Source: a virus
Taxonomy: Duplodnaviria; Caudoviricetes
Virus record (IMG/VR): IMGVR_UViG_3300029705_000041
DNA length: 64,000 nt
Reading direction: 5' to 3' (one strand)
Shown: one piece after another, positions 1-64,000 of the stretch
Position numbering within the stretch: the first letter of the stretch is position 1
Layout of the letters: each line of letters starts with the position of its first letter
Notes under the pieces: model-generated
What the model was told of the DNA's origin: nothing
Database searches by the model: none
Seen by the model: only the letters and a program-made list of their open reading frames with translations
Position numbers and translations under genes: made by a program

Positions 1-1
1 T

Positions 2-292
2 AATGATTTGTTATCAACCATATTTTTATCTATTTTCTGTGGCGTATTAATGTATTTAGCCGTTGAGAATTATAAAACTAACAAAAATGAATTTGCTAAA
101 ATTGTAGGCTTATTTTTAAATGTAGTGGTATTTATTATATGTGGTTTTGAACACAGTATTGCAAATATGTGTTATTGTATTTTTTCTGTGAATAGCTACA
201 ATATGATGATACATTCTCTAATATTCATCTTAATCGTATCTTTTGCAAATAGTGTTGGCGCAATTCTATGTCGCAATCTTACAAAAAACTAA
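2..292 (+). CDS. Formate/nitrite transporter (FNT) family protein, C-terminal part (5' end outside window)
   Basis: Hydrophobic helices plus FNT signature FIICGFEHSIANM; frame is open to the window edge. Confidence 0.8.
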   Translation, partial: NDLLSTIFLSIFCGVLMYLAVENYKTNKNEFAKIVGLFLNVVVFIICGFEHSIANMCYCIFSVNSYNMMIHSLIFILIVSFANSVGAILCRNLTKN

Positions 293-310
293 TGTAAAAG
301 AGGTAATAAG

Positions 311-454
311 ATGGTTAATGGAAAAAAAGTATCAACGTGCGAAAAAAAATTTACAGTAAAAAACATACACCCTACATTTGCCACAGAACAAGAAAAAAAT
401 AAACAAGAAAAAAATATAAAAATTCAATTATATGACATATTTAAAAAATATTAA
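311..454 (+). CDS. 47-aa basic protein, candidate recombination directionality factor (not in ORF track)
   Basis: AGAGGT RBS, ATG311..TAA454, MVNGKKVSTCEKKFTVKNIHPTF...QLYDIFKKY; directly upstream of the serine integrase. Confidence 0.55.
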   Translation: MVNGKKVSTCEKKFTVKNIHPTFATEQEKNKQEKNIKIQLYDIFKKY

Positions 455-483
455 TAAATAAGACAGAAAAATTCGGTAAAGTA

Positions 484-512
484 TTGAAAAAAGAGGGTTG
501 CTGTGGTATAAT
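484..512 (+). promoter_or_regulatory. Sigma-A promoter of the integrase
   Basis: TTGAAA(484-489), 17 bp, TATAAT(507-512), with extended TG. Confidence 0.75.
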
Positions 513-517
513 AATAC

Positions 518-551
518 TATTAGCGACCTTCTTTCTATTTTAGAAAGGAGG
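518..551 (+). promoter_or_regulatory. 5' UTR hairpin sequestering the integrase Shine-Dalgarno sequence, with an unpaired 5' toehold
   Basis: CCTTCTTTCTA(527-537) pairs with TAGAAAGGAGG(541-551): 11 bp including one G-U. Confidence 0.7.
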
Positions 552-557
552 AACACA

Positions 558-2063
558 ATGGATGCAATATATGGTAGACAGTCTATAGACAAGAAAGACA
601 GTATTAGTATTGAATCGCAAATTGAATTTTGTAAATATGAAACAAGAGGGAGGGAATACCGAGTCTACACGGATAAGGGCTATAGTGGTAAAAACACGGA
701 TAGACCTCAATTCCAAGAGTTATTGCAAGACATTAAAAATGGTGAAATTCATAGAGTAATTGTTTACAAATTAGACCGTATAAGCCGTTCAATATTAGAC
801 TTTGCAAGTATGATGCAAATATTTGAGCAGTACGGAGTCGAGTTTGTTTCGTCCACCGAAAAATTTGATACCTCAACTCCAATGGGTAGAGCAATGTTAA
901 ATATATGTGTGGTATTCGCACAGTTGGAAAGAGAAACAATCCAAAAGCGTGTTCTTGACTCTTATAATGCACGAAAGAAAAAAGGTTTTTATATGGGCGG
1001 CAAAATTCCATATGGTTTTTCAAAAGAAAAAATTGTAATCAATGGCATTAGAACATCTAAGTATATAATCAATCCGGAAGAAATGGAACAGGTAATTACT
1101 ATATATGAAATGTATTCTAATCCAACAACTTCTATGAGAGATATAATTGGTTATTTTAATGAAAATGGAATAAAGCAACTACGTGGCGGAAAATGGAGAG
1201 CTACAAATTTATTATCTCTTGTTAAAAACCCAATATATGTTCAAGCTGATTTAGATATATACGAATTTTTCAAAAGTCAAGGTGTTGAAATTATTAATCC
1301 ACCTTCAGAGTTCATTGGAACAAATGGCTGTTATCTATATAAAGGTGAAAATGCCGAAGCGGATAAATCTGTTAGATTAGAAGGACATACATTAGTATTA
1401 GCTCCGCATGGCGGCACAATACCATCTGAAACATGGTTAAAGGTTCGGAGAAAATGTTTGAATGACAATAAAATATTGAAACCAAACAAAGCTAAAAACA
1501 CATGGCTATCCGGAAAGCTGAAATGCAAAAAATGTGGATATGCGATACTATCAAGAGGTTCTACTAAAGGAGAAAAGTTTAGATACTTGTTCTGCCAATT
1601 CAGCAAAAATGATAATGGTTGTGAAGGCATACATTGTATGAAAACAAGCGACATGGAAGATGCAATTCTCAATGAGATAAAAGAAAAGTTGAGTAATTTT
1701 AAAACTCTTTCAAGAGAACAAAGTGCAGCCATTAATCCTAAAATCAATGAATTAAGAATCAAAGAAAAAGACATTGATAATGAAATAGAATCATTGATGG
1801 AAAAGCTGGTAGATGCAAATGACACTTTATTAAAATATATTAATAAAAGAATTGTGGAACTGGACAATGCGAAAAAACAAATTCTATCTGACTTAAATAC
1901 TCTAACACTATCACAGAACAATATAACAAATAGCAAAACCATTGTAGACCATGTTGACAAATGGGATAAACTTTCTTTTGACGATAAAAGAAGCGTAGTG
2001 GATGCTTTGATAGATAAGATAATGGTTAGTGATGAAAGTGTGGAGATAAATTGGAAGATATAG
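558..2063 (+). CDS. Large serine recombinase (phage integrase)
   Basis: AIYGRQS catalytic Ser, D.GYSGKNTDRP, VYKLDRISRS, recombinase domain, CxxC zinc ribbon, coiled coil; start ATG558 follows AGGAGG. Confidence 0.95.
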   Translation: MDAIYGRQSIDKKDSISIESQIEFCKYETRGREYRVYTDKGYSGKNTDRPQFQELLQDIKNGEIHRVIVYKLDRISRSILDFASMMQIFEQYGVEFVSSTEKFDTSTPMGRAMLNICVVFAQLERETIQKRVLDSYNARKKKGFYMGGKIPYGFSKEKIVINGIRTSKYIINPEEMEQVITIYEMYSNPTTSMRDIIGYFNENGIKQLRGGKWRATNLLSLVKNPIYVQADLDIYEFFKSQGVEIINPPSEFIGTNGCYLYKGENAEADKSVRLEGHTLVLAPHGGTIPSETWLKVRRKCLNDNKILKPNKAKNTWLSGKLKCKKCGYAILSRGSTKGEKFRYLFCQFSKNDNGCEGIHCMKTSDMEDAILNEIKEKLSNFKTLSREQSAAINPKINELRIKEKDIDNEIESLMEKLVDANDTLLKYINKRIVELDNAKKQILSDLNTLTLSQNNITNSKTIVDHVDKWDKLSFDDKRSVVDALIDKIMVSDESVEINWKI

Positions 2064-2064
2064 T

Positions 2065-2114
2065 TTGTGGCACATTGACTACATCGTTCAATCATTATAG
2101 TCAATGTACCATAA
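2065..2114. other. Candidate attP site of the serine integrase
   Basis: 17-bp imperfect inverted repeat (TTGTGGCACATTGACTA / TAGTCAATGTACCATAA, 15/17) around a 16-bp spacer; 50 bp in total, immediately after the integrase stop. Confidence 0.7.
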
Positions 2115-2116
2115 GC

Positions 2117-2134
2117 GAAAGAAGGTCGCTAATA
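2117..2134 (+). promoter_or_regulatory. 18-nt element perfectly complementary to integrase 5' UTR 518-535
   Basis: GAAAGAAGGTCGCTAATA is the reverse complement of TATTAGCGACCTTCTTTC. Confidence 0.65.
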
Positions 2135-2214
2135 AGCCATTTGGCAAGGCTTTTATATACTTATTTTAATTTATAAATTGACTATTTTGTAGCTTAAAAT
2201 AAATATATAAACGC

Positions 2215-2259
2215 AAAAAATTAAGGTTATAAGCTTTTAAACTTATAACCTCATTTTTT
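2215..2259. terminator. Bidirectional intrinsic terminator between convergent integrase and lysis genes
   Basis: AGGTTATAAG / CTTATAACCT stem flanked by A-run and T-run. Confidence 0.65.
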
Positions 2260-2287
2260 ATATTAACAACAATAACGAACAATATAA

Positions 2288-2740
2288 TTACTTATTTTTT
2301 TCTTTAAATTTTAAAATTGTATGTCCAAACAATTTATAGTAAGGAACCGGCAGAATTTCAAACACATAATAATTAATTGCATCAGCAATGAATATTCCTA
2401 ATATAGAAATAATTATCCAAATTAAACTAAACGGCAAGCATATAATTCCATTAAAATTTAAAGGGACATTTGTATAATCCCACATTAATTCAAAATTATA
2501 AACTAAACATATACTTCCGATAATTAATTCAAATAATGTTGCAATAATAGAACCAATACATCCTTGTAAAAGAATATCTGTATTCCAGGAAATTTTTTCA
2601 TTAATGCAGTCTATCATTAATAAAATAATTCCGCCACATAATCCCATAAGAGGATAAGAATAGCCTCTATAACAAACTTCAATAGTGATATAAATACAAA
2701 AACCAACAATAAATAATACTAATTGTCTTAAATATTTCAT
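2288..2740 (-). CDS. Membrane protein, putative ABC-transporter type IV/DUF1113-like
   Basis: About four TM helices; WDYTNVPLNFNGIICLPFSLIW motif. Confidence 0.7.
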   Translation of the reverse strand: MKYLRQLVLFIVGFCIYITIEVCYRGYSYPLMGLCGGIILLMIDCINEKISWNTDILLQGCIGSIIATLFELIIGSICLVYNFELMWDYTNVPLNFNGIICLPFSLIWIIISILGIFIADAINYYVFEILPVPYYKLFGHTILKFKEKNK

Positions 2741-2746
2741 TTGATA

Positions 2747-3745
2747 TTACTTTCCTTGTTTATGTAACCTATATAAAAATACGATTACCTCTTGTCTTGT
2801 ACAATTATTATGTAATTTATAGTTTCCTGTATTATCACCATTTAAAATGCCTGTTGAGAGCGAATTATTAATAGCCTCTTTAGCCCATTCATCAGGAGTA
2901 TTATCTAATACCGGTACAACATCAGGAATCGTTTCTGAAGGTGTTTCAGGCTGTATAATAGGTATTTCTGGTTGTGGTGCTACAATTTCCTGTGCAGTAA
3001 CATAATTACCTGAAATATATCCAATACCAATATTAGGATAATTAACTTTATACCATCCATTATTTGTTTTTGCACAAATAACCACAACATCATTTCTTGC
3101 GTGTTGTCCGATACGTTCTGAACTTGTTGTTGGTTGTTTTCTTATATTTAATACACTTGCAGTAATAGTACCAGTTAAATTAACTGCTTCTTCTGTCCAT
3201 TCAAAAGGTTTTTCTACTAAACTATAATTTGGTCTGCCATAACCGGCAATTCTATTATAATTTAATTTATAAGATTTTTTTCTTACACAACCACCATTAG
3301 CAACAACTCCGCTTGATGAAGAAGTGTTTCCTTCAATAGTATATACATAAGTATTATCTACAGCATAAACAAGACCAGTATGACAAATTCCGCCACCACT
3401 ATTAGTAAAAAAGATTTGGTCTCCAACTTTCGGGGATTTGTACCATTCTCCATTATTTTTGAAATATCCAGAAGAATTGACTGTATAATCGTCAAATCTG
3501 TGAAGAATTTTTGTAGCCATTTCTGCTCCGAAAGCTTGCACAAAACACCAATCTACAAAGCAATCGCACCATGCAGCAGGATAATCCATTGTTGCAGGAT
3601 AAAGCTGATGCATCTCATAACCATATTTAGTATAATTAGCACTGCCAGCATTTGCAGTTTTATCATATAAAGATTTGGCGCTTGCTTTTTCAAGATAGCC
3701 GACTTCATTGCTTGCAATTGTTAAAAGTTTTTCTATTGCACTCAT
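2747..3745 (-). CDS. Endolysin: CHAP amidase + SH3b + C-terminal SLH-like domain
   Basis: AWCDCFV (Cys), HTGLV (His), TIEGNT; SH3b LNIR..P/GWYKV/GYIS; C-terminal WAKEAI...GILNG...TRQE. Confidence 0.9.
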   Translation of the reverse strand: MSAIEKLLTIASNEVGYLEKASAKSLYDKTANAGSANYTKYGYEMHQLYPATMDYPAAWCDCFVDWCFVQAFGAEMATKILHRFDDYTVNSSGYFKNNGEWYKSPKVGDQIFFTNSGGGICHTGLVYAVDNTYVYTIEGNTSSSSGVVANGGCVRKKSYKLNYNRIAGYGRPNYSLVEKPFEWTEEAVNLTGTITASVLNIRKQPTTSSERIGQHARNDVVVICAKTNNGWYKVNYPNIGIGYISGNYVTAQEIVAPQPEIPIIQPETPSETIPDVVPVLDNTPDEWAKEAINNSLSTGILNGDNTGNYKLHNNCTRQEVIVFLYRLHKQGK

Positions 3746-3759
3746 ATATAGCTACCTCC

Positions 3760-4416
3760 TTATTTTAAATTACTATATCTATTAAGAAATACTAAAACTT
3801 CTTGTCTTGTGCAAACATCATGAAGCTTTAAATTTCCTGTATCGTCACCTTTTAAAATACCGTTATTTTTCGCCCATTCAACCGCTTCTGTAGCCCAAGT
3901 ATCAGGTGTGTTATCTAATGTTATGTTACTCATAATAGTTTCCTCCTTAATAATGTCGAATTGGTTTAAATTATATGTTTCAATTAAATTGATTAATTTG
4001 TCTGCATATGTAGGGTCTGTTGCGTACCCTGCTGCATGAATAGCTTTACAAGCCTTTTTATAATCAGTTTCTCCAATAACATTTTTATATCTTGATAATC
4101 CGCAAAGTAATGCACTATGGTCATTAATGCTTTCTTCCCAACTGTCATAAGCTCTAAAAGAAGCATCAATTGTTACGAATGTAGAACCATCATAACATTC
4201 TTTGGTTTTTGCATTATAAACTTTGCCTTTCCAAGAAGTACCAGCTTTAATTCCAAACAAAGCTTTGCCAACAGTAGATAAAGAACTTTTTCCCCAACCA
4301 CTTTCTAATATCGCTTGTGCGATAGTTAAACTTGCCAAAACTCTAGTTTTCTTCATATCCTTTTGTGCTAATGTGCCAATTTGATTAATAAATTCCATTT
4401 GTGAATTACTAGCCAT
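3760..4416 (-). CDS. Endolysin: GH73 glucosaminidase + SLH-like domain
   Basis: IAQAILESGWG, LFGIKA, FRAYDSWEES, GYATDPTY motifs. Confidence 0.92.
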   Translation of the reverse strand: MASNSQMEFINQIGTLAQKDMKKTRVLASLTIAQAILESGWGKSSLSTVGKALFGIKAGTSWKGKVYNAKTKECYDGSTFVTIDASFRAYDSWEESINDHSALLCGLSRYKNVIGETDYKKACKAIHAAGYATDPTYADKLINLIETYNLNQFDIIKEETIMSNITLDNTPDTWATEAVEWAKNNGILKGDDTGNLKLHDVCTRQEVLVFLNRYSNLK

Positions 4417-4443
4417 AGTATCACCGTCCTATCTTGTATAACA

Positions 4444-4473
4444 AAAAAGCCAGCCACACAAAAAGTGTGACTG
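4444..4473 (-). terminator. Intrinsic terminator
   Basis: Minus-strand CAGTCACAC-TTTTT-GTGTGGCTG followed by a T-run. Confidence 0.6.
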
Positions 4474-4495
4474 ACCGTATAATGATTTATTATTC

Positions 4496-5233
4496 TTAAT
4501 TTTCAGAATTCAATAATGTAACCAATACCTCTGATTGATATTTTTCGGGTATTTCACAACCATATACAATAGCACTAATAGTATTAATACTTCTCAAAGA
4601 TGAAATATATAATTTCAATGAATTGTAGTATGTTGTATGATATGCAATGTGATTCTTTGCCTCTGTTATAATAATTAAAATATCTTCTACCGAATAGTAT
4701 TTACATGGCTCATTGTCTGCATGATATGGAATAGAAGTTTCTCCAGCAGAAACCATAGCTGAAAGTGTAGTTAAATTCAACTGGTCTTGTGTTGTAAGTG
4801 AAAAATGATAAGTCTCTCCATCAGATAAAACAACATCAATTCCATTCTCTATGGTTGACCTACAAGTGCTTTTCATTTCTTTTATTTTAGCATCTTTAAT
4901 AAATGCTACTGTCATTTCTTCCGGAACTTCTTCTGTTGTGTTGTCAATAGGTTCTTCCGCTTCAATTTCTATTTTTTCGTTTGTTTCAAAAGCTGCTACA
5001 AGAGCATTATATTCTTCTTCGTCAATAGAAACTATGTCGGCGGCAACAAATTCAGTTGGGGCAGCAAATTGTAACATCCAATCCGCACGATAAATAACTC
5101 CATTGCATATAATAGCTTCGGCAGAGGATTCGGATGCAAGCAAATACATCTTATGTAATAATTGATAACGAATTAAATCATCAGATGTTGCAACACCCAA
5201 AATAGTATTATCATTTACTATTTTATAATACAT
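4496..5233 (-). CDS. Phage tail-associated protein (DUF4376-like C-terminus)
   Basis: KIKEMK..C...IENGIDV...HFSLT..DQLNL...YHAD...C..YS pattern typical of phage tail accessory proteins. Confidence 0.6.
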   Translation of the reverse strand: MYYKIVNDNTILGVATSDDLIRYQLLHKMYLLASESSAEAIICNGVIYRADWMLQFAAPTEFVAADIVSIDEEEYNALVAAFETNEKIEIEAEEPIDNTTEEVPEEMTVAFIKDAKIKEMKSTCRSTIENGIDVVLSDGETYHFSLTTQDQLNLTTLSAMVSAGETSIPYHADNEPCKYYSVEDILIIITEAKNHIAYHTTYYNSLKLYISSLRSINTISAIVYGCEIPEKYQSEVLVTLLNSEN

Positions 5234-6461
5234 TAATCAAACCTCCTCGCATATTAACTAATCTATATCCCATTAGTCTGTTTATATATTTACACATACT
5301 TTGTAATGTTTTTCTGTGTTTTACATATTTAAGGTGTGATAACCAAGATTGAAAAGAAGCATACATTTCTTCAATGGTGCGAACTCCATTTTTTATAAAG
5401 TTTATAAATTTCTTAATTTTTCTTCTCATTCTCACAATTCCTTTTCGTACAGGTCTGCGTATGATATTTCCATCTTTTGTGATGTTATATTTTGTTTTTA
5501 AGAATTTAAAACCACGTGAAGCCTTGACAATGTGTGTTTTCTTTGTATTAAACTTTAAGCCGAGTTTTTCAACAATTTCACACATACCAGCATATAGTTC
5601 TTTTAGAAACTCCTTATCATCTGATATAATAACACCATCATCCATATATCTTATATAGTGTTTTACACTCATTTTGTCTTTTATGTAATGGTCAAGGTCA
5701 TTAGGAACTATCAAAGCCATCATTTGAGAAATTTGACTTCCGAGACAAATTCCGACATCTTCTCCGTTTTTATAATAAGACTTAATTATCTTCATTATAA
5801 TATCATTTAAGCCATTGTTAGATATATACTTATCCAACACATATCTACAAGAAGAATGAGGAATACTATCAAAGAATGATTTAAAATCAAATGTTAGTAT
5901 ATAAAAATCTGTACCATATTCCCGAATTGCAGATTTTAAATGCGAATACATTCTTCTCCTTGCAAAATCAATTCCCTTATCCTTGGTACTTGCACCATTA
6001 TCATAAATTAAATTGTCTTTTGCCGAAGGAACTATTGCATTATCACATAAAACACGTTGTATAATTCTATCTTCGATTGTTATCGGAACGATAATCCTTT
6101 CTTTTCCTCTTTCATATAAAGATATTCTACTCGTATTTACAAGTTTAGGTAATTCTCCGTTTTCAATAACCTTAACTGTTGTGTACATATTTTGAATGGC
6201 ATATCTATTATATTTTTGAACGCTTCCTTTCCACATTACACTCTTATTACATTTATTTAATGCATCAACGAAATTTTGCATTTTAAAAATATTGTCAACA
6301 TTATATTTTTCAGCCTTTAGCTTTCGTTTCTCTAATTTTTTTGCTTTATCTCTGGCTATTCGAGCCTGTATTCTTTCTCTGTTATTTATGGTAATATCCA
6401 CCTCTGTTGTATATAAGTTAAATATAATATTCTCCGAATGGTTTATTTTATATATAGTCAT
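5223..6461 (-). CDS. DGR reverse transcriptase
   Basis: GKER.I, DRIIQR, DFKSFFDSIPH, GICLGSQISQ, YIRYMDD; adjacent TR and Avd; no maturase or endonuclease domain; start may be ATA at 6389. Confidence 0.95.
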   Translation of the reverse strand: MTIYKINHSENIIFNLYTTEVDITINNRERIQARIARDKAKKLEKRKLKAEKYNVDNIFKMQNFVDALNKCNKSVMWKGSVQKYNRYAIQNMYTTVKVIENGELPKLVNTSRISLYERGKERIIVPITIEDRIIQRVLCDNAIVPSAKDNLIYDNGASTKDKGIDFARRRMYSHLKSAIREYGTDFYILTFDFKSFFDSIPHSSCRYVLDKYISNNGLNDIIMKIIKSYYKNGEDVGICLGSQISQMMALIVPNDLDHYIKDKMSVKHYIRYMDDGVIISDDKEFLKELYAGMCEIVEKLGLKFNTKKTHIVKASRGFKFLKTKYNITKDGNIIRRPVRKGIVRMRRKIKKFINFIKNGVRTIEEMYASFQSWLSHLKYVKHRKTLQSMCKYINRLMGYRLVNMRGGLINVL

Positions 6462-6479
6462 TCAACCATGTGATTATGG

Positions 6480-6677
6480 GTATGAAAATTAAACTGACTA
6501 TCAAGTTTAATCCATGCAAGTAGCTTCAACCCAGCTTCATCGGACTGCTATTATAGCAGGACAATCTTAAAGCAGAAAGTCGCAATATTTACCCTTTCGG
6601 GAAGGACAAACACTCCTTCAAGTGATGTTGTTGAATATTCATTTTTCACCCTCATTTTGTGGTTACTGTCATCAAAT
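6480..6677 (-). ncRNA. Structured DGR spacer RNA between TR and RT
   Basis: Hairpins GAAGGA..TCCTTC (6601-6619), CCC-GAAA-GGG (6592-6601), ATTAAACT..AGTTTAAT (6488-6511). Confidence 0.5.
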
Positions 6678-6804
6678 GAATCAGGGGCAAACGCCATTAG
6701 CATTGCTGGCGTTGTTGTTGTTGTTGTTACCTGTGTTGTTGACATTGTAGAAGTTAGTCGTGTTGGTAGCATTCGGAGAACGCTCCCACCAGTTGTACGC
6801 ACGA
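6678..6804 (-). repeat. DGR template repeat (TR)
   Basis: 127-nt AAC-rich copy of the VR; all substitutions versus the VR fall at TR adenines (minus strand). Confidence 0.95.
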
Positions 6805-6847
6805 CAACACGATGGAAAATCAGTATTTGCCCTATAAATTTATATTT

Positions 6848-7642
6848 TTATTTTAATTCTTTAAATCGTTTAGCATCGCTTTGTTGCAATGCACGTAATT
6901 TCTTTATTTCTTTTGTAAGCATATCAGACCATTCAATCATAATACGCTCACTATATTGCATAATATTGAAATATGTCAGCATCGGTCTATTTGCCTGTTC
7001 AAGCCTTTGTATAGCAGTAGATATACATTTTCTCCGCCTCATATATTCATCATGTGTTTCCGGTATTTTTCGATTTGCTTTTACAACTTGGTATAAGGCA
7101 TCATCCATTAAATTAATTAGCATGGCAGAAGAAGTATATTTCAAACTATTACTGCCATGCATAACCTTTGTATGTGTGTATCTATTTAACTTTACCATAT
7201 TACTCATAAACTCTGCCCGATTGATATAATCCCAATTTAATACCAAAAATGATTTATGAGGATGCTTTTTATCTTCCGGTAAAAGACCATTCAATAGTGC
7301 TTCTTCATTTTCTATCATATCCGCTATTCTCCTTATCTTTTTACTTTCAACTCCCTCAATAATTTGATATATCATTAATGGCTTTTCAAATTCAGATAAA
7401 GTATCTATCGCAGAAGATATTAAATCATATTTTTCATCAAGTTTACCTTTAAAATATCCGTAAGATATTTGTGAAATATTATCAAACATCTTATTCATAA
7501 CATCACATATAGGTTTTGCAATATATTCCTGTTTTCTTTTAGGAACTCTTTTCATACGAGTAGCAAGTTCCTTGTAAATTAAATTAAATGTATTATCATA
7601 TTCATATGATGATTGATTTCGTAAAGCCTTAACTACTGACAT
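6848..7642 (-). CDS. avd: DGR accessory protein with two tandem Avd-like domains
   Basis: Lies between VR and TR; MSVVKALR..S..E..PKR N-terminal unit and a second unit AEF...KANRKIP...RR..I..A...W..M...EIK.L.A...SD.KR; about twice normal Avd length. Confidence 0.75.
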   Translation of the reverse strand: MSVVKALRNQSSYEYDNTFNLIYKELATRMKRVPKRKQEYIAKPICDVMNKMFDNISQISYGYFKGKLDEKYDLISSAIDTLSEFEKPLMIYQIIEGVESKKIRRIADMIENEEALLNGLLPEDKKHPHKSFLVLNWDYINRAEFMSNMVKLNRYTHTKVMHGSNSLKYTSSAMLINLMDDALYQVVKANRKIPETHDEYMRRRKCISTAIQRLEQANRPMLTYFNIMQYSERIMIEWSDMLTKEIKKLRALQQSDAKRFKELK

Positions 7643-7673
7643 ATTTCCTCCTTTGAGTTCAGTTTAAGATATA

Positions 7674-7694
7674 AGGGCGGTGGCAAGCCGCCCT
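7674..7694. promoter_or_regulatory. GC-rich hairpin downstream of the VR/IMH (DGR homing element)
   Basis: AGGGCGG-TGGCAAG-CCGCCCT, ~22 nt after the target stop codon. Confidence 0.7.
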
Positions 7695-7716
7695 ATGATA
7701 AATAAGTATAAGTCGC

Positions 7717-10700
7717 TTACGCTCCGATAGAGAAGCAGGGGCAAACGCCACCAGCATAGCTGGCGCCGTAGTAGCTGCCGTTGCCACCTGTGCTGCCGAC
7801 ACTGCAGAAGGTAGTCGCGCCGGTAGCAACCGGAGAACGCTCCCACCAGCTGTACGCACGAATCCATAAACCACCGTCATCAGCTTCAATAAAATAAGTT
7901 TCATCGGCAGTATGATTATATAGCTCACGTGTTTCTGCATCCTCATATATATAAACAGCAGTATTGTTCTTCCATACATCTCCAGATTTAACTGTAAATA
8001 ATGTAGTTGGGTCTGATACAGATACTGTTGCTCCTGCCGTTGCGGTTGCGGCATAGTATGTCGCATCTTCCGGAACGATTCTGCCTATGAATTTTGCTCT
8101 AAATATATCAGAGTTTGCAACCAATGTGTTGCCGTACAAACCTTCTCTTACGTAAGGTTCGCCGCTGCCGCCAACTTCTCGCAATGATGGTAAATAAATA
8201 TAATCATCATCTGAACGAACTGGTGTGCTTGCGCTGTTTCCTGCTGCATTACCAACATTGGCGTAAGTCTTAACTCTCTTAATTAATGACCTTAATTGAA
8301 CAGGTAAACCACGATAAAAACGACCCATTTCACCAGCGTACTTTTCACTTGTTCCAACAGTATAAGTATCTTTAGAACAATCACTGTGTTCTGGATTCAA
8401 GAATTTTCTCATTTGAGTATCATGCCAACCAGAATATGTGTAATATCCATCTCCGGCACTTCCACCAGAAGTAGAGTAGTTATAATTACCAACATTCATT
8501 CTATGTGTATGCATAAGCAGTCCTTCAAACATAAAAGATACGGATGATGTTTTAAGAGCATTATCGGATAATGCATATCTTCCTGTGACATCGCCATCAG
8601 AAGAAGCAACCCTAATAACAACATTTTCAGTAGTCCAATCACAAATACTCCTTGCAACTGAATCACCAAGGTCATCAAACCATATTTTACACTTATGAAT
8701 AAATCCTTTTCCGAAAGCACCAAATCCAGAACTTGATTCTGCGCCACCAATTACAAGTTTTCCAGCACCAATACTTGAATTTGTTAATGTTGAAATTGTT
8801 TTACTGTCAGTAAAAGCAACAGGGGCATTAGTCGAAGGTGTTGTTGCAAGGTTAAATGAATATGTATATAGTTTATCTTCGCCCTTAATATGACGAATTA
8901 CTAACATATTTCTGTTTTTAGCATTTCCAACAATATTATAGGCGCTTCCAAAGTCAAGCCTATGACCACCGCTGTATTGTAGCCTCAAAGGAATGCTATT
9001 ATTAGTTGTATCAGATACAGATAAGAGAGTAGAAGTTAAACTTGTTGCTGTATATTCATAATCTAAACATAATGTAAATGATTTATCTTTATCTCCGAAC
9101 AATTCAACAACATTTCCATCTCCATCGGTTACTTCATATGCTGTAAATCCATCGAAATAAGTTGACTCCGAAATAATATCAATTTCTTCAACATTACTAA
9201 ACGAATAATCGTTACCCATTCTGAATGTTTTTCTGTCTCCACCTTTAATATAATTGTTTATAGAAAGAGGATAGCCAGCACAAATTCGATATATATCAGT
9301 CCATGAGGCATTATTTAGATATTCTGTATCTGAATCATCTCTAGTAACAGGAGCATTAGAAACTAAATCCCAAAGAGCAGTTACTGTCATATCACTAGTT
9401 ACATAGCCAGTAGACTTATTCCAGCCTTTGAATAAATAGAATCTCAATGAACTCTCAACAGCAGTATATGTTGGAATTCCATCTGCTGAAGGCATAAAAT
9501 CCCATACTGCTTCCGAACCATAAGATACGGTTTGTGTTTTAAGAGTTGTACCAAATCCATCAACCCATGTTACTGTAAATTCTCTTTCGACAGCAGTGTA
9601 CTGTGCTTTATAAGTAATTGTGTGACCTACATTTGTGGCAAAGTTGGTTGCACTTTCAGGATAGGTAACATCACTTGATACATCTTTCCAATTTTTAAAT
9701 GTATAGATATATCTTTCATCCATTGGTTTTACAGGTGTTGTATAATCGTCAAAATAATTTTTAGGATTGACAACGGTGCCGCCGGCATCTACCCATTCTG
9801 TAAATAAAATAGTTATTTCATCATCATCTATAAACTTAATTTCATGCTGTTCAATGTAAGTGTTATATGCAATTGTAAGGTCGTTACCCCAAATATCTAA
9901 ATATTCAATCTCTTTTGATTGTTTTAGTGTTGGAATAAATACATATCCTGTAAATACAGATTTAGACTGATTATATCCATTAGCATTATAACCAGCAAGA
10001 AGTTTTATATCATCAAGTATAGATGCAGTATCATTGTCGAGAATCCAATACATATTAGTTAATCTGATACGTTCAATATTATCGCACGCTTGATATAAAG
10101 CTAAAGCGTTAATACACGCCATATCAGAAGAAGCATTTAAAGATGCCTGATATGTATTGTCCATATTTTCTACAATTAACTGTTTAAGATTTGTATTACC
10201 TTCAAAAGTAAGAGTATCACTAACATCTTCTTTGCCATAGTAAAGTTTTGTTAAATTCTTTGCTATTAATGCCCCTATATCATTTAGCTCGGCTTTTTCA
10301 ACCATTCCACCAGTTGCAAACGTTATACCCGAACATTGTGTTCCTGTTGTATAAACTTCTTTTAACGCTTGGCAGTTTGAAAGGTCAAGCGCAGAATTAA
10401 ACGAAGCGCAATTACGTAAATCAAGAATTTCTAATAAAGTATTCGCAGAAACATCTATACCATTACCAGCCTCAGAACTACCAAATGAAGTATTAATATA
10501 ATCCTCATCAGCCGAACCAACATATAATTCTGTAAGTTTAGTAGCAGGAGAGAAGTTAGCATATCCTATATGTAATGAAGCTAGACCATTAATTTTTTGA
10601 ATAAGTGAAGCACTAAAAATATAAGTTTCTGTATCATTAAGAGTAAGATGAGTTAAATCAACTACAACCTTTTCACCTCTCATAGCTCTTTGTGTAATTC

Positions 10701-13700
10701 TTGTTGAACCAGCTTGAACAGCGACATAGACAGAAGCATAAGGAATGATTTCAAGTACACCACCTGAATATGAACGAACTGTAATAGCCGCAGAACTTCC
10801 TGTTGCAGCACTACCATTATATTTAGATGAACAATACAACTCTTGGTATGTTTCAAATAATGTTCTTTGTAATTCTTTCAAGCCATACATCATTGCAAAA
10901 TATGCAGAGTTTGAAGTATATCCACCTAATGTATTTGGATTTTCATAAGGTCTGATATATTTTCTTCTTGCATCAAACATTTGTAAGCGTCTACATTTAA
11001 CACTTTGATATGCTTTAAATTTATTGATAATACGAGTGGAATCCCAGGCACCCTTAGATTCGAGAGTTTTAAATAATGCTGCCAAATCATCGTACATATT
11101 TTCTCTGACATTCGCCCATAAAGTACAAGAATCAGCATCGCCAATGATAGATGCACCATTATATACATTACCATCGCCAATCTTATCAATATCTTCCATA
11201 CCAAAAGTCAAAGTAAGATTACCTTCATTATTATTTCCATCCGCCGTATCGTTATCATAGTCAAAAACTAAATCCCAATGAATACCATCAGATGTATGCC
11301 AGAAAGTATTTTTAGCTCGGTTATCAACCATAGTATGTCTTTCAGTAAACAAATAATGATAAAGAATACTATCCTTAATCATATATTCTTCAAATTCATT
11401 AACAAACTTAGCTTGTCTATATTCTGCACTATCTACAGTATAAGTAGTTTCACCATATGTTACAGATTCTTCGAGTGTCGCATTTGTTGCAGCTGCTGTA
11501 TCAGTAGAAGCAATAAATGTGTAAAGTCTTTTGAAACTGTCAATAAGACTCGTTTTATGCTCATCCTCTGTCCACACTTTACCATTCTTGTCGGTTAAGC
11601 CAAAATCTTCTGGGTATCTAAATTCAACGGAGTTATGCCAACCAACTTCCATTTGTGCATCAGTTGCATCACCCCAACCTTCCCAATTGAAAATTGTGTC
11701 ATAATCTGCAAGACCATTTGCCTTAAACGATGTTCCATCGTGCTTAAACAAACAAATTCTGTCAGTATTATTTGCAATTTCAACAATACATTCGTTAGGA
11801 TTTGTTTTGTCCATACCCATAGCAGCATGGTTTTTCTTTGAGTTACCAAAGTCACCACAAGAATAGAAGTGATAGTTGGTATCAGCAAACTCCTTATGTG
11901 TACTAATATCAGGATTTGACTCTCTAACAAAGATTACACAAGGATGGAATTCCATAGTGTCTCTAACTTTACTATTAGCCAATCTTGCTGCTCTTATGTA
12001 AGGTTGGAATGTATTGTAATCATCTGCAAGACACGCATTATTTGCATTTTCAGATGAAGCAACATTAACTTTGATATTAAAATAATTAACACCAATAGAA
12101 TTTTCTGTCATTGAATATGTATCAGAAGTTTTGCCATCATTAAATACAAAACCATTTGAACACTTAATATCCAAATTTCTCGAAGATGCGCCATACTGTT
12201 CGGATGAAGTACCTTGTCCTTTTAAAGTTATGCCTGATGCAGTCCAAGTGTGTGCTGCACCTCCAGCTGGATATATATGCTGAACCGAACAATCATATAA
12301 TACATTGCCTTCGCTATCTTTTAATGCTGTAACAGAATCTTTTTTACCTGTTGTAAACCTTGGACAGTCGATAAGGATAACTCTCATATCAGGAAGAATT
12401 GCATTTATCTTAGTGTAATCTAATTCGCCATCATCATTTAAAATATTATTCTTGTTATATCTGTCAGCCATTTCTGTTGCATCAGGAGCATCAGCAATAT
12501 AGTTTGCAATAAGGTCTGTGTCAGACAAATGAGTTCTATATGCCTTTAATCTATAAATCCACACATCACAGTTATCAGAACCAAAAATAATAGGTGCTTG
12601 TGTTGACTGCATAAATGCATCTGTCGCACTGTAAAGTTTAGGCTGAGTATAATCACCATCAAGCAAACAGAATATTTCAGAGAATCCACCTGAATTTTCG
12701 TCAGGTGTAATATTCCACTCAAATTCCATATATGTATCATCACAATACGGTACTTTTACTTTTTCTGCTGCCGAACCAGTACGTAAATAAGCATTAGTTG
12801 CTGTCATTTTCATACCGATGTTTCCGGACATACAAGACATTACCTCTGCCTCTAAATCTCTACAGTTGGTTGCTTTATAAATAAGTTTAAAATTCATACC
12901 AGTCTGCTTAATATCATCATCGCCAATAGGGAAGAACAAAGGATAATTAAGTGACATTGTAGTACCGGCTTTAACGCAGAAATAAGAATTTCCATCTTTA
13001 TCTGTTTTCCAACCACCATTAGTCCAGTCAAAATTATCTGATACACTCATTGTATATCCATTATTAGTATAGGTTGCAAAGTTGGTATCACTATTGCTTC
13101 TTCCAGAAGGATTAAAGTCAAATGCTTTACCAGAAACTTCATTTATATCATACGGAAATTTATTAATAGTTATAGGAATTTCTTTTGTTGTAGCGCCACA
13201 AGTAAAGACTATAACTTTATTCCCATAACTAGTTGGTTTGTAAGCCCAAGACTGTGCTGTTCTATCCACACTAACTGTTGTTGAACTATCAAGCGTTCTA
13301 ATTTCCTCACTGACACTATAAACAGAAATATTAACATTCGCTGTTTGTGAGGCGGGATTATAAACAAAATAATCCAATGTTAAAGCAGAATATTGTTCTC
13401 CATTATCGCCATTATAAGCACAACCAATTACTGGCGCTGTTTCTTCTGAATCTATATACATAATATCAAAATATAATATATCAGAAGTGATTGGAATTTC
13501 GTTGACTGTTGCAGTACAATATACCCTTAAAGAATGAGAACCGTGTCCTAAATCTTCTTTTGGAATAATAAGCGATTGAGCAACACCACTTGAAGTGTAT
13601 GCCTTTGAAAAATAAGGCTCATCCTCATTATCAAGATAAATATATACCGTTTTTTCAATGCCAGAGCCATTAGGTGTAAATCTAAATGTTACATCAGAAG

Positions 13701-15027
13701 AATATGTAAGTTTATCATCGAATGTAGAACTAATATACATATTGATTGCTCTTACAACCCATGTGGTAGTACCAATAGAACCATTACTATCTGTGATTTT
13801 TAATCTTACATTATTCGACCCACTGCTTAAAAATTTTCCGATATTAAAGCTGCAATTTCCTTGTGCTATGGTTTCAGTAGCAACTTTAATATTTGATACA
13901 TACCAATCGGCGGTACAGTCACCAGTAGCATCGCCAGTTGTATCAAGTGATGAAAAACTATACGATAACTCACAATCATCTCCAAGTAACATAGTTACTG
14001 GTGTTCTTGTGATTTTTTCAATAGTAACCGTTGAACCAGTTGCAACACCGCCGCCTCCAGCAGGTAAAGTAACTTGGTCTTGAATATTACCATCGCAATA
14101 TAATGTTAATACATTAGTTTCTTGGTCAAGTCTAATCATATATTCATGACCATCATTCATACTATTTAAGGTATCTTGAATATCACTAATATTATTTCCA
14201 TTTGTCTCAACATCTGTAAGTAAATTAGTGATACTGATATTCATATTGTTTACATTTCTTTGTAATTCTTCTATATCTGATTTTATATTAATAGTATCTC
14301 CGATATTTATCCAAATTTCTTCATCTTCATTTGAAATGTATCTGTAATGACTATAAACTCCATTAAATAAAATATAGTAATCAGTAAAAGAATTTGCGGT
14401 TATTGTATTTAAAAAGCTATCTATTGACTCACTATCACTTCCATTTAAAAATTGAGCAGTAGAACCGCCTACCATACAAAATTGACCGCCAATATATTTA
14501 TAATATAAACAACCATCAGAATTATGTACAATATAATCAACATCTTCTGAAGGTTGTACAATTTCAGTTAAAGCTCCGACAACTATTGTTGTAGCCGAGC
14601 CGAAAACATCCCATTTATATGCAATATTATCTTCATCATCAGAATATTTAATCCATACATATTTATCATATCCATTGCCCGCTTTATTAGGGACAAGATA
14701 GAATGTTGATACAGAAGGGCTTTCTACATTAGGGTATCCTTCAGCAGTTAAAGAATCTACAATTTCCCAACTTACTGCCTCATATGTTGAAAGTCTGCCA
14801 TCCGAATATTCTTTTGCTCTTGCAAATCCGGTTTCTGCACCAGCCTCAATAACTGCCGAAAGTGCATTTTTAAGATTGGAATATGTTTTATCATTGACAA
14901 TTCTTGCAGCAGAAATTTCAGAATTTATATTTCCAATCGAAGTATTTAAGTCCTCTTTAACTCCATCAGCATATTTTTTTGTAGCATAACTTTCTAAATC
15001 AGAGCTTAAAATGATTTTCTCTTTCAT
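7717..15027 (-). CDS. Giant tail/receptor-binding protein, DGR target with C-terminal C-type-lectin-like domain
   Basis: 2436 aa; beta-rich Ig/LamG-like stretches, CotH-kinase-like motifs, LRR-like stretch, InlB-B-type repeats (YTFKNW, YLFKGW), IYLPS..EV...WWERSP...GVCPCF C-terminus. Confidence 0.85.
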   Translation of the reverse strand: MKEKIILSSDLESYATKKYADGVKEDLNTSIGNINSEISAARIVNDKTYSNLKNALSAVIEAGAETGFARAKEYSDGRLSTYEAVSWEIVDSLTAEGYPNVESPSVSTFYLVPNKAGNGYDKYVWIKYSDDEDNIAYKWDVFGSATTIVVGALTEIVQPSEDVDYIVHNSDGCLYYKYIGGQFCMVGGSTAQFLNGSDSESIDSFLNTITANSFTDYYILFNGVYSHYRYISNEDEEIWINIGDTINIKSDIEELQRNVNNMNISITNLLTDVETNGNNISDIQDTLNSMNDGHEYMIRLDQETNVLTLYCDGNIQDQVTLPAGGGGVATGSTVTIEKITRTPVTMLLGDDCELSYSFSSLDTTGDATGDCTADWYVSNIKVATETIAQGNCSFNIGKFLSSGSNNVRLKITDSNGSIGTTTWVVRAINMYISSTFDDKLTYSSDVTFRFTPNGSGIEKTVYIYLDNEDEPYFSKAYTSSGVAQSLIIPKEDLGHGSHSLRVYCTATVNEIPITSDILYFDIMYIDSEETAPVIGCAYNGDNGEQYSALTLDYFVYNPASQTANVNISVYSVSEEIRTLDSSTTVSVDRTAQSWAYKPTSYGNKVIVFTCGATTKEIPITINKFPYDINEVSGKAFDFNPSGRSNSDTNFATYTNNGYTMSVSDNFDWTNGGWKTDKDGNSYFCVKAGTTMSLNYPLFFPIGDDDIKQTGMNFKLIYKATNCRDLEAEVMSCMSGNIGMKMTATNAYLRTGSAAEKVKVPYCDDTYMEFEWNITPDENSGGFSEIFCLLDGDYTQPKLYSATDAFMQSTQAPIIFGSDNCDVWIYRLKAYRTHLSDTDLIANYIADAPDATEMADRYNKNNILNDDGELDYTKINAILPDMRVILIDCPRFTTGKKDSVTALKDSEGNVLYDCSVQHIYPAGGAAHTWTASGITLKGQGTSSEQYGASSRNLDIKCSNGFVFNDGKTSDTYSMTENSIGVNYFNIKVNVASSENANNACLADDYNTFQPYIRAARLANSKVRDTMEFHPCVIFVRESNPDISTHKEFADTNYHFYSCGDFGNSKKNHAAMGMDKTNPNECIVEIANNTDRICLFKHDGTSFKANGLADYDTIFNWEGWGDATDAQMEVGWHNSVEFRYPEDFGLTDKNGKVWTEDEHKTSLIDSFKRLYTFIASTDTAAATNATLEESVTYGETTYTVDSAEYRQAKFVNEFEEYMIKDSILYHYLFTERHTMVDNRAKNTFWHTSDGIHWDLVFDYDNDTADGNNNEGNLTLTFGMEDIDKIGDGNVYNGASIIGDADSCTLWANVRENMYDDLAALFKTLESKGAWDSTRIINKFKAYQSVKCRRLQMFDARRKYIRPYENPNTLGGYTSNSAYFAMMYGLKELQRTLFETYQELYCSSKYNGSAATGSSAAITVRSYSGGVLEIIPYASVYVAVQAGSTRITQRAMRGEKVVVDLTHLTLNDTETYIFSASLIQKINGLASLHIGYANFSPATKLTELYVGSADEDYINTSFGSSEAGNGIDVSANTLLEILDLRNCASFNSALDLSNCQALKEVYTTGTQCSGITFATGGMVEKAELNDIGALIAKNLTKLYYGKEDVSDTLTFEGNTNLKQLIVENMDNTYQASLNASSDMACINALALYQACDNIERIRLTNMYWILDNDTASILDDIKLLAGYNANGYNQSKSVFTGYVFIPTLKQSKEIEYLDIWGNDLTIAYNTYIEQHEIKFIDDDEITILFTEWVDAGGTVVNPKNYFDDYTTPVKPMDERYIYTFKNWKDVSSDVTYPESATNFATNVGHTITYKAQYTAVEREFTVTWVDGFGTTLKTQTVSYGSEAVWDFMPSADGIPTYTAVESSLRFYLFKGWNKSTGYVTSDMTVTALWDLVSNAPVTRDDSDTEYLNNASWTDIYRICAGYPLSINNYIKGGDRKTFRMGNDYSFSNVEEIDIISESTYFDGFTAYEVTDGDGNVVELFGDKDKSFTLCLDYEYTATSLTSTLLSVSDTTNNSIPLRLQYSGGHRLDFGSAYNIVGNAKNRNMLVIRHIKGEDKLYTYSFNLATTPSTNAPVAFTDSKTISTLTNSSIGAGKLVIGGAESSSGFGAFGKGFIHKCKIWFDDLGDSVARSICDWTTENVVIRVASSDGDVTGRYALSDNALKTSSVSFMFEGLLMHTHRMNVGNYNYSTSGGSAGDGYYTYSGWHDTQMRKFLNPEHSDCSKDTYTVGTSEKYAGEMGRFYRGLPVQLRSLIKRVKTYANVGNAAGNSASTPVRSDDDYIYLPSLREVGGSGEPYVREGLYGNTLVANSDIFRAKFIGRIVPEDATYYAATATAGATVSVSDPTTLFTVKSGDVWKNNTAVYIYEDAETRELYNHTADETYFIEADDGGLWIRAYSWWERSPVATGATTFCSVGSTGGNGSYYGASYAGGVCPCFSIGA
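7732..7861 (-). repeat. DGR variable repeat (VR)
   Basis: Encodes RAYSWWERSP...GGVCPCF at the target C-terminus; matches TR except at adenines plus one extra codon. Confidence 0.95.
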
Positions 15028-15116
15028 ATATGTAATGAACTCCTTTCAATTTGTTAAATTAAAAAGGGATAGGCAGAGTTTACCATATCCCTCGTATATT
15101 AAATTATTTTTTATAT

Positions 15117-16487
15117 TTACATCAAGATTACAGCTGGTTCTACCGCAAATATAATAGTTCCTTCCAAAAACCATGATTCGGTTTCTAAAGCTTTCACTTT
15201 ATAAACACCATCATTTTCAGATACAATACCATTCAAATATGCAATATCTTCATTCGGACTTATCATTTCACCCGCTTCGCCATCCCAATATTTTGTACAG
15301 TTAAATTTATAATTTAATGGCACAATTACACCTTCTGACCTCATATAAAGATTTACTCCAAGCATCGTAACAACATAATCATCATGATAATCTAAAAGCA
15401 AATCACTTACATAGCCTAAAATCTTCTCGTTTGTTGTAATAGAACGAGAAATACTTTTTCTGTATATAGATGCACCAGTGGATAAAACCCCAATTTTATC
15501 TATTCCATTTACACTATGAAAAACGGCATTAACTGCATCAACAACACCATATTTACAGGTTGAATAACCTTCGTTACGTTCATAATTGGCACTTTCTAAT
15601 TTGTCCATAGTAATAGCATTATTCTTCAAATTTGAGTTACCCACAGAATTATCTGCAAGTTTTTCATCTGTAACTGAATTATTAATAATATTATTTGTAT
15701 TAACAGAATTATCTGCAAGTTTTTCATTTGTAATTGCATTATCTATAATATGATTTGTGGCGATACATCCATTACCAAATGTAGTTGTAAGGTATTTCAC
15801 AATAGGGTCTGAAATAGTTGCTCCATCCCAATATACCACAAATCCATAGTATTCATCTTCGGTATCTAAAGGCATATAAAGATATAATCCCGATTCTAAT
15901 CCTTCAAATTCTTCAAACGCTAATTGAGTAACAATACCTTTCGGAGAAGCACTTAAATTTCTTAATGTTTCTTCATCCACTGCTTTAAGTGTCTCATATC
16001 CATCATAAATAAGTTCGATAAGTTGCTCGTATGTCGCACTTTCTTTTGAAATAGAGAAGTCTGAACTATTTATACCAGGTCTAATTATCAGTGTTGCTGG
16101 ACTCGTAGATAATTTATAAACGTTGTCTCCATTATCAAACAATACAAACACTAATTGAAATTTAACTTCTCCTGCTGATATAGTAACATCTCTACCAACT
16201 AACCAAGCAAGAGATATAGTTCCATCATCGTTTTCTTTAACTTCACTAATTGTATATACACCAAAAGAGCCATCTGCGTTAACAAAATGAACCTGTGCAG
16301 TCTTTTGATATAAATCTCCATTGCCTTGAACATCCGGTTCATCAAAATATCTTGCAACTTTAAACCATACTTTTTCAGAATTATTATCTGCCTCTACTCC
16401 AATATATTTTAATTCTTCTGGTATGGTAATTGTTCTTGTATCTAAATCAACAACTAAAGGATGTTCTTTTATGCTTTCCATTGCCAT
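15117..16487 (-). CDS. Baseplate upper (BppU-like) / tail fibre protein
   Basis: TRTITIP...GVEADNNSE.V.F...RYFD N-terminus; 10-aa repeats ITNEKLADNSV. Confidence 0.65.
   Translation of the reverse strand: MAMESIKEHPLVVDLDTRTITIPEELKYIGVEADNNSEKVWFKVARYFDEPDVQGNGDLYQKTAQVHFVNADGSFGVYTISEVKENDDGTISLAWLVGRDVTISAGEVKFQLVFVLFDNGDNVYKLSTSPATLIIRPGINSSDFSISKESATYEQLIELIYDGYETLKAVDEETLRNLSASPKGIVTQLAFEEFEGLESGLYLYMPLDTEDEYYGFVVYWDGATISDPIVKYLTTTFGNGCIATNHIIDNAITNEKLADNSVNTNNIINNSVTDEKLADNSVGNSNLKNNAITMDKLESANYERNEGYSTCKYGVVDAVNAVFHSVNGIDKIGVLSTGASIYRKSISRSITTNEKILGYVSDLLLDYHDDYVVTMLGVNLYMRSEGVIVPLNYKFNCTKYWDGEAGEMISPNEDIAYLNGIVSENDGVYKVKALETESWFLEGTIIFAVEPAVILM
15643..15727. repeat. 25-bp direct repeat, 60-bp period, within coding repeats
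   Basis: ACAGAATTATCTGCAAGTTTTTCAT at 15643 and 15703. Confidence 0.8.
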
Positions 16488-16501
16488 ATATAATCACCTC
16501 T

Positions 16502-17716
16502 TTATTCGTCAAGATTTTTTAATACAACTCCACTACCCGTATATCCATCAATGTAGTAAAATACTGGCATAAACATATAATTTTTTCCGCCATTATCATC
16601 ATCAATATGTGTGAATATTAATCTGTTATAATATGCATTACTATTTTCATATGATTCCTTAAATGGAACAATTTCATAATATGATGAGTCATTAATTGGC
16701 AAAAACATTAATGTATTATAGTTACTTGATTGCATATATCCAAAAACAACATAATCATCATAAAATCCACAAGGATAAATATATTCATCTGACGAATTAT
16801 CTGGAATAACTTTTGTTACTTTAAATGTTGCTTTGCTACTTGAATTTGAATATAATGAAAACTTATAACCGCCAGTATATGTTGTATTTCCAACAGTTGC
16901 AATATTAATACCTCTTTGATAAAAATAATATTGACCATTATAAAATCCCGTTGGTAAACTAACGCTTAATTGTTTTCTAGTTGACCCATCCCATACAAAT
17001 TGAATATTATATTCAGAATAATAACTACTGTAATTGGTTCTTGGATTGCATATTACACAAACCTTGTCTCCAACTAAAATGGATAACGAAACTCTAAAAT
17101 AACTGGTTGAAGTTGAATATACTGGTGTTGTTCCAGAAACAACATAATAATTTGAATCTTGTGCAATATCGTATATGTATAAACTTGAAATAGAAGATGC
17201 ATAACTTGCATCTCCATGTTTAACCTTGAAAATTCCATATCCACTACCTCCGATTCCCCAAAGATAGCTATAAATATCATCACCATCTACATATGTTCCA
17301 ATATACCACTGATATGTTATAGACGAATTATTCGTTTTCATACTGTATTTGGTGATATTACCATTAATAGGATTAATTTCTATAACATATTGATTCGCAC
17401 AATCATATTCAAAAATTCTTCCTTCTTGTGTAATGGTTTTTCTATAATTATATCTATTTGGGTATGAGCTTGAATATGGATAAGCATAATTTGAATATAA
17501 ATATTTAAAAATATCACTATTTGGGTCATTAAAAATATCTGTATTCTTATATCTAAAAGCATTTTGAATACCATACTGTTTTTTGGTAATTCTTTCAGAT
17601 ATATCAGCTGCATTTTGAGAAATTGAATTAGACAATGTTGTTAGTGTACTAGCAAGTTTGGTTTTAAAACTTCCCCAAACATTTGACATTTCTACGCCAT
17701 CTAACCAATTAGCCAT
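16502..17716 (-). CDS. Tyr/Ser/Asn-rich tail-associated protein
   Basis: ORF with RBS in the tail module; short N-terminal coiled coil then beta-rich domain. Confidence 0.55.
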   Translation of the reverse strand: MANWLDGVEMSNVWGSFKTKLASTLTTLSNSISQNAADISERITKKQYGIQNAFRYKNTDIFNDPNSDIFKYLYSNYAYPYSSSYPNRYNYRKTITQEGRIFEYDCANQYVIEINPINGNITKYSMKTNNSSITYQWYIGTYVDGDDIYSYLWGIGGSGYGIFKVKHGDASYASSISSLYIYDIAQDSNYYVVSGTTPVYSTSTSYFRVSLSILVGDKVCVICNPRTNYSSYYSEYNIQFVWDGSTRKQLSVSLPTGFYNGQYYFYQRGINIATVGNTTYTGGYKFSLYSNSSSKATFKVTKVIPDNSSDEYIYPCGFYDDYVVFGYMQSSNYNTLMFLPINDSSYYEIVPFKESYENSNAYYNRLIFTHIDDDNGGKNYMFMPVFYYIDGYTGSGVVLKNLDE

Positions 17717-17733
17717 ATATATCTGCCTCCTTT

Positions 17734-18051
17734 CTAAAACTTAACTCCAATGTAAGCATTACTCATATTGGATTTATTATAAAAAATTTTCACTTTATTT
17801 CCTTCGGCAAGAATACTACCACTTAAATTTGGTAATGAAGTTAATGTGTTAAAGGCTAATTCTACATCCGCAGATGTAGTACCTATTACATTTCCACTAC
17901 TGTCTGTAGTTTGTACAGGATTTCTTACAATTCCTTCATAAGAAAACTCAACATTTGCTGAATTTAATTGTTTACTAAATTTTTCTTCGATACGTTGATA
18001 AATAATATCAACTAATTCGTCAAGCAAAGAACTATTTATATTACTCATCAA
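17734..18051 (-). CDS. Small tail/baseplate protein
   Basis: ORF in the tail module; LPNLSGSIL..G.KV.I OB-like C-terminus. Confidence 0.5.
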   Translation of the reverse strand: MMSNINSSLLDELVDIIYQRIEEKFSKQLNSANVEFSYEGIVRNPVQTTDSSGNVIGTTSADVELAFNTLTSLPNLSGSILAEGNKVKIFYNKSNMSNAYIGVKF

Positions 18052-19544
18052 AAACTCACCTCATTTATACTACTTACACTCATTTTCATAACCATTTCAG
18101 AAGATATTTCAATAGAATTAATGACAAATTTTTCATTATCAATTCCAGACCTTGAATCTGTCAAAAATACTAGATAATTACATTCAAGATGCGGTATATA
18201 AATGCTATCAAACTTCATTTGAATTCCCAATCTACCTTGTTTAATCATTTCATATTTTGCTCTCGTCTTACAATATGTATCTCCGATAAGATTAGAATCT
18301 TCTATATAAAGAGGGGAGGGGGTAGTCATATAAATATTCATTTGAGATTGTGGGTTTTCGTTTATAACAGTTGCCTTATATTGTCTACCATTCTCAATAC
18401 TTCCCGCAACAATAATTTGATTTACGAGTTCTGAAAATTTAATATCATATACTGGCTTTGTATGTTGATTTTTATTATCTTCATAATTCCATAAAATAGA
18501 TTTATTATCCAAATCATCATTAGTTGTGGCTCCAGGAGTTAAAACCAAGTTGCCAGATGTATTGTAACAAACATCACAAGAAATCATATCTGCAAGTTCT
18601 ATAATTATATCTCCAATTGTACAATTCTCATCGGTTGTAATTGTATAAGGTGTAACCTCTGTGATATACATAAATGGGAATACAATAGGCTTTTTATCAA
18701 AAACTTTATCAGGTATTTCAATAAATCTTTTTCCATTAAATCTGTATGTTTTAGAAGAAACAGTATAGGAATGCCCTTCAATAATTTCCACAAATGTTCT
18801 TTTAGCGGTACAATAATAATATGTACCAGTTGATGTTACTTTGTACACATATCCAACCGTTCCAGAAGTTGGAATTGAGCTTATTGTTTGTATATTACTT
18901 GTACTCATGTTCGGTAAAGAAGATAAAGTTGTTGTAACCCCAATATCATCTCTTTTTAAATTTAAGCATAATTCTATTGCTGCTTTAATTGTAGTTCCGA
19001 CAGGAATATTAAAACTGCTTGCCCTCTTTCCTGAAACGGTTCCGTCAAGCATCGCAAACTTATCATATATAGGAACACCAACAGTACCTTTTTCGTAATT
19101 CATTGAAATATCTCCGCAAACAAAAATACCACAATCTTTCCAAAATATAATTTGATTGTGATATATACCTATTTCAATTTTAAATTTTGTACCTTTCCAA
19201 ATTGTTTGCTTAACAGGACTTGGATTCCATTCTCCTTTATAATTCATCAATGTGATATTGCCGGTTCTAGTCATCCCTTGCTCATATGTAAACGATAAAT
19301 TCCATTCTAAGACATATTCACTAATATCTTTATTTAATGTTTCATCTTCATTTAATATATATACTCTTACAGCTTTTTGGCTCAAAGGTGATTTAATAGC
19401 CATATTATATTCAGAGCCACAAAGACTGTATATATCATTTGAAACTAACGGTACTTCATTTTCAACATTTGAAAATACCTCATATTCATTATTGCCATTT
19501 AAAACATATAATGTCGTACCACTTAATATAGCCAAAAAAATCAC
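18048..19544 (-). CDS. Tail hub/baseplate protein (DUF5048-like)
   Basis: Position and DKFAMLDG..G, YN..GNL, IPHLE.N motifs; likely TTG start a few codons in. Confidence 0.6.
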   Translation of the reverse strand: MIFLAILSGTTLYVLNGNNEYEVFSNVENEVPLVSNDIYSLCGSEYNMAIKSPLSQKAVRVYILNEDETLNKDISEYVLEWNLSFTYEQGMTRTGNITLMNYKGEWNPSPVKQTIWKGTKFKIEIGIYHNQIIFWKDCGIFVCGDISMNYEKGTVGVPIYDKFAMLDGTVSGKRASSFNIPVGTTIKAAIELCLNLKRDDIGVTTTLSSLPNMSTSNIQTISSIPTSGTVGYVYKVTSTGTYYYCTAKRTFVEIIEGHSYTVSSKTYRFNGKRFIEIPDKVFDKKPIVFPFMYITEVTPYTITTDENCTIGDIIIELADMISCDVCYNTSGNLVLTPGATTNDDLDNKSILWNYEDNKNQHTKPVYDIKFSELVNQIIVAGSIENGRQYKATVINENPQSQMNIYMTTPSPLYIEDSNLIGDTYCKTRAKYEMIKQGRLGIQMKFDSIYIPHLECNYLVFLTDSRSGIDNEKFVINSIEISSEMVMKMSVSSINEVSF

Positions 19545-19548
19545 CTCC

Positions 19549-20409
19549 TTAAATATTTTCTATTGCATATACTGCTATATTGTCGCTATCATCTAACTGT
19601 GTAAAATTAAATGATATTGTTGTTTGTAATTCTCCAAATTTGTCATCACTATCATATGAAGCATCGGTTATTTCGCAAGGTATAATGTGTCCTTTAATAT
19701 CTCTCAATAATTTTAATTTACCATTATTACAAAATTTTCTCCATTGTCTTAATTTATTAATATCATCATTCTGATAATTAATTTCACAATCTACATTTCC
19801 TATAAGACATTTAACATTTCCGGTCAAATAATCAGTTTCACCAACATATGTTTTAGGGAATTTTCCTAATCCACTTGTAATAGATTTATCGTCATTTATT
19901 GAAAATGTTCCACCTTCAACATCAACATAGAAATTCCAAATATTATCTGCGTCAACAATATATGAGTTTTCTTCATTGGTTGGAGTAAGGCTAATAATAC
20001 TCCAAGAATCAAAATTCGTTTCTATACTATCTGTCAAAATAGGCTCTCCTAATATTTTATTTCCATTTTTCATATATATAGGAGTAATAAAATACTGATA
20101 GTTTGCTCTGCTACCAATGTTGAAATCTTTAATATTTGTTATGGTCGAATCTACTTCTGCAACTTTATAACGAACATCTTCATCTAATCTTTGACGGTGA
20201 ATTAAATAACCATAAACAGTTTCGGAAATATTACTTGCATTTAAAGTATTCATAAATGTAGCTAATGTAACCGTGGTGTTATCCCAAGAAGGAGAGTATA
20301 TTCCTTTTTCGGTTAAACTGCTAATGTCAGTTGCTGTCAGAGTAGCTTTCTTGCTCCACACATAATTAATGTCGCAATTACCATAAACTTTTAGTGTTGA
20401 AAATGCCAT
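19549..20409 (-). CDS. Putative distal tail/baseplate protein
   Basis: Position in tail module; K.KLLRD.KG C-terminal motif. Confidence 0.5.
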   Translation of the reverse strand: MAFSTLKVYGNCDINYVWSKKATLTATDISSLTEKGIYSPSWDNTTVTLATFMNTLNASNISETVYGYLIHRQRLDEDVRYKVAEVDSTITNIKDFNIGSRANYQYFITPIYMKNGNKILGEPILTDSIETNFDSWSIISLTPTNEENSYIVDADNIWNFYVDVEGGTFSINDDKSITSGLGKFPKTYVGETDYLTGNVKCLIGNVDCEINYQNDDINKLRQWRKFCNNGKLKLLRDIKGHIIPCEITDASYDSDDKFGELQTTISFNFTQLDDSDNIAVYAIENI

Positions 20410-21911
20410 TACTCACTCACCACCGTTTCATTATATTTTTTGCTACGATATACAACAGCATTGTCATTCAAAATACCAATTATCCACCAATACTTGTTTG
20501 TTGTATCATTACTTAATAATACGTTATTATCAGATATTTCATCAGTATCATTAAGTATATATAAAGTATCATCATCAATTTTTGATGTGGCACTACTTTC
20601 ATCAGTGACTACTGTTTCAGATTTGTATATAGCAGATGTTAATTTTAAAAATTCACTAACATACATTTTTGAAGATACACCAAATTTATAATAAAAACCG
20701 GCACCCATATTACTACGTGCGATACCTATTGGCATATTTTCATCTTCTGTATCTGTATAAATCAAATCTGTTCTGTTTGAGTGGGTTATTGAATTAGGAA
20801 TATCATGTCCAACAAAGATTATATTTGCCAAAGCATTTGGGTCTGATTTTTCAATAATTATTCCTTCGTATGCTTCATGACCATGCCAATGTATGATTTG
20901 ATTTGTGTCATCTAATTCAAGTGGAACTCCAGCTGTCTGTTCATTCCAATATACTATCTGATTTTTTGGAATGCACGCAGCATTATTACTTCCGTCTGCG
21001 GGAATTTCACCTGTATCACTCAATATGTATTTATCAAATGTTATATTTTCTTCATCCTCATCGCACTTACCAACAATACTAATATTGTAAGAATAGTCAA
21101 TAGACACAAATTCTTTATCAATATCTATATCTACAACAGGATTTATGGGGGCAGAGAAGTAGTCATACACTACATTCAAATCATAAATATATTTTGTTTG
21201 AGTTTTGTCATCATCTAGTATTAAAAGTTCAAGTTTATATTCGTTTCCACTTATCAACGAATCATATTCAAATATAATATTAGACGAAACTACATTTCCT
21301 GTTGTATAAACTATATCGTTTCCTAAATAAAGATTAAAACAATAATAAGCCGGTAAAATATTTTGTGCTTGTGAATAAGTAGCTTGGATATATATATTAC
21401 CTGAATTAATGTTATTAATATTTGAAGTTGATATTTCAACATCATTATTAAATAATTCAATATGTGCCTTATCTCTCACTTTAAAATAATAATCACAGCT
21501 TGTTATTGCATTATCATGATTATCATATAATGTTATATTCCATATATAATCTCCATATTTTTTATCTTCATCTTCTGTTTCAGAATTTTCTTGTGATTTA
21601 TCTAATATATAGTTTGCTGGAATAGGGATTTTTAACATAGTATCATTTTTATATGTTCCATAAAGCGGTAATTGTAAATTATCAATTAATATAGATGTAT
21701 CTATCTGTGAACTTGTCCCTGTATATTGTAATCCAGCCTCATCCTCGGTAACTGTTAATACAGATTTACCAGTTGTACTATTCATATCCACTATCCTTAA
21801 AATATATTTAGAAATAATATCTCTTGGATTTATTACACAAACAAATATATTATCAACTGTTGAGTCGATTGTTTCCAAATATGGAGTAGGAGACATAGGT
21901 TGATATGGCAT
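20409..21911 (-). CDS. Tail structural protein (FN3/Ig-like)
   Basis: MPYQP..P.P N-terminus, beta-rich, tail-module position. Confidence 0.5.
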   Translation of the reverse strand: MPYQPMSPTPYLETIDSTVDNIFVCVINPRDIISKYILRIVDMNSTTGKSVLTVTEDEAGLQYTGTSSQIDTSILIDNLQLPLYGTYKNDTMLKIPIPANYILDKSQENSETEDEDKKYGDYIWNITLYDNHDNAITSCDYYFKVRDKAHIELFNNDVEISTSNINNINSGNIYIQATYSQAQNILPAYYCFNLYLGNDIVYTTGNVVSSNIIFEYDSLISGNEYKLELLILDDDKTQTKYIYDLNVVYDYFSAPINPVVDIDIDKEFVSIDYSYNISIVGKCDEDEENITFDKYILSDTGEIPADGSNNAACIPKNQIVYWNEQTAGVPLELDDTNQIIHWHGHEAYEGIIIEKSDPNALANIIFVGHDIPNSITHSNRTDLIYTDTEDENMPIGIARSNMGAGFYYKFGVSSKMYVSEFLKLTSAIYKSETVVTDESSATSKIDDDTLYILNDTDEISDNNVLLSNDTTNKYWWIIGILNDNAVVYRSKKYNETVVSE

Positions 21912-21930
21912 ATTATTTCATCTCCCATCT

Positions 21931-22488
21931 TTAAGTTGTTCTTTTTGAAGAGTCTACTATCACCAACATTTTCATAGCAGGAGCTACTTCCTCATGCATA
22001 TATCCATTGCCACCTGCATCTTCATAATCTTGAAACAATGCCCAGAATGTTTCTGATTCAACACGTGTCCATGTTCCTGATGGATTTGTATTTGGATTAG
22101 TGTAGTATCTATAATTTTGTAAAAGACAATCTCTTAATTTATTCTTTTCTCTACGTTGAGTAATCTCCTCCATATCGGCAAGTCGTTCTGCTGTCTGTTT
22201 TTGTGTTTCTCTTAATCCTTCTTGGGATTCTCGTAATCCTTTAATGTCACTTTCTAATTTTTTTTGAATTTCAATACTTTGTTGACGATATTCTGGATAT
22301 TTACGAACTGCATCAAGAGCTTCTTTTAATTGTTCATCTCGTTTCTTTTCTGACTCATGGATTTTTATTAAATGGTCTTTAACTTTTTTATATATTAAAT
22401 ATAAAAAGAAGGCAGCGAGTATCAATTCTATAACATTCAGAATAGTTATATCGCCAAAAAGCTTTACGAATTCATCGAAACCGTTCAA
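21931..22488 (-). CDS. Single-TM coiled-coil protein, holin-associated type
   Basis: N-terminal TM, coiled coil, Y...GGNG.MH C-terminus. Confidence 0.55.
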   Translation of the reverse strand: MNGFDEFVKLFGDITILNVIELILAAFFLYLIYKKVKDHLIKIHESEKKRDEQLKEALDAVRKYPEYRQQSIEIQKKLESDIKGLRESQEGLRETQKQTAERLADMEEITQRREKNKLRDCLLQNYRYYTNPNTNPSGTWTRVESETFWALFQDYEDAGGNGYMHEEVAPAMKMLVIVDSSKRTT

Positions 22489-22563
22489 TTATATCACTCC
22501 ATTCGTTAGATAAAGAAAGGAGTTGGAATAATACCAACACCTTTCCTTAAAATTATGTATTAT

Positions 22564-22974
22564 TTACTTTTTTGTTTGTTTTGTACTTTCAGCACTTTTA
22601 TTCTTTTCGATAATAGTCCTCAATTCTTCTAAGGCATTATCAATTTCTTTATCAATCCATTCAACAAGGTCTTTTTGGTCTGTTACTTTTGAAAGGATAG
22701 GATATTTTTCAAAAATATCTTGAATTACTTGTGAACGTTTGATACTGCCGGCTTGTTTCCATTCATTATAATCTAATTCTGCGTCAGAGATTAATTTAAG
22801 AATAGTTTCACTTACCTGTGTTTTTGCAATTTCAATCTTTTCATCATCAGTTAAATTAATATAATTCTTAATCTTTTTTGCCAAAGCGATAATTAAACCG
22901 ATAATAACAATAATTGTAGTCCAATTATCATTAATCAACGAAAGAAAATTTTGAATACCTTCTAAAAAAATCAT
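22564..22974 (-). CDS. Holin (LL-H-like)
   Basis: N-terminal TM; AE......G..KR.QV motif. Confidence 0.6.
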   Translation of the reverse strand: MIFLEGIQNFLSLINDNWTTIIVIIGLIIALAKKIKNYINLTDDEKIEIAKTQVSETILKLISDAELDYNEWKQAGSIKRSQVIQDIFEKYPILSKVTDQKDLVEWIDKEIDNALEELRTIIEKNKSAESTKQTKK

Positions 22975-22986
22975 TAAAAAACCTCC

Positions 22987-23373
22987 TTAACCACAAGCAT
23001 TTTCTTCATCTTTGATTGAGGTGTCAACATTTATATTTGCCATTGTGGATTCATATACAATTCCACCTCTTGTGTTTTCCGCCTTACTCTTACTATAATA
23101 TCCCCAAATAACAGGGGTAAGAGCAACCGGAATTCCGATTAACGCATATAATGCACTTATATTTTTTGTTTCCCACATAACCCATTCTACAAATACAACA
23201 ATTTGGATGCATAATATAATCATGCCAAACAATACAAGTTTACTTGTAGATGGAAATTTAAACCCTCGTTTTATCTTTGCATCTTTCAAAGCCTGTTTTC
23301 TTTCGTAGGATTCATTTCTCTTTTCAATTTTTCTCAATTTCTGTTTATATTCTCTTTCAGTCATTTCAAACAT
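22987..23373 (-). CDS. Two-TM holin-like membrane protein
   Basis: Two TM helices; YYSKSKAEN..GGI.YE. Confidence 0.55.
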   Translation of the reverse strand: MFEMTEREYKQKLRKIEKRNESYERKQALKDAKIKRGFKFPSTSKLVLFGMIILCIQIVVFVEWVMWETKNISALYALIGIPVALTPVIWGYYSKSKAENTRGGIVYESTMANINVDTSIKDEENACG

Positions 23374-23478
23374 TTTATATCATCCTTTTCATGTATAGAA
23401 AAAATATATACAATAAAAATAGTGTTTTGTTAAAAAAGAGCCTTGAAATCAAAATCAAAGCTCTTTTCTCATATATCG

Positions 23479-26400
23479 CTATTTCTTCTTTTTGAATTCA
23501 TTAATCAATCTTCTTGTAAACTCATCAAAGTTTGCGGGATTATTAATGGTAATATGAGCATCTCCAAAAGATGTATCATTAGAATCATAGTAATTTTGCA
23601 TTGTCTGCAATAATTCGGGAGTTTCCGAAACCTTATTACCAGATTTTAATATACTTTTATTTAGATAGTTATGACTGGATTGATTTGCTAAATCGTGTAG
23701 TATTTTTGTCTGTTCGGCTGTAAATACAACTTCGCCACCAGAAAAGTTATGGAATTTACCATCAGTAGTGATGTAGGTTTCGCCACCGTTTTCATCTACT
23801 TCGTGCCAACCCTTTGTGGCATTCATAGTACCGGATGCATAACCCATCTTTTTCTTAACATCACTTAGACTTTCCTTCTTATAACTCAAACCTTCGCCAT
23901 CAATTTTAGCATTTCTCTTTTCGAGATATTTTTGCGCGCTCGCATCATCGCCTCTTGAAATAGCACTTTGAGCTTGTGCCATATAATCAATACTACTATC
24001 ATAAGTAACTCTTGAAGATGAGTTGCCACCGCTACCATAACTATATCCTTTATTTTGGAAATTAGATGATGTGGTCTGTTTAGTAGAAGAAGCAGAACTA
24101 ATAGCAACATTTCCTAGTTTTGCAACCATTGAATCTATGGCGGCACTAAAACTAGCAACATTGTTTCTTCTTAATTTGTCAATATCAATTCCTAAATTTT
24201 TGATAGGATTTTCAATATCATCAATGGCTTTTTTGACATCATCAACAGTATCTCCGAGTTCTTCAACAAGTTTGTTATTTCTTTCTTGTTCATCAGCAAA
24301 ATCATCAATATTTTCTTGCATTCTATTAAGATTAATCTGTTGATTTTTCTCATCAAGAGCTTTCTGATACTCATATTCTGCATCTGAAAGGGCTTCGGTT
24401 GCGGCACGAACTTTATCTGTATCAGCAACCCATTCCCATTCAAGTTTTCCGTTTCGTTCAACTAATTGACGGATATTTCTTTCTGCAAGAACATTATTTA
24501 ATTCTGTCTGCTTTTTAGTTACTTCAAGTTCAGCTTGTGCAATAGCTAATTCTTGCATCTTCAACTCAACTTGTCTTTCATATTCGGCAGTTATATTTTC
24601 AATAAGATATTCTTGACCATTTGCATAAGCATTTTTAATTTGTCTATTGAAATTTTTAGTTAAGAGTGAAATATCTTCATCAATATCGCCAATAACTTTT
24701 GATACAGCAGTGTAATCTTCCTCATTATAAATTAGGCTATATTCATAATCACTTAAATAAGATTTTGAAATTCTTGAATCGGCAATGGCTTTATCTGCTT
24801 CATGTTGTGCTTCGGTTAATTTGTTAATAGCATCATATTGTTTTGATTTTACATCAAGTAATGCCTGTTCCTTTACAATTTGATTATCTATTTCTTCATT
24901 GATTTCACCGATTTTATCAGCATAATCATTATATATCTTATCCATTGTAGATAAGACTGTATCTCTATAATTTTGATATTGCTCTAAATATGCTTCTTGC
25001 CATTCTTCTTCACTTTCAAACAAAGACCTATAATAATCTGATTGCATCCAAGCAAGAATTCTTTCCCTTGCCTTAATTTCGTTATCGCCATTTTCCCAGC
25101 CAAGAAGTTTACTTCTTTCAATATAATCGTCCGAGAGTTCTAAACGTCTATCAAAAATTTCTCTCAAAGAGTCATTTTTGTTTTCTTCGGCATCCCACCA
25201 CTGTTTCTGGAGGTCTTGAATTTCTTCTGAATCTTCTGCATATCCCAAAGCTCTTAAAGCTTCGGCTTCTTCGTGAAGTTTATTTTGAATATTTGTATAT
25301 TTCGATACAATAGTGCCACTAAATTCTTCTGCCGAGCCATCATCGTAAACTGTAACGAAATCCTTTAAATGCTTTTTAGCAAGTTCAATAGTGTTTTCAA
25401 TAGATGATACAGCTTTTTCATATACATCAGTAATTGTTTTAAGAATATTTTCTTCGGCATCCCACCAAAGTTCTTGTAACTCCTGAATGGTTTCAGAGTT
25501 GTCATCCAAACCATTATTTCTATATTCTTCTGCCTTTGCATGAACTTTTTCCTGTATATCACGATAATAGGCGATAATTTGGTCTGATGGTTTTTTAGTT
25601 AAGAAATATTCATCATGCAATTTATGAATTCTATTTGCGAATTGTTCAGCTTGTGTAATAGAATCTTCTCCAGTAAACATACCCATATTAATGTCTACAT
25701 CAATAGGGTTTCCAATAAGCAACTCATTTGCATAATGTTCTAATTGCTCTGGAGATAAAACTTCACCATTTGGCAGAATGGGAGTAACAACAATGGTTTT
25801 TGAACCATCTTCATTAGAAAACGAAGATGAAAATACAGTTGCAATTTCTCCATCAACAACATCTTGCCAACCTGCATTTTTTAGTTTAGAAGTATCAACC
25901 TTTGGTCTAATAGTAAAATCAATTTTACCATCTCCATTATAAGAAAGAAGTTCCTTATATATATTTTCGATATTTTGTAAATATGTGTCATCAACTAAAC
26001 CAATTTTTGAATTTTGATTATTTATTAAAGTTATCTTATGTTCAATATCATTAATATAATCATCAAATAAACTTTTGGATTTTTCGTAAACTTCTTCTTT
26101 ATATTTATAATATTCCTCTAATTCTATTTGCCCTGTATCATAGGCATTTTGGTAAGAACTTTTTAACCAATCAAAATATTCTTTGTCAGTCTCTTTTTCA
26201 GTATTAACCAAATGTTGATGATAATCATAATCAAGTTCAAATTGAGATTTTTCAGATTTATCAGTTGAGGTACTTACAGGTTTAATGTCAACATTTCCTT
26301 CAGAAAATGCTCGTCCTCTACGTTTTCCATGTGTAATTTTGCCTTTTTCAAAAATTTGTTTTGTTTGCTCGGCATTAAAAATTATATCATCTTTACGATA

Positions 26401-29400
26401 TGTGAAAAATTCAGCAGAATCAGAACCAATAGTAAAGAATTTTCCATCTCTTACAACAAGTTCTTCTCCTAATTCTCCACCTAATGCGATTCCGGAACCT
26501 TTTTTGCCCCAATTTCCATGTTTAACATTTCCGCCGGCAAAAGCAGTACCATCAGCGTGAGCAGTACCATCAACATCTCCACCGCCGAATACTTTTGCAA
26601 CAACGCTAACAACCTTACTTTTTATACTATCTATAAGACCTTTTAAGCCTTGTAGCGCACTTTCTCCAGAGGTTGTTGCAGATACAGTAACAGCTTTAGA
26701 GTTTGTGTTTTCAATGGCACTATCTAAATTTTCAACATCGCCGGTACCGGTAACGTTAGCATTCACATTCGCTGTCTTATCAGGAACTGCATTAATCGCT
26801 CCGGTAGTTAAATTAATTGTCGCAATAGCGTCTCCGTTTTCAGCACGAAGTGTAGCAGTGCCGGCTTTAGCATCATAATCTGAAATGGCAAAATTTGTTT
26901 CGCCTATCTTTGCCATTACTGGTGTGTTATCTGCCGAAAGGGTTACATAACATTCTTGTCCGTTAAGTTCCGCTAAATCTCCTTTTAGCCCTTCGATAGC
27001 ACCAAGGTTTTCAACATCAGCATAAACATTAAATTTAATATTGCCCTCTTTATCTAATACCTGTATTTCTTTTGTTAGTGTATTTATAACCTCAAGGTTT
27101 CCTTCGGCATCTATATGAAAAACGATATCTTTATCTTTTTTTAATTTTGCTATGGCATTTCCAGCCTCGTTTAAAACCTCGGCATCACCATTAACATCAA
27201 TATTGAACGAGATGTTATCGTAGTTGCGTAATTCATCAATAGAGTGTGCGTATTCATCAATTCCGGATGTTCCGCTGTATGTGGCTTTTATTTCAATGAT
27301 TTTCGATTCAGGTAAAAGTTCAATTTTTCCATTTACTAAATCAATCGTACCTATAGTGTTCCCGTCTTCTGCATACAAAGTTGCTGTACCGGTTGACTCA
27401 TCATAGTCTTGTAGAGTGTATGAAACATCATCAATCACTGCTCTCGCTGGAGAACCATCAGCATTAAAGGTAATCTTACAGTCTTTATTATTAAGAGCCT
27501 CTACTTTATCGGTGTAGTCGTCAATGTCATCACCGTCAACTTCTGTGTTAACTTTGACATTAAGGGTTTTATCTCCGCCGCCCCAAACATCATTGATTTG
27601 TTTGGTGAAATTTGTAATAACTGAAACTTCGCCTGTATCCACATTGATTTTAACTTCTTTGTCTTCGGGGATTAATCCTATTTGATGAGCAAAATTTGAG
27701 AGCTGTTCTTCTTTTTGCTCAAGCCCCATATCATCGGTAAACAAACCTTCGTATTCATATAAGCCTTTGGCGCTATTTAAGAATTTGTTAATACCCACAT
27801 CGCCGGCGGCAATTACATCCTGAAGGGAATTAAATCCGGAAGCATATATGGAGGTGCCTTCGATTGCGTTCTTTACAAAATCCTGAACACCTTCTGACTC
27901 GCCCAAATCTCTCATATCCTTATATACGGCATTGATTGAATCACCAGTCACTTGTGTTGCTTCTGTAAATCCTCGCTTTAAAAGAGCAGCACCTCGTACT
28001 GCATTTTCTGAAGTTTCTCCGATAGTTTCTTTAAAACCAATGTAATCATTTACTACGCTGTCTAATTTACCATCTTGAATTGCTTGGTTTAAATCGAGAG
28101 TACCCTGTTTTGCAATGGCAAACTTTTGTGATATGTAGTCGGTATTCATACCGACTTCTTTGAGCTTTTTTCCATAATCCTCGAAGAAGCCAATGTCCGT
28201 TCTTTCTCCATAAGAGTTGCCGGAAAGAACATCGCTTGCTAATGTCTGGGCTAAAATGTCAGTTCCGTCTCTGACTGCTTTTTCAAAATTTTCAACCGTG
28301 GTTTCATCTTTCTGAATTGTTCCTGTTTTTTTATCATTAATCAGTTTGCTGATTTCATTACCAATCACCAAGGCATCTGCACCGAACATCATATCATAAT
28401 ATTCGTGAACCAAATCACCATAACCCATTTTTTCAATATTAGCATAAATCTCTTTTGCATCTTGTTTGAGCTTATACTCTTGAGATGCTCTCAGGTCGAG
28501 GTCTGTGATACTATCAAGCCGTCCGTAATTACTTCCGAGGGATTGTATATCTCCAAGTATTTGTGTTAAATCTGTGTACCTTTGCTTATCAGAAGACAAT
28601 CTCTTTTTTGCATTGCTATAATCAGTGGCATCTAATTTAGAAAAATAGTCTTCAACATCACTAATCATTTCTCCACGTTCTGTAACAGATAATAGGTTGA
28701 TTGTCTTTTTAAGCTCACCCGTATTTGCCTCAATATTGAGTTCATACTTATCATTGACCAATGCTGCAATTTCTTCAAGTCTTGCTTTAGCACTATCAAT
28801 TTGTTCTTGTGTGCTTGAAGGTGTGTTGATTATTAACTCCAGAGCCTTCACTTCTGACATTAAATTGTTTAGTTCCACAATTCTATCAGAGTGTTCCTTT
28901 ATCTGTTCTGTATCCTCAGCTAAGGTCGCGCCTATTTTTAAATCATCTGAATGTTTCTTTGTTTTGTATATTGCAACACCAATTGCAGTTATAGCTGCAA
29001 CAGCTGCTAAAGCTGGAACAGGAATTGCACCAAGAACACTAACTAATCCGCCTAATCCTTTCGCTCCGATGAATTTTTTCAAACCAAAAGCGCCAGCACC
29101 AGCTAAAACTGTTCCGAAACTTCCTAAAGCATTTACTACTGCATCTACACCGTTTACAATTCCCCTAAGTGCATCTACTCCAAACTTTACAAAATCCGCA
29201 CTTAAAAAGTCTTGTGATAATCCTTCCCAGGCTGCTTTTAACTGCAACTGTTTTGCTTCTACAGAATCTAACCACTTTTCATGTTCTTTCATTGCAGAAC
29301 CATCTGAACCCATAGATACTGCAAGTGCTTCTCTAGCCTCATCAAAGTTATTCATCAATGAAGCCATTACATTACCTTGGTGTTTACCAGCTAATAATTC

Positions 29401-31416
29401 AATAATACTTGCTTGTTGAATATCAGTAAGTCCGCCCCATTTTTGAGCTAATTCATCTAATATCTGATATGTAGACTTAAATTCATCTTTATTTTTCATT
29501 ATGTCTACACCAGACAAAGCTTTTATCTCTTTTTGGAGTTTGGCTGTAGATTCAGCCATACCTTCGGTAGATTCTCCAGCTTCTTCCAGTTCTGTCTTTG
29601 CACCTCTGATACGCATTGAAATTGTTTTAAATGCAGTACCGACTTTTTCAGGATTTTGTACAACCGTGTTTGCAGCAGTTATTAAGGCAATTGTTTCATC
29701 AATAGTATTTCCGGCAGCTGCCATTGAAGAAGCGGAACGCTTCATCGCTTCACCTATACCACCAGATGAAATTGCAAAATTGTTACCAACTTCATTGAAT
29801 TTATCTACTATACTAATTGAATCATTAGCGTTAATATTAAATGCCTTCATAGTAGAAATAATACTTTCGGTTGCTACATCGACATTTTCAATTTCGTCAC
29901 CAACAACCGCATAAATATTTGCTACTTCTGCAAGCTTTTGTGATTCTTCAAAATTATATCCAAGTCGTGCAAAATCGGCGGTAGAAGATACTAACCCAGT
30001 AATAGTTGTACCTATCTCTTGCGCCTTTTTATTTGTTCCCTTTAAAAATGTGTTATAAGATTCATCAGTTTCATTAGTAACCTTTTTAAGCTCAACCATT
30101 GCTGAATCTATATTAACAACATTTTGGTACATATCCTTTAAACCACGAATAGCTGTATAAAAAACAGTTGATGCAGATATGTATTTTCCAATACTTGCAA
30201 ATGAGTCCTTAAATGTAGAACCCCATGTCTTTCCAGTTTTTCCGGAAGCAACGGCGGCTTGCACTGTAGAATTAAATTCTTGTTCTATAGCATTTACCGA
30301 TGATATGGGAACCGGTGAACCAGAACCAGCTAATGCTGCTAACTTAGCTCTTAATTCGTCTAAGCTTTTTCCATAGGTTTTTGCAGCTTTTGTGTTCTTT
30401 TCCATCCAAGTAGCTATCTTATTATCTAATGTAGATATTTGTAAACTGCTTGCGAATGTTTCACTTTCAGAGGAAATTGTCGAAAGACCATTTTTAATTT
30501 TTTTCAGTGTAGCATTGAATTTATCGTAGTTTGCGACTAATTCATCAACATCACTTGAATTTCCCAATTTAGCTTGTAATTGATTTAATGCTTCAATATC
30601 AGCTTTAACTTCTGTAAGTTTACTATGTCCGGTTGTCGCTAATCTTTCATACTCTTTAGTAACTTTAGCAATAGAAGAAGAAAGTGAGCCATCAGACACT
30701 TTGACATTAATAGCCTCAACTAATCTTCTCTTTGTGTCTTGTGCTTTTGCATCCAATTGTGATAATTGGTTTTGCATATCTTTTAAAGAGTTGCTTAATT
30801 GAGATGACTGAACACCGTCAATTTTACCTTTTAAAGACGTTTTTAATCTATTATATTGAGATTCTAAATCTTTAAATTGTGCTGTAAGCTGTGAGATTTC
30901 AGCAGCATTTTTTGATGCATCTAGTCCATTAATTTTTAATTGGATTTTTCCCATTTGACTGACGATTTCTTTAAGTCTCATAAAACTTCTTTCAAGTTTT
31001 TCAACACCTTTTGCATCAGCAGCTTTAGCATTTAAAGTGGCAATTTTGGCAGTTGCATTATCAAAACCTTTTGCCAAATTATCTAATTGAGATGTAGAAA
31101 GCTTTCTGCCAACAGTAGAATGCAAATTATTATAATCAGTCATAAGCCTATTTAACTGACCGCTTAATGCTGATATTTGTGCTTTGTCTTTATTTGCATC
31201 TAATCCTGCAAGTTTAACCCTTGTTGAATTTATCCTTTTCTGCAAGCTAAGTAAATCACTATAAGCAGATTTAACATGATTAATTTCTTTTGCAGCAGAT
31301 GTATCAACAGTGATTACAAACTTTCTTTTTGAAATCATAGATTCCAATTGAGATAATTGAGATGGTATTTTAGAAGTGTCTAATTGGGCGGTGACTTTCG
31401 CTGTAAAATCTGACAT
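23479..31416 (-). CDS. Tail tape measure protein (TP901-type core)
   Basis: 2645 aa, largely helical; IDSAMVELKKVT, FARLGY, NEVGNNFAIS, VGTAFKTISMRIRG core; WWDAEE repeats. Confidence 0.92.
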   Translation of the reverse strand: MSDFTAKVTAQLDTSKIPSQLSQLESMISKRKFVITVDTSAAKEINHVKSAYSDLLSLQKRINSTRVKLAGLDANKDKAQISALSGQLNRLMTDYNNLHSTVGRKLSTSQLDNLAKGFDNATAKIATLNAKAADAKGVEKLERSFMRLKEIVSQMGKIQLKINGLDASKNAAEISQLTAQFKDLESQYNRLKTSLKGKIDGVQSSQLSNSLKDMQNQLSQLDAKAQDTKRRLVEAINVKVSDGSLSSSIAKVTKEYERLATTGHSKLTEVKADIEALNQLQAKLGNSSDVDELVANYDKFNATLKKIKNGLSTISSESETFASSLQISTLDNKIATWMEKNTKAAKTYGKSLDELRAKLAALAGSGSPVPISSVNAIEQEFNSTVQAAVASGKTGKTWGSTFKDSFASIGKYISASTVFYTAIRGLKDMYQNVVNIDSAMVELKKVTNETDESYNTFLKGTNKKAQEIGTTITGLVSSTADFARLGYNFEESQKLAEVANIYAVVGDEIENVDVATESIISTMKAFNINANDSISIVDKFNEVGNNFAISSGGIGEAMKRSASSMAAAGNTIDETIALITAANTVVQNPEKVGTAFKTISMRIRGAKTELEEAGESTEGMAESTAKLQKEIKALSGVDIMKNKDEFKSTYQILDELAQKWGGLTDIQQASIIELLAGKHQGNVMASLMNNFDEAREALAVSMGSDGSAMKEHEKWLDSVEAKQLQLKAAWEGLSQDFLSADFVKFGVDALRGIVNGVDAVVNALGSFGTVLAGAGAFGLKKFIGAKGLGGLVSVLGAIPVPALAAVAAITAIGVAIYKTKKHSDDLKIGATLAEDTEQIKEHSDRIVELNNLMSEVKALELIINTPSSTQEQIDSAKARLEEIAALVNDKYELNIEANTGELKKTINLLSVTERGEMISDVEDYFSKLDATDYSNAKKRLSSDKQRYTDLTQILGDIQSLGSNYGRLDSITDLDLRASQEYKLKQDAKEIYANIEKMGYGDLVHEYYDMMFGADALVIGNEISKLINDKKTGTIQKDETTVENFEKAVRDGTDILAQTLASDVLSGNSYGERTDIGFFEDYGKKLKEVGMNTDYISQKFAIAKQGTLDLNQAIQDGKLDSVVNDYIGFKETIGETSENAVRGAALLKRGFTEATQVTGDSINAVYKDMRDLGESEGVQDFVKNAIEGTSIYASGFNSLQDVIAAGDVGINKFLNSAKGLYEYEGLFTDDMGLEQKEEQLSNFAHQIGLIPEDKEVKINVDTGEVSVITNFTKQINDVWGGGDKTLNVKVNTEVDGDDIDDYTDKVEALNNKDCKITFNADGSPARAVIDDVSYTLQDYDESTGTATLYAEDGNTIGTIDLVNGKIELLPESKIIEIKATYSGTSGIDEYAHSIDELRNYDNISFNIDVNGDAEVLNEAGNAIAKLKKDKDIVFHIDAEGNLEVINTLTKEIQVLDKEGNIKFNVYADVENLGAIEGLKGDLAELNGQECYVTLSADNTPVMAKIGETNFAISDYDAKAGTATLRAENGDAIATINLTTGAINAVPDKTANVNANVTGTGDVENLDSAIENTNSKAVTVSATTSGESALQGLKGLIDSIKSKVVSVVAKVFGGGDVDGTAHADGTAFAGGNVKHGNWGKKGSGIALGGELGEELVVRDGKFFTIGSDSAEFFTYRKDDIIFNAEQTKQIFEKGKITHGKRRGRAFSEGNVDIKPVSTSTDKSEKSQFELDYDYHQHLVNTEKETDKEYFDWLKSSYQNAYDTGQIELEEYYKYKEEVYEKSKSLFDDYINDIEHKITLINNQNSKIGLVDDTYLQNIENIYKELLSYNGDGKIDFTIRPKVDTSKLKNAGWQDVVDGEIATVFSSSFSNEDGSKTIVVTPILPNGEVLSPEQLEHYANELLIGNPIDVDINMGMFTGEDSITQAEQFANRIHKLHDEYFLTKKPSDQIIAYYRDIQEKVHAKAEEYRNNGLDDNSETIQELQELWWDAEENILKTITDVYEKAVSSIENTIELAKKHLKDFVTVYDDGSAEEFSGTIVSKYTNIQNKLHEEAEALRALGYAEDSEEIQDLQKQWWDAEENKNDSLREIFDRRLELSDDYIERSKLLGWENGDNEIKARERILAWMQSDYYRSLFESEEEWQEAYLEQYQNYRDTVLSTMDKIYNDYADKIGEINEEIDNQIVKEQALLDVKSKQYDAINKLTEAQHEADKAIADSRISKSYLSDYEYSLIYNEEDYTAVSKVIGDIDEDISLLTKNFNRQIKNAYANGQEYLIENITAEYERQVELKMQELAIAQAELEVTKKQTELNNVLAERNIRQLVERNGKLEWEWVADTDKVRAATEALSDAEYEYQKALDEKNQQINLNRMQENIDDFADEQERNNKLVEELGDTVDDVKKAIDDIENPIKNLGIDIDKLRRNNVASFSAAIDSMVAKLGNVAISSASSTKQTTSSNFQNKGYSYGSGGNSSSRVTYDSSIDYMAQAQSAISRGDDASAQKYLEKRNAKIDGEGLSYKKESLSDVKKKMGYASGTMNATKGWHEVDENGGETYITTDGKFHNFSGGEVVFTAEQTKILHDLANQSSHNYLNKSILKSGNKVSETPELLQTMQNYYDSNDTSFGDAHITINNPANFDEFTRRLINEFKKKK

Positions 31417-31508
31417 TTATTTTCCTCCTTTCTTGGTTATTTATTGCATAAAAAAATTGCCCTTTCAGGCAATAATAAAATAGGTTTTTTATTAAATTCG
31501 TACATTTA

Positions 31509-32561
31509 TTACAACTCCTGCAAAGAGGATTGTTTTACTTGTTTAATACCTTCAGCACCAAAATATTTTTCAAATTGTGCTTCTGCGGTTTGGTCATTAT
31601 ATAAATGAACCATATCTGCTGATTCCCAACCTACAATATCTTGAATAACACTATCAGGCAGATTAGATTCAGATAATTTAGTTGTAAAATAATGCCTTAG
31701 ACTATGCCAATAAAAAGATTTATTTAACATTCTTGAAAATGTTCTAGCCCAAGAATCCAATAATACAACATCTGTTTGTTCATCTAACCATTCTCCGTCT
31801 TTATATTTAGGGAATAACCATTCACTTGTTATACCAAGTTCTTTTCTTTGAGCCAACCATAAATCTAAATATGGTTGAAATGGTTTTGCAAGTGTATATA
31901 CATCAAGTAATTTTCCTCTTGAACCTCTACCTTTTGTCATCATTTTCTCCGGAGTTTTATATAATGCTCCTTCGCATATCAAATTTTCTTTATCAAAATA
32001 TGAAACTTTAAATCTCGGTAATTCAGCTTTACGTCTGCCGCTATTAATAGCTAACGATAAAGCACAAGCTTTCATATATTGTCTTTTTTCAACGAGCGTA
32101 TTAAGCAATGGTATTAAATCATCTTCTTGAAAGACTGTTTTTACTCTAACAGCTGTATCTGCCGGAGATTCTATTTTTCTTACAATAGGTTTATATCCTT
32201 CAAATTCATCATCTAAAATATTTTCTATGTAATTACTTAGAGAAGAAATAGTGGCTTTAACAGTTCTAATTCTTTTTGGAGACCATTGCCAAACATTAAT
32301 AGCATGGCTCTGAAACTTTGAAATTTCACGTTTAGTTAATTCTACAAAAAACTTATTGTTATTAAATTCCAAATTCCAACACCAAAAAACATGAAGATTT
32401 GCTTTATATTGCTTAATAGTTCCTTTTGACCTATCTATAGAAGTTAAATATTCTAAAAAATCATTTTCTAATTCTATATTTTCTGGATTAACCTGTTTTA
32501 ACTTATCTTCGGAAGTAATATCATTATATACAGTAGTTCTTCCTTCTTTTTGATTAGCCAT
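31509..32561 (-). CDS. Tyrosine recombinase (YomM-like position)
   Basis: SGRRKAEL, HSLRHYF, VGW.S..MV..Y catalytic set. Confidence 0.9.
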   Translation of the reverse strand: MANQKEGRTTVYNDITSEDKLKQVNPENIELENDFLEYLTSIDRSKGTIKQYKANLHVFWCWNLEFNNNKFFVELTKREISKFQSHAINVWQWSPKRIRTVKATISSLSNYIENILDDEFEGYKPIVRKIESPADTAVRVKTVFQEDDLIPLLNTLVEKRQYMKACALSLAINSGRRKAELPRFKVSYFDKENLICEGALYKTPEKMMTKGRGSRGKLLDVYTLAKPFQPYLDLWLAQRKELGITSEWLFPKYKDGEWLDEQTDVVLLDSWARTFSRMLNKSFYWHSLRHYFTTKLSESNLPDSVIQDIVGWESADMVHLYNDQTAEAQFEKYFGAEGIKQVKQSSLQEL

Positions 32562-32581
32562 AAAATCACTTCCTTTGTTAT

Positions 32582-32974
32582 TTAACGAAAGAATCTTTTC
32601 ATAGTTTTCTCAAAAGTCTTTTTCATTCTCTTTTCGGAATTCGCCCAAAATTTAGGTTTACCCAAAATTCCTGCTGTGTGTGCTTCCGCATTTGTTAAAA
32701 CATCACTCATACTAAATGTACCAGTTCTATATCCACGTGACTTATCCAAATATGCATCAAATGATATTTGTGTACCACCAACCGATAGGGGAGAAACTTT
32801 AGGCGTACTTCCCAAAGTTCCGGTTCTTTTATACATTTTTGGACTACCTTGTGAGTAAAAGGCGGCTGTTTCTTTTTGCATATCTGCAAGCATTAAAGAA
32901 GAAGCCTCACTCATTGCCGCTTGCAACTGGTTCATTAGCATACGATTGAGTTCACTCATATTCGTAGCAACCAT
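32582..32974 (-). CDS. HK97 gp10-like tail/neck protein
   Basis: Y....P..YKRTG.L motif; position. Confidence 0.5.
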   Translation of the reverse strand: MVATNMSELNRMLMNQLQAAMSEASSLMLADMQKETAAFYSQGSPKMYKRTGTLGSTPKVSPLSVGGTQISFDAYLDKSRGYRTGTFSMSDVLTNAEAHTAGILGKPKFWANSEKRMKKTFEKTMKRFFR

Positions 32975-32996
32975 TTACAAACTCTCCTATACAAAA

Positions 32997-33554
32997 TTAA
33001 TCTTCTTCTGACTTTTCAATTGCAACAACATCTTTAAAACGCTGTGATTGTGCATAAGCTTCAACAATTGTTTCTGAATTAATTTGATTGTTTGACATTT
33101 TATTTGCTATATCAACTATAGTATTTAGTGTGTCTCCGCTAACTGTTGAATTAAATGATTCAACAAAATTCATAACTGCCTTATAAATAATATCAACTGT
33201 GTTTTCTAAGGAAGTTTTCTTATATTCAACAATATCTAAAGCTTGTCTATACGCATTTCCAAAATTAAAGTCCATACCTTTGACCATTAAGGCAGAATTG
33301 AAAGCGTCTATAAAATCTTTATCCGCAACAATTTCTTTCATATCAGTCGCATCGAAAATATCATGTCCGTATTCTTCGTCATACTTACTTTCTTTTACAC
33401 ATAAGTTGTAGAAAATTCTCATTGCATTTAAAATACCAATATGCGGCTGATACTTTCCGTCAATATTAAAATATTCAAGTGCAATATCATTTACTGTTTG
33501 CAAATATTCAAACATTTCTAATTCAGTATTTATTACCATTTGTTTATTTTCCAT
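32997..33554 (-). CDS. Putative tail assembly chaperone
   Basis: Acidic helical ORF between tail tube and tape measure genes. Confidence 0.4.
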   Translation of the reverse strand: MENKQMVINTELEMFEYLQTVNDIALEYFNIDGKYQPHIGILNAMRIFYNLCVKESKYDEEYGHDIFDATDMKEIVADKDFIDAFNSALMVKGMDFNFGNAYRQALDIVEYKKTSLENTVDIIYKAVMNFVESFNSTVSGDTLNTIVDIANKMSNNQINSETIVEAYAQSQRFKDVVAIEKSEED

Positions 33555-33592
33555 AAATATAATCCTCCAATATTCTTATTTTTTAAATCAAA

Positions 33593-34111
33593 CTAATTCT
33601 TTCTCATTTCAGCCATAAAATAATCTAAATCATAGGTAAATCGTGTTCTTGCCTTTTTTTGTGGGATGACAAAATAGGAAATATTATTATCTTCCAAATC
33701 TTTTAATGTAAAGCTTTTTTTATTAATTGCAACCATAATCTTATTAAAATTTTCAATTGTAATAAAAATAGTTTTTTCTAAGGCTCTAAATTCGATAATA
33801 AATCCAGCAATAATTCCATCATATTTTTGCCAATCATTTAAACCTTTTATTTGATGGCTATGTATTTCTCCGTGTTCATCTTTTGTGCGTTCAAAAGAAA
33901 TTGATTTTCCTAATACCGTTTTAGCTTCGAGTGCAAATAATATATGTCCAACTGAATCCCATAATAAAAAATCAAAAGGGTTTTTGGCACTGAATCTTAA
34001 TAAATTACTACCACCAAAAGACTGTGCGGCATCCGGTAAACGGTAGAGTAGGGAGTAGTGGGGCGCAGACTTTTTTAGTTGTTCTTCAAAAATCTTTCCT
34101 ACATTTTTCAT
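33593..34111 (-). CDS. recU: Holliday junction resolvase, RecU-like
   Basis: N.GK.FE, PFDF, ALEAKT...SISF, HQI..L motifs. Confidence 0.85.
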   Translation of the reverse strand: MKNVGKIFEEQLKKSAPHYSLLYRLPDAAQSFGGSNLLRFSAKNPFDFLLWDSVGHILFALEAKTVLGKSISFERTKDEHGEIHSHQIKGLNDWQKYDGIIAGFIIEFRALEKTIFITIENFNKIMVAINKKSFTLKDLEDNNISYFVIPQKKARTRFTYDLDYFMAEMRKN

Positions 34112-34126
34112 TTTTTATATCAACCT

Positions 34127-34354
34127 TTATTTTAGTCGGTTATTCATCCATCTTTTATAAACAAAATTTGTTTCATTCTTTAAGAACCAAGCTGTAATTT
34201 GCCCTGGCTTTCCTTCTTTTTCCCATACAAATTTTGGCTGACAGCCATAACGAGTGTAAAAAATGATTTGTTTAAGACAATCAATGGGAATAAGATTTTC
34301 TCTGCCATAACAATCAATAGCTTCATCTAAAGAAATAAAATTGATATTTTTCAT
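34127..34354 (-). CDS. Small phage protein (DUF5659-like)
   Basis: GGAGA RBS before ATG34354; Q..FY...G.QP motif. Confidence 0.55.
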   Translation of the reverse strand: MKNINFISLDEAIDCYGRENLIPIDCLKQIIFYTRYGCQPKFVWEKEGKPGQITAWFLKNETNFVYKRWMNNRLK

Positions 34355-34460
34355 TTTTACTTTCTCCAATCTGTATTGAGCGCAAAAATAAAGGGAGAAT
34401 GATAAATAACAAAAAAGTATTGTAAATATCAATCTCCCTTAATTTTAAACTACAATACAA

Positions 34461-34742
34461 CTAAATGTTATTTTCTTCATTTTCAAACTTATCAGTATTT
34501 TTAACTTCTAAATTTTCTCTAATCTCAATAGTTGTTTTCTTATTTCCGCTTTTCTTTTTTTCTTTAAAAGCAGGTTCTTCAATTTTTGTATCATCATCAA
34601 CAATGAAATATTTACCGTCATCAAAACATACTTTTAACATTGTTGCTTCTTTGTTTATTGCCGGAAACTGAATATGTTTATCGCCAAATAGTACAACGGT
34701 TACTAATTCATTATTGAGAGTAACTAAACATTCTTGAATCAT
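34461..34742 (-). CDS. Hypothetical protein
   Basis: ORF with GGAGTG RBS. Confidence 0.6.
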   Translation of the reverse strand: MIQECLVTLNNELVTVVLFGDKHIQFPAINKEATMLKVCFDDGKYFIVDDDTKIEEPAFKEKKKSGNKKTTIEIRENLEVKNTDKFENEENNI

Positions 34743-34773
34743 ATTTAATTACACTCCTAACTTTAAAAGTTTA

Positions 34774-35526
34774 TTATTCAGCATCCTCTGTTAATTCAAC
34801 CATGTCAAATACATTGCCATCTTTGTCCTCTAATAAGTCAAAGTTCAATGTTACAGTTGCAGGGTCTCCTTCAGATGAGAAAGAAAGACTAAAATCTCTC
34901 TTAATAGCCGCTCTATATGCAGTCATTACGAAAGGTGTTAAAACATCATTTTCGTCTTTGTCAAGAGTTTTTTGTGTAATGTAATAATCTTTAGGCAACT
35001 TTTTATTGTTAAATGTAATCTTCTTTACACCCGTTCTGTTAATAACATAACCAATAGTGTAAGAAGCGTCACTTTTAATATCTTCACTTGTTGTCGCAGT
35101 GAATGTATTGTCGGCAAAAGTACCCTCAATTAATGCTGTTTCGTTACCGAACTCATCTTCTGGATATACGAATACTGTGCCAGCTTCGATAGTTCCACCA
35201 GTTGGGACTTCAACAGTTAAAGAACCAGCGGCTGTTGCTTTGATTGTTTGTTTATCTGCATATGCAGCAGTTGTTTCAATCACACCATCAGAAAGCAATG
35301 CAAAGAATTTAAAAGGATATACCTGTGCTTCGATAGACATTGTACCATCAAGTGGATTAGGAAACGCAATCTTTTTAGAACCCTTTGCCATCGCAAAGGT
35401 TGTATCTGCACTTAAACCTGCTGTTGTTGTGTTCGCTGTTTCAAAATTAAGAAAAGGAGCCTTTGTTTTCGCAATACGAATATCAACATCGCAAGTTTGT
35501 CTGTTAGCTTTATTTAATTCAGCCAT
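34774..35526 (-). CDS. Major tail (tube) protein
   Basis: Siphophage tube-like sequence ending FSSEGDPATV.L.FD; position. Confidence 0.75.
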   Translation of the reverse strand: MAELNKANRQTCDVDIRIAKTKAPFLNFETANTTTAGLSADTTFAMAKGSKKIAFPNPLDGTMSIEAQVYPFKFFALLSDGVIETTAAYADKQTIKATAAGSLTVEVPTGGTIEAGTVFVYPEDEFGNETALIEGTFADNTFTATTSEDIKSDASYTIGYVINRTGVKKITFNNKKLPKDYYITQKTLDKDENDVLTPFVMTAYRAAIKRDFSLSFSSEGDPATVTLNFDLLEDKDGNVFDMVELTEDAE

Positions 35527-35574
35527 TAAAAATTCCTCCTTAAAATAAAAAACCAGCTATTGAGGCTGGTTAAT

Positions 35575-36354
35575 CTAATCTTTTATAATATTTTTGTACC
35601 ACATTGATATATCAAATGTATTTTCTTTGTCTCCCCAAACTGAAACTTTTCTCTTATTTATTTGATATATTTCATTTATTTGCAAACGATTGAAACTATC
35701 ATATAATTGAAATAACGTCATATTCCACACAGTAATAGGGCTGATAGTGGGATGTTTGTTTGAAACTGCTGATATTATATTAGGTAAAGTTAATTTATCT
35801 TTATCTTTTATATCTTGTTTTTTATCTTTTTGATTCATCTTTTCAAACAATTTCTGCGCTATTTTATTCTTGAATTTTATTTTTTTATCTTCTTTTTCGG
35901 CTATACAACAAATTTGTTGTAAGATATTTAAGACAATATTAAATGTAGATTTATTAATTATTCCTTTAATTTTTTCATCTGTAATTTCTTCTGCATAAAC
36001 AATACTTTCATTTAATAATATAAAAATATCATTTACAAAAATAACTTTTTCAAAAAAGAAAAAATCAAATATATTAGTGTACATTTCAATTAATTGATTA
36101 TCTGCAATTATTATATCATATAGTTCAATTTCGTCTTTTTGAGCTTCACTTAAAGATTCCCAATACTTTTGTTCTTCTTCATTTTTAAATTTGGTGTAAA
36201 TTAATTCTGGGGTCATTTTCAAAAAACCCTCATAAACAACAAATTTAGAAAAAGTCAAAGTAGCAATTTCTTTAAGTGTTGGATTTTTTATTGTACCGAT
36301 TGATAATTGAATCGGTACTGCACTTAATAAAGTGCCATAATCTATTTCTATCAT
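35575..36354 (-). CDS. Neck/tail protein (YomV-like position)
   Basis: PTLKEI, W.MTLFQLYD.F.RL motifs; SPbeta-like synteny. Confidence 0.55.
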   Translation of the reverse strand: MIEIDYGTLLSAVPIQLSIGTIKNPTLKEIATLTFSKFVVYEGFLKMTPELIYTKFKNEEEQKYWESLSEAQKDEIELYDIIIADNQLIEMYTNIFDFFFFEKVIFVNDIFILLNESIVYAEEITDEKIKGIINKSTFNIVLNILQQICCIAEKEDKKIKFKNKIAQKLFEKMNQKDKKQDIKDKDKLTLPNIISAVSNKHPTISPITVWNMTLFQLYDSFNRLQINEIYQINKRKVSVWGDKENTFDISMWYKNIIKD

Positions 36355-36839
36355 CTAAATGCTGGCACACTAAAAGTTAGTATGCTCCCATAGAATTTAT
36401 TAGAATTATAAATATTAAGACTTTCTAAAGAAAGCTTACCGATTCCAAAGCTGTTGGCAACTTCTTCATCGTTTATAAGAGAATCTTCAATCATTTGGGA
36501 AAGAATATCAGCTCTGTCTCCAAAATACCCTTCTTTTGAATAATCCTCTAAAATATCTCTATGACATATAGCAAACATAACAACTTGACAACTTTTAATA
36601 TTTGAATCTAAAACAGGAAAACTTATATCATAAAATATAAAAGTAGAAGTTTCTTCTATAGTATCATCTATAAATAAGTGAGATTTCACGTGTTCCTTAA
36701 AAGCAGTTCGTAATTCTTTTGAACTCATGCTACTTGTATCTCCCAAAATCAACTCACGAAGGTTTTCATTCTTATATAAAGCTGCATGAATTTCTTTTTT
36801 GAACTTACCACGTTCAGCGGTTGTTTTTGTTCTTGCCAT
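36351..36839 (-). CDS. Putative tail terminator
   Basis: R.DIL...I...L...GIGKL pattern; position. Confidence 0.5.
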   Translation of the reverse strand: MARTKTTAERGKFKKEIHAALYKNENLRELILGDTSSMSSKELRTAFKEHVKSHLFIDDTIEETSTFIFYDISFPVLDSNIKSCQVVMFAICHRDILEDYSKEGYFGDRADILSQMIEDSLINDEEVANSFGIGKLSLESLNIYNSNKFYGSILTFSVPAFR

Positions 36840-36855
36840 TATTCATTTACCCCCC

Positions 36856-37935
36856 TTATAAGAATGCCTTAATCGCAATTGTAATAGAAGTAGACTCATA
36901 ACCCTCACTACTTAAAAATAGTTCAAATGATTTATTGACTAATTTTTCGTTATCAACAGAAATCAAAATTGAATTCTCAACATAATCAATGTTTATATCG
37001 TCAAGAAAATCACAAGATATTTGCCATTCTGGAGTTGCAGTTACTTCATTTCCTTCAGAATCATAAAATTTAGCTGTAAATATTCCGGCTTCAAGACCGT
37101 CATATATTTCATTTGACTCACAATCAATAGAACATGATAAAAATGTTGTTTTATCTATTTCCGGAGCGGGTAAATCGCAAAGCCAATAACCTTTTCCGTC
37201 AATTACATAATAACCATCAGATTTTCTTTTTTCGTCTTGTGTAACCATAAATTCTGAATGTCCACTATCTTGATAGTCAAATAGAATATTATCTGTTCTT
37301 GTAAATGAATAAATAATTAAAGGTTTATCTGTTTCTTTTAAAATACTTTCATCAAAACCTCTTTCGTATATTTTACAACGTTTATCAATTACAAATCTTT
37401 TACCGGTATCAAGTAATGTGCATTCATCATCATCCGGAGATAAAATAAGTAATTGGTCGCTTCGTAATGTATAATTTCGGCTGCCAGCTTCACCATTGTT
37501 ATACTGTGAAGCAGAAGTGATATTTACCCATCTTTGAACAATATCACCATTATCATTTAACCATGTCAAATAATAATTGCATAATGTCATAACAGCTTTC
37601 TCATACATACCATTATCATCTACAAGACCTATAATAAGCCAATATCTGTTTTTGTACTTAATATACATTCCAGCTTTACAAGTTCCAATTGGCACAAATA
37701 AGTGCCTTTGTAATGCCTTTAATTTAGTATCTTGAACTCTATTCTGGATGATTGCTTTCATTGGAGTACATACTGATAAATCATAATTACATAATTCTAC
37801 ATCTACAGCAATGCTGCTTTCCAATGCTTCTGCAAATCCTTCTTCTGCAAAATCGTCTAATGCATCATTTTCATAACCACTTAATTGACTGTGGGGGCTT
37901 TTCAATAAATACCATTCTTGTGCCACATTAATCAC
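36856..37935 (-). CDS. Putative head closure protein
   Basis: G.YI.Y....WLI, CN..L.W pattern; position; likely GTG start a few codons in. Confidence 0.55.
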   Translation of the reverse strand: MINVAQEWYLLKSPHSQLSGYENDALDDFAEEGFAEALESSIAVDVELCNYDLSVCTPMKAIIQNRVQDTKLKALQRHLFVPIGTCKAGMYIKYKNRYWLIIGLVDDNGMYEKAVMTLCNYYLTWLNDNGDIVQRWVNITSASQYNNGEAGSRNYTLRSDQLLILSPDDDECTLLDTGKRFVIDKRCKIYERGFDESILKETDKPLIIYSFTRTDNILFDYQDSGHSEFMVTQDEKRKSDGYYVIDGKGYWLCDLPAPEIDKTTFLSCSIDCESNEIYDGLEAGIFTAKFYDSEGNEVTATPEWQISCDFLDDINIDYVENSILISVDNEKLVNKSFELFLSSEGYESTSITIAIKAFL

Positions 37936-37941
37936 CTATCC

Positions 37942-38334
37942 TTATACATAAGCGGTAGGCAATTGATTTGAAATCATTTCCGAAGATTTTTCGCTATCAT
38001 AATTCAATTCTTCTCTTGCGGCAGTTTTAGAGCCATTATTTCCGTCTATGCTAATATCTTTTCCAACAATAGATACACGTTTATTAACTTTTGAAACTTC
38101 TCGTTCTTGATATGATTGCTTCATAAAAGCACCAAGCGTATCAATAATATATCTATCAAGTTTTTGGTCAAAAGAAAGTGTATCTGTATCAAAATTAAGT
38201 GGGTCTAGTTCAACGGAATATCTTCCAATTGCTTTTAATAACCATTCTAATTCGAGTTCTTCTGGGATAATACTTTTATCTTGAAAAGAAGCTTCAAAAC
38301 TTTTAAACACGTCTTGTGCTACTGTATTACCCAT
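37942..38334 (-). CDS. Putative head-tail adaptor
   Basis: Position after capsid genes; helical, 130 aa. Confidence 0.5.
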   Translation of the reverse strand: MGNTVAQDVFKSFEASFQDKSIIPEELELEWLLKAIGRYSVELDPLNFDTDTLSFDQKLDRYIIDTLGAFMKQSYQEREVSKVNKRVSIVGKDISIDGNNGSKTAAREELNYDSEKSSEMISNQLPTAYV

Positions 38335-38350
38335 AAAAACACCGCCTTAA

Positions 38351-38878
38351 TTACTGAACTTTATATCCAGTGTATTCTTCAATAAAACGAATTTTTGAAT
38401 AATCATTTAGCTTTAATCTTTTAATTGCTTCAATTACAGCAAACTTTTCAGCTCTTGTATAAATATCTTCTGTAAAACGCTTTTTAAATGCTTCTAATGA
38501 TTTAATTTCAAATAATTCGCTAACCTTAGAATCGGAAAATACATTTTGTGTAGTATTTTCGTTTTCAAATTCTACTTCTATTCTTGTAGCCTTATCGTCT
38601 ATATATAATGTAGCGTGGCTACCAACACCATCAACACCAGTAAATAACTTGTTGCCACTTTGAACTTGTCCAATTATCTCATTTCTTGATAATCTAACAC
38701 TTCCATTTGGAGCAATATTTACGTCACCGATACCTTCAACCTTTCTTGCAAAACCAGTATTCCATCCGGCAATACTTTTTACAGTTACTTTTGCATCAAG
38801 ATTTAATTCTTCATGAATTTCAGGTGTTGTATAATCTTCTGACTTTTTTGCAGACTTTTGTACTTTTGTTTCTGCCAT
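38351..38878 (-). CDS. Head-associated protein (YonA-like position)
   Basis: Synteny; L.DYSKI.FIE..TG C-terminus. Confidence 0.5.
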   Translation of the reverse strand: MAETKVQKSAKKSEDYTTPEIHEELNLDAKVTVKSIAGWNTGFARKVEGIGDVNIAPNGSVRLSRNEIIGQVQSGNKLFTGVDGVGSHATLYIDDKATRIEVEFENENTTQNVFSDSKVSELFEIKSLEAFKKRFTEDIYTRAEKFAVIEAIKRLKLNDYSKIRFIEEYTGYKVQ

Positions 38879-38914
38879 TTTTTCAATACCTCATTTCAAC
38901 TATTTTTAATGATT

Positions 38915-39103
38915 TCAACTAAAATCGTGTTTTACTTTGTTATACGATTCAATTATTTTATCTAACCTTGCGGATTTCTTAAAAACCCAATATCTCTTGC
39001 TACTTAAAGTGTTTATTTTTGAAGCATAACACTTTTCGCCAAAGGCTGAAATATAGTGGAATAATTTTAATGAATAACAATAAAAATTATCTTTGTTTTC
39101 CAT
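38915..39103 (-). CDS. Small phage protein (DUF5659-like)
   Basis: FYCYS.KL...YWVF.KS..L motif; RBS. Confidence 0.6.
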   Translation of the reverse strand: MENKDNFYCYSLKLFHYISAFGEKCYASKINTLSSKRYWVFKKSARLDKIIESYNKVKHDFS

Positions 39104-39121
39104 TTTAAATCACCTAATATT

Positions 39122-39156
39122 AAAAAAGTAGGGTATAGATAACTCTACACCCTACA
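39122..39156 (-). terminator. Intrinsic terminator after the major capsid gene
   Basis: GTAGGGT..TAGA / TCTA..ACCCTAC stem followed by a T-run on the minus strand. Confidence 0.6.
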
Positions 39157-39173
39157 TTTCAATATAACAAAAA

Positions 39174-40280
39174 TTATTCGCTTAATCCACCAACATTGGT
39201 ATCATAAATTGTACCAATCTTGTATTCCTGTCCTTTAGCAACGTCAACGCCGATTTCAAGGTCGAAACGTGTTTCAATCTTACCATTCTTAACGTTGTTT
39301 CCAGTGAATGATGTTAAACCACCACGTGAATATGTAGCAATAGGAGACTGTGCGCCGGCAGGGATGATGAAACCAAGACCAGCAGGAAGCAATGTCTTAA
39401 AGTTTGAACCATCTTCTGTCAAATTATATAAATCATATGGATTTGGCATTTCTGAAAGAATAGCACCATTGTACATAGAAAGAGAACCATTCTGTGCAAT
39501 TTCATTCATAGCCTTTTCTGAAATACCTGTAATTGTATTAGTGTTGATTGAACCAACATAACCAGCCCAAGGTGTGAACTGTGAAATTAAAGCATAATCA
39601 GCAACAACTGTAGGTTTACCAAAACGTCTAATCTGTGTAAGAGCGTTATCCATAGCTGTCTTTGTTAAACCAGCTTCTTCAACCATGTACTTAACACCTG
39701 TTGCAGCTTCGATTGCCTTATAAACACGATTAACAACTGCAAGTAAAGCACGGTTGCGAATATCAGTTTTAACCTGATTCATTCCCTCGTTTTCCTTAGA
39801 CATATCACCAAGTGCAACTCTACGATAATCTACAGCATAACCACCAGATACAGTGAATGTAGAAACCGGATAAGTTTCTTTAGTGATAACAGGGAATACA
39901 ACGTCACCGTTTGCAGCCTGTTCACGTGAACGTTCACCGCTGTGTGTGTAAATTTCACGTTCAATTGTTTCATCATAACCTACAGGAGTATATGTACCGA
40001 AAATACCAAGTAATTTCATTTCCTGCATAACAGGTGTTTCGATTACGAAACGTCTCAATGTGTTAAGTTCTGCTACAGCATTGAAATCGCCATTTTCTGC
40101 ACGAACACCTAAGTCTTTAATATAATTTACTGCTTTATCAGCCTTTGCTCCGAATTTTGAAAGTTCTTCACCATTTACCATAGCAGAGAAAATTTCAACA
40201 ACAGGAGACTGCTTCGAGAACTTGCCACTGAAAACATCAGCATCTTTACGCAAGTTATTTAATTCATATGTAGTATTCAT
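39174..40280 (-). CDS. Major capsid protein
   Basis: 368 aa, highly biased codon use, follows scaffold and decoration genes in SPbeta-like order. Confidence 0.8.
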   Translation of the reverse strand: MNTTYELNNLRKDADVFSGKFSKQSPVVEIFSAMVNGEELSKFGAKADKAVNYIKDLGVRAENGDFNAVAELNTLRRFVIETPVMQEMKLLGIFGTYTPVGYDETIEREIYTHSGERSREQAANGDVVFPVITKETYPVSTFTVSGGYAVDYRRVALGDMSKENEGMNQVKTDIRNRALLAVVNRVYKAIEAATGVKYMVEEAGLTKTAMDNALTQIRRFGKPTVVADYALISQFTPWAGYVGSINTNTITGISEKAMNEIAQNGSLSMYNGAILSEMPNPYDLYNLTEDGSNFKTLLPAGLGFIIPAGAQSPIATYSRGGLTSFTGNNVKNGKIETRFDLEIGVDVAKGQEYKIGTIYDTNVGGLSE

Positions 40281-40307
40281 TATAGTTTAGCCTTCCTTTC
40301 CTTAAAA

Positions 40308-40709
40308 TTACGCTACAACGACTTTAACCTTAATTGCTGCTTCTGTAAGAGTAACTTTATCAGTAACAACGAAATGTACACCAGCAGCTTCTCCAGCTTT
40401 TAAAGTTCCATCTTCTGCAACAACTAAAACGTCATCTTTGTTGAGTGCAGCAACTCCGCCTGTAACGTGTTTACCGTCAACAACTAACTTCTGACCTTCC
40501 CATGCTTTTACAAGATAACCATTAAGGTATTCTCCAGCAGGAATTGTAATATTTTCTCTATAAGAGTCATCGCCAACAATAGTATTAGAAACTAAGTAAA
40601 CATCGCCTTCGTCTGTGATGAAACTATAGTTAGCAACGTCTTTGTCTGATTTTAAAACCGGATTAATCTTTGCGACATCCAACATTCCAAGTGTTTCAAC
40701 TTTAATCAT
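40308..40709 (-). CDS. Capsid decoration/cement protein
   Basis: 133 aa, beta-rich, between scaffold and capsid genes. Confidence 0.6.
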   Translation of the reverse strand: MIKVETLGMLDVAKINPVLKSDKDVANYSFITDEGDVYLVSNTIVGDDSYRENITIPAGEYLNGYLVKAWEGQKLVVDGKHVTGGVAALNKDDVLVVAEDGTLKAGEAAGVHFVVTDKVTLTEAAIKVKVVVA

Positions 40710-40731
40710 TTAAAATATCCTCCTTTTAAAA

Positions 40732-41940
40732 TTAAAAAATATTTGTATCTTCTGTTGCAGGAACGGCAGTACCTACTTCACTGAAAATATCTTCAATATT
40801 AGATTTTGCCGAATTCTGTTCAGCAATTACTTGTGTTTCTGCTTCTTTTGCTTTCTTACCAATACCTTCCCAAATCTTATTTACAACAGAATTGATTTCA
40901 GATGTAATAGGTTCAGCATTAAAAGCATCAATTTCAGCTTGTGCATAAGCCTTTTCTTCATCAGAGAAAGATGCAATGGCAGAGTTAAGTTCATTTACTC
41001 TTTCAGCAGCTTTAGCCTTGCCAAGTTCCTCTCTAAGTTCTTCAAGTTCAGCATATAAGCCATCTAATTTTGCATATGTTTCTGAAAGTTCTTTCTGTGC
41101 TGCATCAAGAGCTTCCTGAATTTTTGCTGAATTAGCAATAGCTTCGTCTTTTTCGGCTGTAACAGTTGCTACCAACTCATTAGCTTCCGAAACCTTTGCA
41201 TTAGCTTCTGCGATTTTTGTTTCGCATTCTTCTTTGCATTTATTAATTTCCACTGTATGAGTAGACATTTCACTTACAGCCTGTGTAACAATAGATTTTA
41301 CTTCCATATCTGTCATTTCGTGTAGTTCCTCCTTACTATTTAGTTCCAAAATTTTTGCGGTTTGGTCTGCGGGTCTTATACCCAAAAGAGCGTAACCAGA
41401 ATGTTCAAAAACTGTTGGAATTCTGCCTTTATCTTTATAGCCATATTTGTATATGATGCCATCATTATCATCTGTTTTTAATATTTCAACACTTCCATTA
41501 GGAGCATCACCGTTGGCTAAATCTTCTTCTAACTTTTTAACAAAGTTGTTGTAACAAAGGGCATCAATTTCACCTTCACCTATGCAGACTTTTTTTGTAC
41601 CTTTTTCAGTTTCAATATCTTGAATATATCCTTTAGAAAAAGTTCCAATAACAACAGCGTTTTCAAATATAGGCAAACCATCTATAATTTCGGTTTCCCC
41701 ATGTCCGCATAATTCAGTTCTTTCTTCGTCAAGAAATTCACATCTTAAACTCATGCCTTTGATACTAGGCAGTGCTTTTTCACAGTATTCTTGAATCCAT
41801 GTGATTCCGTTCTCATTGAATTCAGTTCCCACTTCGTTTACTTCGTCAATGCACGAATCCGGAAAAATTTCGTACAAAATAGCCTTGAATTTCCTTCTGC
41901 CGTTTTTAGTCTTTCGACTTGAAATTTCAAACGTTTTCAT
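40732..41940 (-). CDS. Prohead protease/scaffold protein
   Basis: N-terminal protease-like domain (N.NG, HG, GSVEI) plus acidic coiled coil. Confidence 0.7.
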   Translation of the reverse strand: MKTFEISSRKTKNGRRKFKAILYEIFPDSCIDEVNEVGTEFNENGITWIQEYCEKALPSIKGMSLRCEFLDEERTELCGHGETEIIDGLPIFENAVVIGTFSKGYIQDIETEKGTKKVCIGEGEIDALCYNNFVKKLEEDLANGDAPNGSVEILKTDDNDGIIYKYGYKDKGRIPTVFEHSGYALLGIRPADQTAKILELNSKEELHEMTDMEVKSIVTQAVSEMSTHTVEINKCKEECETKIAEANAKVSEANELVATVTAEKDEAIANSAKIQEALDAAQKELSETYAKLDGLYAELEELREELGKAKAAERVNELNSAIASFSDEEKAYAQAEIDAFNAEPITSEINSVVNKIWEGIGKKAKEAETQVIAEQNSAKSNIEDIFSEVGTAVPATEDTNIF

Positions 41941-42018
41941 ACTTATTCACCGCCTTTCGTGGACTTTGTATATATAAAAAGAGAGTTATCAAAAGACAAC
42001 TCTCCATTTACCATAAAT

Positions 42019-43650
42019 TTATTTGTTATCACTTGGGCTTGGTAATGCGTTACCATTATTAGCCTTTGATTTTATTGTGTTTTCAGTTGGCTCGTCCGTT
42101 TCCGGTCTGCCAGGTTTAGCATCATCACTTGATAAGGTATATGATGTTTGATGAGGTTGGTATTTGTCATAAATGCCATCAGCTATTTCCTGGTCTAACA
42201 ATGCAAAGAATACTTCTGGAGCTATGCCACAAGCAGCACTCCACAGTGATAAACTACCACAGCCTTGTAAATATAATTCTTTTGCATAATTAACCATTTT
42301 TGTCTTATTAACATGAGTGATAGGCAAATATTTGCATTCCACCCAATTTGTGTTATCTTTGATAACATTAGCTGAAATACATTTATTTAATTCTGTTTCT
42401 ATTTGTTCTATCCATTGAAAAATTTGCGCACTTATCAACTCTAAGTTGCTTTCTTGGCTAGCATATGTTCCACTACCAACACCATTTAACAAAGAACCAG
42501 CAACGCCTAAACCTAGTGCAATTTTATCATTAAGATTTGATTCGTATTTATCATCAAATATATCTGTATTACTTGCATCAATTGAACTTATTTTTGTACC
42601 GGCGGCAACAGAGAAAAATGAAATTCCGCCTCTATTGTTTTTGTTCATTACTGCACCTTTAACGGCATTGTGTTGATTTTGTTGCTGTGCTTTTGTTAAA
42701 GCAGAAGTACCCTTATCTTTTCCTTCAGGAAAAGTCTGATAAACAATTCGATTATTAATTTCATCTAATATATTTCTTTTAGTTGATGTAAAATAATCTC
42801 CATATAAAATATCATTTATTGCAGCAAGAACCAATGGGCGTCCCCATTTTTCATCACGTTTACTTCTCACTTTATGTACAATTGTTTTTGTATTATCTAG
42901 CACAACCCAATTTCCATTTGAATTATCTTTATTATGGTATGCGTCTCTAATTTCTTTAGGATATTTACGTAATTTTTTTTCAACATCTTCACCATTTGCA
43001 TCTGTAAAATAATCTAAATTAAACGCTATAACATATGATGAATTTTTCATTCCAACTATTCTTGTATAATCAACTGGCAGAGATATTACACTTGCATTGA
43101 TGCCTAGTTCATTAATTTCTACAATTGTATTAACATCATAGTCTGTCATAGTTTTCTTATTAGATAAAGGTCTTGAAGTTGTTTCAAAATAATAAAACGC
43201 AATACCCTCTACCATACCTCTAAAGAGAGCATCACGCACAATTTCCTTATCTTTTATTAAATGCAATACGGATTCCATAAGATTTTTATTCTTTTTCTTT
43301 TTACTTGCATTTTTACCATGTGGAACAATAACTTTATCAAGTGTTGGCATAGCTGCCATGTAGTCAACTGTATTTGTATATGTTCCATTTGTTCCGTATA
43401 GTGTAAGAGATAATTTCCTTAATATATCATTACAATTGATTGGGTCTTTTACTAATTCAGCTAATTGTTCCGGCGAATATATATCGAATATATCTAAGCC
43501 AAAATAATAATTTGATAAAGCTTGTGAACTGTTTAAAGAACAAAACTCATTTGTTGTATTCTCTGCAACATTATTTACTTCCACTACCGGATTTTTAGGA
43601 GGACGCCCTCTCTTTTTAGGAGTAGTGGGAGCAGAAGTTTTTTCTGACAT
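42019..43650 (-). CDS. Portal protein
   Basis: ~543 aa, directly after the terminase; GRP...C-terminal GRP motif. Confidence 0.8.
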   Translation of the reverse strand: MSEKTSAPTTPKKRGRPPKNPVVEVNNVAENTTNEFCSLNSSQALSNYYFGLDIFDIYSPEQLAELVKDPINCNDILRKLSLTLYGTNGTYTNTVDYMAAMPTLDKVIVPHGKNASKKKKNKNLMESVLHLIKDKEIVRDALFRGMVEGIAFYYFETTSRPLSNKKTMTDYDVNTIVEINELGINASVISLPVDYTRIVGMKNSSYVIAFNLDYFTDANGEDVEKKLRKYPKEIRDAYHNKDNSNGNWVVLDNTKTIVHKVRSKRDEKWGRPLVLAAINDILYGDYFTSTKRNILDEINNRIVYQTFPEGKDKGTSALTKAQQQNQHNAVKGAVMNKNNRGGISFFSVAAGTKISSIDASNTDIFDDKYESNLNDKIALGLGVAGSLLNGVGSGTYASQESNLELISAQIFQWIEQIETELNKCISANVIKDNTNWVECKYLPITHVNKTKMVNYAKELYLQGCGSLSLWSAACGIAPEVFFALLDQEIADGIYDKYQPHQTSYTLSSDDAKPGRPETDEPTENTIKSKANNGNALPSPSDNK

Positions 43651-43664
43651 AATCATCCTCCTTT

Positions 43665-45524
43665 CTAATTTATAAATACAGTAAATTCATAATCATCATT
43701 TACGGAAACTAAATCTTTTTCAAGAGCGGATGCAAACCATGAACCATAAGAAATAGAAGTATATCTATCCTTACGATTATTACCTTGTTCTTTAATAATA
43801 ACAATTCCAGTTTGCTCTTTTTTCTCATACATTAAACTTGTTGTTTCACTTATGAATGCTTGTGTTTCCAAAAATGGTGATTCAAAGAAATTTTGAATAT
43901 CTGCATCTGGTGAATTAATGTAATCTTTATAATTTGGTAAAACTTCTTCACTTGCAGTTTCAAAACTTACAAGTAAATCAATTTGCTGTTCGTTTAATAC
44001 ACGTCTAAAATCCATAGCAATATCACTATTTAATTTCTGTGTTGCATTAATGACAAAAATACACGGATTAGCTCCTTCGATTTTAATTCTGTTTGCAACC
44101 GAATCATCGTTCATGCAGGATAGGGGAGTGTACTCTATATCTCTTTCATCATCATACATAATTCTTGCCAACATATCATAAATTGCAATACCAGCATTAC
44201 GTAAGTCTAATACTATATAATCTGCACCAAAATCTTCATATAATTGACGAATTCTTAATGCTTGCTTTCCAGTATCTCCACCTTGAACTGATTCAAGATA
44301 TGATACAATTCTACGATAACCATTATCAATTTTTACATCTGCTGATGATTCACGATTATATGTAGTACAATCTGGCAACAATCTTATACAACTGAATATA
44401 GAGTTATCGTTTTTCTTATTTTCAACGAAAGCCATATCACAAGAAACTATTCGGATTTCACCATTTTGCTTTAAAATGTCATATGGATTTTTTCTGTTAC
44501 TTTTAACATCAAATGATGACCTTGGATAAAAAGGTCTTTTGATTTTTTGATTTTGTTGTAACATACTATATGTAAAGAATGCGTGTTCATTTTCCTTAAC
44601 ACGTTCATTTAAAAACTCAATTCTCCACGTTAAGGGGTCTTGTTTTTTCTTCTCGGTCTGGAAATAACGCATTGATTTTATGTTGTGTTTTAATGCGATA
44701 GATTCGTCAAATGCTAATAAACAAGATGCTTTATTGTTCATCATATCATCATAAGCTTGGTCAACAATATCCCACATCCAATGTCCATTATCAAGCCAGC
44801 TAGAACTTATATAAATATCAACAGTTTCTTCTTGCAAATCTTTATTATTTGCATAAAACTCATCTTTCATATAAGGTGTTTGTCTAATAATCTGGAAAGG
44901 AGAAAGAATACTGTCATCAACACTTTTTTTGATTTGTCTAAATTCTTCTCTTACAATAACATTTGAACGATAACCACGACCATTTTCACTTGCAGGAACA
45001 ACGGTTATGGTGCTATGATTTCTAAAATATACAATTACTTCATTTTGGTTATCTTTTACTCTTAATATCTCTTTTCTTAATACCGGAGATAAATTCATTA
45101 ATTCTTTTTGAATTTTTTCAGATACAAGAAGTTTCGATTGTCCTTTTGTTGAAGAAGAAAGGACTATTAATGAGTTTGGATATAAAATACATCGGCAACA
45201 AGCATATAAAGCTATAACAAATGATTTTGCAGATGCACGACTGGCAATAACAACAATGAATTGATTTACACCCATTAAAAATAACATTATAATTTGATAT
45301 AGATGTAATTTAATTCCTAAATAATCCATTGCAAATCTATGTAAATTTCTTCTAAAAAACGTTACCCATTGTATGAAATGGTCTAAATTTTTTTCATTTC
45401 CGAGAAATGTATTTGAAGCAAATTTTTTATATAATTCACTTTGGCGTTCATCTGCATTGCGGTTTTTATAATGCTTATGACTTATATCATTCTTCATCGT
45501 CATACTCATTACTATCACCTTCAT
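43665..45524 (-). CDS. Terminase large subunit
   Basis: ASRASAKS Walker A, RGYRS..IVREEFR Walker B, nuclease CDMA..ND.S and KDRY. Confidence 0.9.
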   Translation of the reverse strand: MKVIVMSMTMKNDISHKHYKNRNADERQSELYKKFASNTFLGNEKNLDHFIQWVTFFRRNLHRFAMDYLGIKLHLYQIIMLFLMGVNQFIVVIASRASAKSFVIALYACCRCILYPNSLIVLSSSTKGQSKLLVSEKIQKELMNLSPVLRKEILRVKDNQNEVIVYFRNHSTITVVPASENGRGYRSNVIVREEFRQIKKSVDDSILSPFQIIRQTPYMKDEFYANNKDLQEETVDIYISSSWLDNGHWMWDIVDQAYDDMMNNKASCLLAFDESIALKHNIKSMRYFQTEKKKQDPLTWRIEFLNERVKENEHAFFTYSMLQQNQKIKRPFYPRSSFDVKSNRKNPYDILKQNGEIRIVSCDMAFVENKKNDNSIFSCIRLLPDCTTYNRESSADVKIDNGYRRIVSYLESVQGGDTGKQALRIRQLYEDFGADYIVLDLRNAGIAIYDMLARIMYDDERDIEYTPLSCMNDDSVANRIKIEGANPCIFVINATQKLNSDIAMDFRRVLNEQQIDLLVSFETASEEVLPNYKDYINSPDADIQNFFESPFLETQAFISETTSLMYEKKEQTGIVIIKEQGNNRKDRYTSISYGSWFASALEKDLVSVNDDYEFTVFIN

Positions 45525-46404
45525 CTTTTACAAAGAATTCATAATCTCTATCCTTTGTACCATGCATTAAATTCCGTAATGGTCTTAATAAAAATCTATC
45601 TAAATATTCGCCTAAATCATCGTGGTCTTTATACAACTGTTTGTTTTTATAGTATTCTGCCGGAGTATATTTTTCAATTGTTTCAGCATTTACTCCAATT
45701 GTAAATTCCTCATCAATATTAGCTTCACGAACAGTTTTTAATCCAGCTGTTGTAAATGATTTTCTATAAGTTTCTGTAAGCTTATTATAATCATCAACTC
45801 GTCCTTCTCGCACAGCTTTCATTTGCTGCATCTTTGTATAACATAAATCTGTAATGAATATTTCAGCATTACTATCACATTGTGGATTGGCACTCTTTAA
45901 GAATTTATAATGAGAATTTAAAACATCATAGTCTATAGCTGATAATCCGCCGCCCCAAGTATCAATATCTTTTGGGTCAATTTGAGGTTCATCACTATCC
46001 TCATCAGTTTCTTTAAGTGGAGTAGTTTTTTCTCCTGTAAAAAAGAAGCCTTCTTCTAAAGACGTATCGAAAGTACGTCCTTTATACTGTGCCATGTTTA
46101 ATTTCTTTATATAATTTCCGACTATAGCATTGTCATTGCCATTATCACATGAATTAAAAATAGACTCATTATAATATAAATCATAAGCCATACATATACG
46201 TTGCATAGCCTTTTTTGTACTGTGATATTCAAGTGCATATTCGTTGAATTTTCTATTCAAACACTTTTTACATATAGGCAAATGATTTGTTCTAGCATAG
46301 AAACTACTATAACTTTTATAAAATTCTGATAATGAATCGAAAGGTTCATCACATTGGCAGCAATTATACCTTAATGCATTATCAGTTGAATTGCTCTTAG
46401 GCAT
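45487..46404 (-). CDS. Putative terminase small subunit with N-terminal Zn finger
   Basis: CxxC..FYKS..PICKKC; overlaps the terminase start (YonG-like synteny). Confidence 0.6.
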   Translation of the reverse strand: MPKSNSTDNALRYNCCQCDEPFDSLSEFYKSYSSFYARTNHLPICKKCLNRKFNEYALEYHSTKKAMQRICMAYDLYYNESIFNSCDNGNDNAIVGNYIKKLNMAQYKGRTFDTSLEEGFFFTGEKTTPLKETDEDSDEPQIDPKDIDTWGGGLSAIDYDVLNSHYKFLKSANPQCDSNAEIFITDLCYTKMQQMKAVREGRVDDYNKLTETYRKSFTTAGLKTVREANIDEEFTIGVNAETIEKYTPAEYYKNKQLYKDHDDLGEYLDRFLLRPLRNLMHGTKDRDYEFFVKDEGDSNEYDDEE

Positions 46405-46445
46405 AAGCTACCTTCTTTCTCAACTAATATTATAATATCAACTAT

Positions 46446-46533
46446 TGGCGGAGAGCCTGGGACTCGAACCCAGAAACCGTTTCCGATTCGGCAGTTTTCA
46501 AGACTGCTGCCTTACCAATTAGGCTAACTCTCC
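46446..46533 (-). tRNA. tRNA-Ser(TGA)
   Basis: Cloverleaf, GCAGT-CT-TGA-AA-ACTGC, long variable arm, CCA. Confidence 0.95.
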
Positions 46534-46573
46534 ATACAGACCGCAAGACCGAAGTTCATTGCAGTACAAATTG

Positions 46574-46650
46574 TGGTTGCGGGAATGGGACTCGAACCCA
46601 TGACATCAAGCTTATGAGGCTTGCGAGCTAACCATCTGCTCTATCCCGCA
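46574..46650 (-). tRNA. tRNA-Met(CAT), atypical
   Basis: CAAGC-CT-CAT-AA-GCTTG, T-loop, CCA. Confidence 0.9.
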
Positions 46651-46698
46651 ATATAAAACCCTCTCCTTGCTAACAAATAGAAAGAGAGGGGGAATAAT

Positions 46699-47211
46699 TT
46701 ATTCAAATAAATATTTTAATATATCATTAACATTAAAAGCTATTCCAATAGGCTCGTTATTGTCATCAGTTACAATTTTTGCATTGTCAAAAATAACATC
46801 TAATAATTCACAATCATCTTCACAAGAACATTCCTCTAACTGTGTTTCACCTATATAAATTTCTCTGCATTTGCTACGTGGAATATCCTTTATGATTGTT
46901 GAACTTGCATTTCCATCAATCAACATAATATCCGGTTCAGCAGATAAATAACCTTTAACATTCCAAGCTGGCTCAACATCTAAAACTAAATCTTCACTAA
47001 GAGTAACATAATATTCTTTAGAATAACCGTTATATTCCATTTGAGCCACATCAATACCGCCAATTTCAATATCTTCATAAGACATTAAATCTCTCATAAG
47101 TCCAATAGTATCTTCTAAGAATAAAGTGGCAGTTATATTACAACCATCATTAGCTTTTTCATACATATATTTGCCAATTTCGGTATAATTATTAAAAAAT
47201 AATATCTCCAT
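46699..47211 (-). CDS. Acidic hypothetical protein
   Basis: ORF with RBS; Y.KEYYVTL motif. Confidence 0.7.
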   Translation of the reverse strand: MEILFFNNYTEIGKYMYEKANDGCNITATLFLEDTIGLMRDLMSYEDIEIGGIDVAQMEYNGYSKEYYVTLSEDLVLDVEPAWNVKGYLSAEPDIMLIDGNASSTIIKDIPRSKCREIYIGETQLEECSCEDDCELLDVIFDNAKIVTDDNNEPIGIAFNVNDILKYLFE

Positions 47212-47223
47212 TTAACATCTTCC

Positions 47224-47502
47224 TTACTTTTCGTTAATTGCATCTTTAATAGCTTTACTTACTTTGCATTTAACCGATTTTACAGCAGGAAATGTAACAA
47301 CTTCTCCGGACTTTGGATTTCTCCCACTACGTTCAGGACGTTCATTAACTTCAAAACTCATAAATCCTTTAAGAATTATTTTATCACCCTTAATTAATGA
47401 GTCTCTAATTTCCTCGGCAAATGTATCAATAACAGATTCACAAGATGCTTTAGATAAACCTGTTTTTTGAGAAATATTTGTAATTAATTCATTTTTACCC
47501 AT
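47224..47502 (-). CDS. hup: HU-family DNA-binding protein
   Basis: K.ELI..IS, G.MSFEV.ER.ER.GRNP.SGE; ATG47502 after GGAGTG. Confidence 0.93.
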   Translation of the reverse strand: MGKNELITNISQKTGLSKASCESVIDTFAEEIRDSLIKGDKIILKGFMSFEVNERPERSGRNPKSGEVVTFPAVKSVKCKVSKAIKDAINEK

Positions 47503-47527
47503 TTCTTTATTCACTCCATAATCTTAT

Positions 47528-48742
47528 TTATAATTCAATTGGATAACACGCTTTGACACCAGTATCATTTAACACAACCACCATTTGACTTGCATTACCA
47601 AAAATTCTTTTAGAAACACAATAATCGTCACCGGTTCCAGAAAAACTTCCACTTCTAATGATTTTTACTCCATAAATATCATCATAGCTACATTTATGCA
47701 TATGACCATAAAAAATAGCGGTTGGTTTATATCCAATCATCATAACTAACTTTGAAACGCCAGCCTGATTAAATGAATCCCAATCGCCATGAACAAGTAA
47801 ATATTCATTACCTCTAATTGTGATTTTTCCAATAGTGTCATCATAATTTTCGTTATCTACAAAAGTAATATTTTCTATATGTTGCAACGCAGCTTTCATA
47901 TACCACGGAATTAAATTATCAAGTCTATTTCCTCTTAAAACCTGGTCTTTATATGAAGTCCTGCTATGATTTCCCGCAACGCCATTTACAAATACATTTT
48001 TAAAATGTTTGCTTAATTCATAAATGAACGAAGAAAGAAGTTCAGCACACTTTTGTACTTGCGTTGTTAAATTTTCTCTATTCTCTAATTGTGTAGTGAA
48101 ATGAATTTCACCATTTATTAAATCTCCTAAAAAACCAACGTATGCGTTTTCGGAGTTATGTAATTTTTGAATTTCAATAATCTTTTCAAGATATTCTGAT
48201 AATCGTTGTGCAGCAATATCAGAATTATATTTTCCAAAATAATTATCATTTGATGAACCTAAATGAAAATCAGATATACAAATAAACAAATCATTGTCAG
48301 AATTATTTAACGGAGTAGGGTGCGGTGTTAAATAATTAAAAGCTCGTTCTTTTACTAATTTTTCTAAATATTCTAAATCATTTTCACAACGTGCTTGTTC
48401 TCTAAGTAATTTATTTAATCCTGTACGTTCATCATATAATTTTTGTTTTTCTTTTCGTATTTCTTGTTTTTCGGCTCTGATTTCTGCTAAATATGTATCA
48501 TCGTCATTACTGATAGCTTTTTTTGACTTAAAATACTCTGATACGAAAGCACCTCCAAAAATCGTTTGAGTGGCTTTACGCAAGGTATCATAATGAATAT
48601 CAAGTCCATACTTATCAATAATTTCTTGCCAATCCAAATCAATAACATGGTTGGCTTTTGCATAAGCATCAGATAAACATGATTCATATTGTTCCGGAGT
48701 CAAGCCATACTCTCGAATCTTTTCTTTTAAATCTTCAATCAT
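47528..48742 (-). CDS. Calcineurin-like metallophosphoesterase (YonJ-like)
   Basis: SDFHLG, GDLING, GNH, HGD, GHMH motifs. Confidence 0.88.
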   Translation of the reverse strand: MIEDLKEKIREYGLTPEQYESCLSDAYAKANHVIDLDWQEIIDKYGLDIHYDTLRKATQTIFGGAFVSEYFKSKKAISNDDDTYLAEIRAEKQEIRKEKQKLYDERTGLNKLLREQARCENDLEYLEKLVKERAFNYLTPHPTPLNNSDNDLFICISDFHLGSSNDNYFGKYNSDIAAQRLSEYLEKIIEIQKLHNSENAYVGFLGDLINGEIHFTTQLENRENLTTQVQKCAELLSSFIYELSKHFKNVFVNGVAGNHSRTSYKDQVLRGNRLDNLIPWYMKAALQHIENITFVDNENYDDTIGKITIRGNEYLLVHGDWDSFNQAGVSKLVMMIGYKPTAIFYGHMHKCSYDDIYGVKIIRSGSFSGTGDDYCVSKRIFGNASQMVVVLNDTGVKACYPIEL

Positions 48743-48768
48743 ATATTTACCTTTCTTGATACTAATTT

Positions 48769-49380
48769 TTATAGTATATCATCAAAGTTACAATCTTTTC
48801 CTACAATATGTGTAACAATATCATATTTCTTAGCTTCTTCGGAATACATATACCATTCTGTACGATATTTTTCTTCGTATGTTTTTGCATCTATTTTTGT
48901 GCGAGACAAAATATAATCTTTAGTATGCTGTTCCATTTGTCCAGTTTCAAATTCCATACGGTCTTTTAATTTACTCATAGAATCAAAAGCAAAAGAACTT
49001 CCGTCATGACACAGATATGTAGAACTTGGCATTCCGAATCTCTTTTCACCAGCTAAGAAAATTAAAAATCCCATAGAATAACACATGGCAAGATTAACTG
49101 TATAAACAGGAGTTTGACTTTGAATCATTGCATCAATAACTCCAAAACCATCGGTAACATTACCCCCAGGTGAGTTTAAATACAAAATAATAGGCTTTCT
49201 TTCTTCTCTTGGAATACCCTTATCCAATCTGTTATATCTTAAAATATGATATACTATACTATCAATAACTGCTTCATCAATTCCGCTGTTAATATATAAA
49301 TGTCTTTCTTCTAAATCCTCAATTTGAAATTTATCTTCATAGCAATAATTGTAATTTTCTTTCATCATTTCTCTTTCCAT
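48769..49380 (-). CDS. clpP: ClpP-family serine protease
   Basis: YLNSPGG, SMG catalytic Ser, catalytic His in LCHDG. Confidence 0.9.
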   Translation of the reverse strand: MEREMMKENYNYCYEDKFQIEDLEERHLYINSGIDEAVIDSIVYHILRYNRLDKGIPREERKPIILYLNSPGGNVTDGFGVIDAMIQSQTPVYTVNLAMCYSMGFLIFLAGEKRFGMPSSTYLCHDGSSFAFDSMSKLKDRMEFETGQMEQHTKDYILSRTKIDAKTYEEKYRTEWYMYSEEAKKYDIVTHIVGKDCNFDDIL

Positions 49381-49391
49381 AAAAAATCCTC

Positions 49392-50834
49392 CTATAGATG
49401 AATGACCATATCCTTAAATGAAGATATAACACGATATGTTTTGTCATTCTTTGAAATTGCTTCTTTTAATTTTTCTGATAATTTCTTTTTACTTTCAGAT
49501 GAACCATGCACCAAAACTAATTTATTTGTTTTTAAAGAGCTACCATATTTAATCAAATCCTTATTATTTGCATGACTACTAAAAGTAGAAAGTGTAATAC
49601 AATCTGCTCTATTTGCAATCTGCTCCTTATTGATGCTTATAAATTTATGTTCTCTGTAGTTTTTTATTCTATACGATAAATAAGATGGATTATCTCCGGC
49701 ATAACCCGAAAATATAATCATACTATTTCTATCTTTTAAGTATTTCTTTATATAATTTACAATTCTTCCATTTGTACAAAAACCGGAAGAAGATATAATT
49801 ATCTTTGACTGTTGGTTAGCAACCCATAATTGAGATTCTTCTTTTTCTGAAACAAATTTAACATTCTCCCAATTACATATTGAATTCCATAAAATTAAAT
49901 CATCTTCTGATAGTAATGTAGAATATAGTTTACATATTTCACAACTTAATTTAGAATCTACTATAATTGGAATTGAAAAGTTTTCGTCATTCCCATAAAT
50001 TCCATATAGTGTTGTCAACAATTCTTGCGTTCTACTAAAACTAAAACATGGGAGTATTACACTACCATGTCTTTCGATAACTGTATTTATAGCGGCTGTC
50101 AGATGCTCAATATCAAAATTTCTTGATTTTTTGGTTTCTCTTTTTGTGTCTCCGTATGTAGATTCCATTATTACAACATCATTAAACATTTCGGGAATTT
50201 CAGTGTTCTCTAAATAATGATTTTGTGTATTTAATGCGCCAATATCAGAAGTATAAAGAATTTTCCTCTTTTTATTATCTGAATTTAAAATCAATTGTAA
50301 TTGTGCTGCTCCTAAACAATGTGAGTTTTTTAACCATTGAAAGCTTATACTATCATTTAATGTATATACATGATTGTAATTATCAAAAATTTCAATCATT
50401 TCCAAAGCTTTATATACATCCGATTCTTCATATAGTGGTTTATACTCTCTCTTATATTTACGAGATAATATTTTTGCTTCCTCTGTAACAATAAAACATG
50501 AATTAAGCAAAAGCGGTTTCATAACCATTGCTGTATTCTTTGTTGTAATTATTTTACCATTAAAACCCTCTTTTACAAGACGTGGGATTAATCCACAATG
50601 GTCTATGTGAGGATGTGCAACAAAAACAAAATCTATTTCTGAAGGTTTAAACTTAAATTTAGCTGAATTAATTTTATAAGAATCTAAATAACTATTACTC
50701 TGTGATTGATGTAAACCACACTCAAAAAGACATTGATAAATTCCAAATCGTACAAGGTATTGTGACCCTGTAACATCTTCTGCGGCTTTTCCAGTAAAAT
50801 ATATTCCGTCACTTTTCAATTTCTTTTTTGTCAT
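49392..50834 (-). CDS. Metallo-beta-lactamase beta-CASP ribonuclease
   Basis: VTGS, HPHIDH, SHCLG, SDIG, ESTYG, R.QEL, SSHA, LVHG. Confidence 0.9.
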   Translation of the reverse strand: MTKKKLKSDGIYFTGKAAEDVTGSQYLVRFGIYQCLFECGLHQSQSNSYLDSYKINSAKFKFKPSEIDFVFVAHPHIDHCGLIPRLVKEGFNGKIITTKNTAMVMKPLLLNSCFIVTEEAKILSRKYKREYKPLYEESDVYKALEMIEIFDNYNHVYTLNDSISFQWLKNSHCLGAAQLQLILNSDNKKRKILYTSDIGALNTQNHYLENTEIPEMFNDVVIMESTYGDTKRETKKSRNFDIEHLTAAINTVIERHGSVILPCFSFSRTQELLTTLYGIYGNDENFSIPIIVDSKLSCEICKLYSTLLSEDDLILWNSICNWENVKFVSEKEESQLWVANQQSKIIISSSGFCTNGRIVNYIKKYLKDRNSMIIFSGYAGDNPSYLSYRIKNYREHKFISINKEQIANRADCITLSTFSSHANNKDLIKYGSSLKTNKLVLVHGSSESKKKLSEKLKEAISKNDKTYRVISSFKDMVIHL

Positions 50835-50840
50835 AACACA

Positions 50841-51020
50841 TTAATCCTTTAAAAATTTTCTTGCTATATTTACATACTTGTCCTCTATATAAATTTTTGT
50901 TTTTGAACCATAATATCCAACTGGATTATTATTATTGTCAATCATTCCATTATGAGAATTGCGAATAATTTTATTTTTTAAAAGTAAATCTATTTCTTTT
51001 CTTGTTATTGGTTTTATAAT
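50841..51020 (-). CDS. Small basic protein (start uncertain)
   Basis: Track start overlaps tRNA-Thr; an ATT/ATA start near 51020 follows a GGTG RBS-like element. Confidence 0.45.
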   Translation of the reverse strand: MIKPITRKEIDLLLKNKIIRNSHNGMIDNNNNPVGYYGSKTKIYIEDKYVNIARKFLKD

Positions 51021-51047
51021 AAACACCAACCTTTTCTTTGTATTTTT

Positions 51048-51123
51048 TGGAGCTGATGGTGGGACTCGAACCCACAACCGACTGATTACAAGTCAGTTAC
51101 TCTACCAATTGAGCTACATCAGC
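51048..51123 (-). tRNA. tRNA-Thr(TGT)
   Basis: ACTGA-CT-TGT-AA-TCAGT, CCA. Confidence 0.95.
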
Positions 51124-51126
51124 ATA

Positions 51127-51203
51127 TGGTGACGCTAGCCAGAATCGAACTGGCATTGCATCCTTGAAAGGGATGTGTCCTAGACCGTTTAGACGATAGC
51201 GCC
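51127..51203 (-). tRNA. tRNA-Glu(TTC)
   Basis: CATCC-CT-TTC-AA-GGATG, CCA. Confidence 0.93.
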
Positions 51204-51206
51204 ATA

Positions 51207-51282
51207 TGGCTCCTCCAGCTGGACTTGAACCAGCGACATCATGATTAACAGTCATGCGCTCTACCGGCTGAGCTATAGAGGA
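51207..51282 (-). tRNA. tRNA-Asn(GTT)
   Basis: CATGA-CT-GTT-AA-TCATG, CCA. Confidence 0.95.
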
Positions 51283-51288
51283 ATATAG

Positions 51289-51364
51289 TGGCGGCTTGTG
51301 AGGGAATCGAACCCTCATCTTCGGAGAGACAATCCGATATACTTAGCCATTATACGAACAAGCC
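51289..51364 (-). tRNA. tRNA-Asp(GTC)
   Basis: TCGGA-TT-GTC-TC-TCCGA, CCA. Confidence 0.9.
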
Positions 51365-51369
51365 ATTTT

Positions 51370-51456
51370 TGGTGGGCAGGGTAGGATTTGAACCTACGAA
51401 GCCGTAAGGCAACAGATTTACAGTCTGCCCGCTTTGAGCCGCTTGCATACCTACCC
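51370..51456 (-). tRNA. tRNA-Tyr(GTA)
   Basis: GCAGA-CT-GTA-AA-TCTGT, long variable arm, CCA. Confidence 0.95.
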
Positions 51457-51461
51457 ATATA

Positions 51462-51929
51462 TAATAGCTGCTATATAGAAAACTGAAACCCTATCAATCC
51501 AATCAATTAGCAGTTTTAAATAATCATCGAAATGATTTAAACCATTATGTAAAAAATTTCTTTAAATTTTTTTGTTCATTTACTTGAAAAATGCACTTAA
51601 TAAGAATTTAATTCTTCTGTAGAGCGTTCTGCTGATTGTATGAATGATATAGTTTGCATTATTGATTTATGGAATTATCGTTGGATTGCAGATAGTTGGT
51701 CGTAACATATGAATGTAGGATGGCATTACTATTAGTACCTTCAAAAAATATCTATCCACCAAATATTTGATAATCACTATTTATAAATAATATGTTTCTA
51801 TTATATATTAAAAACATTATAAAATAATGTAGAATATTAGCTTATTCCGAACTGCACAGCGTTATACTTCATCTGTGCTTGAAGCGACTGAAATTAATAT
51901 TCGTTCAGTTCTCTATATAGCAGCTATTA
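51462..51929 (-). ncRNA. Large structured non-coding RNA, family unknown
   Basis: 26-bp closing helix (one G-U on the minus strand), many internal stems, no ORF, ends 5 nt before tRNA-Tyr. Confidence 0.6.
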
Positions 51930-52115
51930 CGGATATTAAGGAATCAGAAATCACTGGCATCTTTTATCTACAAAAGCAAGGTAAAGAAAATGATTGTATT
52001 TTTATATAAAAGTAATAAAGTGAAAATTTTAAATTTAAGATGCCAGTTCTATGTCTTTTTTTGTATAGAAGTTAATAGAAGGATGATTCCTATGAGCCGT
52101 AATTACGGATAATTA

Positions 52116-52736
52116 TTATTTTAATTTTGCAACACAATCTTCAAGACTATCGCCAATTTCAAATTTACTTTCAAAATCAACCATAGTTTCAAGTTGCATT
52201 ACATCTATAGTTGTTGAGGTTTCATCTAATTCTTTTCGGAGTTTGCTTGCAATAGCTTTTACCTTATTTCTATCAAAATCAATAGTTGTAACCTCTTTTA
52301 TATCATAACAATATGTAACCTGATTTCCTTCTTCGTTGAATTTAACTGAACGACCAGAAAGGATATTTTCTTTTGGTTTGATATTTGCCATATTTAAAAG
52401 TCTCTGCAATAATTCACGCTTACGATTATTTATGGTTATCATACCGTCAAAATCTTTTTTGTCCTGGTGTTTTGCTTTATTAATAGCAGTTGTAAGATTT
52501 TCCATTTCAGCCTGTACAGTGCAAACGAAATCAATTAAATCGTTTATCGAAAAATCGCACTCCATACGTTTTGGCTTTGTAATAGTTTCATCTTCTGCTT
52601 CTGAATACACCTTTTTTCTCATGTGTTCCTGTGTAGAAACTGTAACATTATCTGAATAACCCAAAATTGATAAAGCTTCATCAAACAAAGATTTCAGATA
52701 ATTTTGTAATTCAAAACTTTTCTTTAACGTAATCAT
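52116..52736 (-). CDS. Helical-hairpin/coiled-coil protein upstream of the structured RNA
   Basis: AAGGAG RBS; LK..F..QN.L, FN.EGNQV.Y.YD, TTIDFDRN motifs. Confidence 0.8.
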   Translation of the reverse strand: MITLKKSFELQNYLKSLFDEALSILGYSDNVTVSTQEHMRKKVYSEAEDETITKPKRMECDFSINDLIDFVCTVQAEMENLTTAINKAKHQDKKDFDGMITINNRKRELLQRLLNMANIKPKENILSGRSVKFNEEGNQVTYCYDIKEVTTIDFDRNKVKAIASKLRKELDETSTTIDVMQLETMVDFESKFEIGDSLEDCVAKLK

Positions 52737-52790
52737 CGACTAATTTCTCCTTTTAAACTAATTATTTTGTTTTACTTTTCTTTATTATTA

Positions 52791-52828
52791 CGCACTAGGC
52801 ATAACATCATAATGCCATGCCTAATACG
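52791..52828 (-). promoter_or_regulatory. 17-bp RNA hairpin in the leader of the 206-aa gene
   Basis: Fully paired only on the minus strand (four G-U pairs). Confidence 0.55.
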
Positions 52829-52999
52829 CTCACACAAAGAAAAGAGAAAGATAAAGAAATGAGAATTAAAGGGATTTTTTCTTTTTATATTCCCTTCATA
52901 TAGAAAAATTTGTGTTTTTTTGATGCCTTTTTAAACCCTCAAAGTAGGAGAGGTTAAAAGCGATAAATAAAATTTATCTCAAAATTGTGCTGTCCAAAT

Positions 53000-53890
53000 T
53001 TATTTACTTTCATGCTCTTGTTTGTTTCTATAATATCGTTCAAGTTCTTTTTCTGCTTTATATTTTTTACGATACTTGATATAACAAGTCGGACACCTAT
53101 TACTTTGGTGGTCTTTTGAATTTGTCTCATATACCAAACCACAATCAACGCAAACAATTGTTTTTGTTTCCTGGGGAGTATATCCGGCACAAGCTGAACA
53201 ATATTTTTTTGTACCAGCTTTATTATTGCGGATTAAAATACCGCAATCTTGACAACGAATAAAATTTCCGTTTTCAGTAAATTTTAAATATTCATATCCA
53301 AGCTCTCTAAAGTCTGATATAAATAACACTTTTTCACTTTCATCATTTATAAATGTTACCCTGCTACTTAAATTATCATTTTTTTTAGGAAACTCTAGTA
53401 AGTTAATCTGATTAAGCATTCCAAAACGCTCATAACGATTTACTACACTACAAGAAATTCTAGCAAGACTAAAAATCTCTTTGGCATCAGTGTTTACCCA
53501 GCCTTGATTTTGCGGATTCTTTATATTGTTTAATTTGGCAAGACAAAGCATTGTAAAAGCAAGTCGTTCTAAAACCTTGTTGTGTATGTTTTGTATTGTT
53601 TCTAATTCTGCTTTTGTAATCCAAATACCATCTATTTCAAACAAAGTGAACTTTCCGGCATTAGCCGCTAATTTTTCTATATTTTCATCCCAACTTGATT
53701 TATTACTTGAATAGTGTGGGTAATACCTATTCATGTAATCTATAAGTAAATCTGTAATTTTCTTTTTTCTATATCCATAACAATGATAATAATATTTAGC
53801 CAGGACTGACAACGTAATAAATGGCTTATTATTAACTGTTTTACTTTTTAAACATTCTTCTGCATACTCTTTTTCATTTAATATAATCAT
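53000..53890 (-). CDS. Zn-finger protein, putative transcription factor coupled to the phage RNAP
   Basis: Overlaps the RNAP stop; four C-terminal CxxC pairs. Confidence 0.65.
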   Translation of the reverse strand: MIILNEKEYAEECLKSKTVNNKPFITLSVLAKYYYHCYGYRKKKITDLLIDYMNRYYPHYSSNKSSWDENIEKLAANAGKFTLFEIDGIWITKAELETIQNIHNKVLERLAFTMLCLAKLNNIKNPQNQGWVNTDAKEIFSLARISCSVVNRYERFGMLNQINLLEFPKKNDNLSSRVTFINDESEKVLFISDFRELGYEYLKFTENGNFIRCQDCGILIRNNKAGTKKYCSACAGYTPQETKTIVCVDCGLVYETNSKDHQSNRCPTCYIKYRKKYKAEKELERYYRNKQEHESK

Positions 53891-56673
53891 ACGTTGGCAT
53901 CACCACCAATCTCCTTTTCGCACATAGTGAAATATTCTCCGCAATACTCAAAACTGTTTGGTTCGTTTTTGTCTGTTTTTTGAGGATAATATATTTTGTG
54001 ATTATTATTCTTTAGTAAATTATCTAAAATTACATTGCCACATACATCCCACGCAAACTGTTTTGTTTTTTCCGCTTTATATGATATATCTAACACAATA
54101 TCACATAATTCACGTTCATTAGTACAAACTTCTTCGCATTCACGTTTAAATCTGTCTACAAACATAGTTCGTTGTTGCCAACATTCAAATGCATCCATTT
54201 TTTCGGTACGTTTTCTTTGTTGAAACTTATCAATATTCCTTTGATAATCTTCATATATTTTGAGGACACTTTCGTAATTTCTTCTGCTGTACTCAACATG
54301 ACTTTTAAGGATATTATAATCAAATTCCGGCTGTTCATATTTTTTTGAAAGATAACTATTGAATTCTTTTTCAAATATCCAACATATACGATTTACAACA
54401 CACGTATTATATCCAACAGGTATAAATCTTTCATAATAATCTAAATAATTAATCATATCCTGTGTTTTTGGTTCGTAATTATATAAATCTTGAACGCTAT
54501 GTATTCCATAAGAACTAAATCTCATTATTGCACCATAATCACTATTTTTCATATATGTATTATTTTTAGTTCTAAGAGCTGGATATACATATGTCATAAA
54601 ATATGGTTTATTTGCTGCAACGATTTTTTGATTAAATTCTTTTTTCTTGATTTCTTCTGGAGTATCATCATCTTTAATCATATTATCTCTCATACTATAC
54701 CAATATGCCGGCATTGGTTTTGCGATTATTCCCTTGGCTCTATCAATTGTGTTTTGCTGATATAACTGACCACACATGATTCTATAGGCAAGTGTTTCAT
54801 ACTCCTTTGAACCTGGTTCAAATCCTGCTTGAACTTCAATCATACTTGTAACATGATTGGTTACTGTGCCTATATCATCATTAAAAGCTAACTTATTAGC
54901 TTGAATAATATCTTCTTCATTAGCAATCTTCTTTTCAGCTTTTCGTTGCATACAAACGATGGTGGGGGAGTTAAGAGTTCTTTTTACAATAATTGGATTA
55001 TCGGTGTCCATATTTGTATCTCCATCTTTGTCGGCACCATTCATTGCATCACAAGCTGTGTCCCATGCATTAAGTATAGCAGCAGTAGAAATATATTGAT
55101 ACCAATGTGATGTTTGCTCATTATTGCATAACTTCATTTTACGAATATTATTATGACAAGTCATTGGCGCACGAAAACAAGCTAATTCAGTAGAACCTTT
55201 ATCAATCCAATATTTATGATATATTTCTCCAGCTTTTAATAATCCAGTAACTTCTAAACCAAACATACTTTGAGCCAAAGCATAAGGGTCTCCGGAAATC
55301 ATTGCAAAGTTAGCGTTTACTTTTATTGCACCACGTTTTGCCATTTCTATTCGCTTTACAATCATATTCCAAATCTTCCGGCGAATAAATGGGTCGTTAA
55401 TCATTCGTTTGTCAATCATCAATGCTCTTACACAATAATCAAAAGTATCATTAAACGCATTTTCATCATTTAAACCAAAGCCAGCTAAAAATACAAGACT
55501 TCTTCGATAATCCATTCCTAAAACACCTTTAATCTCATCTATTGTCGGATTACATAATTCTTGTAATTCTTCATCAGTAAAATTGTAGCTTTGTAAAAAT
55601 TGATAATTTGTATATCTAACATTTTCTAATTCTTCTGGCGTGGTTTTTGGAGTCGAAAATTGATAATGGTTTTCTTGGCAATTTCTATAATAATCTTCCC
55701 AACTCTCATAACTATCCCAGAGTTTTAACATAGAAACTGTAAGAATGACTTCTGCATCTCTAATATCTCTTTTATCGCCCCATGCATCAATTATCTCAAA
55801 AGTTCCTGCAATTTTTTCTGCAAATTCTATGAAATCAAATGTGTAAATCATACCCTTAGTCCATGCATAACGTGTATTCATACCCGAAATAACTTTTGAG
55901 TCATCACCGGTTAAATATCCATTTACTTTCTTAGAGTAAGAGGGAAGCATAAGACCATATCCATCCGAATCATTATGCTCAATTTCAAAATCTTTTATTT
56001 TTGTCATTATAGGTTCGCCTTCGGCTTCATCATTTATCATAATGACATCATCTTTAAAAAATGTTATACAATCATTAACCACAATAATTCCTTTAGGTTC
56101 AGGGATAGGAGTAGAGCCAGAACAAATCAGAGCTTGATATGCTTCTAGTTTTGCCGGTACCACCGGAATATCTTTGTTTCGTCCGTTGTCTAATCTCTTT
56201 TTTAATTCGGGATATAATTGTTCATTAACATAAACAATTGTTGAATTTTTTATGCCACCATTCGTTCCTAGAAATCGTTTATACTTAATACCATTAATAG
56301 TAAAGCCTTTATTAGCTCTATCATAATCTGAATTACTATCCATAATAATGCAGACATAATCCTTTTGAAACTGAAGGTTATATAGATTTTCGTATAAAGC
56401 CTTTATAATCATTTTAGTTTCACGGCTCTTAGGTTTCTTTTTTTCATATTTAATTTTTTTCTTTATATCTTTAACTTTGCCATTTATATCAGAAATTCCA
56501 TTAAGCTCATCTATAAATCTTAAAAGTTGACTATCATTTAAAGAAACAATATCTTCCGGATAATCACGCATAGCAACTTCTAATGGCAAAGATAGATTCC
56601 AATTTGCTTTCTTCAATCTTTTACTATGTAGTTTATATATAAACTTTAGATAGCTTTTTTGCTCCATTCGCAT
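53887..56673 (-). CDS. yonO: YonO-like single-subunit RNA polymerase
   Basis: NGADKDGD catalytic motif, DGYG, R...KG, FRAP; SPbeta-like context. Confidence 0.88.
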   Translation of the reverse strand: MRMEQKSYLKFIYKLHSKRLKKANWNLSLPLEVAMRDYPEDIVSLNDSQLLRFIDELNGISDINGKVKDIKKKIKYEKKKPKSRETKMIIKALYENLYNLQFQKDYVCIIMDSNSDYDRANKGFTINGIKYKRFLGTNGGIKNSTIVYVNEQLYPELKKRLDNGRNKDIPVVPAKLEAYQALICSGSTPIPEPKGIIVVNDCITFFKDDVIMINDEAEGEPIMTKIKDFEIEHNDSDGYGLMLPSYSKKVNGYLTGDDSKVISGMNTRYAWTKGMIYTFDFIEFAEKIAGTFEIIDAWGDKRDIRDAEVILTVSMLKLWDSYESWEDYYRNCQENHYQFSTPKTTPEELENVRYTNYQFLQSYNFTDEELQELCNPTIDEIKGVLGMDYRRSLVFLAGFGLNDENAFNDTFDYCVRALMIDKRMINDPFIRRKIWNMIVKRIEMAKRGAIKVNANFAMISGDPYALAQSMFGLEVTGLLKAGEIYHKYWIDKGSTELACFRAPMTCHNNIRKMKLCNNEQTSHWYQYISTAAILNAWDTACDAMNGADKDGDTNMDTDNPIIVKRTLNSPTIVCMQRKAEKKIANEEDIIQANKLAFNDDIGTVTNHVTSMIEVQAGFEPGSKEYETLAYRIMCGQLYQQNTIDRAKGIIAKPMPAYWYSMRDNMIKDDDTPEEIKKKEFNQKIVAANKPYFMTYVYPALRTKNNTYMKNSDYGAIMRFSSYGIHSVQDLYNYEPKTQDMINYLDYYERFIPVGYNTCVVNRICWIFEKEFNSYLSKKYEQPEFDYNILKSHVEYSRRNYESVLKIYEDYQRNIDKFQQRKRTEKMDAFECWQQRTMFVDRFKRECEEVCTNERELCDIVLDISYKAEKTKQFAWDVCGNVILDNLLKNNNHKIYYPQKTDKNEPNSFEYCGEYFTMCEKEIGGDANV

Positions 56674-56751
56674 TGCCTTCCTATCATTTTATTTTTTATA
56701 GCTTCTCTAAAGTGATAATAATAATTATACTTTTTCTGCCTTGGTTTTAAA

Positions 56752-57129
56752 TTATTTATTAAGCCAGACTTGAAAACAATTATCGTCCGGCAACCATTTT
56801 GTTCTTAAATTGTCATGTTCATATCTTAGCAACTCTGCTATGTGATAAATATAAAAACAATAATCACATTCTCCATGACGAATTGCAAATAAGATACTAT
56901 TTATAAATTCTTTGTATTTTGTCCATTGTGTATCGCCCTGATATGTAAACTGATTATCTGAATAGCCATTAATAAGAATGGGAGAGGTTCTGCAACTCAT
57001 TCTTTTCTCTTTTACTTGATGAGTTAGAGTTTTCATAATTCCAAAATATTCTTGCCATTCTTTATCAGTCATATCTTTATCTGGTTTCTTAGCGGTTAAG
57101 CTAATGGTTTGTAATTCTTCTAGTTTCAA
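56752..57129 (-). CDS. Hypothetical protein
   Basis: ORF with AAGGAGG-type RBS, TTG start. Confidence 0.6.
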   Translation of the reverse strand: MKLEELQTISLTAKKPDKDMTDKEWQEYFGIMKTLTHQVKEKRMSCRTSPILINGYSDNQFTYQGDTQWTKYKEFINSILFAIRHGECDYCFYIYHIAELLRYEHDNLRTKWLPDDNCFQVWLNK

Positions 57130-57150
57130 TTTGCATCCTTATCCTCCTTT

Positions 57151-57819
57151 TTAGTCTATTTGGCTTGCCATAATACACCTGATACCACGTGCCACTTCAT
57201 CTTGCCAATTATAATCGCATTCTTCAATTTTCATATTAACAAAAATTTTTACATTAGAATGCCATTGACCGTTACTGTCTTTATAACGAGGTAATTCCTC
57301 GCTATGAATAATATTAAGTTCTTCTAAAATCTTTAAAGATTTTGTAATGTTGCGAACTGACATTCCAATACTGTCTGATATTCTACTTAATAAATTAGAA
57401 TAGAATAGTGGCATATCAGGTTGGCGAATCATGCATAGTCTGATATGTGAAAGGAGAAGAAGAACGTGTGAATGATTCATCCGCCGCCCGCTCCGAACAC
57501 TATCCTCTCTTGCTTGTAATATTCTTTGAAATTCATTATAATAAATAATACCAAAACAATCTTGTTGTTTAATATATTTCATTCCGGATTTCTTATTTTC
57601 AAAATATTGATTTTTTATAAATTGATATACCAACTCTTTATATTGGTATAGGATGCCGCCGGCATCTCGGCGGGTAGAAAATTTTGAATAGGCAACAAGT
57701 TCTTCGATGTTTTCGCCGCCCCATCCGGAAAACAGAATAGAAGAATAAGCAAGAACTCTTTTTTCATTAAGCTCACAATTATATATCAGGCTGCGAGGTA
57801 TCATAACAAATTCCTGCAT
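57151..57819 (-). CDS. HTH DNA-binding protein (replication-initiator/regulator-like)
   Basis: ISDSIGMSVRNITKSLKILEELNII winged HTH; GGAGG RBS. Confidence 0.6.
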   Translation of the reverse strand: MQEFVMIPRSLIYNCELNEKRVLAYSSILFSGWGGENIEELVAYSKFSTRRDAGGILYQYKELVYQFIKNQYFENKKSGMKYIKQQDCFGIIYYNEFQRILQAREDSVRSGRRMNHSHVLLLLSHIRLCMIRQPDMPLFYSNLLSRISDSIGMSVRNITKSLKILEELNIIHSEELPRYKDSNGQWHSNVKIFVNMKIEECDYNWQDEVARGIRCIMASQID

Positions 57820-57857
57820 ATTAATCCTCCTGGTTCTTTATAATTAAGTTTGGTTAA

Positions 57858-57886
57858 ATTATAACACAATTAAAATGATTTGTCAA
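57858..57886 (-). promoter_or_regulatory. Consensus sigma-A promoter driving the leftward operon
   Basis: TTGACA, 17 bp, TATAAT with TG on the minus strand. Confidence 0.85.
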
Positions 57887-58335
57887 TAGTTTTTCTGTAT
57901 TATTTTTAAAAAGTCTCAAAAATCCGTATTTTGTCCTCAAATTGCATCTCCTTAAATATATATACATACTTATAAGTATGAGAGTCTTATATTCAATACA
58001 ATATTTAATAAGAGTCTTATTATAAGTTAGAATATTATTATAATAAATATTGTATAATTTTCTGTATGAAAAAATCGAATCTACCTTTATAACCACAACA
58101 GAAAATCATTATAAATCTGTATGTATAAATTTTCGGAATATCAAATCCATATTGTTAGGCTATACATTTTCACTCCGATGTCGTTCAAATGTATAGCTCA
58201 TTTGGTCTTACAAGAATGGTAGTCTAAAATATAAATTCCCAAAGTTTGAGACTTTTTATAAAATCGAAATAAATATTTTTATATCCAAATCCAGAGAAAT
58301 ATTTTTATCCGAAATTTTCTCCGAAGAAATTCCCA

Positions 58336-58465
58336 AAGTAGGAGAGTTAGCCATATCAGAACATACCTTTCGGAAATGTTCGGTATTTTTAGATAAATCC
58401 TCAAAGTAGGAGAGTTTAGTATTTTTACGAATTAATCTTCGGTAAAGTGTGGAAGTAGGAGAGTT
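58336..58465. repeat. Three copies of AAGTAGGAGAGTT (core also at 52942)
   Basis: Copies at 58336, 58404, 58453; 58399-58414 is identical to 52937-52952. Confidence 0.8.
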
Positions 58466-59117
58466 TGCCAATCGAGATTGAAATTTTTTTGATGAGAGTG
58501 AAGTGTATCACATACCGGCTGGAGTGAAAAAAATCTACCTAAAATATATGTTTTTTATCCCCCTATTTTTAGTAATATTGCACAAATAAAGAACCATCAA
58601 AAAATATAAGTCTATAAAAGTACAAAAAACAGACTTTAAACATAAATATATTTAAAAAAATTCCTGGAGCATAAAAAAAATAAAAAAATTTCCCATCATA
58701 ATATATAAATTGATTTTTTATTTTTTCGGTAAATATTTTCGGTATAATCAAAACCAAATAATTTTATAAATAACTTTTAATTTTCCTCCATATAATAACC
58801 AAATAACCAAAATAAAAAAATAAAATTCAGCTTTTAAAAATTCCGCTTATGTTCTTATTATATAAAATCAGTTTAACAAAATCCAGGCAATAAAAAAATC
58901 ATTACATTATATATGTATAAAAAAATGTTGTGCTGCAATTCATCATATTATATAATATAAGTATATAAACAGATTATAAAAACAATTTCAGAACATAAAC
59001 GCCGGCAAGATGGGAGCATAATATATAAGTTGCACAACTCAAATATTAAAATAACCGTTTGCAATAGTGCAATATCAACAAAAACACAAATATTTTAAAA
59101 ATAATGCAAAAAAAGTA

Positions 59118-59146
59118 TTGACAAGTTAAAAAGTATGTGTTATACT
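59118..59146 (+). promoter_or_regulatory. Early sigma-A promoter 1
   Basis: TTGACA, 17 bp, TATACT; extended TG; A-tract UP element. Confidence 0.85.
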
Positions 59147-59217
59147 GATTACAACATCAAACAAAACCGCTTTACAATAGCACATAAAAAAATTTAAAAA
59201 ATAATTCAAAAAAAGTA

Positions 59218-59246
59218 TTGACAAACTAAAAAAGATGTGCTATAAT
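59218..59246 (+). promoter_or_regulatory. Early sigma-A promoter 2 (copy exactly 100 bp downstream)
   Basis: TTGACA, 17 bp, TATAAT; extended TG; A-tract UP element. Confidence 0.88.
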
Positions 59247-59329
59247 AAAGACAACAAAACAAAAACAAAACTTTTTTCAGTCTTAAAAGCAAGACAGAAA
59301 AAGTATAAAATGAAAAGGAGCAAAAAATC

Positions 59330-59638
59330 ATGAAAAAATTTATTCTTTATGTAGGACTCAACGACCAAAACACAAAACAGCAAGAGGTTACAACTTTAGA
59401 TGCTTATAAAATAGCAACAAATATTTTTATAGAATATGTTGGCGGAGCAACCATCACGGAAGCAAAGGGAATATATACACATGAAGATGGAACCGTTGTA
59501 ACTGAAACAACTTTAAGATGTGAAATTTTTGGAGCAAATGCAGAACAAATTGAAAAGGCTGCAAGTCAATTGAAAATTGCATTAAATCAAGAATCTATTG
59601 CAATAGAAGAAATCGAAACAAATTCAAGATTTTTCTAA
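59330..59638 (+). CDS. DUF3574-like protein, putative SAM lyase (anti-restriction)
   Basis: GATITEAKGIY..E..VTE.T and LNQESI motifs; first gene behind the early promoters. Confidence 0.55.
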   Translation: MKKFILYVGLNDQNTKQQEVTTLDAYKIATNIFIEYVGGATITEAKGIYTHEDGTVVTETTLRCEIFGANAEQIEKAASQLKIALNQESIAIEEIETNSRFF

Positions 59639-59695
59639 ATGCCCTGATGAGTCTTTGAAAATTAAGACGAAACCGGCAAAAAAGCCGGTCGGCAT
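59639..59695 (+). ncRNA. Type I hammerhead ribozyme 1
   Basis: ATGCC-CTGATGA-GTCTT/AAGAC-GAAA-CCGGC/GCCGG-TC^GGCAT; cleavage predicted after 59690. Confidence 0.92.
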
Positions 59696-59731
59696 ACGCC
59701 AAAAAATATTTATGAATTGAGGTACAAAAAC

Positions 59732-59992
59732 ATGACAAGAACTACACATTTAAAAGCACATCCGAGCTGTCAGTGCAAAATTAATATTGACGGTAACAGA
59801 ATCGACTTTATAAGTTATACCACTAGAGTTATATCTATTATTGTTGAGAACGGCAAGCGCCTAGTTGAATGTACCGGCACATATAGCCGCACAACAGCAA
59901 AACAAATCACTTATTTTTTAAGAGAATATGCGCCGGACTTATGCCTGGAAGATATGAAGAAAATCCAGGGGGAAGGGTTTGTGGTTTGTTAA
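59732..59992 (+). CDS. Early hypothetical protein flanked by hammerheads
   Basis: GAGGT RBS; SY.T.V...YSRTT.KQI..F motif. Confidence 0.75.
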   Translation: MTRTTHLKAHPSCQCKINIDGNRIDFISYTTRVISIIVENGKRLVECTGTYSRTTAKQITYFLREYAPDLCLEDMKKIQGEGFVVC

Positions 59993-60043
59993 AAATAATA
60001 CAGAAAAAGTATATAAATATAATTAGAGGAAAATTTGATAAAA

Positions 60044-60100
60044 AACCGCTGATGAGTCTTTGAAAATTAAGACGAAACGCCCATCAAAGGGCGTCCGGTT
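60044..60100 (+). ncRNA. Type I hammerhead ribozyme 2
   Basis: AACCG-CTGATGA-GTCTT/AAGAC-GAAA-CGCCC/GGGCG-TC^CGGTT; cleavage predicted after 60095. Confidence 0.92.
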
Positions 60101-60134
60101 AAATACCGTAAAATTTCACCTGGAGGGTTATAAA

Positions 60135-60305
60135 ATGAGTATAGAAAAAATCAGTAAAATTTTAAATCAGCATTCAGTACCTTTTAAGATTTTAAACGGT
60201 AGAATTTATGCAGACAGTATGCAAGCCGGAACAAAACTTTTTGAGGCTGTAGAAGATTTGACAGATAGCTCTCCAGAAAATTTATATGAATGGTTAGGAT
60301 ATTAA
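60135..60305 (+). CDS. Small early protein
   Basis: GGAGG RBS, ATG60135; ends WLGY. Confidence 0.7.
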   Translation: MSIEKISKILNQHSVPFKILNGRIYADSMQAGTKLFEAVEDLTDSSPENLYEWLGY

Positions 60306-60319
60306 AGGAGGAAATGAAC

Positions 60320-60790
60320 ATGAAAACATTTGAATTTGCTGAAAAAATCAGAAAAGAATATGCAAAGAATTTTCCAGACAGTTTTTGCAAAGTAAAAAAA
60401 TATATTTGCCTAGGTTATAACTTAACTATTGAGTGCTATTTAAGCGGGAAAATGGAAGTTGAAGATTTACCAACGATGGCAAATAATGATATGTTCAAAA
60501 TTACCTTTAATATTCAGCTGCCGGAAAAATTCGATTATGATGCAGATGAATTACCGGAAAATTTGACAATGGAATGCTGGAATAATACTTATTTGACAGT
60601 GCCGGAAAATCAATATCTTTGCTACAGCAGCCGGAAAATTCCATACAGAAAAACAACAGGAAATGCGGAAAAAATCATCAAAACAGCCGGAAAATTCTTT
60701 GAAAAATTACACGGTTTAGTTCTGGAAGATATAAGCAACGGAAAAATCCATAAAAATTATGCTGAACTTGTGGCGGAAAAAGTGAGGTAA
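60320..60790 (+). CDS. Early hypothetical protein
   Basis: AGGAGG RBS. Confidence 0.75.
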   Translation: MKTFEFAEKIRKEYAKNFPDSFCKVKKYICLGYNLTIECYLSGKMEVEDLPTMANNDMFKITFNIQLPEKFDYDADELPENLTMECWNNTYLTVPENQYLCYSSRKIPYRKTTGNAEKIIKTAGKFFEKLHGLVLEDISNGKIHKNYAELVAEKVR

Positions 60791-60795
60791 AAATC

Positions 60796-60984
60796 ATGGA
60801 AGTAAAGCGAAAATTCAGAACGGAAAAATTGAAATTTCCGGTAGACGGTTATAAATACAATGTTCAAGTTTTAACAAGTATTGATGGCGGAAAAAACTAC
60901 TATTATTGTGGAATCGGAAAATTCTGTAAAACTAGAGAAGAATGCAAGCAATATATTTCAGAATACAGGAGGAAACACAAATGA
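60796..60984 (+). CDS. Small early protein
   Basis: GAGGT RBS; S.DGG....YCG.GKF motif. Confidence 0.7.
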   Translation: MEVKRKFRTEKLKFPVDGYKYNVQVLTSIDGGKNYYYCGIGKFCKTREECKQYISEYRRKHK

Positions 60985-61223
60985 AACGATTAAAACCGGA
61001 AAATTTTGAAATATCAGTAAAATATTTCAAAGGTCAGAATTACACGCCGGCGGATGTCATGAGACGATGGGCGGCGGAAAATTACGAAACATTTTACCGT
61101 GGAATTTACGGAAAACCTTATATCAGACTTTTTGGAGCAGCGTATTATTACGAATGCTGGAAAATTTCAAAAAATGATGATACAGAGACAGTAACAATTA
61201 CTTTGAAAAGGGTTGAAGAATAG
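60981..61223 (+). CDS. Small early protein
   Basis: AGGAGG RBS; ATGA overlap with previous gene. Confidence 0.7.
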   Translation: MKRLKPENFEISVKYFKGQNYTPADVMRRWAAENYETFYRGIYGKPYIRLFGAAYYYECWKISKNDDTETVTITLKRVEE

Positions 61224-61235
61224 GAGGAAAATATC

Positions 61236-61814
61236 ATGACAAGAATGGAAGAACTTATAAACCTGGAGAAAAATCCAACAGTTGAAGTTATGTATTGTGA
61301 TTATATTGCAGACGTGGAAAATACGGCGGAAAATATCAGAACAAGAATTTTAAAAAGCAGAGTAAACGGAAAATATTATTACCATCAGATGCAACACGGA
61401 AATGTTATAAAATGTTTTGAGATTGCTCTTTCATGGGTGCCTTTTGAAAATGTGTATGTTTTCAATTATACACCGGATGATTTACACAAATACGAAATTG
61501 ATTCGAGAAATCCGGAAAAATTGGAAGTAAAACATTTGGAAGAAAAACAAATTGCGGAAAATATGACTTGTAATTACGATGGAATGACAGTTGAATACAT
61601 AAACGAAAATGAACTTAAATTCAACGGAAAATCTGTTAAAATAATTAAAGATTCAGCTTACACATACAGTATGTTAAAAACAAAAATCAAGGCTGCCGGC
61701 GGAGCAAAAGGGTTGTTCATTTTCTTGGAAAATATCGCAGAAGAAGGAAAACAAACAAAATACCCGTTCTGGAGTACGGTTTGGAATAAGATGCACAAAC
61801 TATACGGAATGTAA
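61236..61814 (+). CDS. Early hypothetical protein
   Basis: AGGAGG RBS. Confidence 0.75.
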   Translation: MTRMEELINLEKNPTVEVMYCDYIADVENTAENIRTRILKSRVNGKYYYHQMQHGNVIKCFEIALSWVPFENVYVFNYTPDDLHKYEIDSRNPEKLEVKHLEEKQIAENMTCNYDGMTVEYINENELKFNGKSVKIIKDSAYTYSMLKTKIKAAGGAKGLFIFLENIAEEGKQTKYPFWSTVWNKMHKLYGM

Positions 61815-61828
61815 CAGGAGGAAAAATC

Positions 61829-62005
61829 ATGAAAATCGGAAAATTTGTTGTAAATATTCTTTGTACTCTATCAATTATATTTTATGCGGCGCTTGGCGTG
61901 TGTTATGGAGAAATCCTTATAAAACATGATTCACCCAATCCGGAATACAGTGATAAGAATATTATAGTAAACTTTGTTAGAAGCGTGGAGGAAAATTCAA
62001 AATGA
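61829..62005 (+). CDS. 58-aa membrane-anchored protein (not in ORF track)
   Basis: AGGAGG RBS; MKIGKFVVNILCTLSIIFYAALGVCYGEI...; ATGA overlap with next gene. Confidence 0.7.
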   Translation: MKIGKFVVNILCTLSIIFYAALGVCYGEILIKHDSPNPEYSDKNIIVNFVRSVEENSK

Positions 62006-62280
62006 AAATTGATTTAAACGAATTATATAATGAAGAATGTTATCCAGGAATGACAAAAGGTGATGCGGAAAAAATGAGCAATTTAAACGCTAAAAATCAT
62101 TATGGAATAAGTCATAATACACTGAAAAGATTAATTAAACAGCATCGAAAAGCACGACAGGAAAATGATAAAAGAACCATGTCAAAGATTGAGTATCGTT
62201 TAACAGATATTAATTTCCATACAGAATGCAGCTTGCTAATAGGCGGAAAATATGATGAAGCTTTAGCTCTTGAATGGTAA
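62002..62280 (+). CDS. Early hypothetical protein
   Basis: GGAGG RBS; IEYRLTDINFH motif. Confidence 0.7.
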   Translation: MKIDLNELYNEECYPGMTKGDAEKMSNLNAKNHYGISHNTLKRLIKQHRKARQENDKRTMSKIEYRLTDINFHTECSLLIGGKYDEALALEW

Positions 62281-62298
62281 ATATAAGGAGGAATATTT

Positions 62299-62785
62299 TA
62301 TGAATATGGATAAGTTATGGAGTTATGCGTGTTCCGGAGAGTTGGAAAATTTGAAAGAATATTATGAAAATGGCGGCGAAACAAATAGAAGATATTTCAA
62401 ATTCAATAGGTATCATTCACTCATTGCTGGAGCATATCGGAATGGAAATATTGAAACAGTCAAATATCTTGTATCAGTCGGAGAAACAATCACAGCGGAA
62501 GAAGAAACGGAAATCAGAGGTTTTTTGAATCGCATGGATAAATCAAAGTTGTTTGTTGATAACTTGGATTATCTTGAAAGATTTATGATAACGGAAAATT
62601 GGGCTGATGGAAACACACCAAAACAAGCCAGGGCGATATTTACAACAGCTTGCATAGTCGGAGAATTACAGGCAGATACATTAAAAGCTGACAGTATTTT
62701 AAAAGACTTATATAAAAAAGCTGCTCTGGAAGATTTAATATCGTATGATGACTTTGAAAACTTTATGTATGAATTATTAGTATAA
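62299..62785 (+). CDS. Protein with N-terminal ankyrin-like repeats
   Basis: YACSGELENLKEY and GAYRNGNIETVKYLVSVG; AAGGAGG RBS. Confidence 0.6.
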
Positions 62786-62810
62786 AAATTAAGAAAAGAG
62801 GTTAATTATT

Positions 62811-63272
62811 ATGAAAAAGTATTTTAGATTAATTAGTATGGTTTTAGTTGTGGTTGGATTAATAAGTCTTTGTGTTGGCTGTTCTATGTGGTCACAAGCA
62901 AAGAGTGTAGAGGCTGCAAACATGGCGGAAAAACAGGCGGCAGAGGAAAGAGTTATAAAGTATTATGATTTAGCTGAAACTGAAGGTTTATTCAGAATGT
63001 ATCGCTCATATGAGCTTACACCGGAAATTTTAACAAGTCGAAAAGGGACAATTATTGTTGAAGTAGTTGTTGGTAGATGTATTGATGCAGAATCCGGTGC
63101 CGGCGTAGTTGTTGGAAAAGAACTTGAATATTACAACTATATCAGCTATAAAAACGTTCCAGGAGTTAAAACAAATGATGTGTTATGCACTTATTTAGTA
63201 TATAATCCGGACAATAATTATGAAGATGATATTATTGAAAGATATGACTTTATAATTGAAACAAGTAATTAA
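62811..63272 (+). CDS. Putative lipoprotein/membrane-anchored protein
   Basis: N-terminal signal with lipobox-like VGC; YISY...TY..YNP..NY.DDI..R.D. Confidence 0.65.
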   Translation: MKKYFRLISMVLVVVGLISLCVGCSMWSQAKSVEAANMAEKQAAEERVIKYYDLAETEGLFRMYRSYELTPEILTSRKGTIIVEVVVGRCIDAESGAGVVVGKELEYYNYISYKNVPGVKTNDVLCTYLVYNPDNNYEDDIIERYDFIIETSN

Positions 63273-63308
63273 ATTAAAAGGAATAATAAAGGAAAGAGGT
63301 AAATAAAA

Positions 63309-63824
63309 ATGAAAAATATTATAGCTTTAATTATCAGTGTATTTATGGGTGTATCTGGAACAGGTGCAACGGTTGAACCGGTTGAAACAGTGGAAAATTC
63401 GGTGTTAAGTGTAATTGTTGATAGATTAGAAGATAATGATTATGTTGTTACAGAAGTATGTTATGGTGACTATTATAACATTATTGATATTAAACAAGAG
63501 GATTTTAACACATATAAAAATGAGGGTGATAGAATCAACGCCATCGCAATTGACGGAAAATTTCACTGCTCTGGAGAATGGTATAAGGGTGAAGATTTTT
63601 CAATAGCTGAAACATATTATCAGTTTAAATCTAATGATGATACCGTATGGTGGGCGCTGACAGTGGAAGATATTGGCTTTATTCCAGAAGAAAATACTGA
63701 ATATACTTTGATATACTTTGATAATGATACAACAGTGGAAAACAAAAATTGTGGCTGCAAACCGGAATGGGAATGCGAATGTGAAGTTTATGATGATATA
63801 TTTCTGGGAATTGTTAAGAAGTAG
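63309..63824 (+). CDS. Acidic secreted protein
   Basis: Signal peptide; Cys-rich C-terminus. Confidence 0.65.
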   Translation: MKNIIALIISVFMGVSGTGATVEPVETVENSVLSVIVDRLEDNDYVVTEVCYGDYYNIIDIKQEDFNTYKNEGDRINAIAIDGKFHCSGEWYKGEDFSIAETYYQFKSNDDTVWWALTVEDIGFIPEENTEYTLIYFDNDTTVENKNCGCKPEWECECEVYDDIFLGIVKK

Positions 63825-63832
63825 GTGATATT

Positions 63833-64000
63833 ATGAAAAGTCATAGATGGACGTGTGAAATCGTAAAAGACTTTAACGGAGTTTATTATGCAAATATGTT
63901 TATCGAAGGTCAAAAGGTGGAAAATTTGCCGGAATATGTTGATTATAATACATTAAAAGCGGCAATTAGACAAGAGACCGGAGTGGAAATTTTAAAATGT
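63833..64000 (+). CDS. Hypothetical protein, 3' truncated
   Basis: AGGTGA RBS; frame open to the window end. Confidence 0.55.
   Translation, partial: MKSHRWTCEIVKDFNGVYYANMFIEGQKVENLPEYVDYNTLKAAIRQETGVEILKC

Follow-up and report, generated by a model that had tools for sequence, protein, structure and literature searches.

A predicted RNA switch in which the 3′ untranslated region of a phage integrase mRNA may unlock its own leader while the phage genome is free

The serine integrase gene of a large temperate phage lies between two complementary stretches, one at the predicted 5′ end of its mRNA and one just past its attachment site, and we consider it fairly likely, from sequence comparison and folding models, that the two form a cis-acting RNA switch that reports the state of the phage genome, free or integrated. 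Self-unlocking of the mRNA would probably be confined to the free state of the phage. Specifically, we lean slightly toward a natural device contained within one mRNA, in which the 3′ UTR serves as a cis trigger that opens a hairpin over the Shine-Dalgarno (SD) sequence and integration deletes this trigger, so that four co-evolved leader-trigger pairs would constitute a positive mirror of lambda sib. We infer pairing in vivo, the ends of the transcript and net activation from sequence comparison and models.

The integrase locus and its leader

The window analysed here, a stretch of 64,000 nt from a Caudoviricetes record (IMGVR_UViG_3300029705_000041), represents a large temperate phage of roughly 130–160 kb in its free form. 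This assignment, and with it that of 2065–2114 as an intact attP, follows from the neighbouring genes and from contigs of up to 164 kb that carry the same protein. The 100% identical integrase protein was found on the 24 contigs examined, the longest of 164 kb, and 44 blocks of the collection list the same protein. Its gene, at 558–2063 on the + strand, encodes a large serine integrase of 501 aa, in which the Resolvase catalytic domain, the recombinase domain and the zinc-ribbon domain are all present (Pfam Resolvase, Recombinase and Zn_ribbon_recom, with E-values of 1e-37, 1e-12 and 1e-6, respectively). The start codon is the ATG at 558, not the program-called TTG at 498. Upstream of the integrase lie genes for NrdD, NrdG, dUTPase and a formate/nitrite transporter together with a 47-aa ORF, and downstream, in convergent orientation, lie a lysis module, a DGR and structural genes. 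A terminator scan finds a single terminator-like site in 250–2450, a bidirectional intrinsic terminator at 2222–2253 that scores on both strands and separates the integrase gene from the convergent lysis operon. No Rfam families were found in 1–2500.

Transcription of the integrase gene is predicted to start from a sigma-70-type promoter at 484–512 on the + strand, with TTGAAA as the −35 element (484–489), a 17-nt spacer and an extended −10 element (504–512) in which TATAAT (507–512) is preceded by TG. The site matches 11 of 12 consensus positions and is the top-scoring promoter-like site within 250–2450 in a consensus scan; its hexamers and their spacing are retained in alleles of 54–100% identity. 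From the usual promoter-to-start spacing, the integrase mRNA is predicted to begin near 518–519. A sequence-only reading of this DNA had already named this promoter as placing the start near 518, and the near-consensus site is indeed there, the start itself being a prediction.

The predicted mRNA would open with a 5′ leader, the "toehold", at 518–526 (+ strand), which is unpaired in the fold and thus a putative single-stranded 5′ end, and which complements 2126–2134. It is followed on the same strand by an anti-SD arm at 527–537, of which 527–535 is also complementary to 2117–2125, and by an SD arm at 541–551, which holds GGAGG 6 nt ahead of the ATG. The two arms make a hairpin of 11 bp, with one G-U pair and a 3-nt loop, that covers the SD. 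The predicted fold of 518–600 (MFE −18.1 kcal/mol, z = −3.3 versus shuffles) contains the same structure as had been drawn by the sequence-only reading, namely an 11-bp hairpin burying the SD with 518–526 left free. This arrangement, a sequestered SD with a single-stranded stretch on its 5′ side as in toehold-type leaders, is predicted alike for the other alleles. Across alleles down to 54% identity the SD hairpin is kept with compensatory pairs, and compensatory changes between the anti-SD and SD arms are present in the contigs L134, L314 and L326. Judged from these sequences, the SD hairpin is older and more widespread than the long-range pairing.

The 3′ element and the attachment site

The 3′ element, or "trigger", consists of nine SD-like nucleotides followed by nine more and lies at 2117–2134 on the + strand as the exact complement of 518–535. 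An inverted-repeat search recovers the two copies as a perfect 18-nt inverted repeat, just as had been noticed from the letters. For an 18-mer match with at most three mismatches, the chance expectation in the window is 0.06, and a chance repeat was rejected as the reading of this pair. The sole other match in the window at this threshold, 46402–46419, is the ribosome-binding site of another gene, which indicates that the 3′ element is SD-like. We also considered the element as the ribosome-binding site of a small ORF and rejected this, as no suitably spaced start codon follows 2125. Pattern scans of IMG/VR and the JGI metagenomes with the 16–18-mer and a related leader motif gave chance matches only, except on the contig of L001.

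The element begins 2 nt past the attP inverted repeat and ahead of the terminator. Its position between attP and the terminator, as described before, stands; the terminator stem occupies 2222–2253 and not 2215–2259. In the scan of 250–2450 the stretch from the stop codon to 2117 contains no predicted terminator, so that, in silico, a transcript ending before the element, which would have spoken against a switch, is not what is expected. The element is thus predicted to be part of the 3′ UTR of the integrase transcript. It pairs with the anti-SD arm and the leader and never with the SD arm, unlike the SD-pairing motif of the icaR type, and because the anti-SD arm is its target the geometry is that expected of an activator.

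The attP site (2065–2114) comprises imperfect inverted arms of 17 nt at 2065–2081 and 2098–2114 around a 16-nt centre, with the symmetry centre at 2089/2090. Where does recombination cut this site? The lysogen contig L129 equals the window sequence through 2090 and then runs into host genes (alpha-amylase, sigma factor, histidine biosynthesis). On the 349-kb contig L317, host DNA is joined to the P′ arm, followed by the 18-mer and the lysis genes, and the match to allele-A phages extends from about 2079–2084 onward. These two junctions together place the crossover within 2079–2090, at or near the symmetry centre, and at least 27 nt ahead of the 3′ element. The site has the features of a serine-integrase att site, as it is an imperfect inverted repeat of ~50 bp beside the gene for which both junction types are at hand (L129 and L317). 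In the B arm of L317 the arm motif lies 5 bp closer to the centre than in the P arm, an offset between B and P arms that is expected of serine integrase sites.

Integrated forms of two further alleles behave in the same manner: in those of the 76% allele (L332, L335 and L337) and of the 66% allele (L327) the sequence diverges inside the att site, with loss of the 3′ element. As the crossover falls no later than 2090 and the element occupies 2117–2134, integration parts the gene from the element, a separation found for three alleles (A, B and D, see below). It had been claimed that integration cuts between gene and trigger, with a crossover beyond 2134 named as the outcome that would contradict it and lysogen attL/attR junctions as the place to look. 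The crossover lies upstream of 2117, the junctions in L129 and L317 show the split, and the lysogen junction contigs of all three alleles agree with the claim.

Comparison of alleles, folding models and alternative explanations

Four integrase alleles of this phage group, taken from free-phage contigs, were compared. The long-range helix is a perfect 18 bp in allele A (100% aa identity; the window and L123–L132), 22 bp with one bulged C in allele B (76%; L330, L331, L333, L334, L336 and L338), 24 bp with one bulged U in allele C (70%; L133) and 22 positions with one A-C mismatch and one terminal G-U pair in allele D (66%; L326, L328 and L329). In each of the four, the helix starts from a common leader base (518 in the window) and continues through the anti-SD arm, and the 3′ partner starts 48–53 nt past the stop codon, directly after attP.

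Compared with A, allele D carries a compensatory double change from A-U to G-C in the leader helix. It also has a 1-nt insertion that recurs in both hairpin arms and in the 3′ element. Cognate pairing of the D leader is predicted at −30.3 kcal/mol, versus −15.4 to −21.7 kcal/mol with an element from A, B or C. One helix-extension pair differs in both its bases between B and C. A common core of 16–18 nt is found in alleles A, B and C, whose leaders and elements are cross-compatible, and the B leader pairs slightly better with the A element than with its own. Because of this common core, the comparative signal consists largely of conservation; clear co-evolution, as far as the aligned alleles suggest, rests on lineage D plus one B/C pair. 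The complementarity, which was to fail in homologues if the idea were wrong, is conserved in four of four alleles with compensatory changes in the 66% allele, and the proposed search of related integrase loci for co-varying complements does turn up co-variation in D and in the B/C pair. Both copies are unchanged among A, B and C, whereas identity across the intervening integrase gene and attP is down to 54–92% per 50-nt window. Among 12 distinct allele-A 3′ sequences, 2117–2148 is invariant, and 2082, 2095, 2115–2116 and positions beyond 2150 are variable.

Further out, relatives of 54–61% identity keep the hairpin, and the copies found are all integrated. Variant leaders occur in L134 (70%), L135 (64%), L310–313 (61%) and L382 and L384 (56–57%), on contigs that are integrated or incomplete, and none of these five leader variants yielded a 3′ partner. 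Among relatives of 47–55% identity in IMG/VR and GTDB, most of them apparently integrated, no cognate 5′–3′ helix rises above background (best cognate score 31; non-cognate mean 22.6, 99th percentile 35.5), and since these relatives are mostly integrated the absence of a cognate helix there says little. Such a helix was not found in the GenBank phages CP51, TPELB_ph1 and phiCp-A, whose integrases are ~30% identical.

The folding analyses are equilibrium models, and for the allele-wide test the 5′ fragment was cofolded with the 3′ UTR. In the full free-form mRNA (518–2265) the long-range pairs form with p = 0.87–1.0, the hairpin has p ≤ 0.02, and the SD is unpaired with a probability of 0.55. 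Cutting the mRNA before 2117 leaves no long-range pairs, a hairpin probability of 0.77–1.0 and an SD unpaired probability of 0.002; the L129 prophage transcript is similar, with long-range pairs absent, the hairpin at 0.76–0.98 and the SD unpaired at 0.011. In the cofolding of all four alleles, the SD unpaired probability rises from 0.004–0.14 to 0.79–0.94, with a ddG of −12 to −19 kcal/mol. The duplex amounts to −29 to −34 kcal/mol versus −10 to −13 kcal/mol for the hairpin, the helix of 18–24 bp being the stronger of the two. In these models the element has the properties of an activator, being complementary to the ascending arm together with the single-stranded stretch before it and winning over the hairpin. 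Displacement of the anti-SD arm by the 3′ element, as envisaged by the sequence-only reading, is thus predicted for every one of the four alleles.

A helix of this kind could also serve as an RNase III-type processing or decay signal, which, like sib, would lower integrase while the genome is free and spare it after integration. We regard this as rather unlikely. At about two turns, helices of 18–24 bp are near the size of RNase III substrates, their placement past attP mirrors sib, and the 5′–3′ pairing of icaR in Staphylococcus aureus recruits RNase III (PMC3868564). However, the SD is already buried by default, so that a decay signal would leave no well-expressed state, yet integration needs integrase at that stage. 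It is the anti-SD arm, not the SD, that the element pairs with, and cleavage of the duplex would itself take this arm away. Moreover, one promoter and one terminator are predicted here, with no short, element-free transcript like that of lambda PI/tI.

The two copies might, alternatively, act as DNA, either as sites for a regulator or directionality factor or as anchors for homologous exchange of integrase-attP cassettes, which we consider improbable. The window and L123 are identical only in a cassette spanning 497–2145, and L123 and L133 have common flanks with ~30% difference inside it. The copies lie at both ends of this mosaic cassette, one overlapping the predicted start and the other adjoining the P′ arm of attP, and as they sit at the ends of an exchangeable unit, their conservation could in part stem from past recombination. 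Control of an integrase promoter through directionality-factor sites has a precedent in KplE1 (PMC2951348). An asymmetric site of 18–24 bp with single-base insertions, as in B and C, is nevertheless poor for protein recognition; from the aligned copies, these single-base bulges seem easier to reconcile with an RNA helix than with a protein site. The allele-specific extensions track the hairpin arm and loop of their own mRNA, and exchange anchors need no inverted orientation. The directionality factors of serine integrases, furthermore, are known to bind integrase and not DNA.

Still less probable, in our view, is that the 3′ element belongs to a separate, trans-acting small RNA made from a promoter across the attP centre, which integration would split. 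By eye, a −35-like word at 2075–2080 in the P arm and a −10-like word at 2096–2101 in the P′ arm can be made out, and a similar hexamer pair occurs in allele C. But the spacer is just 15 nt, the site was not reported by the consensus promoter scan, no clear terminator lies past the element, and the hexamer words belong to the att inverted repeat and may mean nothing more.

Finally, a recombinase gene between perfect inverted repeats with a promoter just outside the left one resembles a Hin/Gin-type invertible segment that uncouples the integrase gene from its promoter, but we rejected this scarcely credible option as roughly 35 contigs from different samples have the cassette in only one orientation relative to both flanks, the repeats are unlike the att arms of the integrase itself, and they co-vary with the SD hairpin.

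The proposed switch and its relation to known systems

How would the integrase mRNA sense the state of the phage genome? In the RNA switch that we favour, the mRNA would start near 518, with its first 9 nt single-stranded and the next 11 nt folded onto the SD, which would keep default translation low. In the free (attP) genome the transcript would read through attP into the element, 54 nt past the stop codon, and the element would then bind the leader and the anti-SD arm. The 3′ UTR would in this way invade the leader from its 5′ end, and the resulting helix (about −30 kcal/mol) would beat the hairpin, displace the anti-SD arm and free the SD. This helix would also pair the 5′ end of the mRNA; a paired 5′ end is expected to protect mRNA in Firmicutes. 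Because integration breaks the DNA after the stop codon but ahead of the element, the mRNA of the prophage would lack the element, end in host sequence and stay locked at low translation. Such a switch suits a phage that wants a burst of integrase on arrival and little later. Excision is the weak point of the mechanism: it also requires integrase, and a locked prophage must therefore leak or be overridden. The contact across 1.6 kb must compete with ribosomes and local folding.

The timing of integrase expression in temperate phages with serine integrases is poorly known, and the directionality factor alone is usually credited with setting direction. If the proposed switch is true, the phage would gain a simple memory of its own state from a leader-3′ UTR switch that integration breaks. 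Retroregulation would then widen from the decay control of lambda to translational activation, and bacteria would provide a clear case of activating 5′–3′ UTR pairing across 1.6 kb. It would likewise be a natural counterpart of engineered toehold switches, available in four integrase/att specificities. The natural alleles would already supply compensatory mutants for this pairing. In practical terms, compact integrase/attP cassettes whose expression is off after integration may be helpful in genome-engineering tools.

Full-text literature searches found no published description of this arrangement, in line with the sequence-only reading, to which none was known. Its parts have known relatives. 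In DsrA/RprA-rpoS, RNAIII-hla and synthetic toehold switches, a hairpin that locks the SD is opened by a separate RNA acting in trans. These systems resemble the locus described here in having a single-stranded stretch 5′ of the stem and an activator that complements this stretch and the ascending arm. In contrast to them, the predicted activator is here the 3′ UTR of the same transcript, and its presence is set by site-specific recombination.

Contacts between the two ends of one mRNA have been described as well. In icaR of Staphylococcus aureus, a 3′ anti-SD motif blocks the SD and brings in RNase III (PMC3868564), and hbs of B. subtilis has a contact between its 5′ and 3′ UTRs (PMC5737220). 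Both are Firmicute mRNAs in which the 3′ UTR pairs, as is proposed here, with the translation initiation region in the 5′ UTR of the same molecule, but neither is tied to a DNA rearrangement, and unlike in icaR the 3′ motif of the window is SD-like and pairs with the anti-SD arm.

Other phages and prophages couple gene expression to the attachment site by other means. For KplE1 intS, integrase expression is also tied to the att region, yet there the control acts on transcription, through promoter-overlapping DNA sites bound by IntS and TorI (PMC2951348). In mycobacteriophages such as BPs, integration removes the C-terminal degradation tag of the repressor (PMC3694055). There too the placement of attP makes integration alter a phage gene product, so that integration is sensed; this sensing, however, takes place at the protein level, with a tyrosine integrase and no RNA pairing.

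The closest likeness is to lambda sib, a cis-acting RNA element 3′ of int and past the attP crossover that integration strips from the int transcript. The 3′ element described here similarly lies past the crossover and is split from the integrase gene by integration in alleles A, B and D. In lambda, RNase III cuts the local 3′ hairpin of sib, and Int falls while the genome is free; the predicted partner of the present element is instead the 5′ leader, 1.6 kb away, and the geometry predicts release of the SD, an effect of opposite sign. In further contrast to lambda, the recombinase of the window is a serine and not a tyrosine recombinase, and a single promoter-terminator pair is predicted for its gene.

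Extent of the exchangeable integrase cassette

An exchangeable cassette spans window positions 497-2145 and comprises the promoter -10 element, the leader, the integrase gene, attP and the 3' element that is complementary to the leader. Identity between the window and L123, another carrier of integrase allele A, is confined to this cassette, whereas L123 and L133, which carries allele C, are about 90% identical in their flanks and differ by about 30% within it.

Immediately outside the complement, positions 2115-2116 read GC, GT or AT among allele-A phages, and the C at 2116 of the window is the minority form. These two bases could pair with 2126-2129 in a short local stem that accommodates G-U pairs.

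Junctions and repeats at the attachment sites

In contig L325, the phage match at the junction (about 3120-3170) begins only at window position 2091, as seen by comparison with window 2085-2095. The allele-A lysogen junction L129 matches the window up to 2090, and the two therefore have no crossover dinucleotide in common, so that one of them may be chimeric or may stem from integration at another site. A separate irregularity is found in L038 (positions 1-600; a contig of L001, an IMG/VR provirus), where about three tandem units of about 185 bp each follow an allele-B integrase. The attP P-arm word is repeated at the head of every unit, and the array contains an N gap; it is either a real repeat array or an assembly problem at the att junction.

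Neighbouring genes

Directly 5' of the integrase promoter lies a 47-amino-acid ORF (window 311-454) that matches no known family. It is present in most allele-A and allele-D contigs read, has a 48-amino-acid counterpart in B- and C-type backbones, and may encode a small regulator or a directionality factor. The phage also carries a formate/nitrite transporter gene (window 2-292; upstream in L124-L131), located between the genes for dUTPase and integrase; the L123/L133 backbone lacks it. Elsewhere, a diversity-generating retroelement (5223-15027) adjoins the lysis module. Its reverse transcriptase is encoded at 5223-6461 and an Rfam match to RT-2 RNA (E = 8.5e-9) covers 6413-6680, both on the minus strand; the Avd-like gene occupies 6848-7642, and the target protein, of 2436 amino acids, is encoded at 7717-15027.

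Leaders of distant integrases

Integrases from contigs of Oscillospiraceae and other Clostridia (L002, L043, L057, L070, L382 and L384) are only 54-57% identical. All appear to be integrated copies. The same promoter and a similar leader word are kept 5' of these genes, and the predicted SD-blocking hairpin is likewise retained.

What the first reader, a model, noticed from the sequence alone, without database searches (positions are those of the whole stretch)
51462..51929. Unannotated ~470-nt structured RNA at the head of the tRNA array
Seen: 51462-51487 and 51904-51929 form a 26-bp helix whose only mismatch is a G-U pair on the minus strand. Inside are long-range pairs (51491-51502 with 51681-51695), a UUCG-capped hairpin (51522-51537), hairpins at 51551-51572 and 51854-51878, and no ORF. 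It ends 5 nt before tRNA-Tyr, like the other array members, so RNase P cleavage would release its 3' end. Known: ROOL and GOLLD are large tRNA-linked phage RNAs. I cannot assign this one to a family; it may be new.
Basis: partly seen in the sequence, partly recalled or inferred. Interest (0 to 1): 0.8.

Follow-up and report, generated by a model that had tools for sequence, protein, structure and literature searches.

The report
New large RNA with partner protein
The stretch is a real, elaborately folded non-coding RNA of about 470 bases that belongs to no catalogued family and always sits directly behind one small unknown protein gene, in gut Clostridia phages and as a stand-alone cassette in a few bacterial chromosomes, so the two probably work as one unit whose job is unknown.

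Summary
Window 51461-51930 (minus strand) is closed by a 27-bp helix whose only non-Watson-Crick pairs are G-U on the transcribed strand.

Relatives keep this helix through many compensatory changes. They also keep a second helix and a compact H-type pseudoknot about 45 nt inside. A long closing helix follows the homologue of the 206-aa gene in 112 of 116 loci. Shuffled sequences never reach those scores.

A search that started from the pseudoknot motif alone found the protein gene directly upstream in 66 of 66 testable loci. The defining partner is therefore the protein gene, not the tRNA array. tRNAs follow directly in about a third of 60 lineages.

Rfam 15 gives no match, and GOLLD occurs as a separate RNA in one relative's locus. 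In two Lachnospiraceae chromosomes the gene and RNA lie among housekeeping genes, and one is a 1.56-kb promoter-to-terminator insertion with empty sites in sister species.

My best reading is a new RNA-protein module cut out of an operon transcript. Its role is unknown, possibly in phage-host conflict over RNA. This scan found the same module earlier on other DNA (e1-5823653, e1-5823660). I found no paper on it.

The parts
51461..51930 (-). The whole structured RNA (about 470 nt), from the first to the last base of closing helix P1
   Evidence: Homologous elements in 102 distinct relatives are 291-533 nt long, median 447.
51904..51930 (-). P1, 5' strand of the 27-bp closing helix
   Evidence: In 16 relatives 95.6% of cells are paired and 18 of 27 pairs have changes on both sides.
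51461..51487 (-). P1, 3' strand
   Evidence: Same as the 5' strand. All arm mismatches seen in the window, L001, L002 and L004 are G-U on this strand.
51885..51899 (-). P2, 5' strand (13 pairs and one bulged U), separated from P1 by a 4-nt/4-nt internal loop
   Evidence: RNAalifold. 84% of cells are paired and 9 of 13 pairs have changes on both sides. Family-wide support is modest.
51492..51505 (-). P2, 3' strand, inside the most conserved sequence block of the RNA (AAUUGAUUGGAUUGAUA)
   Evidence: Several invariant G-U pairs make it strand-specific.
51854..51885 (-). H-type pseudoknot. Stem 1 pairs 51880-51884 with 51867-51871. Stem 2 pairs 51873-51878 with 51854-51859. Two 1-nt linkers and a conserved A-rich loop (AUAACG) complete it.
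   Evidence: Stem 1 is 98.8% and stem 2 is 97.9% paired; 3 of 5 and 6 of 6 pairs have changes on both sides. A pseudoknot at this position scores >=10.5 in 60 of 75 representatives against 13 of 225 shuffles.
51831..51848 (-). Hairpin after the pseudoknot (GAAUA / UAUUC)
   Evidence: Read from the alignments. The stem changes to GGUAU/AUAUC in L001 and other forms elsewhere. Not counted formally.
51629..51673 (-). Central G-poor, C/A/U-rich block, partly conserved in sequence and probably single-stranded
   Evidence: Alignment. Composition profile over 75 representatives: G falls to 0.14-0.16 and C rises to 0.24-0.26 at 44-64% of the length.
51522..51537 (-). UUCG-capped hairpin near the 3' side
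   Evidence: Sequence. One compensatory change in L133.
52116..52736 (-). Gene for the 206-aa acidic helical protein that always precedes the RNA
51370..51456 (-). tRNA-Tyr, which starts 4 nt after P1. It is the first of five tRNAs (51048-51456).
51931..52115 (-). 185-nt spacer between the stop codon and P1. It is specific to this lineage and is bounded by a repeated UAUCCGUAAU.
   Evidence: Direct repeat D1 and hairpin I2. Spacer length ranges from 7 to 186 nt in close relatives.

Best explanation
This is a member of a new family of large structured non-coding RNAs that forms a fixed two-part module with the small protein gene directly upstream.

One transcript carries the 206-aa ORF and then the RNA (inferred). 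The RNA folds into a rod of two stacked helices, P1 of 27 bp and P2 of 13 bp, that ties its two ends together. A compact H-type pseudoknot sits on top of the rod. About 300 nt of more variable hairpins follow, with a G-poor central tract (shown by covariation and composition).

The closing rod would shield both ends from exonucleases (inferred). It is long enough to be an RNase III site, which would free the RNA from the mRNA upstream and from whatever lies downstream (inferred). In this window RNase P cutting at tRNA-Tyr, 4 nt downstream, would trim the 3' side (inferred).

The freed RNA most likely acts together with the co-expressed protein as a ribonucleoprotein (inferred). The module works on its own, because it also occurs as a solo promoter-ORF-RNA-terminator cassette in bacterial chromosomes (shown).

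Its patchy distribution, and its place in phage regions rich in tRNAs, RNA ligases, polynucleotide kinase-phosphatase and RNases, suggest a role in phage-host conflict over RNA. That last step is a guess.
For: **Structure**
- The closing helix is kept with different sequences in relatives.
- Its stem score exceeds every shuffled control in 112 of 116 loci.
- On 16 sequences, 93.2% of cells are paired against 35-44% when partners are slid. 36 of 51 pairs have compensatory changes, and 0 of 500 shuffles reach that.

**RNA rather than DNA**
- There are 80 G-U cells against 5 A-C cells.
- The gene strand pairs better than its complement in 85 loci against 14.
- Intrinsic terminators, tRNAs or the next gene's ribosome-binding site start within a few nt of P1.

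**Linkage to the protein gene**
- Protein to RNA: 112 of 116 loci.
- RNA to protein: 66 of 66 loci, with 62-123 nt from the stop codon to the pseudoknot.

**The protein is real**
- The AlphaFold2 model has pLDDT 92.
- The family has 941 clusters at 50% identity.

**Autonomy**
- Two solo chromosomal copies lie among housekeeping genes.
- One of them (G002) is a 1562-bp insertion with empty sites in sister species.
- Only 2 of 301 genomes of that family carry it.

**Context**
- Neighbours include a YonO-like RNA polymerase, a Pnkp-Rnl1 fusion, an Rnl2-like ligase, Metallophos and beta-CASP RNase genes.
- tRNAs are common nearby.
- GOLLD lies in the same island in L164, and an HDV-like ribozyme candidate lies just downstream in L225.

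**Transcription**
- No promoter or terminator signal separates the gene, the RNA and the tRNAs in the window.
Against: - No expression data of any kind were available, so the transcript, its ends and any processing are inferred.
- The protein is acidic (median pI 5.2, net charge -6).
- It has no recognisable RNA-binding fold, so physical binding is not shown.
- The interior of the RNA folds no better than shuffles.
- The interior aligns poorly.
- P2 has only modest family-wide support.
- Some clades show a competing pairing of the same 3' block with the central tract.
- Some close relatives carry a shortened 356-nt version.
- The conflict role rests only on neighbourhood and patchy distribution.
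- PADLOC gives no defence family.
Confidence: 0.55

Rival explanations
1. It is an RNA-only particle of the ROOL/GOLLD kind. The RNA self-assembles and acts without protein, and the upstream gene is linked only for expression or as an assembly helper.
For: It is large, ornate and phage-borne, is often next to tRNAs, and shares an island with GOLLD in L164. The protein is acidic and has no RNA-binding fold. ROOL and GOLLD form protein-free homo-oligomers (PMC12286853, abstract seen).
Against: ROOL and GOLLD have, to my knowledge, no fixed protein partner. Here linkage is complete in both directions, with a fixed order and a spacing of tens of nt. It is kept even in solo chromosomal cassettes.
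Confidence: 0.15
2. It is a cis-acting 3' untranslated region. It controls the stability or translation of the 206-aa gene's own mRNA, for example by protein feedback, and has no role in trans.
For: It is always on the same transcript, directly after the stop codon (median 40 nt). In many lineages a terminator follows at once.
Against: About 450 nt with a conserved pseudoknot and a 40-bp rod would be unusually elaborate for a bacterial 3' UTR. In a third of lineages it lies between the gene and tRNAs or further ORFs. The end-clamping helix suits an excised stable RNA better.
Confidence: 0.12
3. It is a type III-like toxin-antitoxin or abortive-infection pair, in which the RNA neutralises the protein.
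For: It is a two-part protein-plus-RNA cassette with its own promoter and terminator. It is patchy among sister species and also occurs on phages. One chromosomal copy lies next to TIR and TPR genes.
Against: The RNA has no tandem repeat array. It lies downstream of the gene, not upstream. No ToxN/AbiQ-like or other PADLOC family matches. A clamped, stable RNA is the opposite of a labile antitoxin.
Confidence: 0.1
4. It is a DNA-level element whose inverted repeats act in DNA: an invertible switch, a MITE, a packaging site or a replication origin.
For: It has a 25-nt near-perfect inverted repeat about 400 bp apart. Folding energy is equal on both strands.
Against: Mismatches are G-U on one strand only. 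The pseudoknot stems and P2 contain strand-specific G-U pairs and covary. There is a single copy per window and per genome. It always has the same orientation relative to the upstream gene. No recombinase or transposase is a constant neighbour.
Confidence: 0.03
5. It is a very divergent member of a known RNA family (tmRNA, RNase P RNA, GOLLD, ROOL, group I or II intron).
For: Its topology (closing helices followed at once by a pseudoknot) recalls tmRNA and RNase P RNA. Its size is similar to both.
Against: No Rfam family matches at E<=10 in the window region or at E<=1 in 14 relatives. The same search did find GOLLD elsewhere in L164. ARAGORN finds no tmRNA. There is no tRNA-like end and no tag reading frame.
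Confidence: 0.03

Closest known systems
GOLLD and ROOL RNAs (Rfam RF02032 and RF03087; large ornate RNAs of phages and prophages)
   Same: It is a large (400-800 nt), pseudoknotted RNA of unknown function. It is carried by phages of Firmicutes and gut or rumen bacteria, and is often embedded in tRNA clusters. GOLLD lies about 500 nt downstream of the homologous RNA in L164.
   Different: There is no sequence or structure match. This RNA is obligately tied to one protein gene and also occurs as a solo chromosomal cassette. To my knowledge, ROOL and GOLLD have no constant protein partner and assemble without protein.
tmRNA with SmpB
   Same: The ends are paired, a long helix leads straight into a first H-type pseudoknot, the length is about 350-450 nt, and there is a small dedicated protein partner.
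   Different: It has no tRNA-like acceptor/T-arm domain and no tag ORF. Neither ARAGORN nor Rfam recognises it. The protein is helical and matches no Pfam family, so no SmpB match was found.
Bacterial Y RNAs with Rsr (Ro), in RNA-repair (RtcB) operons
   Same: It is a non-coding RNA whose 5' and 3' ends form a long stem. It is encoded next to its protein and is found beside RNA ligase and repair genes and in phages.
   Different: Y RNAs are about 100-130 nt, and Ro is a protein of about 500 aa with a HEAT ring and vWA domain. Neither resembles the RNA or the protein here.
Type III toxin-antitoxin systems (ToxIN, AbiQ)
   Same: It is a self-contained protein-plus-RNA cassette on phages, plasmids and chromosomes, with patchy distribution.
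   Different: In those systems the antitoxin RNA is a tandem repeat array upstream of an endoribonuclease gene. Here a single complex RNA lies downstream of an acidic helical protein.
Stable RNAs C and D in the phage T4 tRNA cluster
   Same: They are non-tRNA stable RNAs co-transcribed with a phage tRNA array and released by tRNA-processing enzymes, with function still unknown (from my own knowledge).
   Different: They are far smaller (about 120-140 nt), have no partner protein, and show no similarity.

Membership tests
GOLLD RNA (RF02032) | Match to the Rfam covariance model | tested here: not met
   No hit at E<=10 on window 51300-52200, nor at E<=0.05 on the whole window. The model is sensitive in this phage group: it found GOLLD (89 bits, E 9e-22) at a separate place in L164.
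ROOL RNA (RF03087) | Match to the Rfam covariance model | tested here: not met
   No hit.
tmRNA | tRNA-like domain (acceptor stem and T-arm) formed by the two ends | tested here: not met
   ARAGORN reports no tmRNA and Rfam reports none. The ends form a 27-bp plain helix.
tmRNA | Tag-peptide reading frame after the first pseudoknot | tested here: not met
   No conserved open frame in 16 relatives.
RNase P RNA | Match to any Rfam RNase P model (conserved P4 core) | tested here: not met
   No hit at E<=10 or in 14 relatives at E<=1.
Type III toxin-antitoxin | Antitoxin RNA made of tandem direct repeats upstream of the toxin gene | tested here: not met
   Tandem Repeats Finder finds only a trivial 2 x 10-nt A/T repeat. 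The RNA lies downstream of the gene.
Type III toxin-antitoxin | ToxN/AbiQ-type endoribonuclease | tested here: not met
   No Pfam, PADLOC, PHROG or NCBIfam family matches.
Retron | Reverse transcriptase gene next to an RNA with paired ends | tested here: inconclusive
   No reverse-transcriptase family appeared among the neighbour-gene representatives that were scanned against Pfam, but not every neighbour was scanned. The only RT-associated RNA motif in the window lies 45 kb away.
Invertible DNA switch or MITE | Inverted repeats that act in DNA, with symmetrical conservation, a recombinase or multiple copies | tested here: not met
   Mismatches are strand-asymmetric. There is a single copy. 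No recombinase is a constant neighbour.
Large ornate bacterial or phage ncRNAs as a kind (OLE, GOLLD, ROOL, HEARO and others) | RNA over 300 nt with several covarying helices and pseudoknots, conserved across many genomes, non-coding | tested here: met

The most novel reading that the evidence does not exclude
The 206-aa protein and the 450-nt RNA form a previously unknown ribonucleoprotein machine. It is an autonomous, horizontally moving cassette used by both bacteria and their large phages. It acts on RNA, for example as a decoy, scaffold or sensor in the fight over tRNAs, with no counterpart among known defence, counter-defence or toxin-antitoxin classes.
Probability: 0.3. Interest if true: 0.9.

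Novelty: new variant of a known kind. Interest (0 to 1): 0.8.

Why it matters
Large structured RNAs with many covarying helices are rare. Almost every class whose function has been solved turned out to do something fundamental, such as ribosomes, RNase P, tmRNA, introns and guide RNAs.

This class is widespread: its partner protein alone has about 940 clusters at 50% identity. Yet neither the RNA nor the protein is in Rfam, Pfam, PHROGs or NCBIfam.

Unlike ROOL and GOLLD it comes with a dedicated protein and with solo chromosomal copies in cultured bacteria (Intestinibacter bartlettii N19, Lachnospiraceae bacterium 48-33). Its function is therefore directly testable by genetics and pull-downs. 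It may show how gut phages and Clostridia handle or contest RNA.

Tried and rejected
- **Rfam.** Searches at gathering and permissive thresholds on the window and on 14 relatives gave no family on the element.
- **Nucleotide searches.** blastn against GenBank phages found nothing. An exact search for the inverted repeat in IMG/VR found nothing. A short 3' motif pattern gave mostly chance hits. The one metagenome pattern scan gave only three chance hits inside coding sequence.
- **Protein identity.**
  - Pfam, PHROGs, PADLOC and NCBIfam gave only coiled-coil noise.
  - A PDB sequence profile gave a marginal E of 0.1 to phage Goslar virion proteins, which I do not trust.
  - Foldseek against PDB and BFVD gave nothing below E 0.001.
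  - VIA-align gave its best match to 3kdq_A (Z 10.4, unknown function), within the noise range for helical proteins.
  - The ESM Atlas returned only unnamed viral clusters.
- **Isolates.** tblastn of three family members against GenBank phages, and of one against PLSDB plasmids, found no match.
- **Hidden ORF.** None is conserved.
- **Central tract pairing.** A general pairing of the central tract with the 3' conserved block is not above shuffles family-wide. Only the L143 clade and a few others show it, so a switch remains an open idea.
- **Mobile element signs.** The chromosomal insertion shows no clear target duplication or terminal repeats.
- **RNA polymerase link.** PF05183 was not found in three bacterial carriers, but the control search rang nowhere, so this is uninformative.
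- **Literature.** Searches found no description of this RNA.

Full report
**What is in the window**

Genes around the finding lie on the minus strand. The order is:
- a 928-aa YonO-like single-subunit RNA polymerase (PF05183);
- a 296-aa protein;
- a 206-aa protein (52116-52736);
- 659 nt without an ORF;
- five tRNAs (Tyr, Asp, Asn, Glu, Thr; 51048-51456);
- a beta-CASP RNase and ClpP.

No whole genome is held for the window. It looks like a large AT-rich phage, about 31% G+C.

With G-U allowed it is an uninterrupted 27-bp helix, 51904-51930 with 51461-51487.

Energy alone says little. The whole element folds well on both strands (z -4.65 and -4.77). The interior does not (z -0.17 and -0.36).

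**It is an RNA, and it is conserved**

Five IMG/VR contigs that encode relatives of the 206-aa protein carry the same kind of helix about 400 nt apart. Some of its bases differ but are compensated. Every arm mismatch is G-U on the transcribed strand.

RNAalifold on four sequences added two features. One is a second helix, P2, rich in invariant G-U pairs. The other is a hairpin with full compensatory changes. That hairpin is stem 2 of a compact H-type pseudoknot. Stem 1 covaries independently, as GCUUC/GAAGU, GGUUC/GAACU, GUUUC/GAAAU and GCUUU/AAAGU.

A formal count on 16 sequences gave these results:
- 93.2% of cells are paired, against 35-44% when the partners are slid.
- 36 of 51 pairs have changes on both sides.
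- 0 of 500 shuffles reach the observed values.

G-U cells outnumber A-C cells 80 to 5. The gene strand pairs better than its complement in 85 loci against 14. No reading frame is conserved.

The other hairpins are present.

**Its constant partner is the protein gene**

I collected 116 loci through the protein, from Logan/ENA contigs, IMG/VR and GTDB genomes.
- In 112 of them a long-range stem starts a median of 40 nt after the stop codon and closes 291-533 nt (median 447).
- Its score is above every shuffled control.
- The helix sequence differs completely between clades.

Going the other way, a DNA pattern drawn only from the pseudoknot found 89 IMG/VR stretches. All 66 with enough upstream DNA have the protein gene directly upstream on the same strand.

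tRNAs follow within 3-9 nt in the window's clade and a few others, often with tRNA-Tyr first. About half of 60 lineages have no tRNA within 2 kb. Downstream of P1 one finds a tRNA, an intrinsic terminator or the next gene's ribosome-binding site. This fits an element that is transcribed through and then processed or terminated.

**It is not a known RNA or protein family**

Rfam 15 gives nothing on the element in the window or in 14 diverse relatives. In L164 the same search found a GOLLD RNA about 500 nt further downstream among tRNAs. GOLLD is therefore a separate neighbour, not a relative. In L225 an HDV-like ribozyme candidate lies about 75 nt downstream.

About the protein:
- It has a confident AlphaFold2 model (pLDDT 92) of four long helices plus long beta-hairpins.
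- It is acidic, with pI about 5.2.
- It has 941 clusters at 50% identity.
- No library names it, and no convincing fold match was found.

I found no paper on the module.

**Context, and a new point: the module stands alone**

In phage contigs the variable neighbours include the following:
- the YonO-like polymerase (25 loci);
- a Pnkp-Rnl1 fusion (9 loci);
- an Rnl2-like ligase (6 loci);
- Metallophos proteins, beta-CASP RNase and YunG-like proteins.

In two Lachnospiraceae chromosomes the gene and RNA sit among housekeeping genes. In one they lie between pyrD and a TIR/TPR gene pair. In the other they lie between purE and a peptidase gene.

Only 2 of 301 genomes of that family carry the protein. 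Within one genus, two genomes have the cassette at the same site. At least six others have an empty site, with the flanking genes about 20-30 bp apart. The difference is a 1562-bp unit made of promoter, leader, ORF, RNA and terminator. The module is therefore an autonomous accessory cassette that needs no phage gene.

**How it most likely works**

Shown:
- the architecture;
- strand specificity;
- obligate linkage;
- autonomy;
- patchy distribution.

Inferred:
- The ORF and RNA are co-transcribed, since no promoter or terminator signal lies between them.
- The P1-P2 rod clamps both ends and probably serves as an RNase III site and an exonuclease block.
- RNase P at tRNA-Tyr trims the 3' side in this window.
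- The RNA then acts with the protein.

A role in conflict over RNA or tRNA is only suggested, by neighbourhood and distribution. The rival readings are listed separately with tests: an RNA-only particle, a cis-acting 3' UTR, a type III-like toxin-antitoxin pair, a DNA element, and a divergent known RNA.

**Open points**
- The interior helices are not resolved.
- P2 has modest family-wide support.
- In some clades the conserved AAUUGRUUG block can also pair with a central CAAYCA motif, which changes in step with it. This hints at alternative folds.
- Relatives L351-L353 carry a shortened 356-nt form.

**Relation to earlier notes of this scan**

Two follow-up reports on other DNA (e1-5823653, e1-5823660) describe the same RNA-protein module and reach the same verdict. 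My tests agree with them. They add the pseudoknot, the RNA-first linkage test, and the solo chromosomal cassette with empty sites.

Noticed in passing
window 51926-51935 and 52102-52111; spacer 51931-52115: The 185-nt spacer between the stop codon of the 206-aa gene and P1 is bounded by a repeated UAUCCGUAAU. It holds a hairpin with 21-nt arms (51953-51973 with 52027-52047). Close relatives have spacers of only 7-186 nt, so this looks like a lineage-specific insertion.
   Followed up: partly
window 52790-52829, minus strand: There is a 13-bp hairpin with three G-U pairs in the leader of the 206-aa gene. Its conservation in relatives was not tested.
   Followed up: no
window 6413-6680, minus strand: An RT-2 RNA motif (RF03077, 47.6 bits, above the gathering score) lies here, presumably part of the diversity-generating retroelement noted by another reader.
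   Followed up: no
L164:3587-4021: A GOLLD RNA match (89 bits, E 9e-22, below the gathering score) lies among tRNAs about 500 nt downstream of the homologous new RNA. Two different large RNAs therefore share one island.
   Followed up: partly
L225:3194-3256: An HDV-like ribozyme candidate (RF02682, E 0.02) lies about 75 nt after the homologous RNA. It could define a 3' end by self-cleavage.
   Followed up: no
L351:2267-2622, L352, L353: Relatives with 84% protein identity carry a shortened 356-nt RNA. The outer part of P1 and about 100 nt of interior are lost, and no tRNA follows. It may be a decaying or minimal form.
   Followed up: partly
L356:10271-11679 (G003): A TIR-domain gene and a TPR gene lie directly beside the solo chromosomal cassette. 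They look like a defence-type pair.
   Followed up: no
window 53887-56673 and 49392-50834, minus strand: A 928-aa YonO-like single-subunit RNA polymerase (PF05183) and a 480-aa beta-CASP/RMMBL RNase flank the module and its tRNAs.
   Followed up: partly

Follow-up and report, generated by a model that had tools for sequence, protein, structure and literature searches.

Two type I hammerhead ribozymes around a DUF8033 gene: a candidate self-processing module in a phage early operon

Two complete hammerhead ribozymes, termed here HH1 and HH2, flank a single small gene of the DUF8033 family in the early operon of a gut phage. They are probably active type I hammerheads of a widespread module that lies between phage cistrons, and they would enable an early mRNA driven by sigma-70-type promoters to process itself. 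The initial annotation of this DNA had already proposed that the early transcript is cut without host nucleases. The proposal is now strengthened by intact cores, by covariation in more than 100 copies, by the promoters, and by a strict position between genes, while the cleavage itself is predicted from sequence.

The early operon and its two hammerheads

The window, which is the whole stretch of 64,000 nucleotides (64 kb) analysed here, carries terminase, portal, and tail genes and is thus phage DNA. A 928-aa protein encoded at 53887-56673 on the minus strand shares about 38% identity with proteins of Clostridium phage c-st and Enterocloster phages. A record for one relative of this protein is annotated 'RNA-dependent RNA polymerase', and the relatives presumably represent the YonO-type phage RNA polymerase family. 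Judging from the relatives and from the genomes bearing the same ribozyme core, this phage group seems to infect Clostridia. A crAss-like origin was considered and rejected: the sole DNA matches, to Suoliviridae, consist of the ribozyme alone, and protein similarity leads to the c-st and Enterocloster phages.

The plus-strand operon starts after a divergent region. Its genes are arranged in the order 102-aa gene, HH1, DUF8033 gene, HH2, 56-aa gene, followed by more small genes. Two promoter-like sequences of the sigma-70-type consensus precede them, and no terminator-like site was found on the plus strand between the second of these and position 61000. The features of the locus are as follows.

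59118..59146, plus strand: promoter-like sequence P1, TTGACA-17-TATACT with extended -10 TG, 11/12 consensus, upstream of the first plus-strand gene
59218..59246, plus strand: promoter-like sequence P2, TTGACA-17-TATAAT with extended -10 TG, 12/12 consensus
59330..59638, plus strand: first operon gene, 102 aa, weak resemblance to S-AdoMet lyase and DUF3574
59639-59695, plus strand: HH1, type I hammerhead, predicted cut after C59690, model R1 78.3 bits, E 1e-22
59691-60095, plus strand: 405-nt unit between the predicted cuts, ends predicted as 5'-OH and 2',3'-cyclic phosphate from established hammerhead chemistry
59691-59700, plus strand: predicted 5'-terminal hairpin of the HH1 3' product, GGC-AUAC-GCC, -4.3 kcal/mol
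59732..59992, plus strand: 86-aa gene of the DUF8033 family (PF26096), Shine-Dalgarno (SD) sequence GAGG at 59719-59722
60044-60100, plus strand: HH2, type I hammerhead, predicted cut after C60095, model R1 79.8 bits, E 4e-23
60096-60108, plus strand: predicted 5'-terminal hairpin of the HH2 3' product, CGGU-UAAAU-ACCG, -3.7 kcal/mol
60135..60305, plus strand: next gene, 56 aa, no known family, start 39 nt past the HH2 cut, SD sequence GGAGGG at 60122-60127

The Pfam matches of the 102-aa gene stay below threshold (PF12098, 19.9 bits; PF23780, 17.9 bits), and its protein has no sequence match in the PDB. An assignment as SAM lyase or DUF3574 is not relied on, as the similarity is sub-threshold. 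The 86-aa protein gave no Pfam match when searched alone. Its structure model is confident (pLDDT 93), with no PDB sequence match, no Foldseek match at E below 0.5, and VIA-align Z scores of at most 4.6.

Read base by base, HH1 and HH2 are complete type I hammerheads of 57 nt each on the plus strand, with an open stem I and with loops capping stems II and III. They have the following parts.

HH1 stem I, plus strand: AUGCC (59639-59643) with GGCAU (59691-59695), full pairing
HH1 core, plus strand: CUGAUGA (59644-59650) and GAA (59669-59671)
HH1 stem II, plus strand: GUCUU/AAGAC with loop UGAAAAUU (59651-59668)
HH1 stem III, plus strand: ACCGGC/GCCGGU (59672-59689), C17 at 59690
HH2 stem I, plus strand: AACCG (60044-60048) with CGGUU (60096-60100), full pairing
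HH2 core, plus strand: CUGAUGA (60049-60055) and GAA (60074-60076)
HH2 stem II and loop, plus strand: same as in HH1, GUCUU/AAGAC with loop UGAAAAUU
HH2 stem III, plus strand: ACGCCC/GGGCGU, C17 at 60095

The core positions C3-U4-G5-A6-N7-G8-A9 and G12-A13-A14 are satisfied in both copies. The A15.1-U16.1 pair and H17 are present as well (A59672-U59689 with C59690; A60077-U60094 with C60095), together with the 1.1-2.1 pairs (G59691-C59643 in HH1; C60096-G60048 in HH2) and the 10.1-11.1 pairs (G59651-C59668 in HH1; G60056-C60073 in HH2). A stretch of 30 nt, reaching from the core to the first base pair of stem III, is identical between HH1 (59644-59673) and HH2 (60049-60078), where shuffled sequences give an expectation of 0 such matches; stems I and III differ between the copies. 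The loose pattern CUGAUGA...CGAAA occurs at just two sites in the 64 kb, namely HH1 and HH2. Moreover, the minimum-energy structure of both 57-mers is a three-way junction (z -3.8 and -2.5). The intact cores, identical stem II, and compensatory stems I and III described in the initial annotation are thus borne out at every base. Its GUC cleavage sites after 59690 and 60095, bracketing the ribosome-binding site and the 86-aa reading frame, and its 405-nt single-gene unit between the cuts also hold at these coordinates.

At gathering thresholds, Rfam calls no ribozyme in the 64-kb window. The best Rfam match is the RAGATH-1-hammerhead (RF03152), with 29.4 and 25.8 bits against a cut-off of 56.3, and Hammerhead_3 (RF00008) matches in part with 18.6 bits against 48.5. 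The missed thresholds reflect the make-up of the models and not the lack of a core feature. The RAGATH-1 hammerhead reportedly came from a search by Weinberg et al. in 2015 around genes associated with twister and hammerhead ribozymes. Like the window copies, it is of type I and has the GUC site, a hairpin as stem III, and a stem I that is short and preceded by an A-rich flank. However, its Rfam consensus line has a stem II of a single pair closing a loop of about 7 nt and an extra 5' hairpin, whereas stem II of the window copies spans 5 bp below an 8-nt loop, and no convincing hairpin precedes them on the 5' side.

A hammerhead family with a fixed place between cistrons

The 29-nt core with stem II recurs exactly in more than 119 IMG/VR contigs among the matches listed. 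It is also found in two crAss-like Suoliviridae genomes and in 38 stretches of species-representative genomes, mostly Clostridia and Lachnospiraceae bins, with others from Bacteroides, Elusimicrobia, Melainabacteria, and Berkelbacteria. A hammerhead core is therefore common to Clostridia phages, crAss-like phages, and genome bins of several phyla, yet it lies below the Rfam thresholds. A covariance model (R1) was built from 32 family copies; after HH1 and HH2, its next-best match in the 64-kb window reaches about 16.4 bits.

The sequences of stems I and III vary freely among the copies and their pairing is kept. Among 108 distinct viral copies from the matches listed, 85 combine a U-H cleavage site with at least 5 bp in stem I and at least 4 bp in stem III. 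The same pairing test is passed at a rate of 7% when the upstream flanks are swapped among copies and of 0.5% at random places, and this comparison serves as the unbiased control for covariation. Double compensatory changes occur in 10 of 16 pairs with 100% pairing, a figure that is illustrative, as the copies were pre-selected for pairing and the count is circular. Covariation of stems I and III has selection on the RNA as its sole explanation. Stem II covaries too in neighbouring members of arrays (GUAUU/AAUAC, GUCGU/ACGAC, GUCUC/GAGAC), and the loop stays UGA[A/G]AAUU. Furthermore, two adenines directly 5' of stem I (A-7 and A-6) are conserved in 96% and 81% of the family. Because loop II is invariant and this flank is conserved, we infer that the two form the tertiary contact required by natural hammerheads. 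In the window copies, stem I is just 5 bp long.

Copies not passing the type I test have the same core in a type III permutation, as at 326-374 of contig L060. The same type III form of the 29-nt core with stem II is seen in L018, L024, L075, L082, L105, L115, L121, and L126; in this form a UGUA loop caps stem I, and stem III (GCUGU/ACAGC) is left open. Circularly permuted forms of the module therefore exist.

Arrays with a spacing of 375-750 nt are present in at least 14 other viral contigs. Near the contig ends of L014, L027, L037, L058, L084, and L116, within the first 1.3 kb, three type I hammerheads follow one another with cut spacings of about 376 and 410 nt, splitting off one 97-aa gene and one two-gene block. 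No homology was found between the window genes and the genes between hammerheads in the other arrays, so no cargo is conserved across the family.

The position relative to genes is strict. Of the 93 distinct family members whose flanks are long enough, 83 are preceded by a long reading frame that ends at or within the ribozyme. The stop codon lies exactly at the 5' edge of the ribozyme in 40 of these members, where the UAA gives the conserved adenines; a further 16 stop at the UGA of the core and 8 at the UGA of loop II. The distance from the cut to the next SD-led start codon has a median of 40 nt (interquartile range 34-44, 93 family members). The window follows the same layout, with 41 nt from cut to ATG for HH1 and 39 nt for HH2. 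HH1 begins 0 nt past the upstream stop and HH2 51 nt past it. The UAA stop of the 102-aa gene (59636-59638) abuts HH1 and supplies its A-7/A-6 flank. Additionally, the freed strand of stem I tends to be recaptured downstream of the cut: a 5'-terminal hairpin of at least 4 bp is predicted in 39% of family copies compared with 18% in shuffles.

Such layouts have been known in phages since 2011. Perreault et al. 2011 (PMC3088659) describe multiple hammerheads flanking single genes or short blocks in prophages, and put forward a processing hypothesis. They tested arrays from Clostridium scindens, Azorhizobium, and Agrobacterium prophages, and polycistronic constructs of 2 kb were cleaved by the clustered hammerheads both in vitro and in E. 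coli. Those arrays resemble the present one in having several same-strand hammerheads between small phage genes of varying identity, and in the proposed role of turning long phage transcripts into single-gene mRNAs. One of them flanks the anti-restriction gene ardA, and the first gene here is weakly SAM-lyase-like. An array of that type, with at least two same-strand hammerheads flanking a single gene in a phage genome, is what HH1-DUF8033-HH2 constitutes. At the present locus, both hammerheads are of type I and keep stem II and loop II invariant. It differs from those arrays in its cargo, DUF8033, in the evident promoters for the host polymerase, and in being known from its sequence alone. 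The locus leaves the general picture of what such ribozymes do unchanged. What it contributes is a clean case downstream of strong host promoters, a positional rule that holds across a family, the sharing of an exact 29-nt core, and the replacement of one ribozyme class by another at a single junction.

Ribozymes around DUF8033 in related phages

Related loci were found with an alignment search for DUF8033, which has 93 homologues; the single protein as a query gave none. Homologues of the 102-aa gene lie upstream of DUF8033 in several phages (E 1e-10 to 1e-54), and occupy the same position in L129, L132, and L161-L164. The ribozymes upstream and downstream of DUF8033 are as follows.

Window and L128: type I hammerhead upstream; type I hammerhead downstream
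L129-131: type II hammerhead upstream (35.3 bits, cut-off 37); type I hammerhead downstream
L132-135: twister-P5 upstream (56.7 bits), with a short uncalled frame before DUF8033; type II-like hammerhead with a CCGAUGA core downstream
L162: type I hammerhead upstream; twister-P5 downstream
L161: type II hammerhead upstream; twister-P5 downstream, only past the next gene
L163: type II hammerhead upstream; pistol downstream (54.5 bits), only past the next gene
L136: type I hammerhead upstream; twister-P5 downstream, 226 nt beyond the gene end
L164: type I hammerhead upstream; none downstream
L139: twister-P5 upstream; none downstream
L137 and L138: none upstream; twister-P5 downstream
L166: none upstream; type I hammerhead downstream
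L165: none upstream; none downstream
L140-L160: none within 700 nt on either side, save a sub-threshold twister-P1-like match upstream in L160

Where the 102-aa gene meets DUF8033, an orthologous junction, the ribozyme is a type I hammerhead in L162 and L164, a type II hammerhead in L129, L161, and L163, and twister-P5 in L132. This comparison covers L129, L132, and L161-L164; in L136 and L139 the ribozymes sit upstream of DUF8033. Three kinds of ribozyme are thus found directly beside DUF8033, and pistol lies one gene downstream in L163. The HH2 site is kept in L128-L131, with a wobble-preserving change in L129. Such replacement of class at one junction suggests that cleavage between cistrons is the selected trait.

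Four lineages (window/L128, L129-131, L132-135, and L162) have ribozymes on both sides of DUF8033 alone. The relatives also show one-sided, absent, or other-class ribozymes; therefore it is cutting between cistrons that recurs, and not one fixed excised unit. As the pair is not obligatory, the pattern fits ribozymes that would act as independent cutters between cistrons, and not a device for releasing one RNA. The distant DUF8033 loci with no ribozyme within 700 nt imply that the gene can do without the ribozymes.

Twister, pistol, and hammerhead ribozymes are known to share gene neighbourhoods (PMC6765202, PMC8782182). The operons of the relatives resemble these in holding type I and type II hammerheads, twister-P5, and pistol around the same genes. 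They differ in that the replacement takes place at one orthologous junction, beside DUF8033 proteins 64-80% identical to that of the window, which makes this a finer-grained case. The role of self-cleaving ribozymes in bacteria and phages is still open according to a review (PMC6765202). The locus is an unusually clean test case, with two perfect ribozymes around one small gene, and the ribozyme classes of its relatives are natural swap controls for mRNA stability, translation, and possible circularisation.

Several ribozyme classes occur within a few kb in the homologous early operons. Apart from the ribozymes directly beside DUF8033, these operons contain the pistol ribozyme at 1272-1338 of L163 (54.5 bits) and a further type II hammerhead at 5474-5546 of L129 (44.5 bits). 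In L132 (3286-3342), and likewise in L133-L135, the type II hammerhead-like element directly after DUF8033 has C for U at position 4. Its three helices are intact, Rfam gives no match to it at E 0.01, and it represents either a natural variant of the core or a copy in decay.

Fate of the processed RNAs and alternative readings

In the favoured scheme, the host RNA polymerase would start at the two sigma-70-type promoters (59118-59246) and make one long early transcript. Each hammerhead would fold while emerging and cut after its GUC, so that the message would be split into an mRNA for the 102-aa gene, a 405-nt DUF8033 mRNA, and the downstream genes. The upstream pieces would end in hammerhead stems II and III with a 2',3'-cyclic phosphate. 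The downstream pieces would begin with a 5'-OH about 40 nt before the start codon, held here in a small 5'-terminal hairpin. The cistrons could then differ in stability and translation with no need for host RNase III or RNase E/Y sites. Some findings weigh against this scheme, namely the missed Rfam gathering scores, the distant DUF8033 loci with no ribozyme within 700 nt, and a stem I of just 5 bp, for which fast cleavage at cellular Mg2+ would depend on the putative tertiary contact.

Even if the transcript is cut, the consequence could be the opposite of stabilisation. The 5'-OH ends might serve as entry points for decay by exposing the downstream cistrons to a 5'-exonuclease of the RNase J type, in which case the ribozymes would lower expression or limit it in time. 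We regard this as unlikely. In its favour, the hosts look like Clostridia, which use RNase J, and among the phage's own genes is one for a beta-CASP/RMMBL nuclease of the RNase J/CPSF-73 superfamily (49392-50834). The glmS ribozyme is a precedent, as the 5'-OH that it makes in Firmicutes is a target of RNase J1 (cited in PMC6765202). However, the 3' products tend toward the terminal hairpin described above, both window products included, and such a hairpin would hinder 5' exonucleases. Moreover, the SD sequence lies near the new 5' end, where ribosomes could give protection, and the phage nuclease is only a putative player by its domain content. A different view places the function in the DNA, with the 29-nt core as a patch of homology through which small early genes are exchanged and RNA cleavage as secondary. 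The identical core in phages and genome bins of several phyla, the varying genes between hammerheads, and the gain, loss, and replacement of ribozyme sites between close relatives would all agree with a mobile cassette. Nevertheless, this view is very improbable, because stems I and III covary and the fold is kept in nearly every copy. Recombination within the HH1 and HH2 cores would leave a hammerhead with a mismatched stem I, and the same junctions harbour ribozymes of other classes that show no sequence similarity. It is harder still to believe that HH1 and HH2 are inactive relics or chance motifs with no present function. The missed Rfam thresholds would agree with that, but every core position is intact in both copies, the family model gives E values of about 1e-22, the HH2 site in L129 has changed in a way that preserves a wobble pair, and compensation extends through the whole family.

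A further possibility concerns the 405-nt piece, which an RtcB-type ligase could close into a circle. The circle would be unable to cut itself again and would act as a long-lived template for DUF8033. The predicted ends have the right chemistry for RtcB (PMC8782182), and the unit holds its own SD sequence and a complete reading frame. As the initial annotation had foreseen, the ligated junction would set AACCG opposite GGCAU as a mismatched stem I, so the ribozyme would be dead; only 2 of 5 positions can pair. RtcB (PF01139) is present in 3 of 5 genomes bearing the same ribozyme core, which makes a host ligase plausible, and the bracketing of DUF8033 alone in the four lineages is also in line with a circle. 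On the other hand, the ends are not predicted to pair: the first 20 nt and the last 70 nt have 0.004 expected pairs with each other. In the predicted 405-nt fold, HH2 stems II and III retain the 3' end, and the 5' end pairs with itself. The ribozyme is one-sided or absent in L164, L166, L137-L139, and L165. In addition, circular or spliced products were considered for the clustered prophage hammerheads by Perreault et al., who reported detecting none (PMC3088659). No RtcB was found among 30 window ORFs scanned, comprising 10 small operon ORFs (Pfam and PHROGs), 10 large ORFs (PHROGs), and 10 more (Pfam), in a window that is part of the phage. A genome bin holding a DUF8033 relative, which may be incomplete, gave no RtcB match either. 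A helix holds the ends together in viroids and retrozymes (PMC5680766, PMC7229834) and in engineered twister circles, and the circle or multimer re-forms the ribozyme. The window unit is like these and like engineered twister circles in lying between self-cleaving ribozymes, with 5'-OH and 2',3'-cyclic phosphate ends that could be joined by tRNA ligase or RtcB. In contrast to them, its ends are not predicted to pair and its ligated junction is a dead ribozyme. A circular DUF8033 mRNA is hence distinctly doubtful. We would be slightly more reluctant to accept that this unit, and by extension other single-gene units between ribozymes, are ligated by host RtcB into translated circular mRNAs that outlast the linear early transcripts. 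If true, they would be a natural counterpart, in a bacterial virus, of engineered circular mRNAs made by ribozymes.

Several other genes of the window deserve mention alongside the self-processing scheme. The nuclease at 49392-50834 is encoded on the minus strand, measures 480 aa, and has metallo-beta-lactamase, beta-CASP, and RMMBL domains; as a member of the RNase J/CPSF-73 superfamily, it could matter for RNAs with 5'-OH ends. It is adjoined by an SbcD-like exonuclease gene (47528-48742). A reverse transcriptase gene (5223-6680, minus strand; PF00078, 67 bits) overlaps at its 5' end with an Rfam RT-2 RNA (6413-6680; 47.6 bits, cut-off 40), and is adjoined by a 2436-aa ORF (7717-15027). This arrangement may be a diversity-generating retroelement. 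Seven tRNA genes lie in two minus-strand clusters at 46449-46650 and 51051-51456 (Rfam tRNA, 50-76 bits). The window also encodes a large serine recombinase (498-2063, plus strand) and a tyrosine integrase (31509-32561, minus strand), and the presence of both suggests a temperate or mosaic phage.
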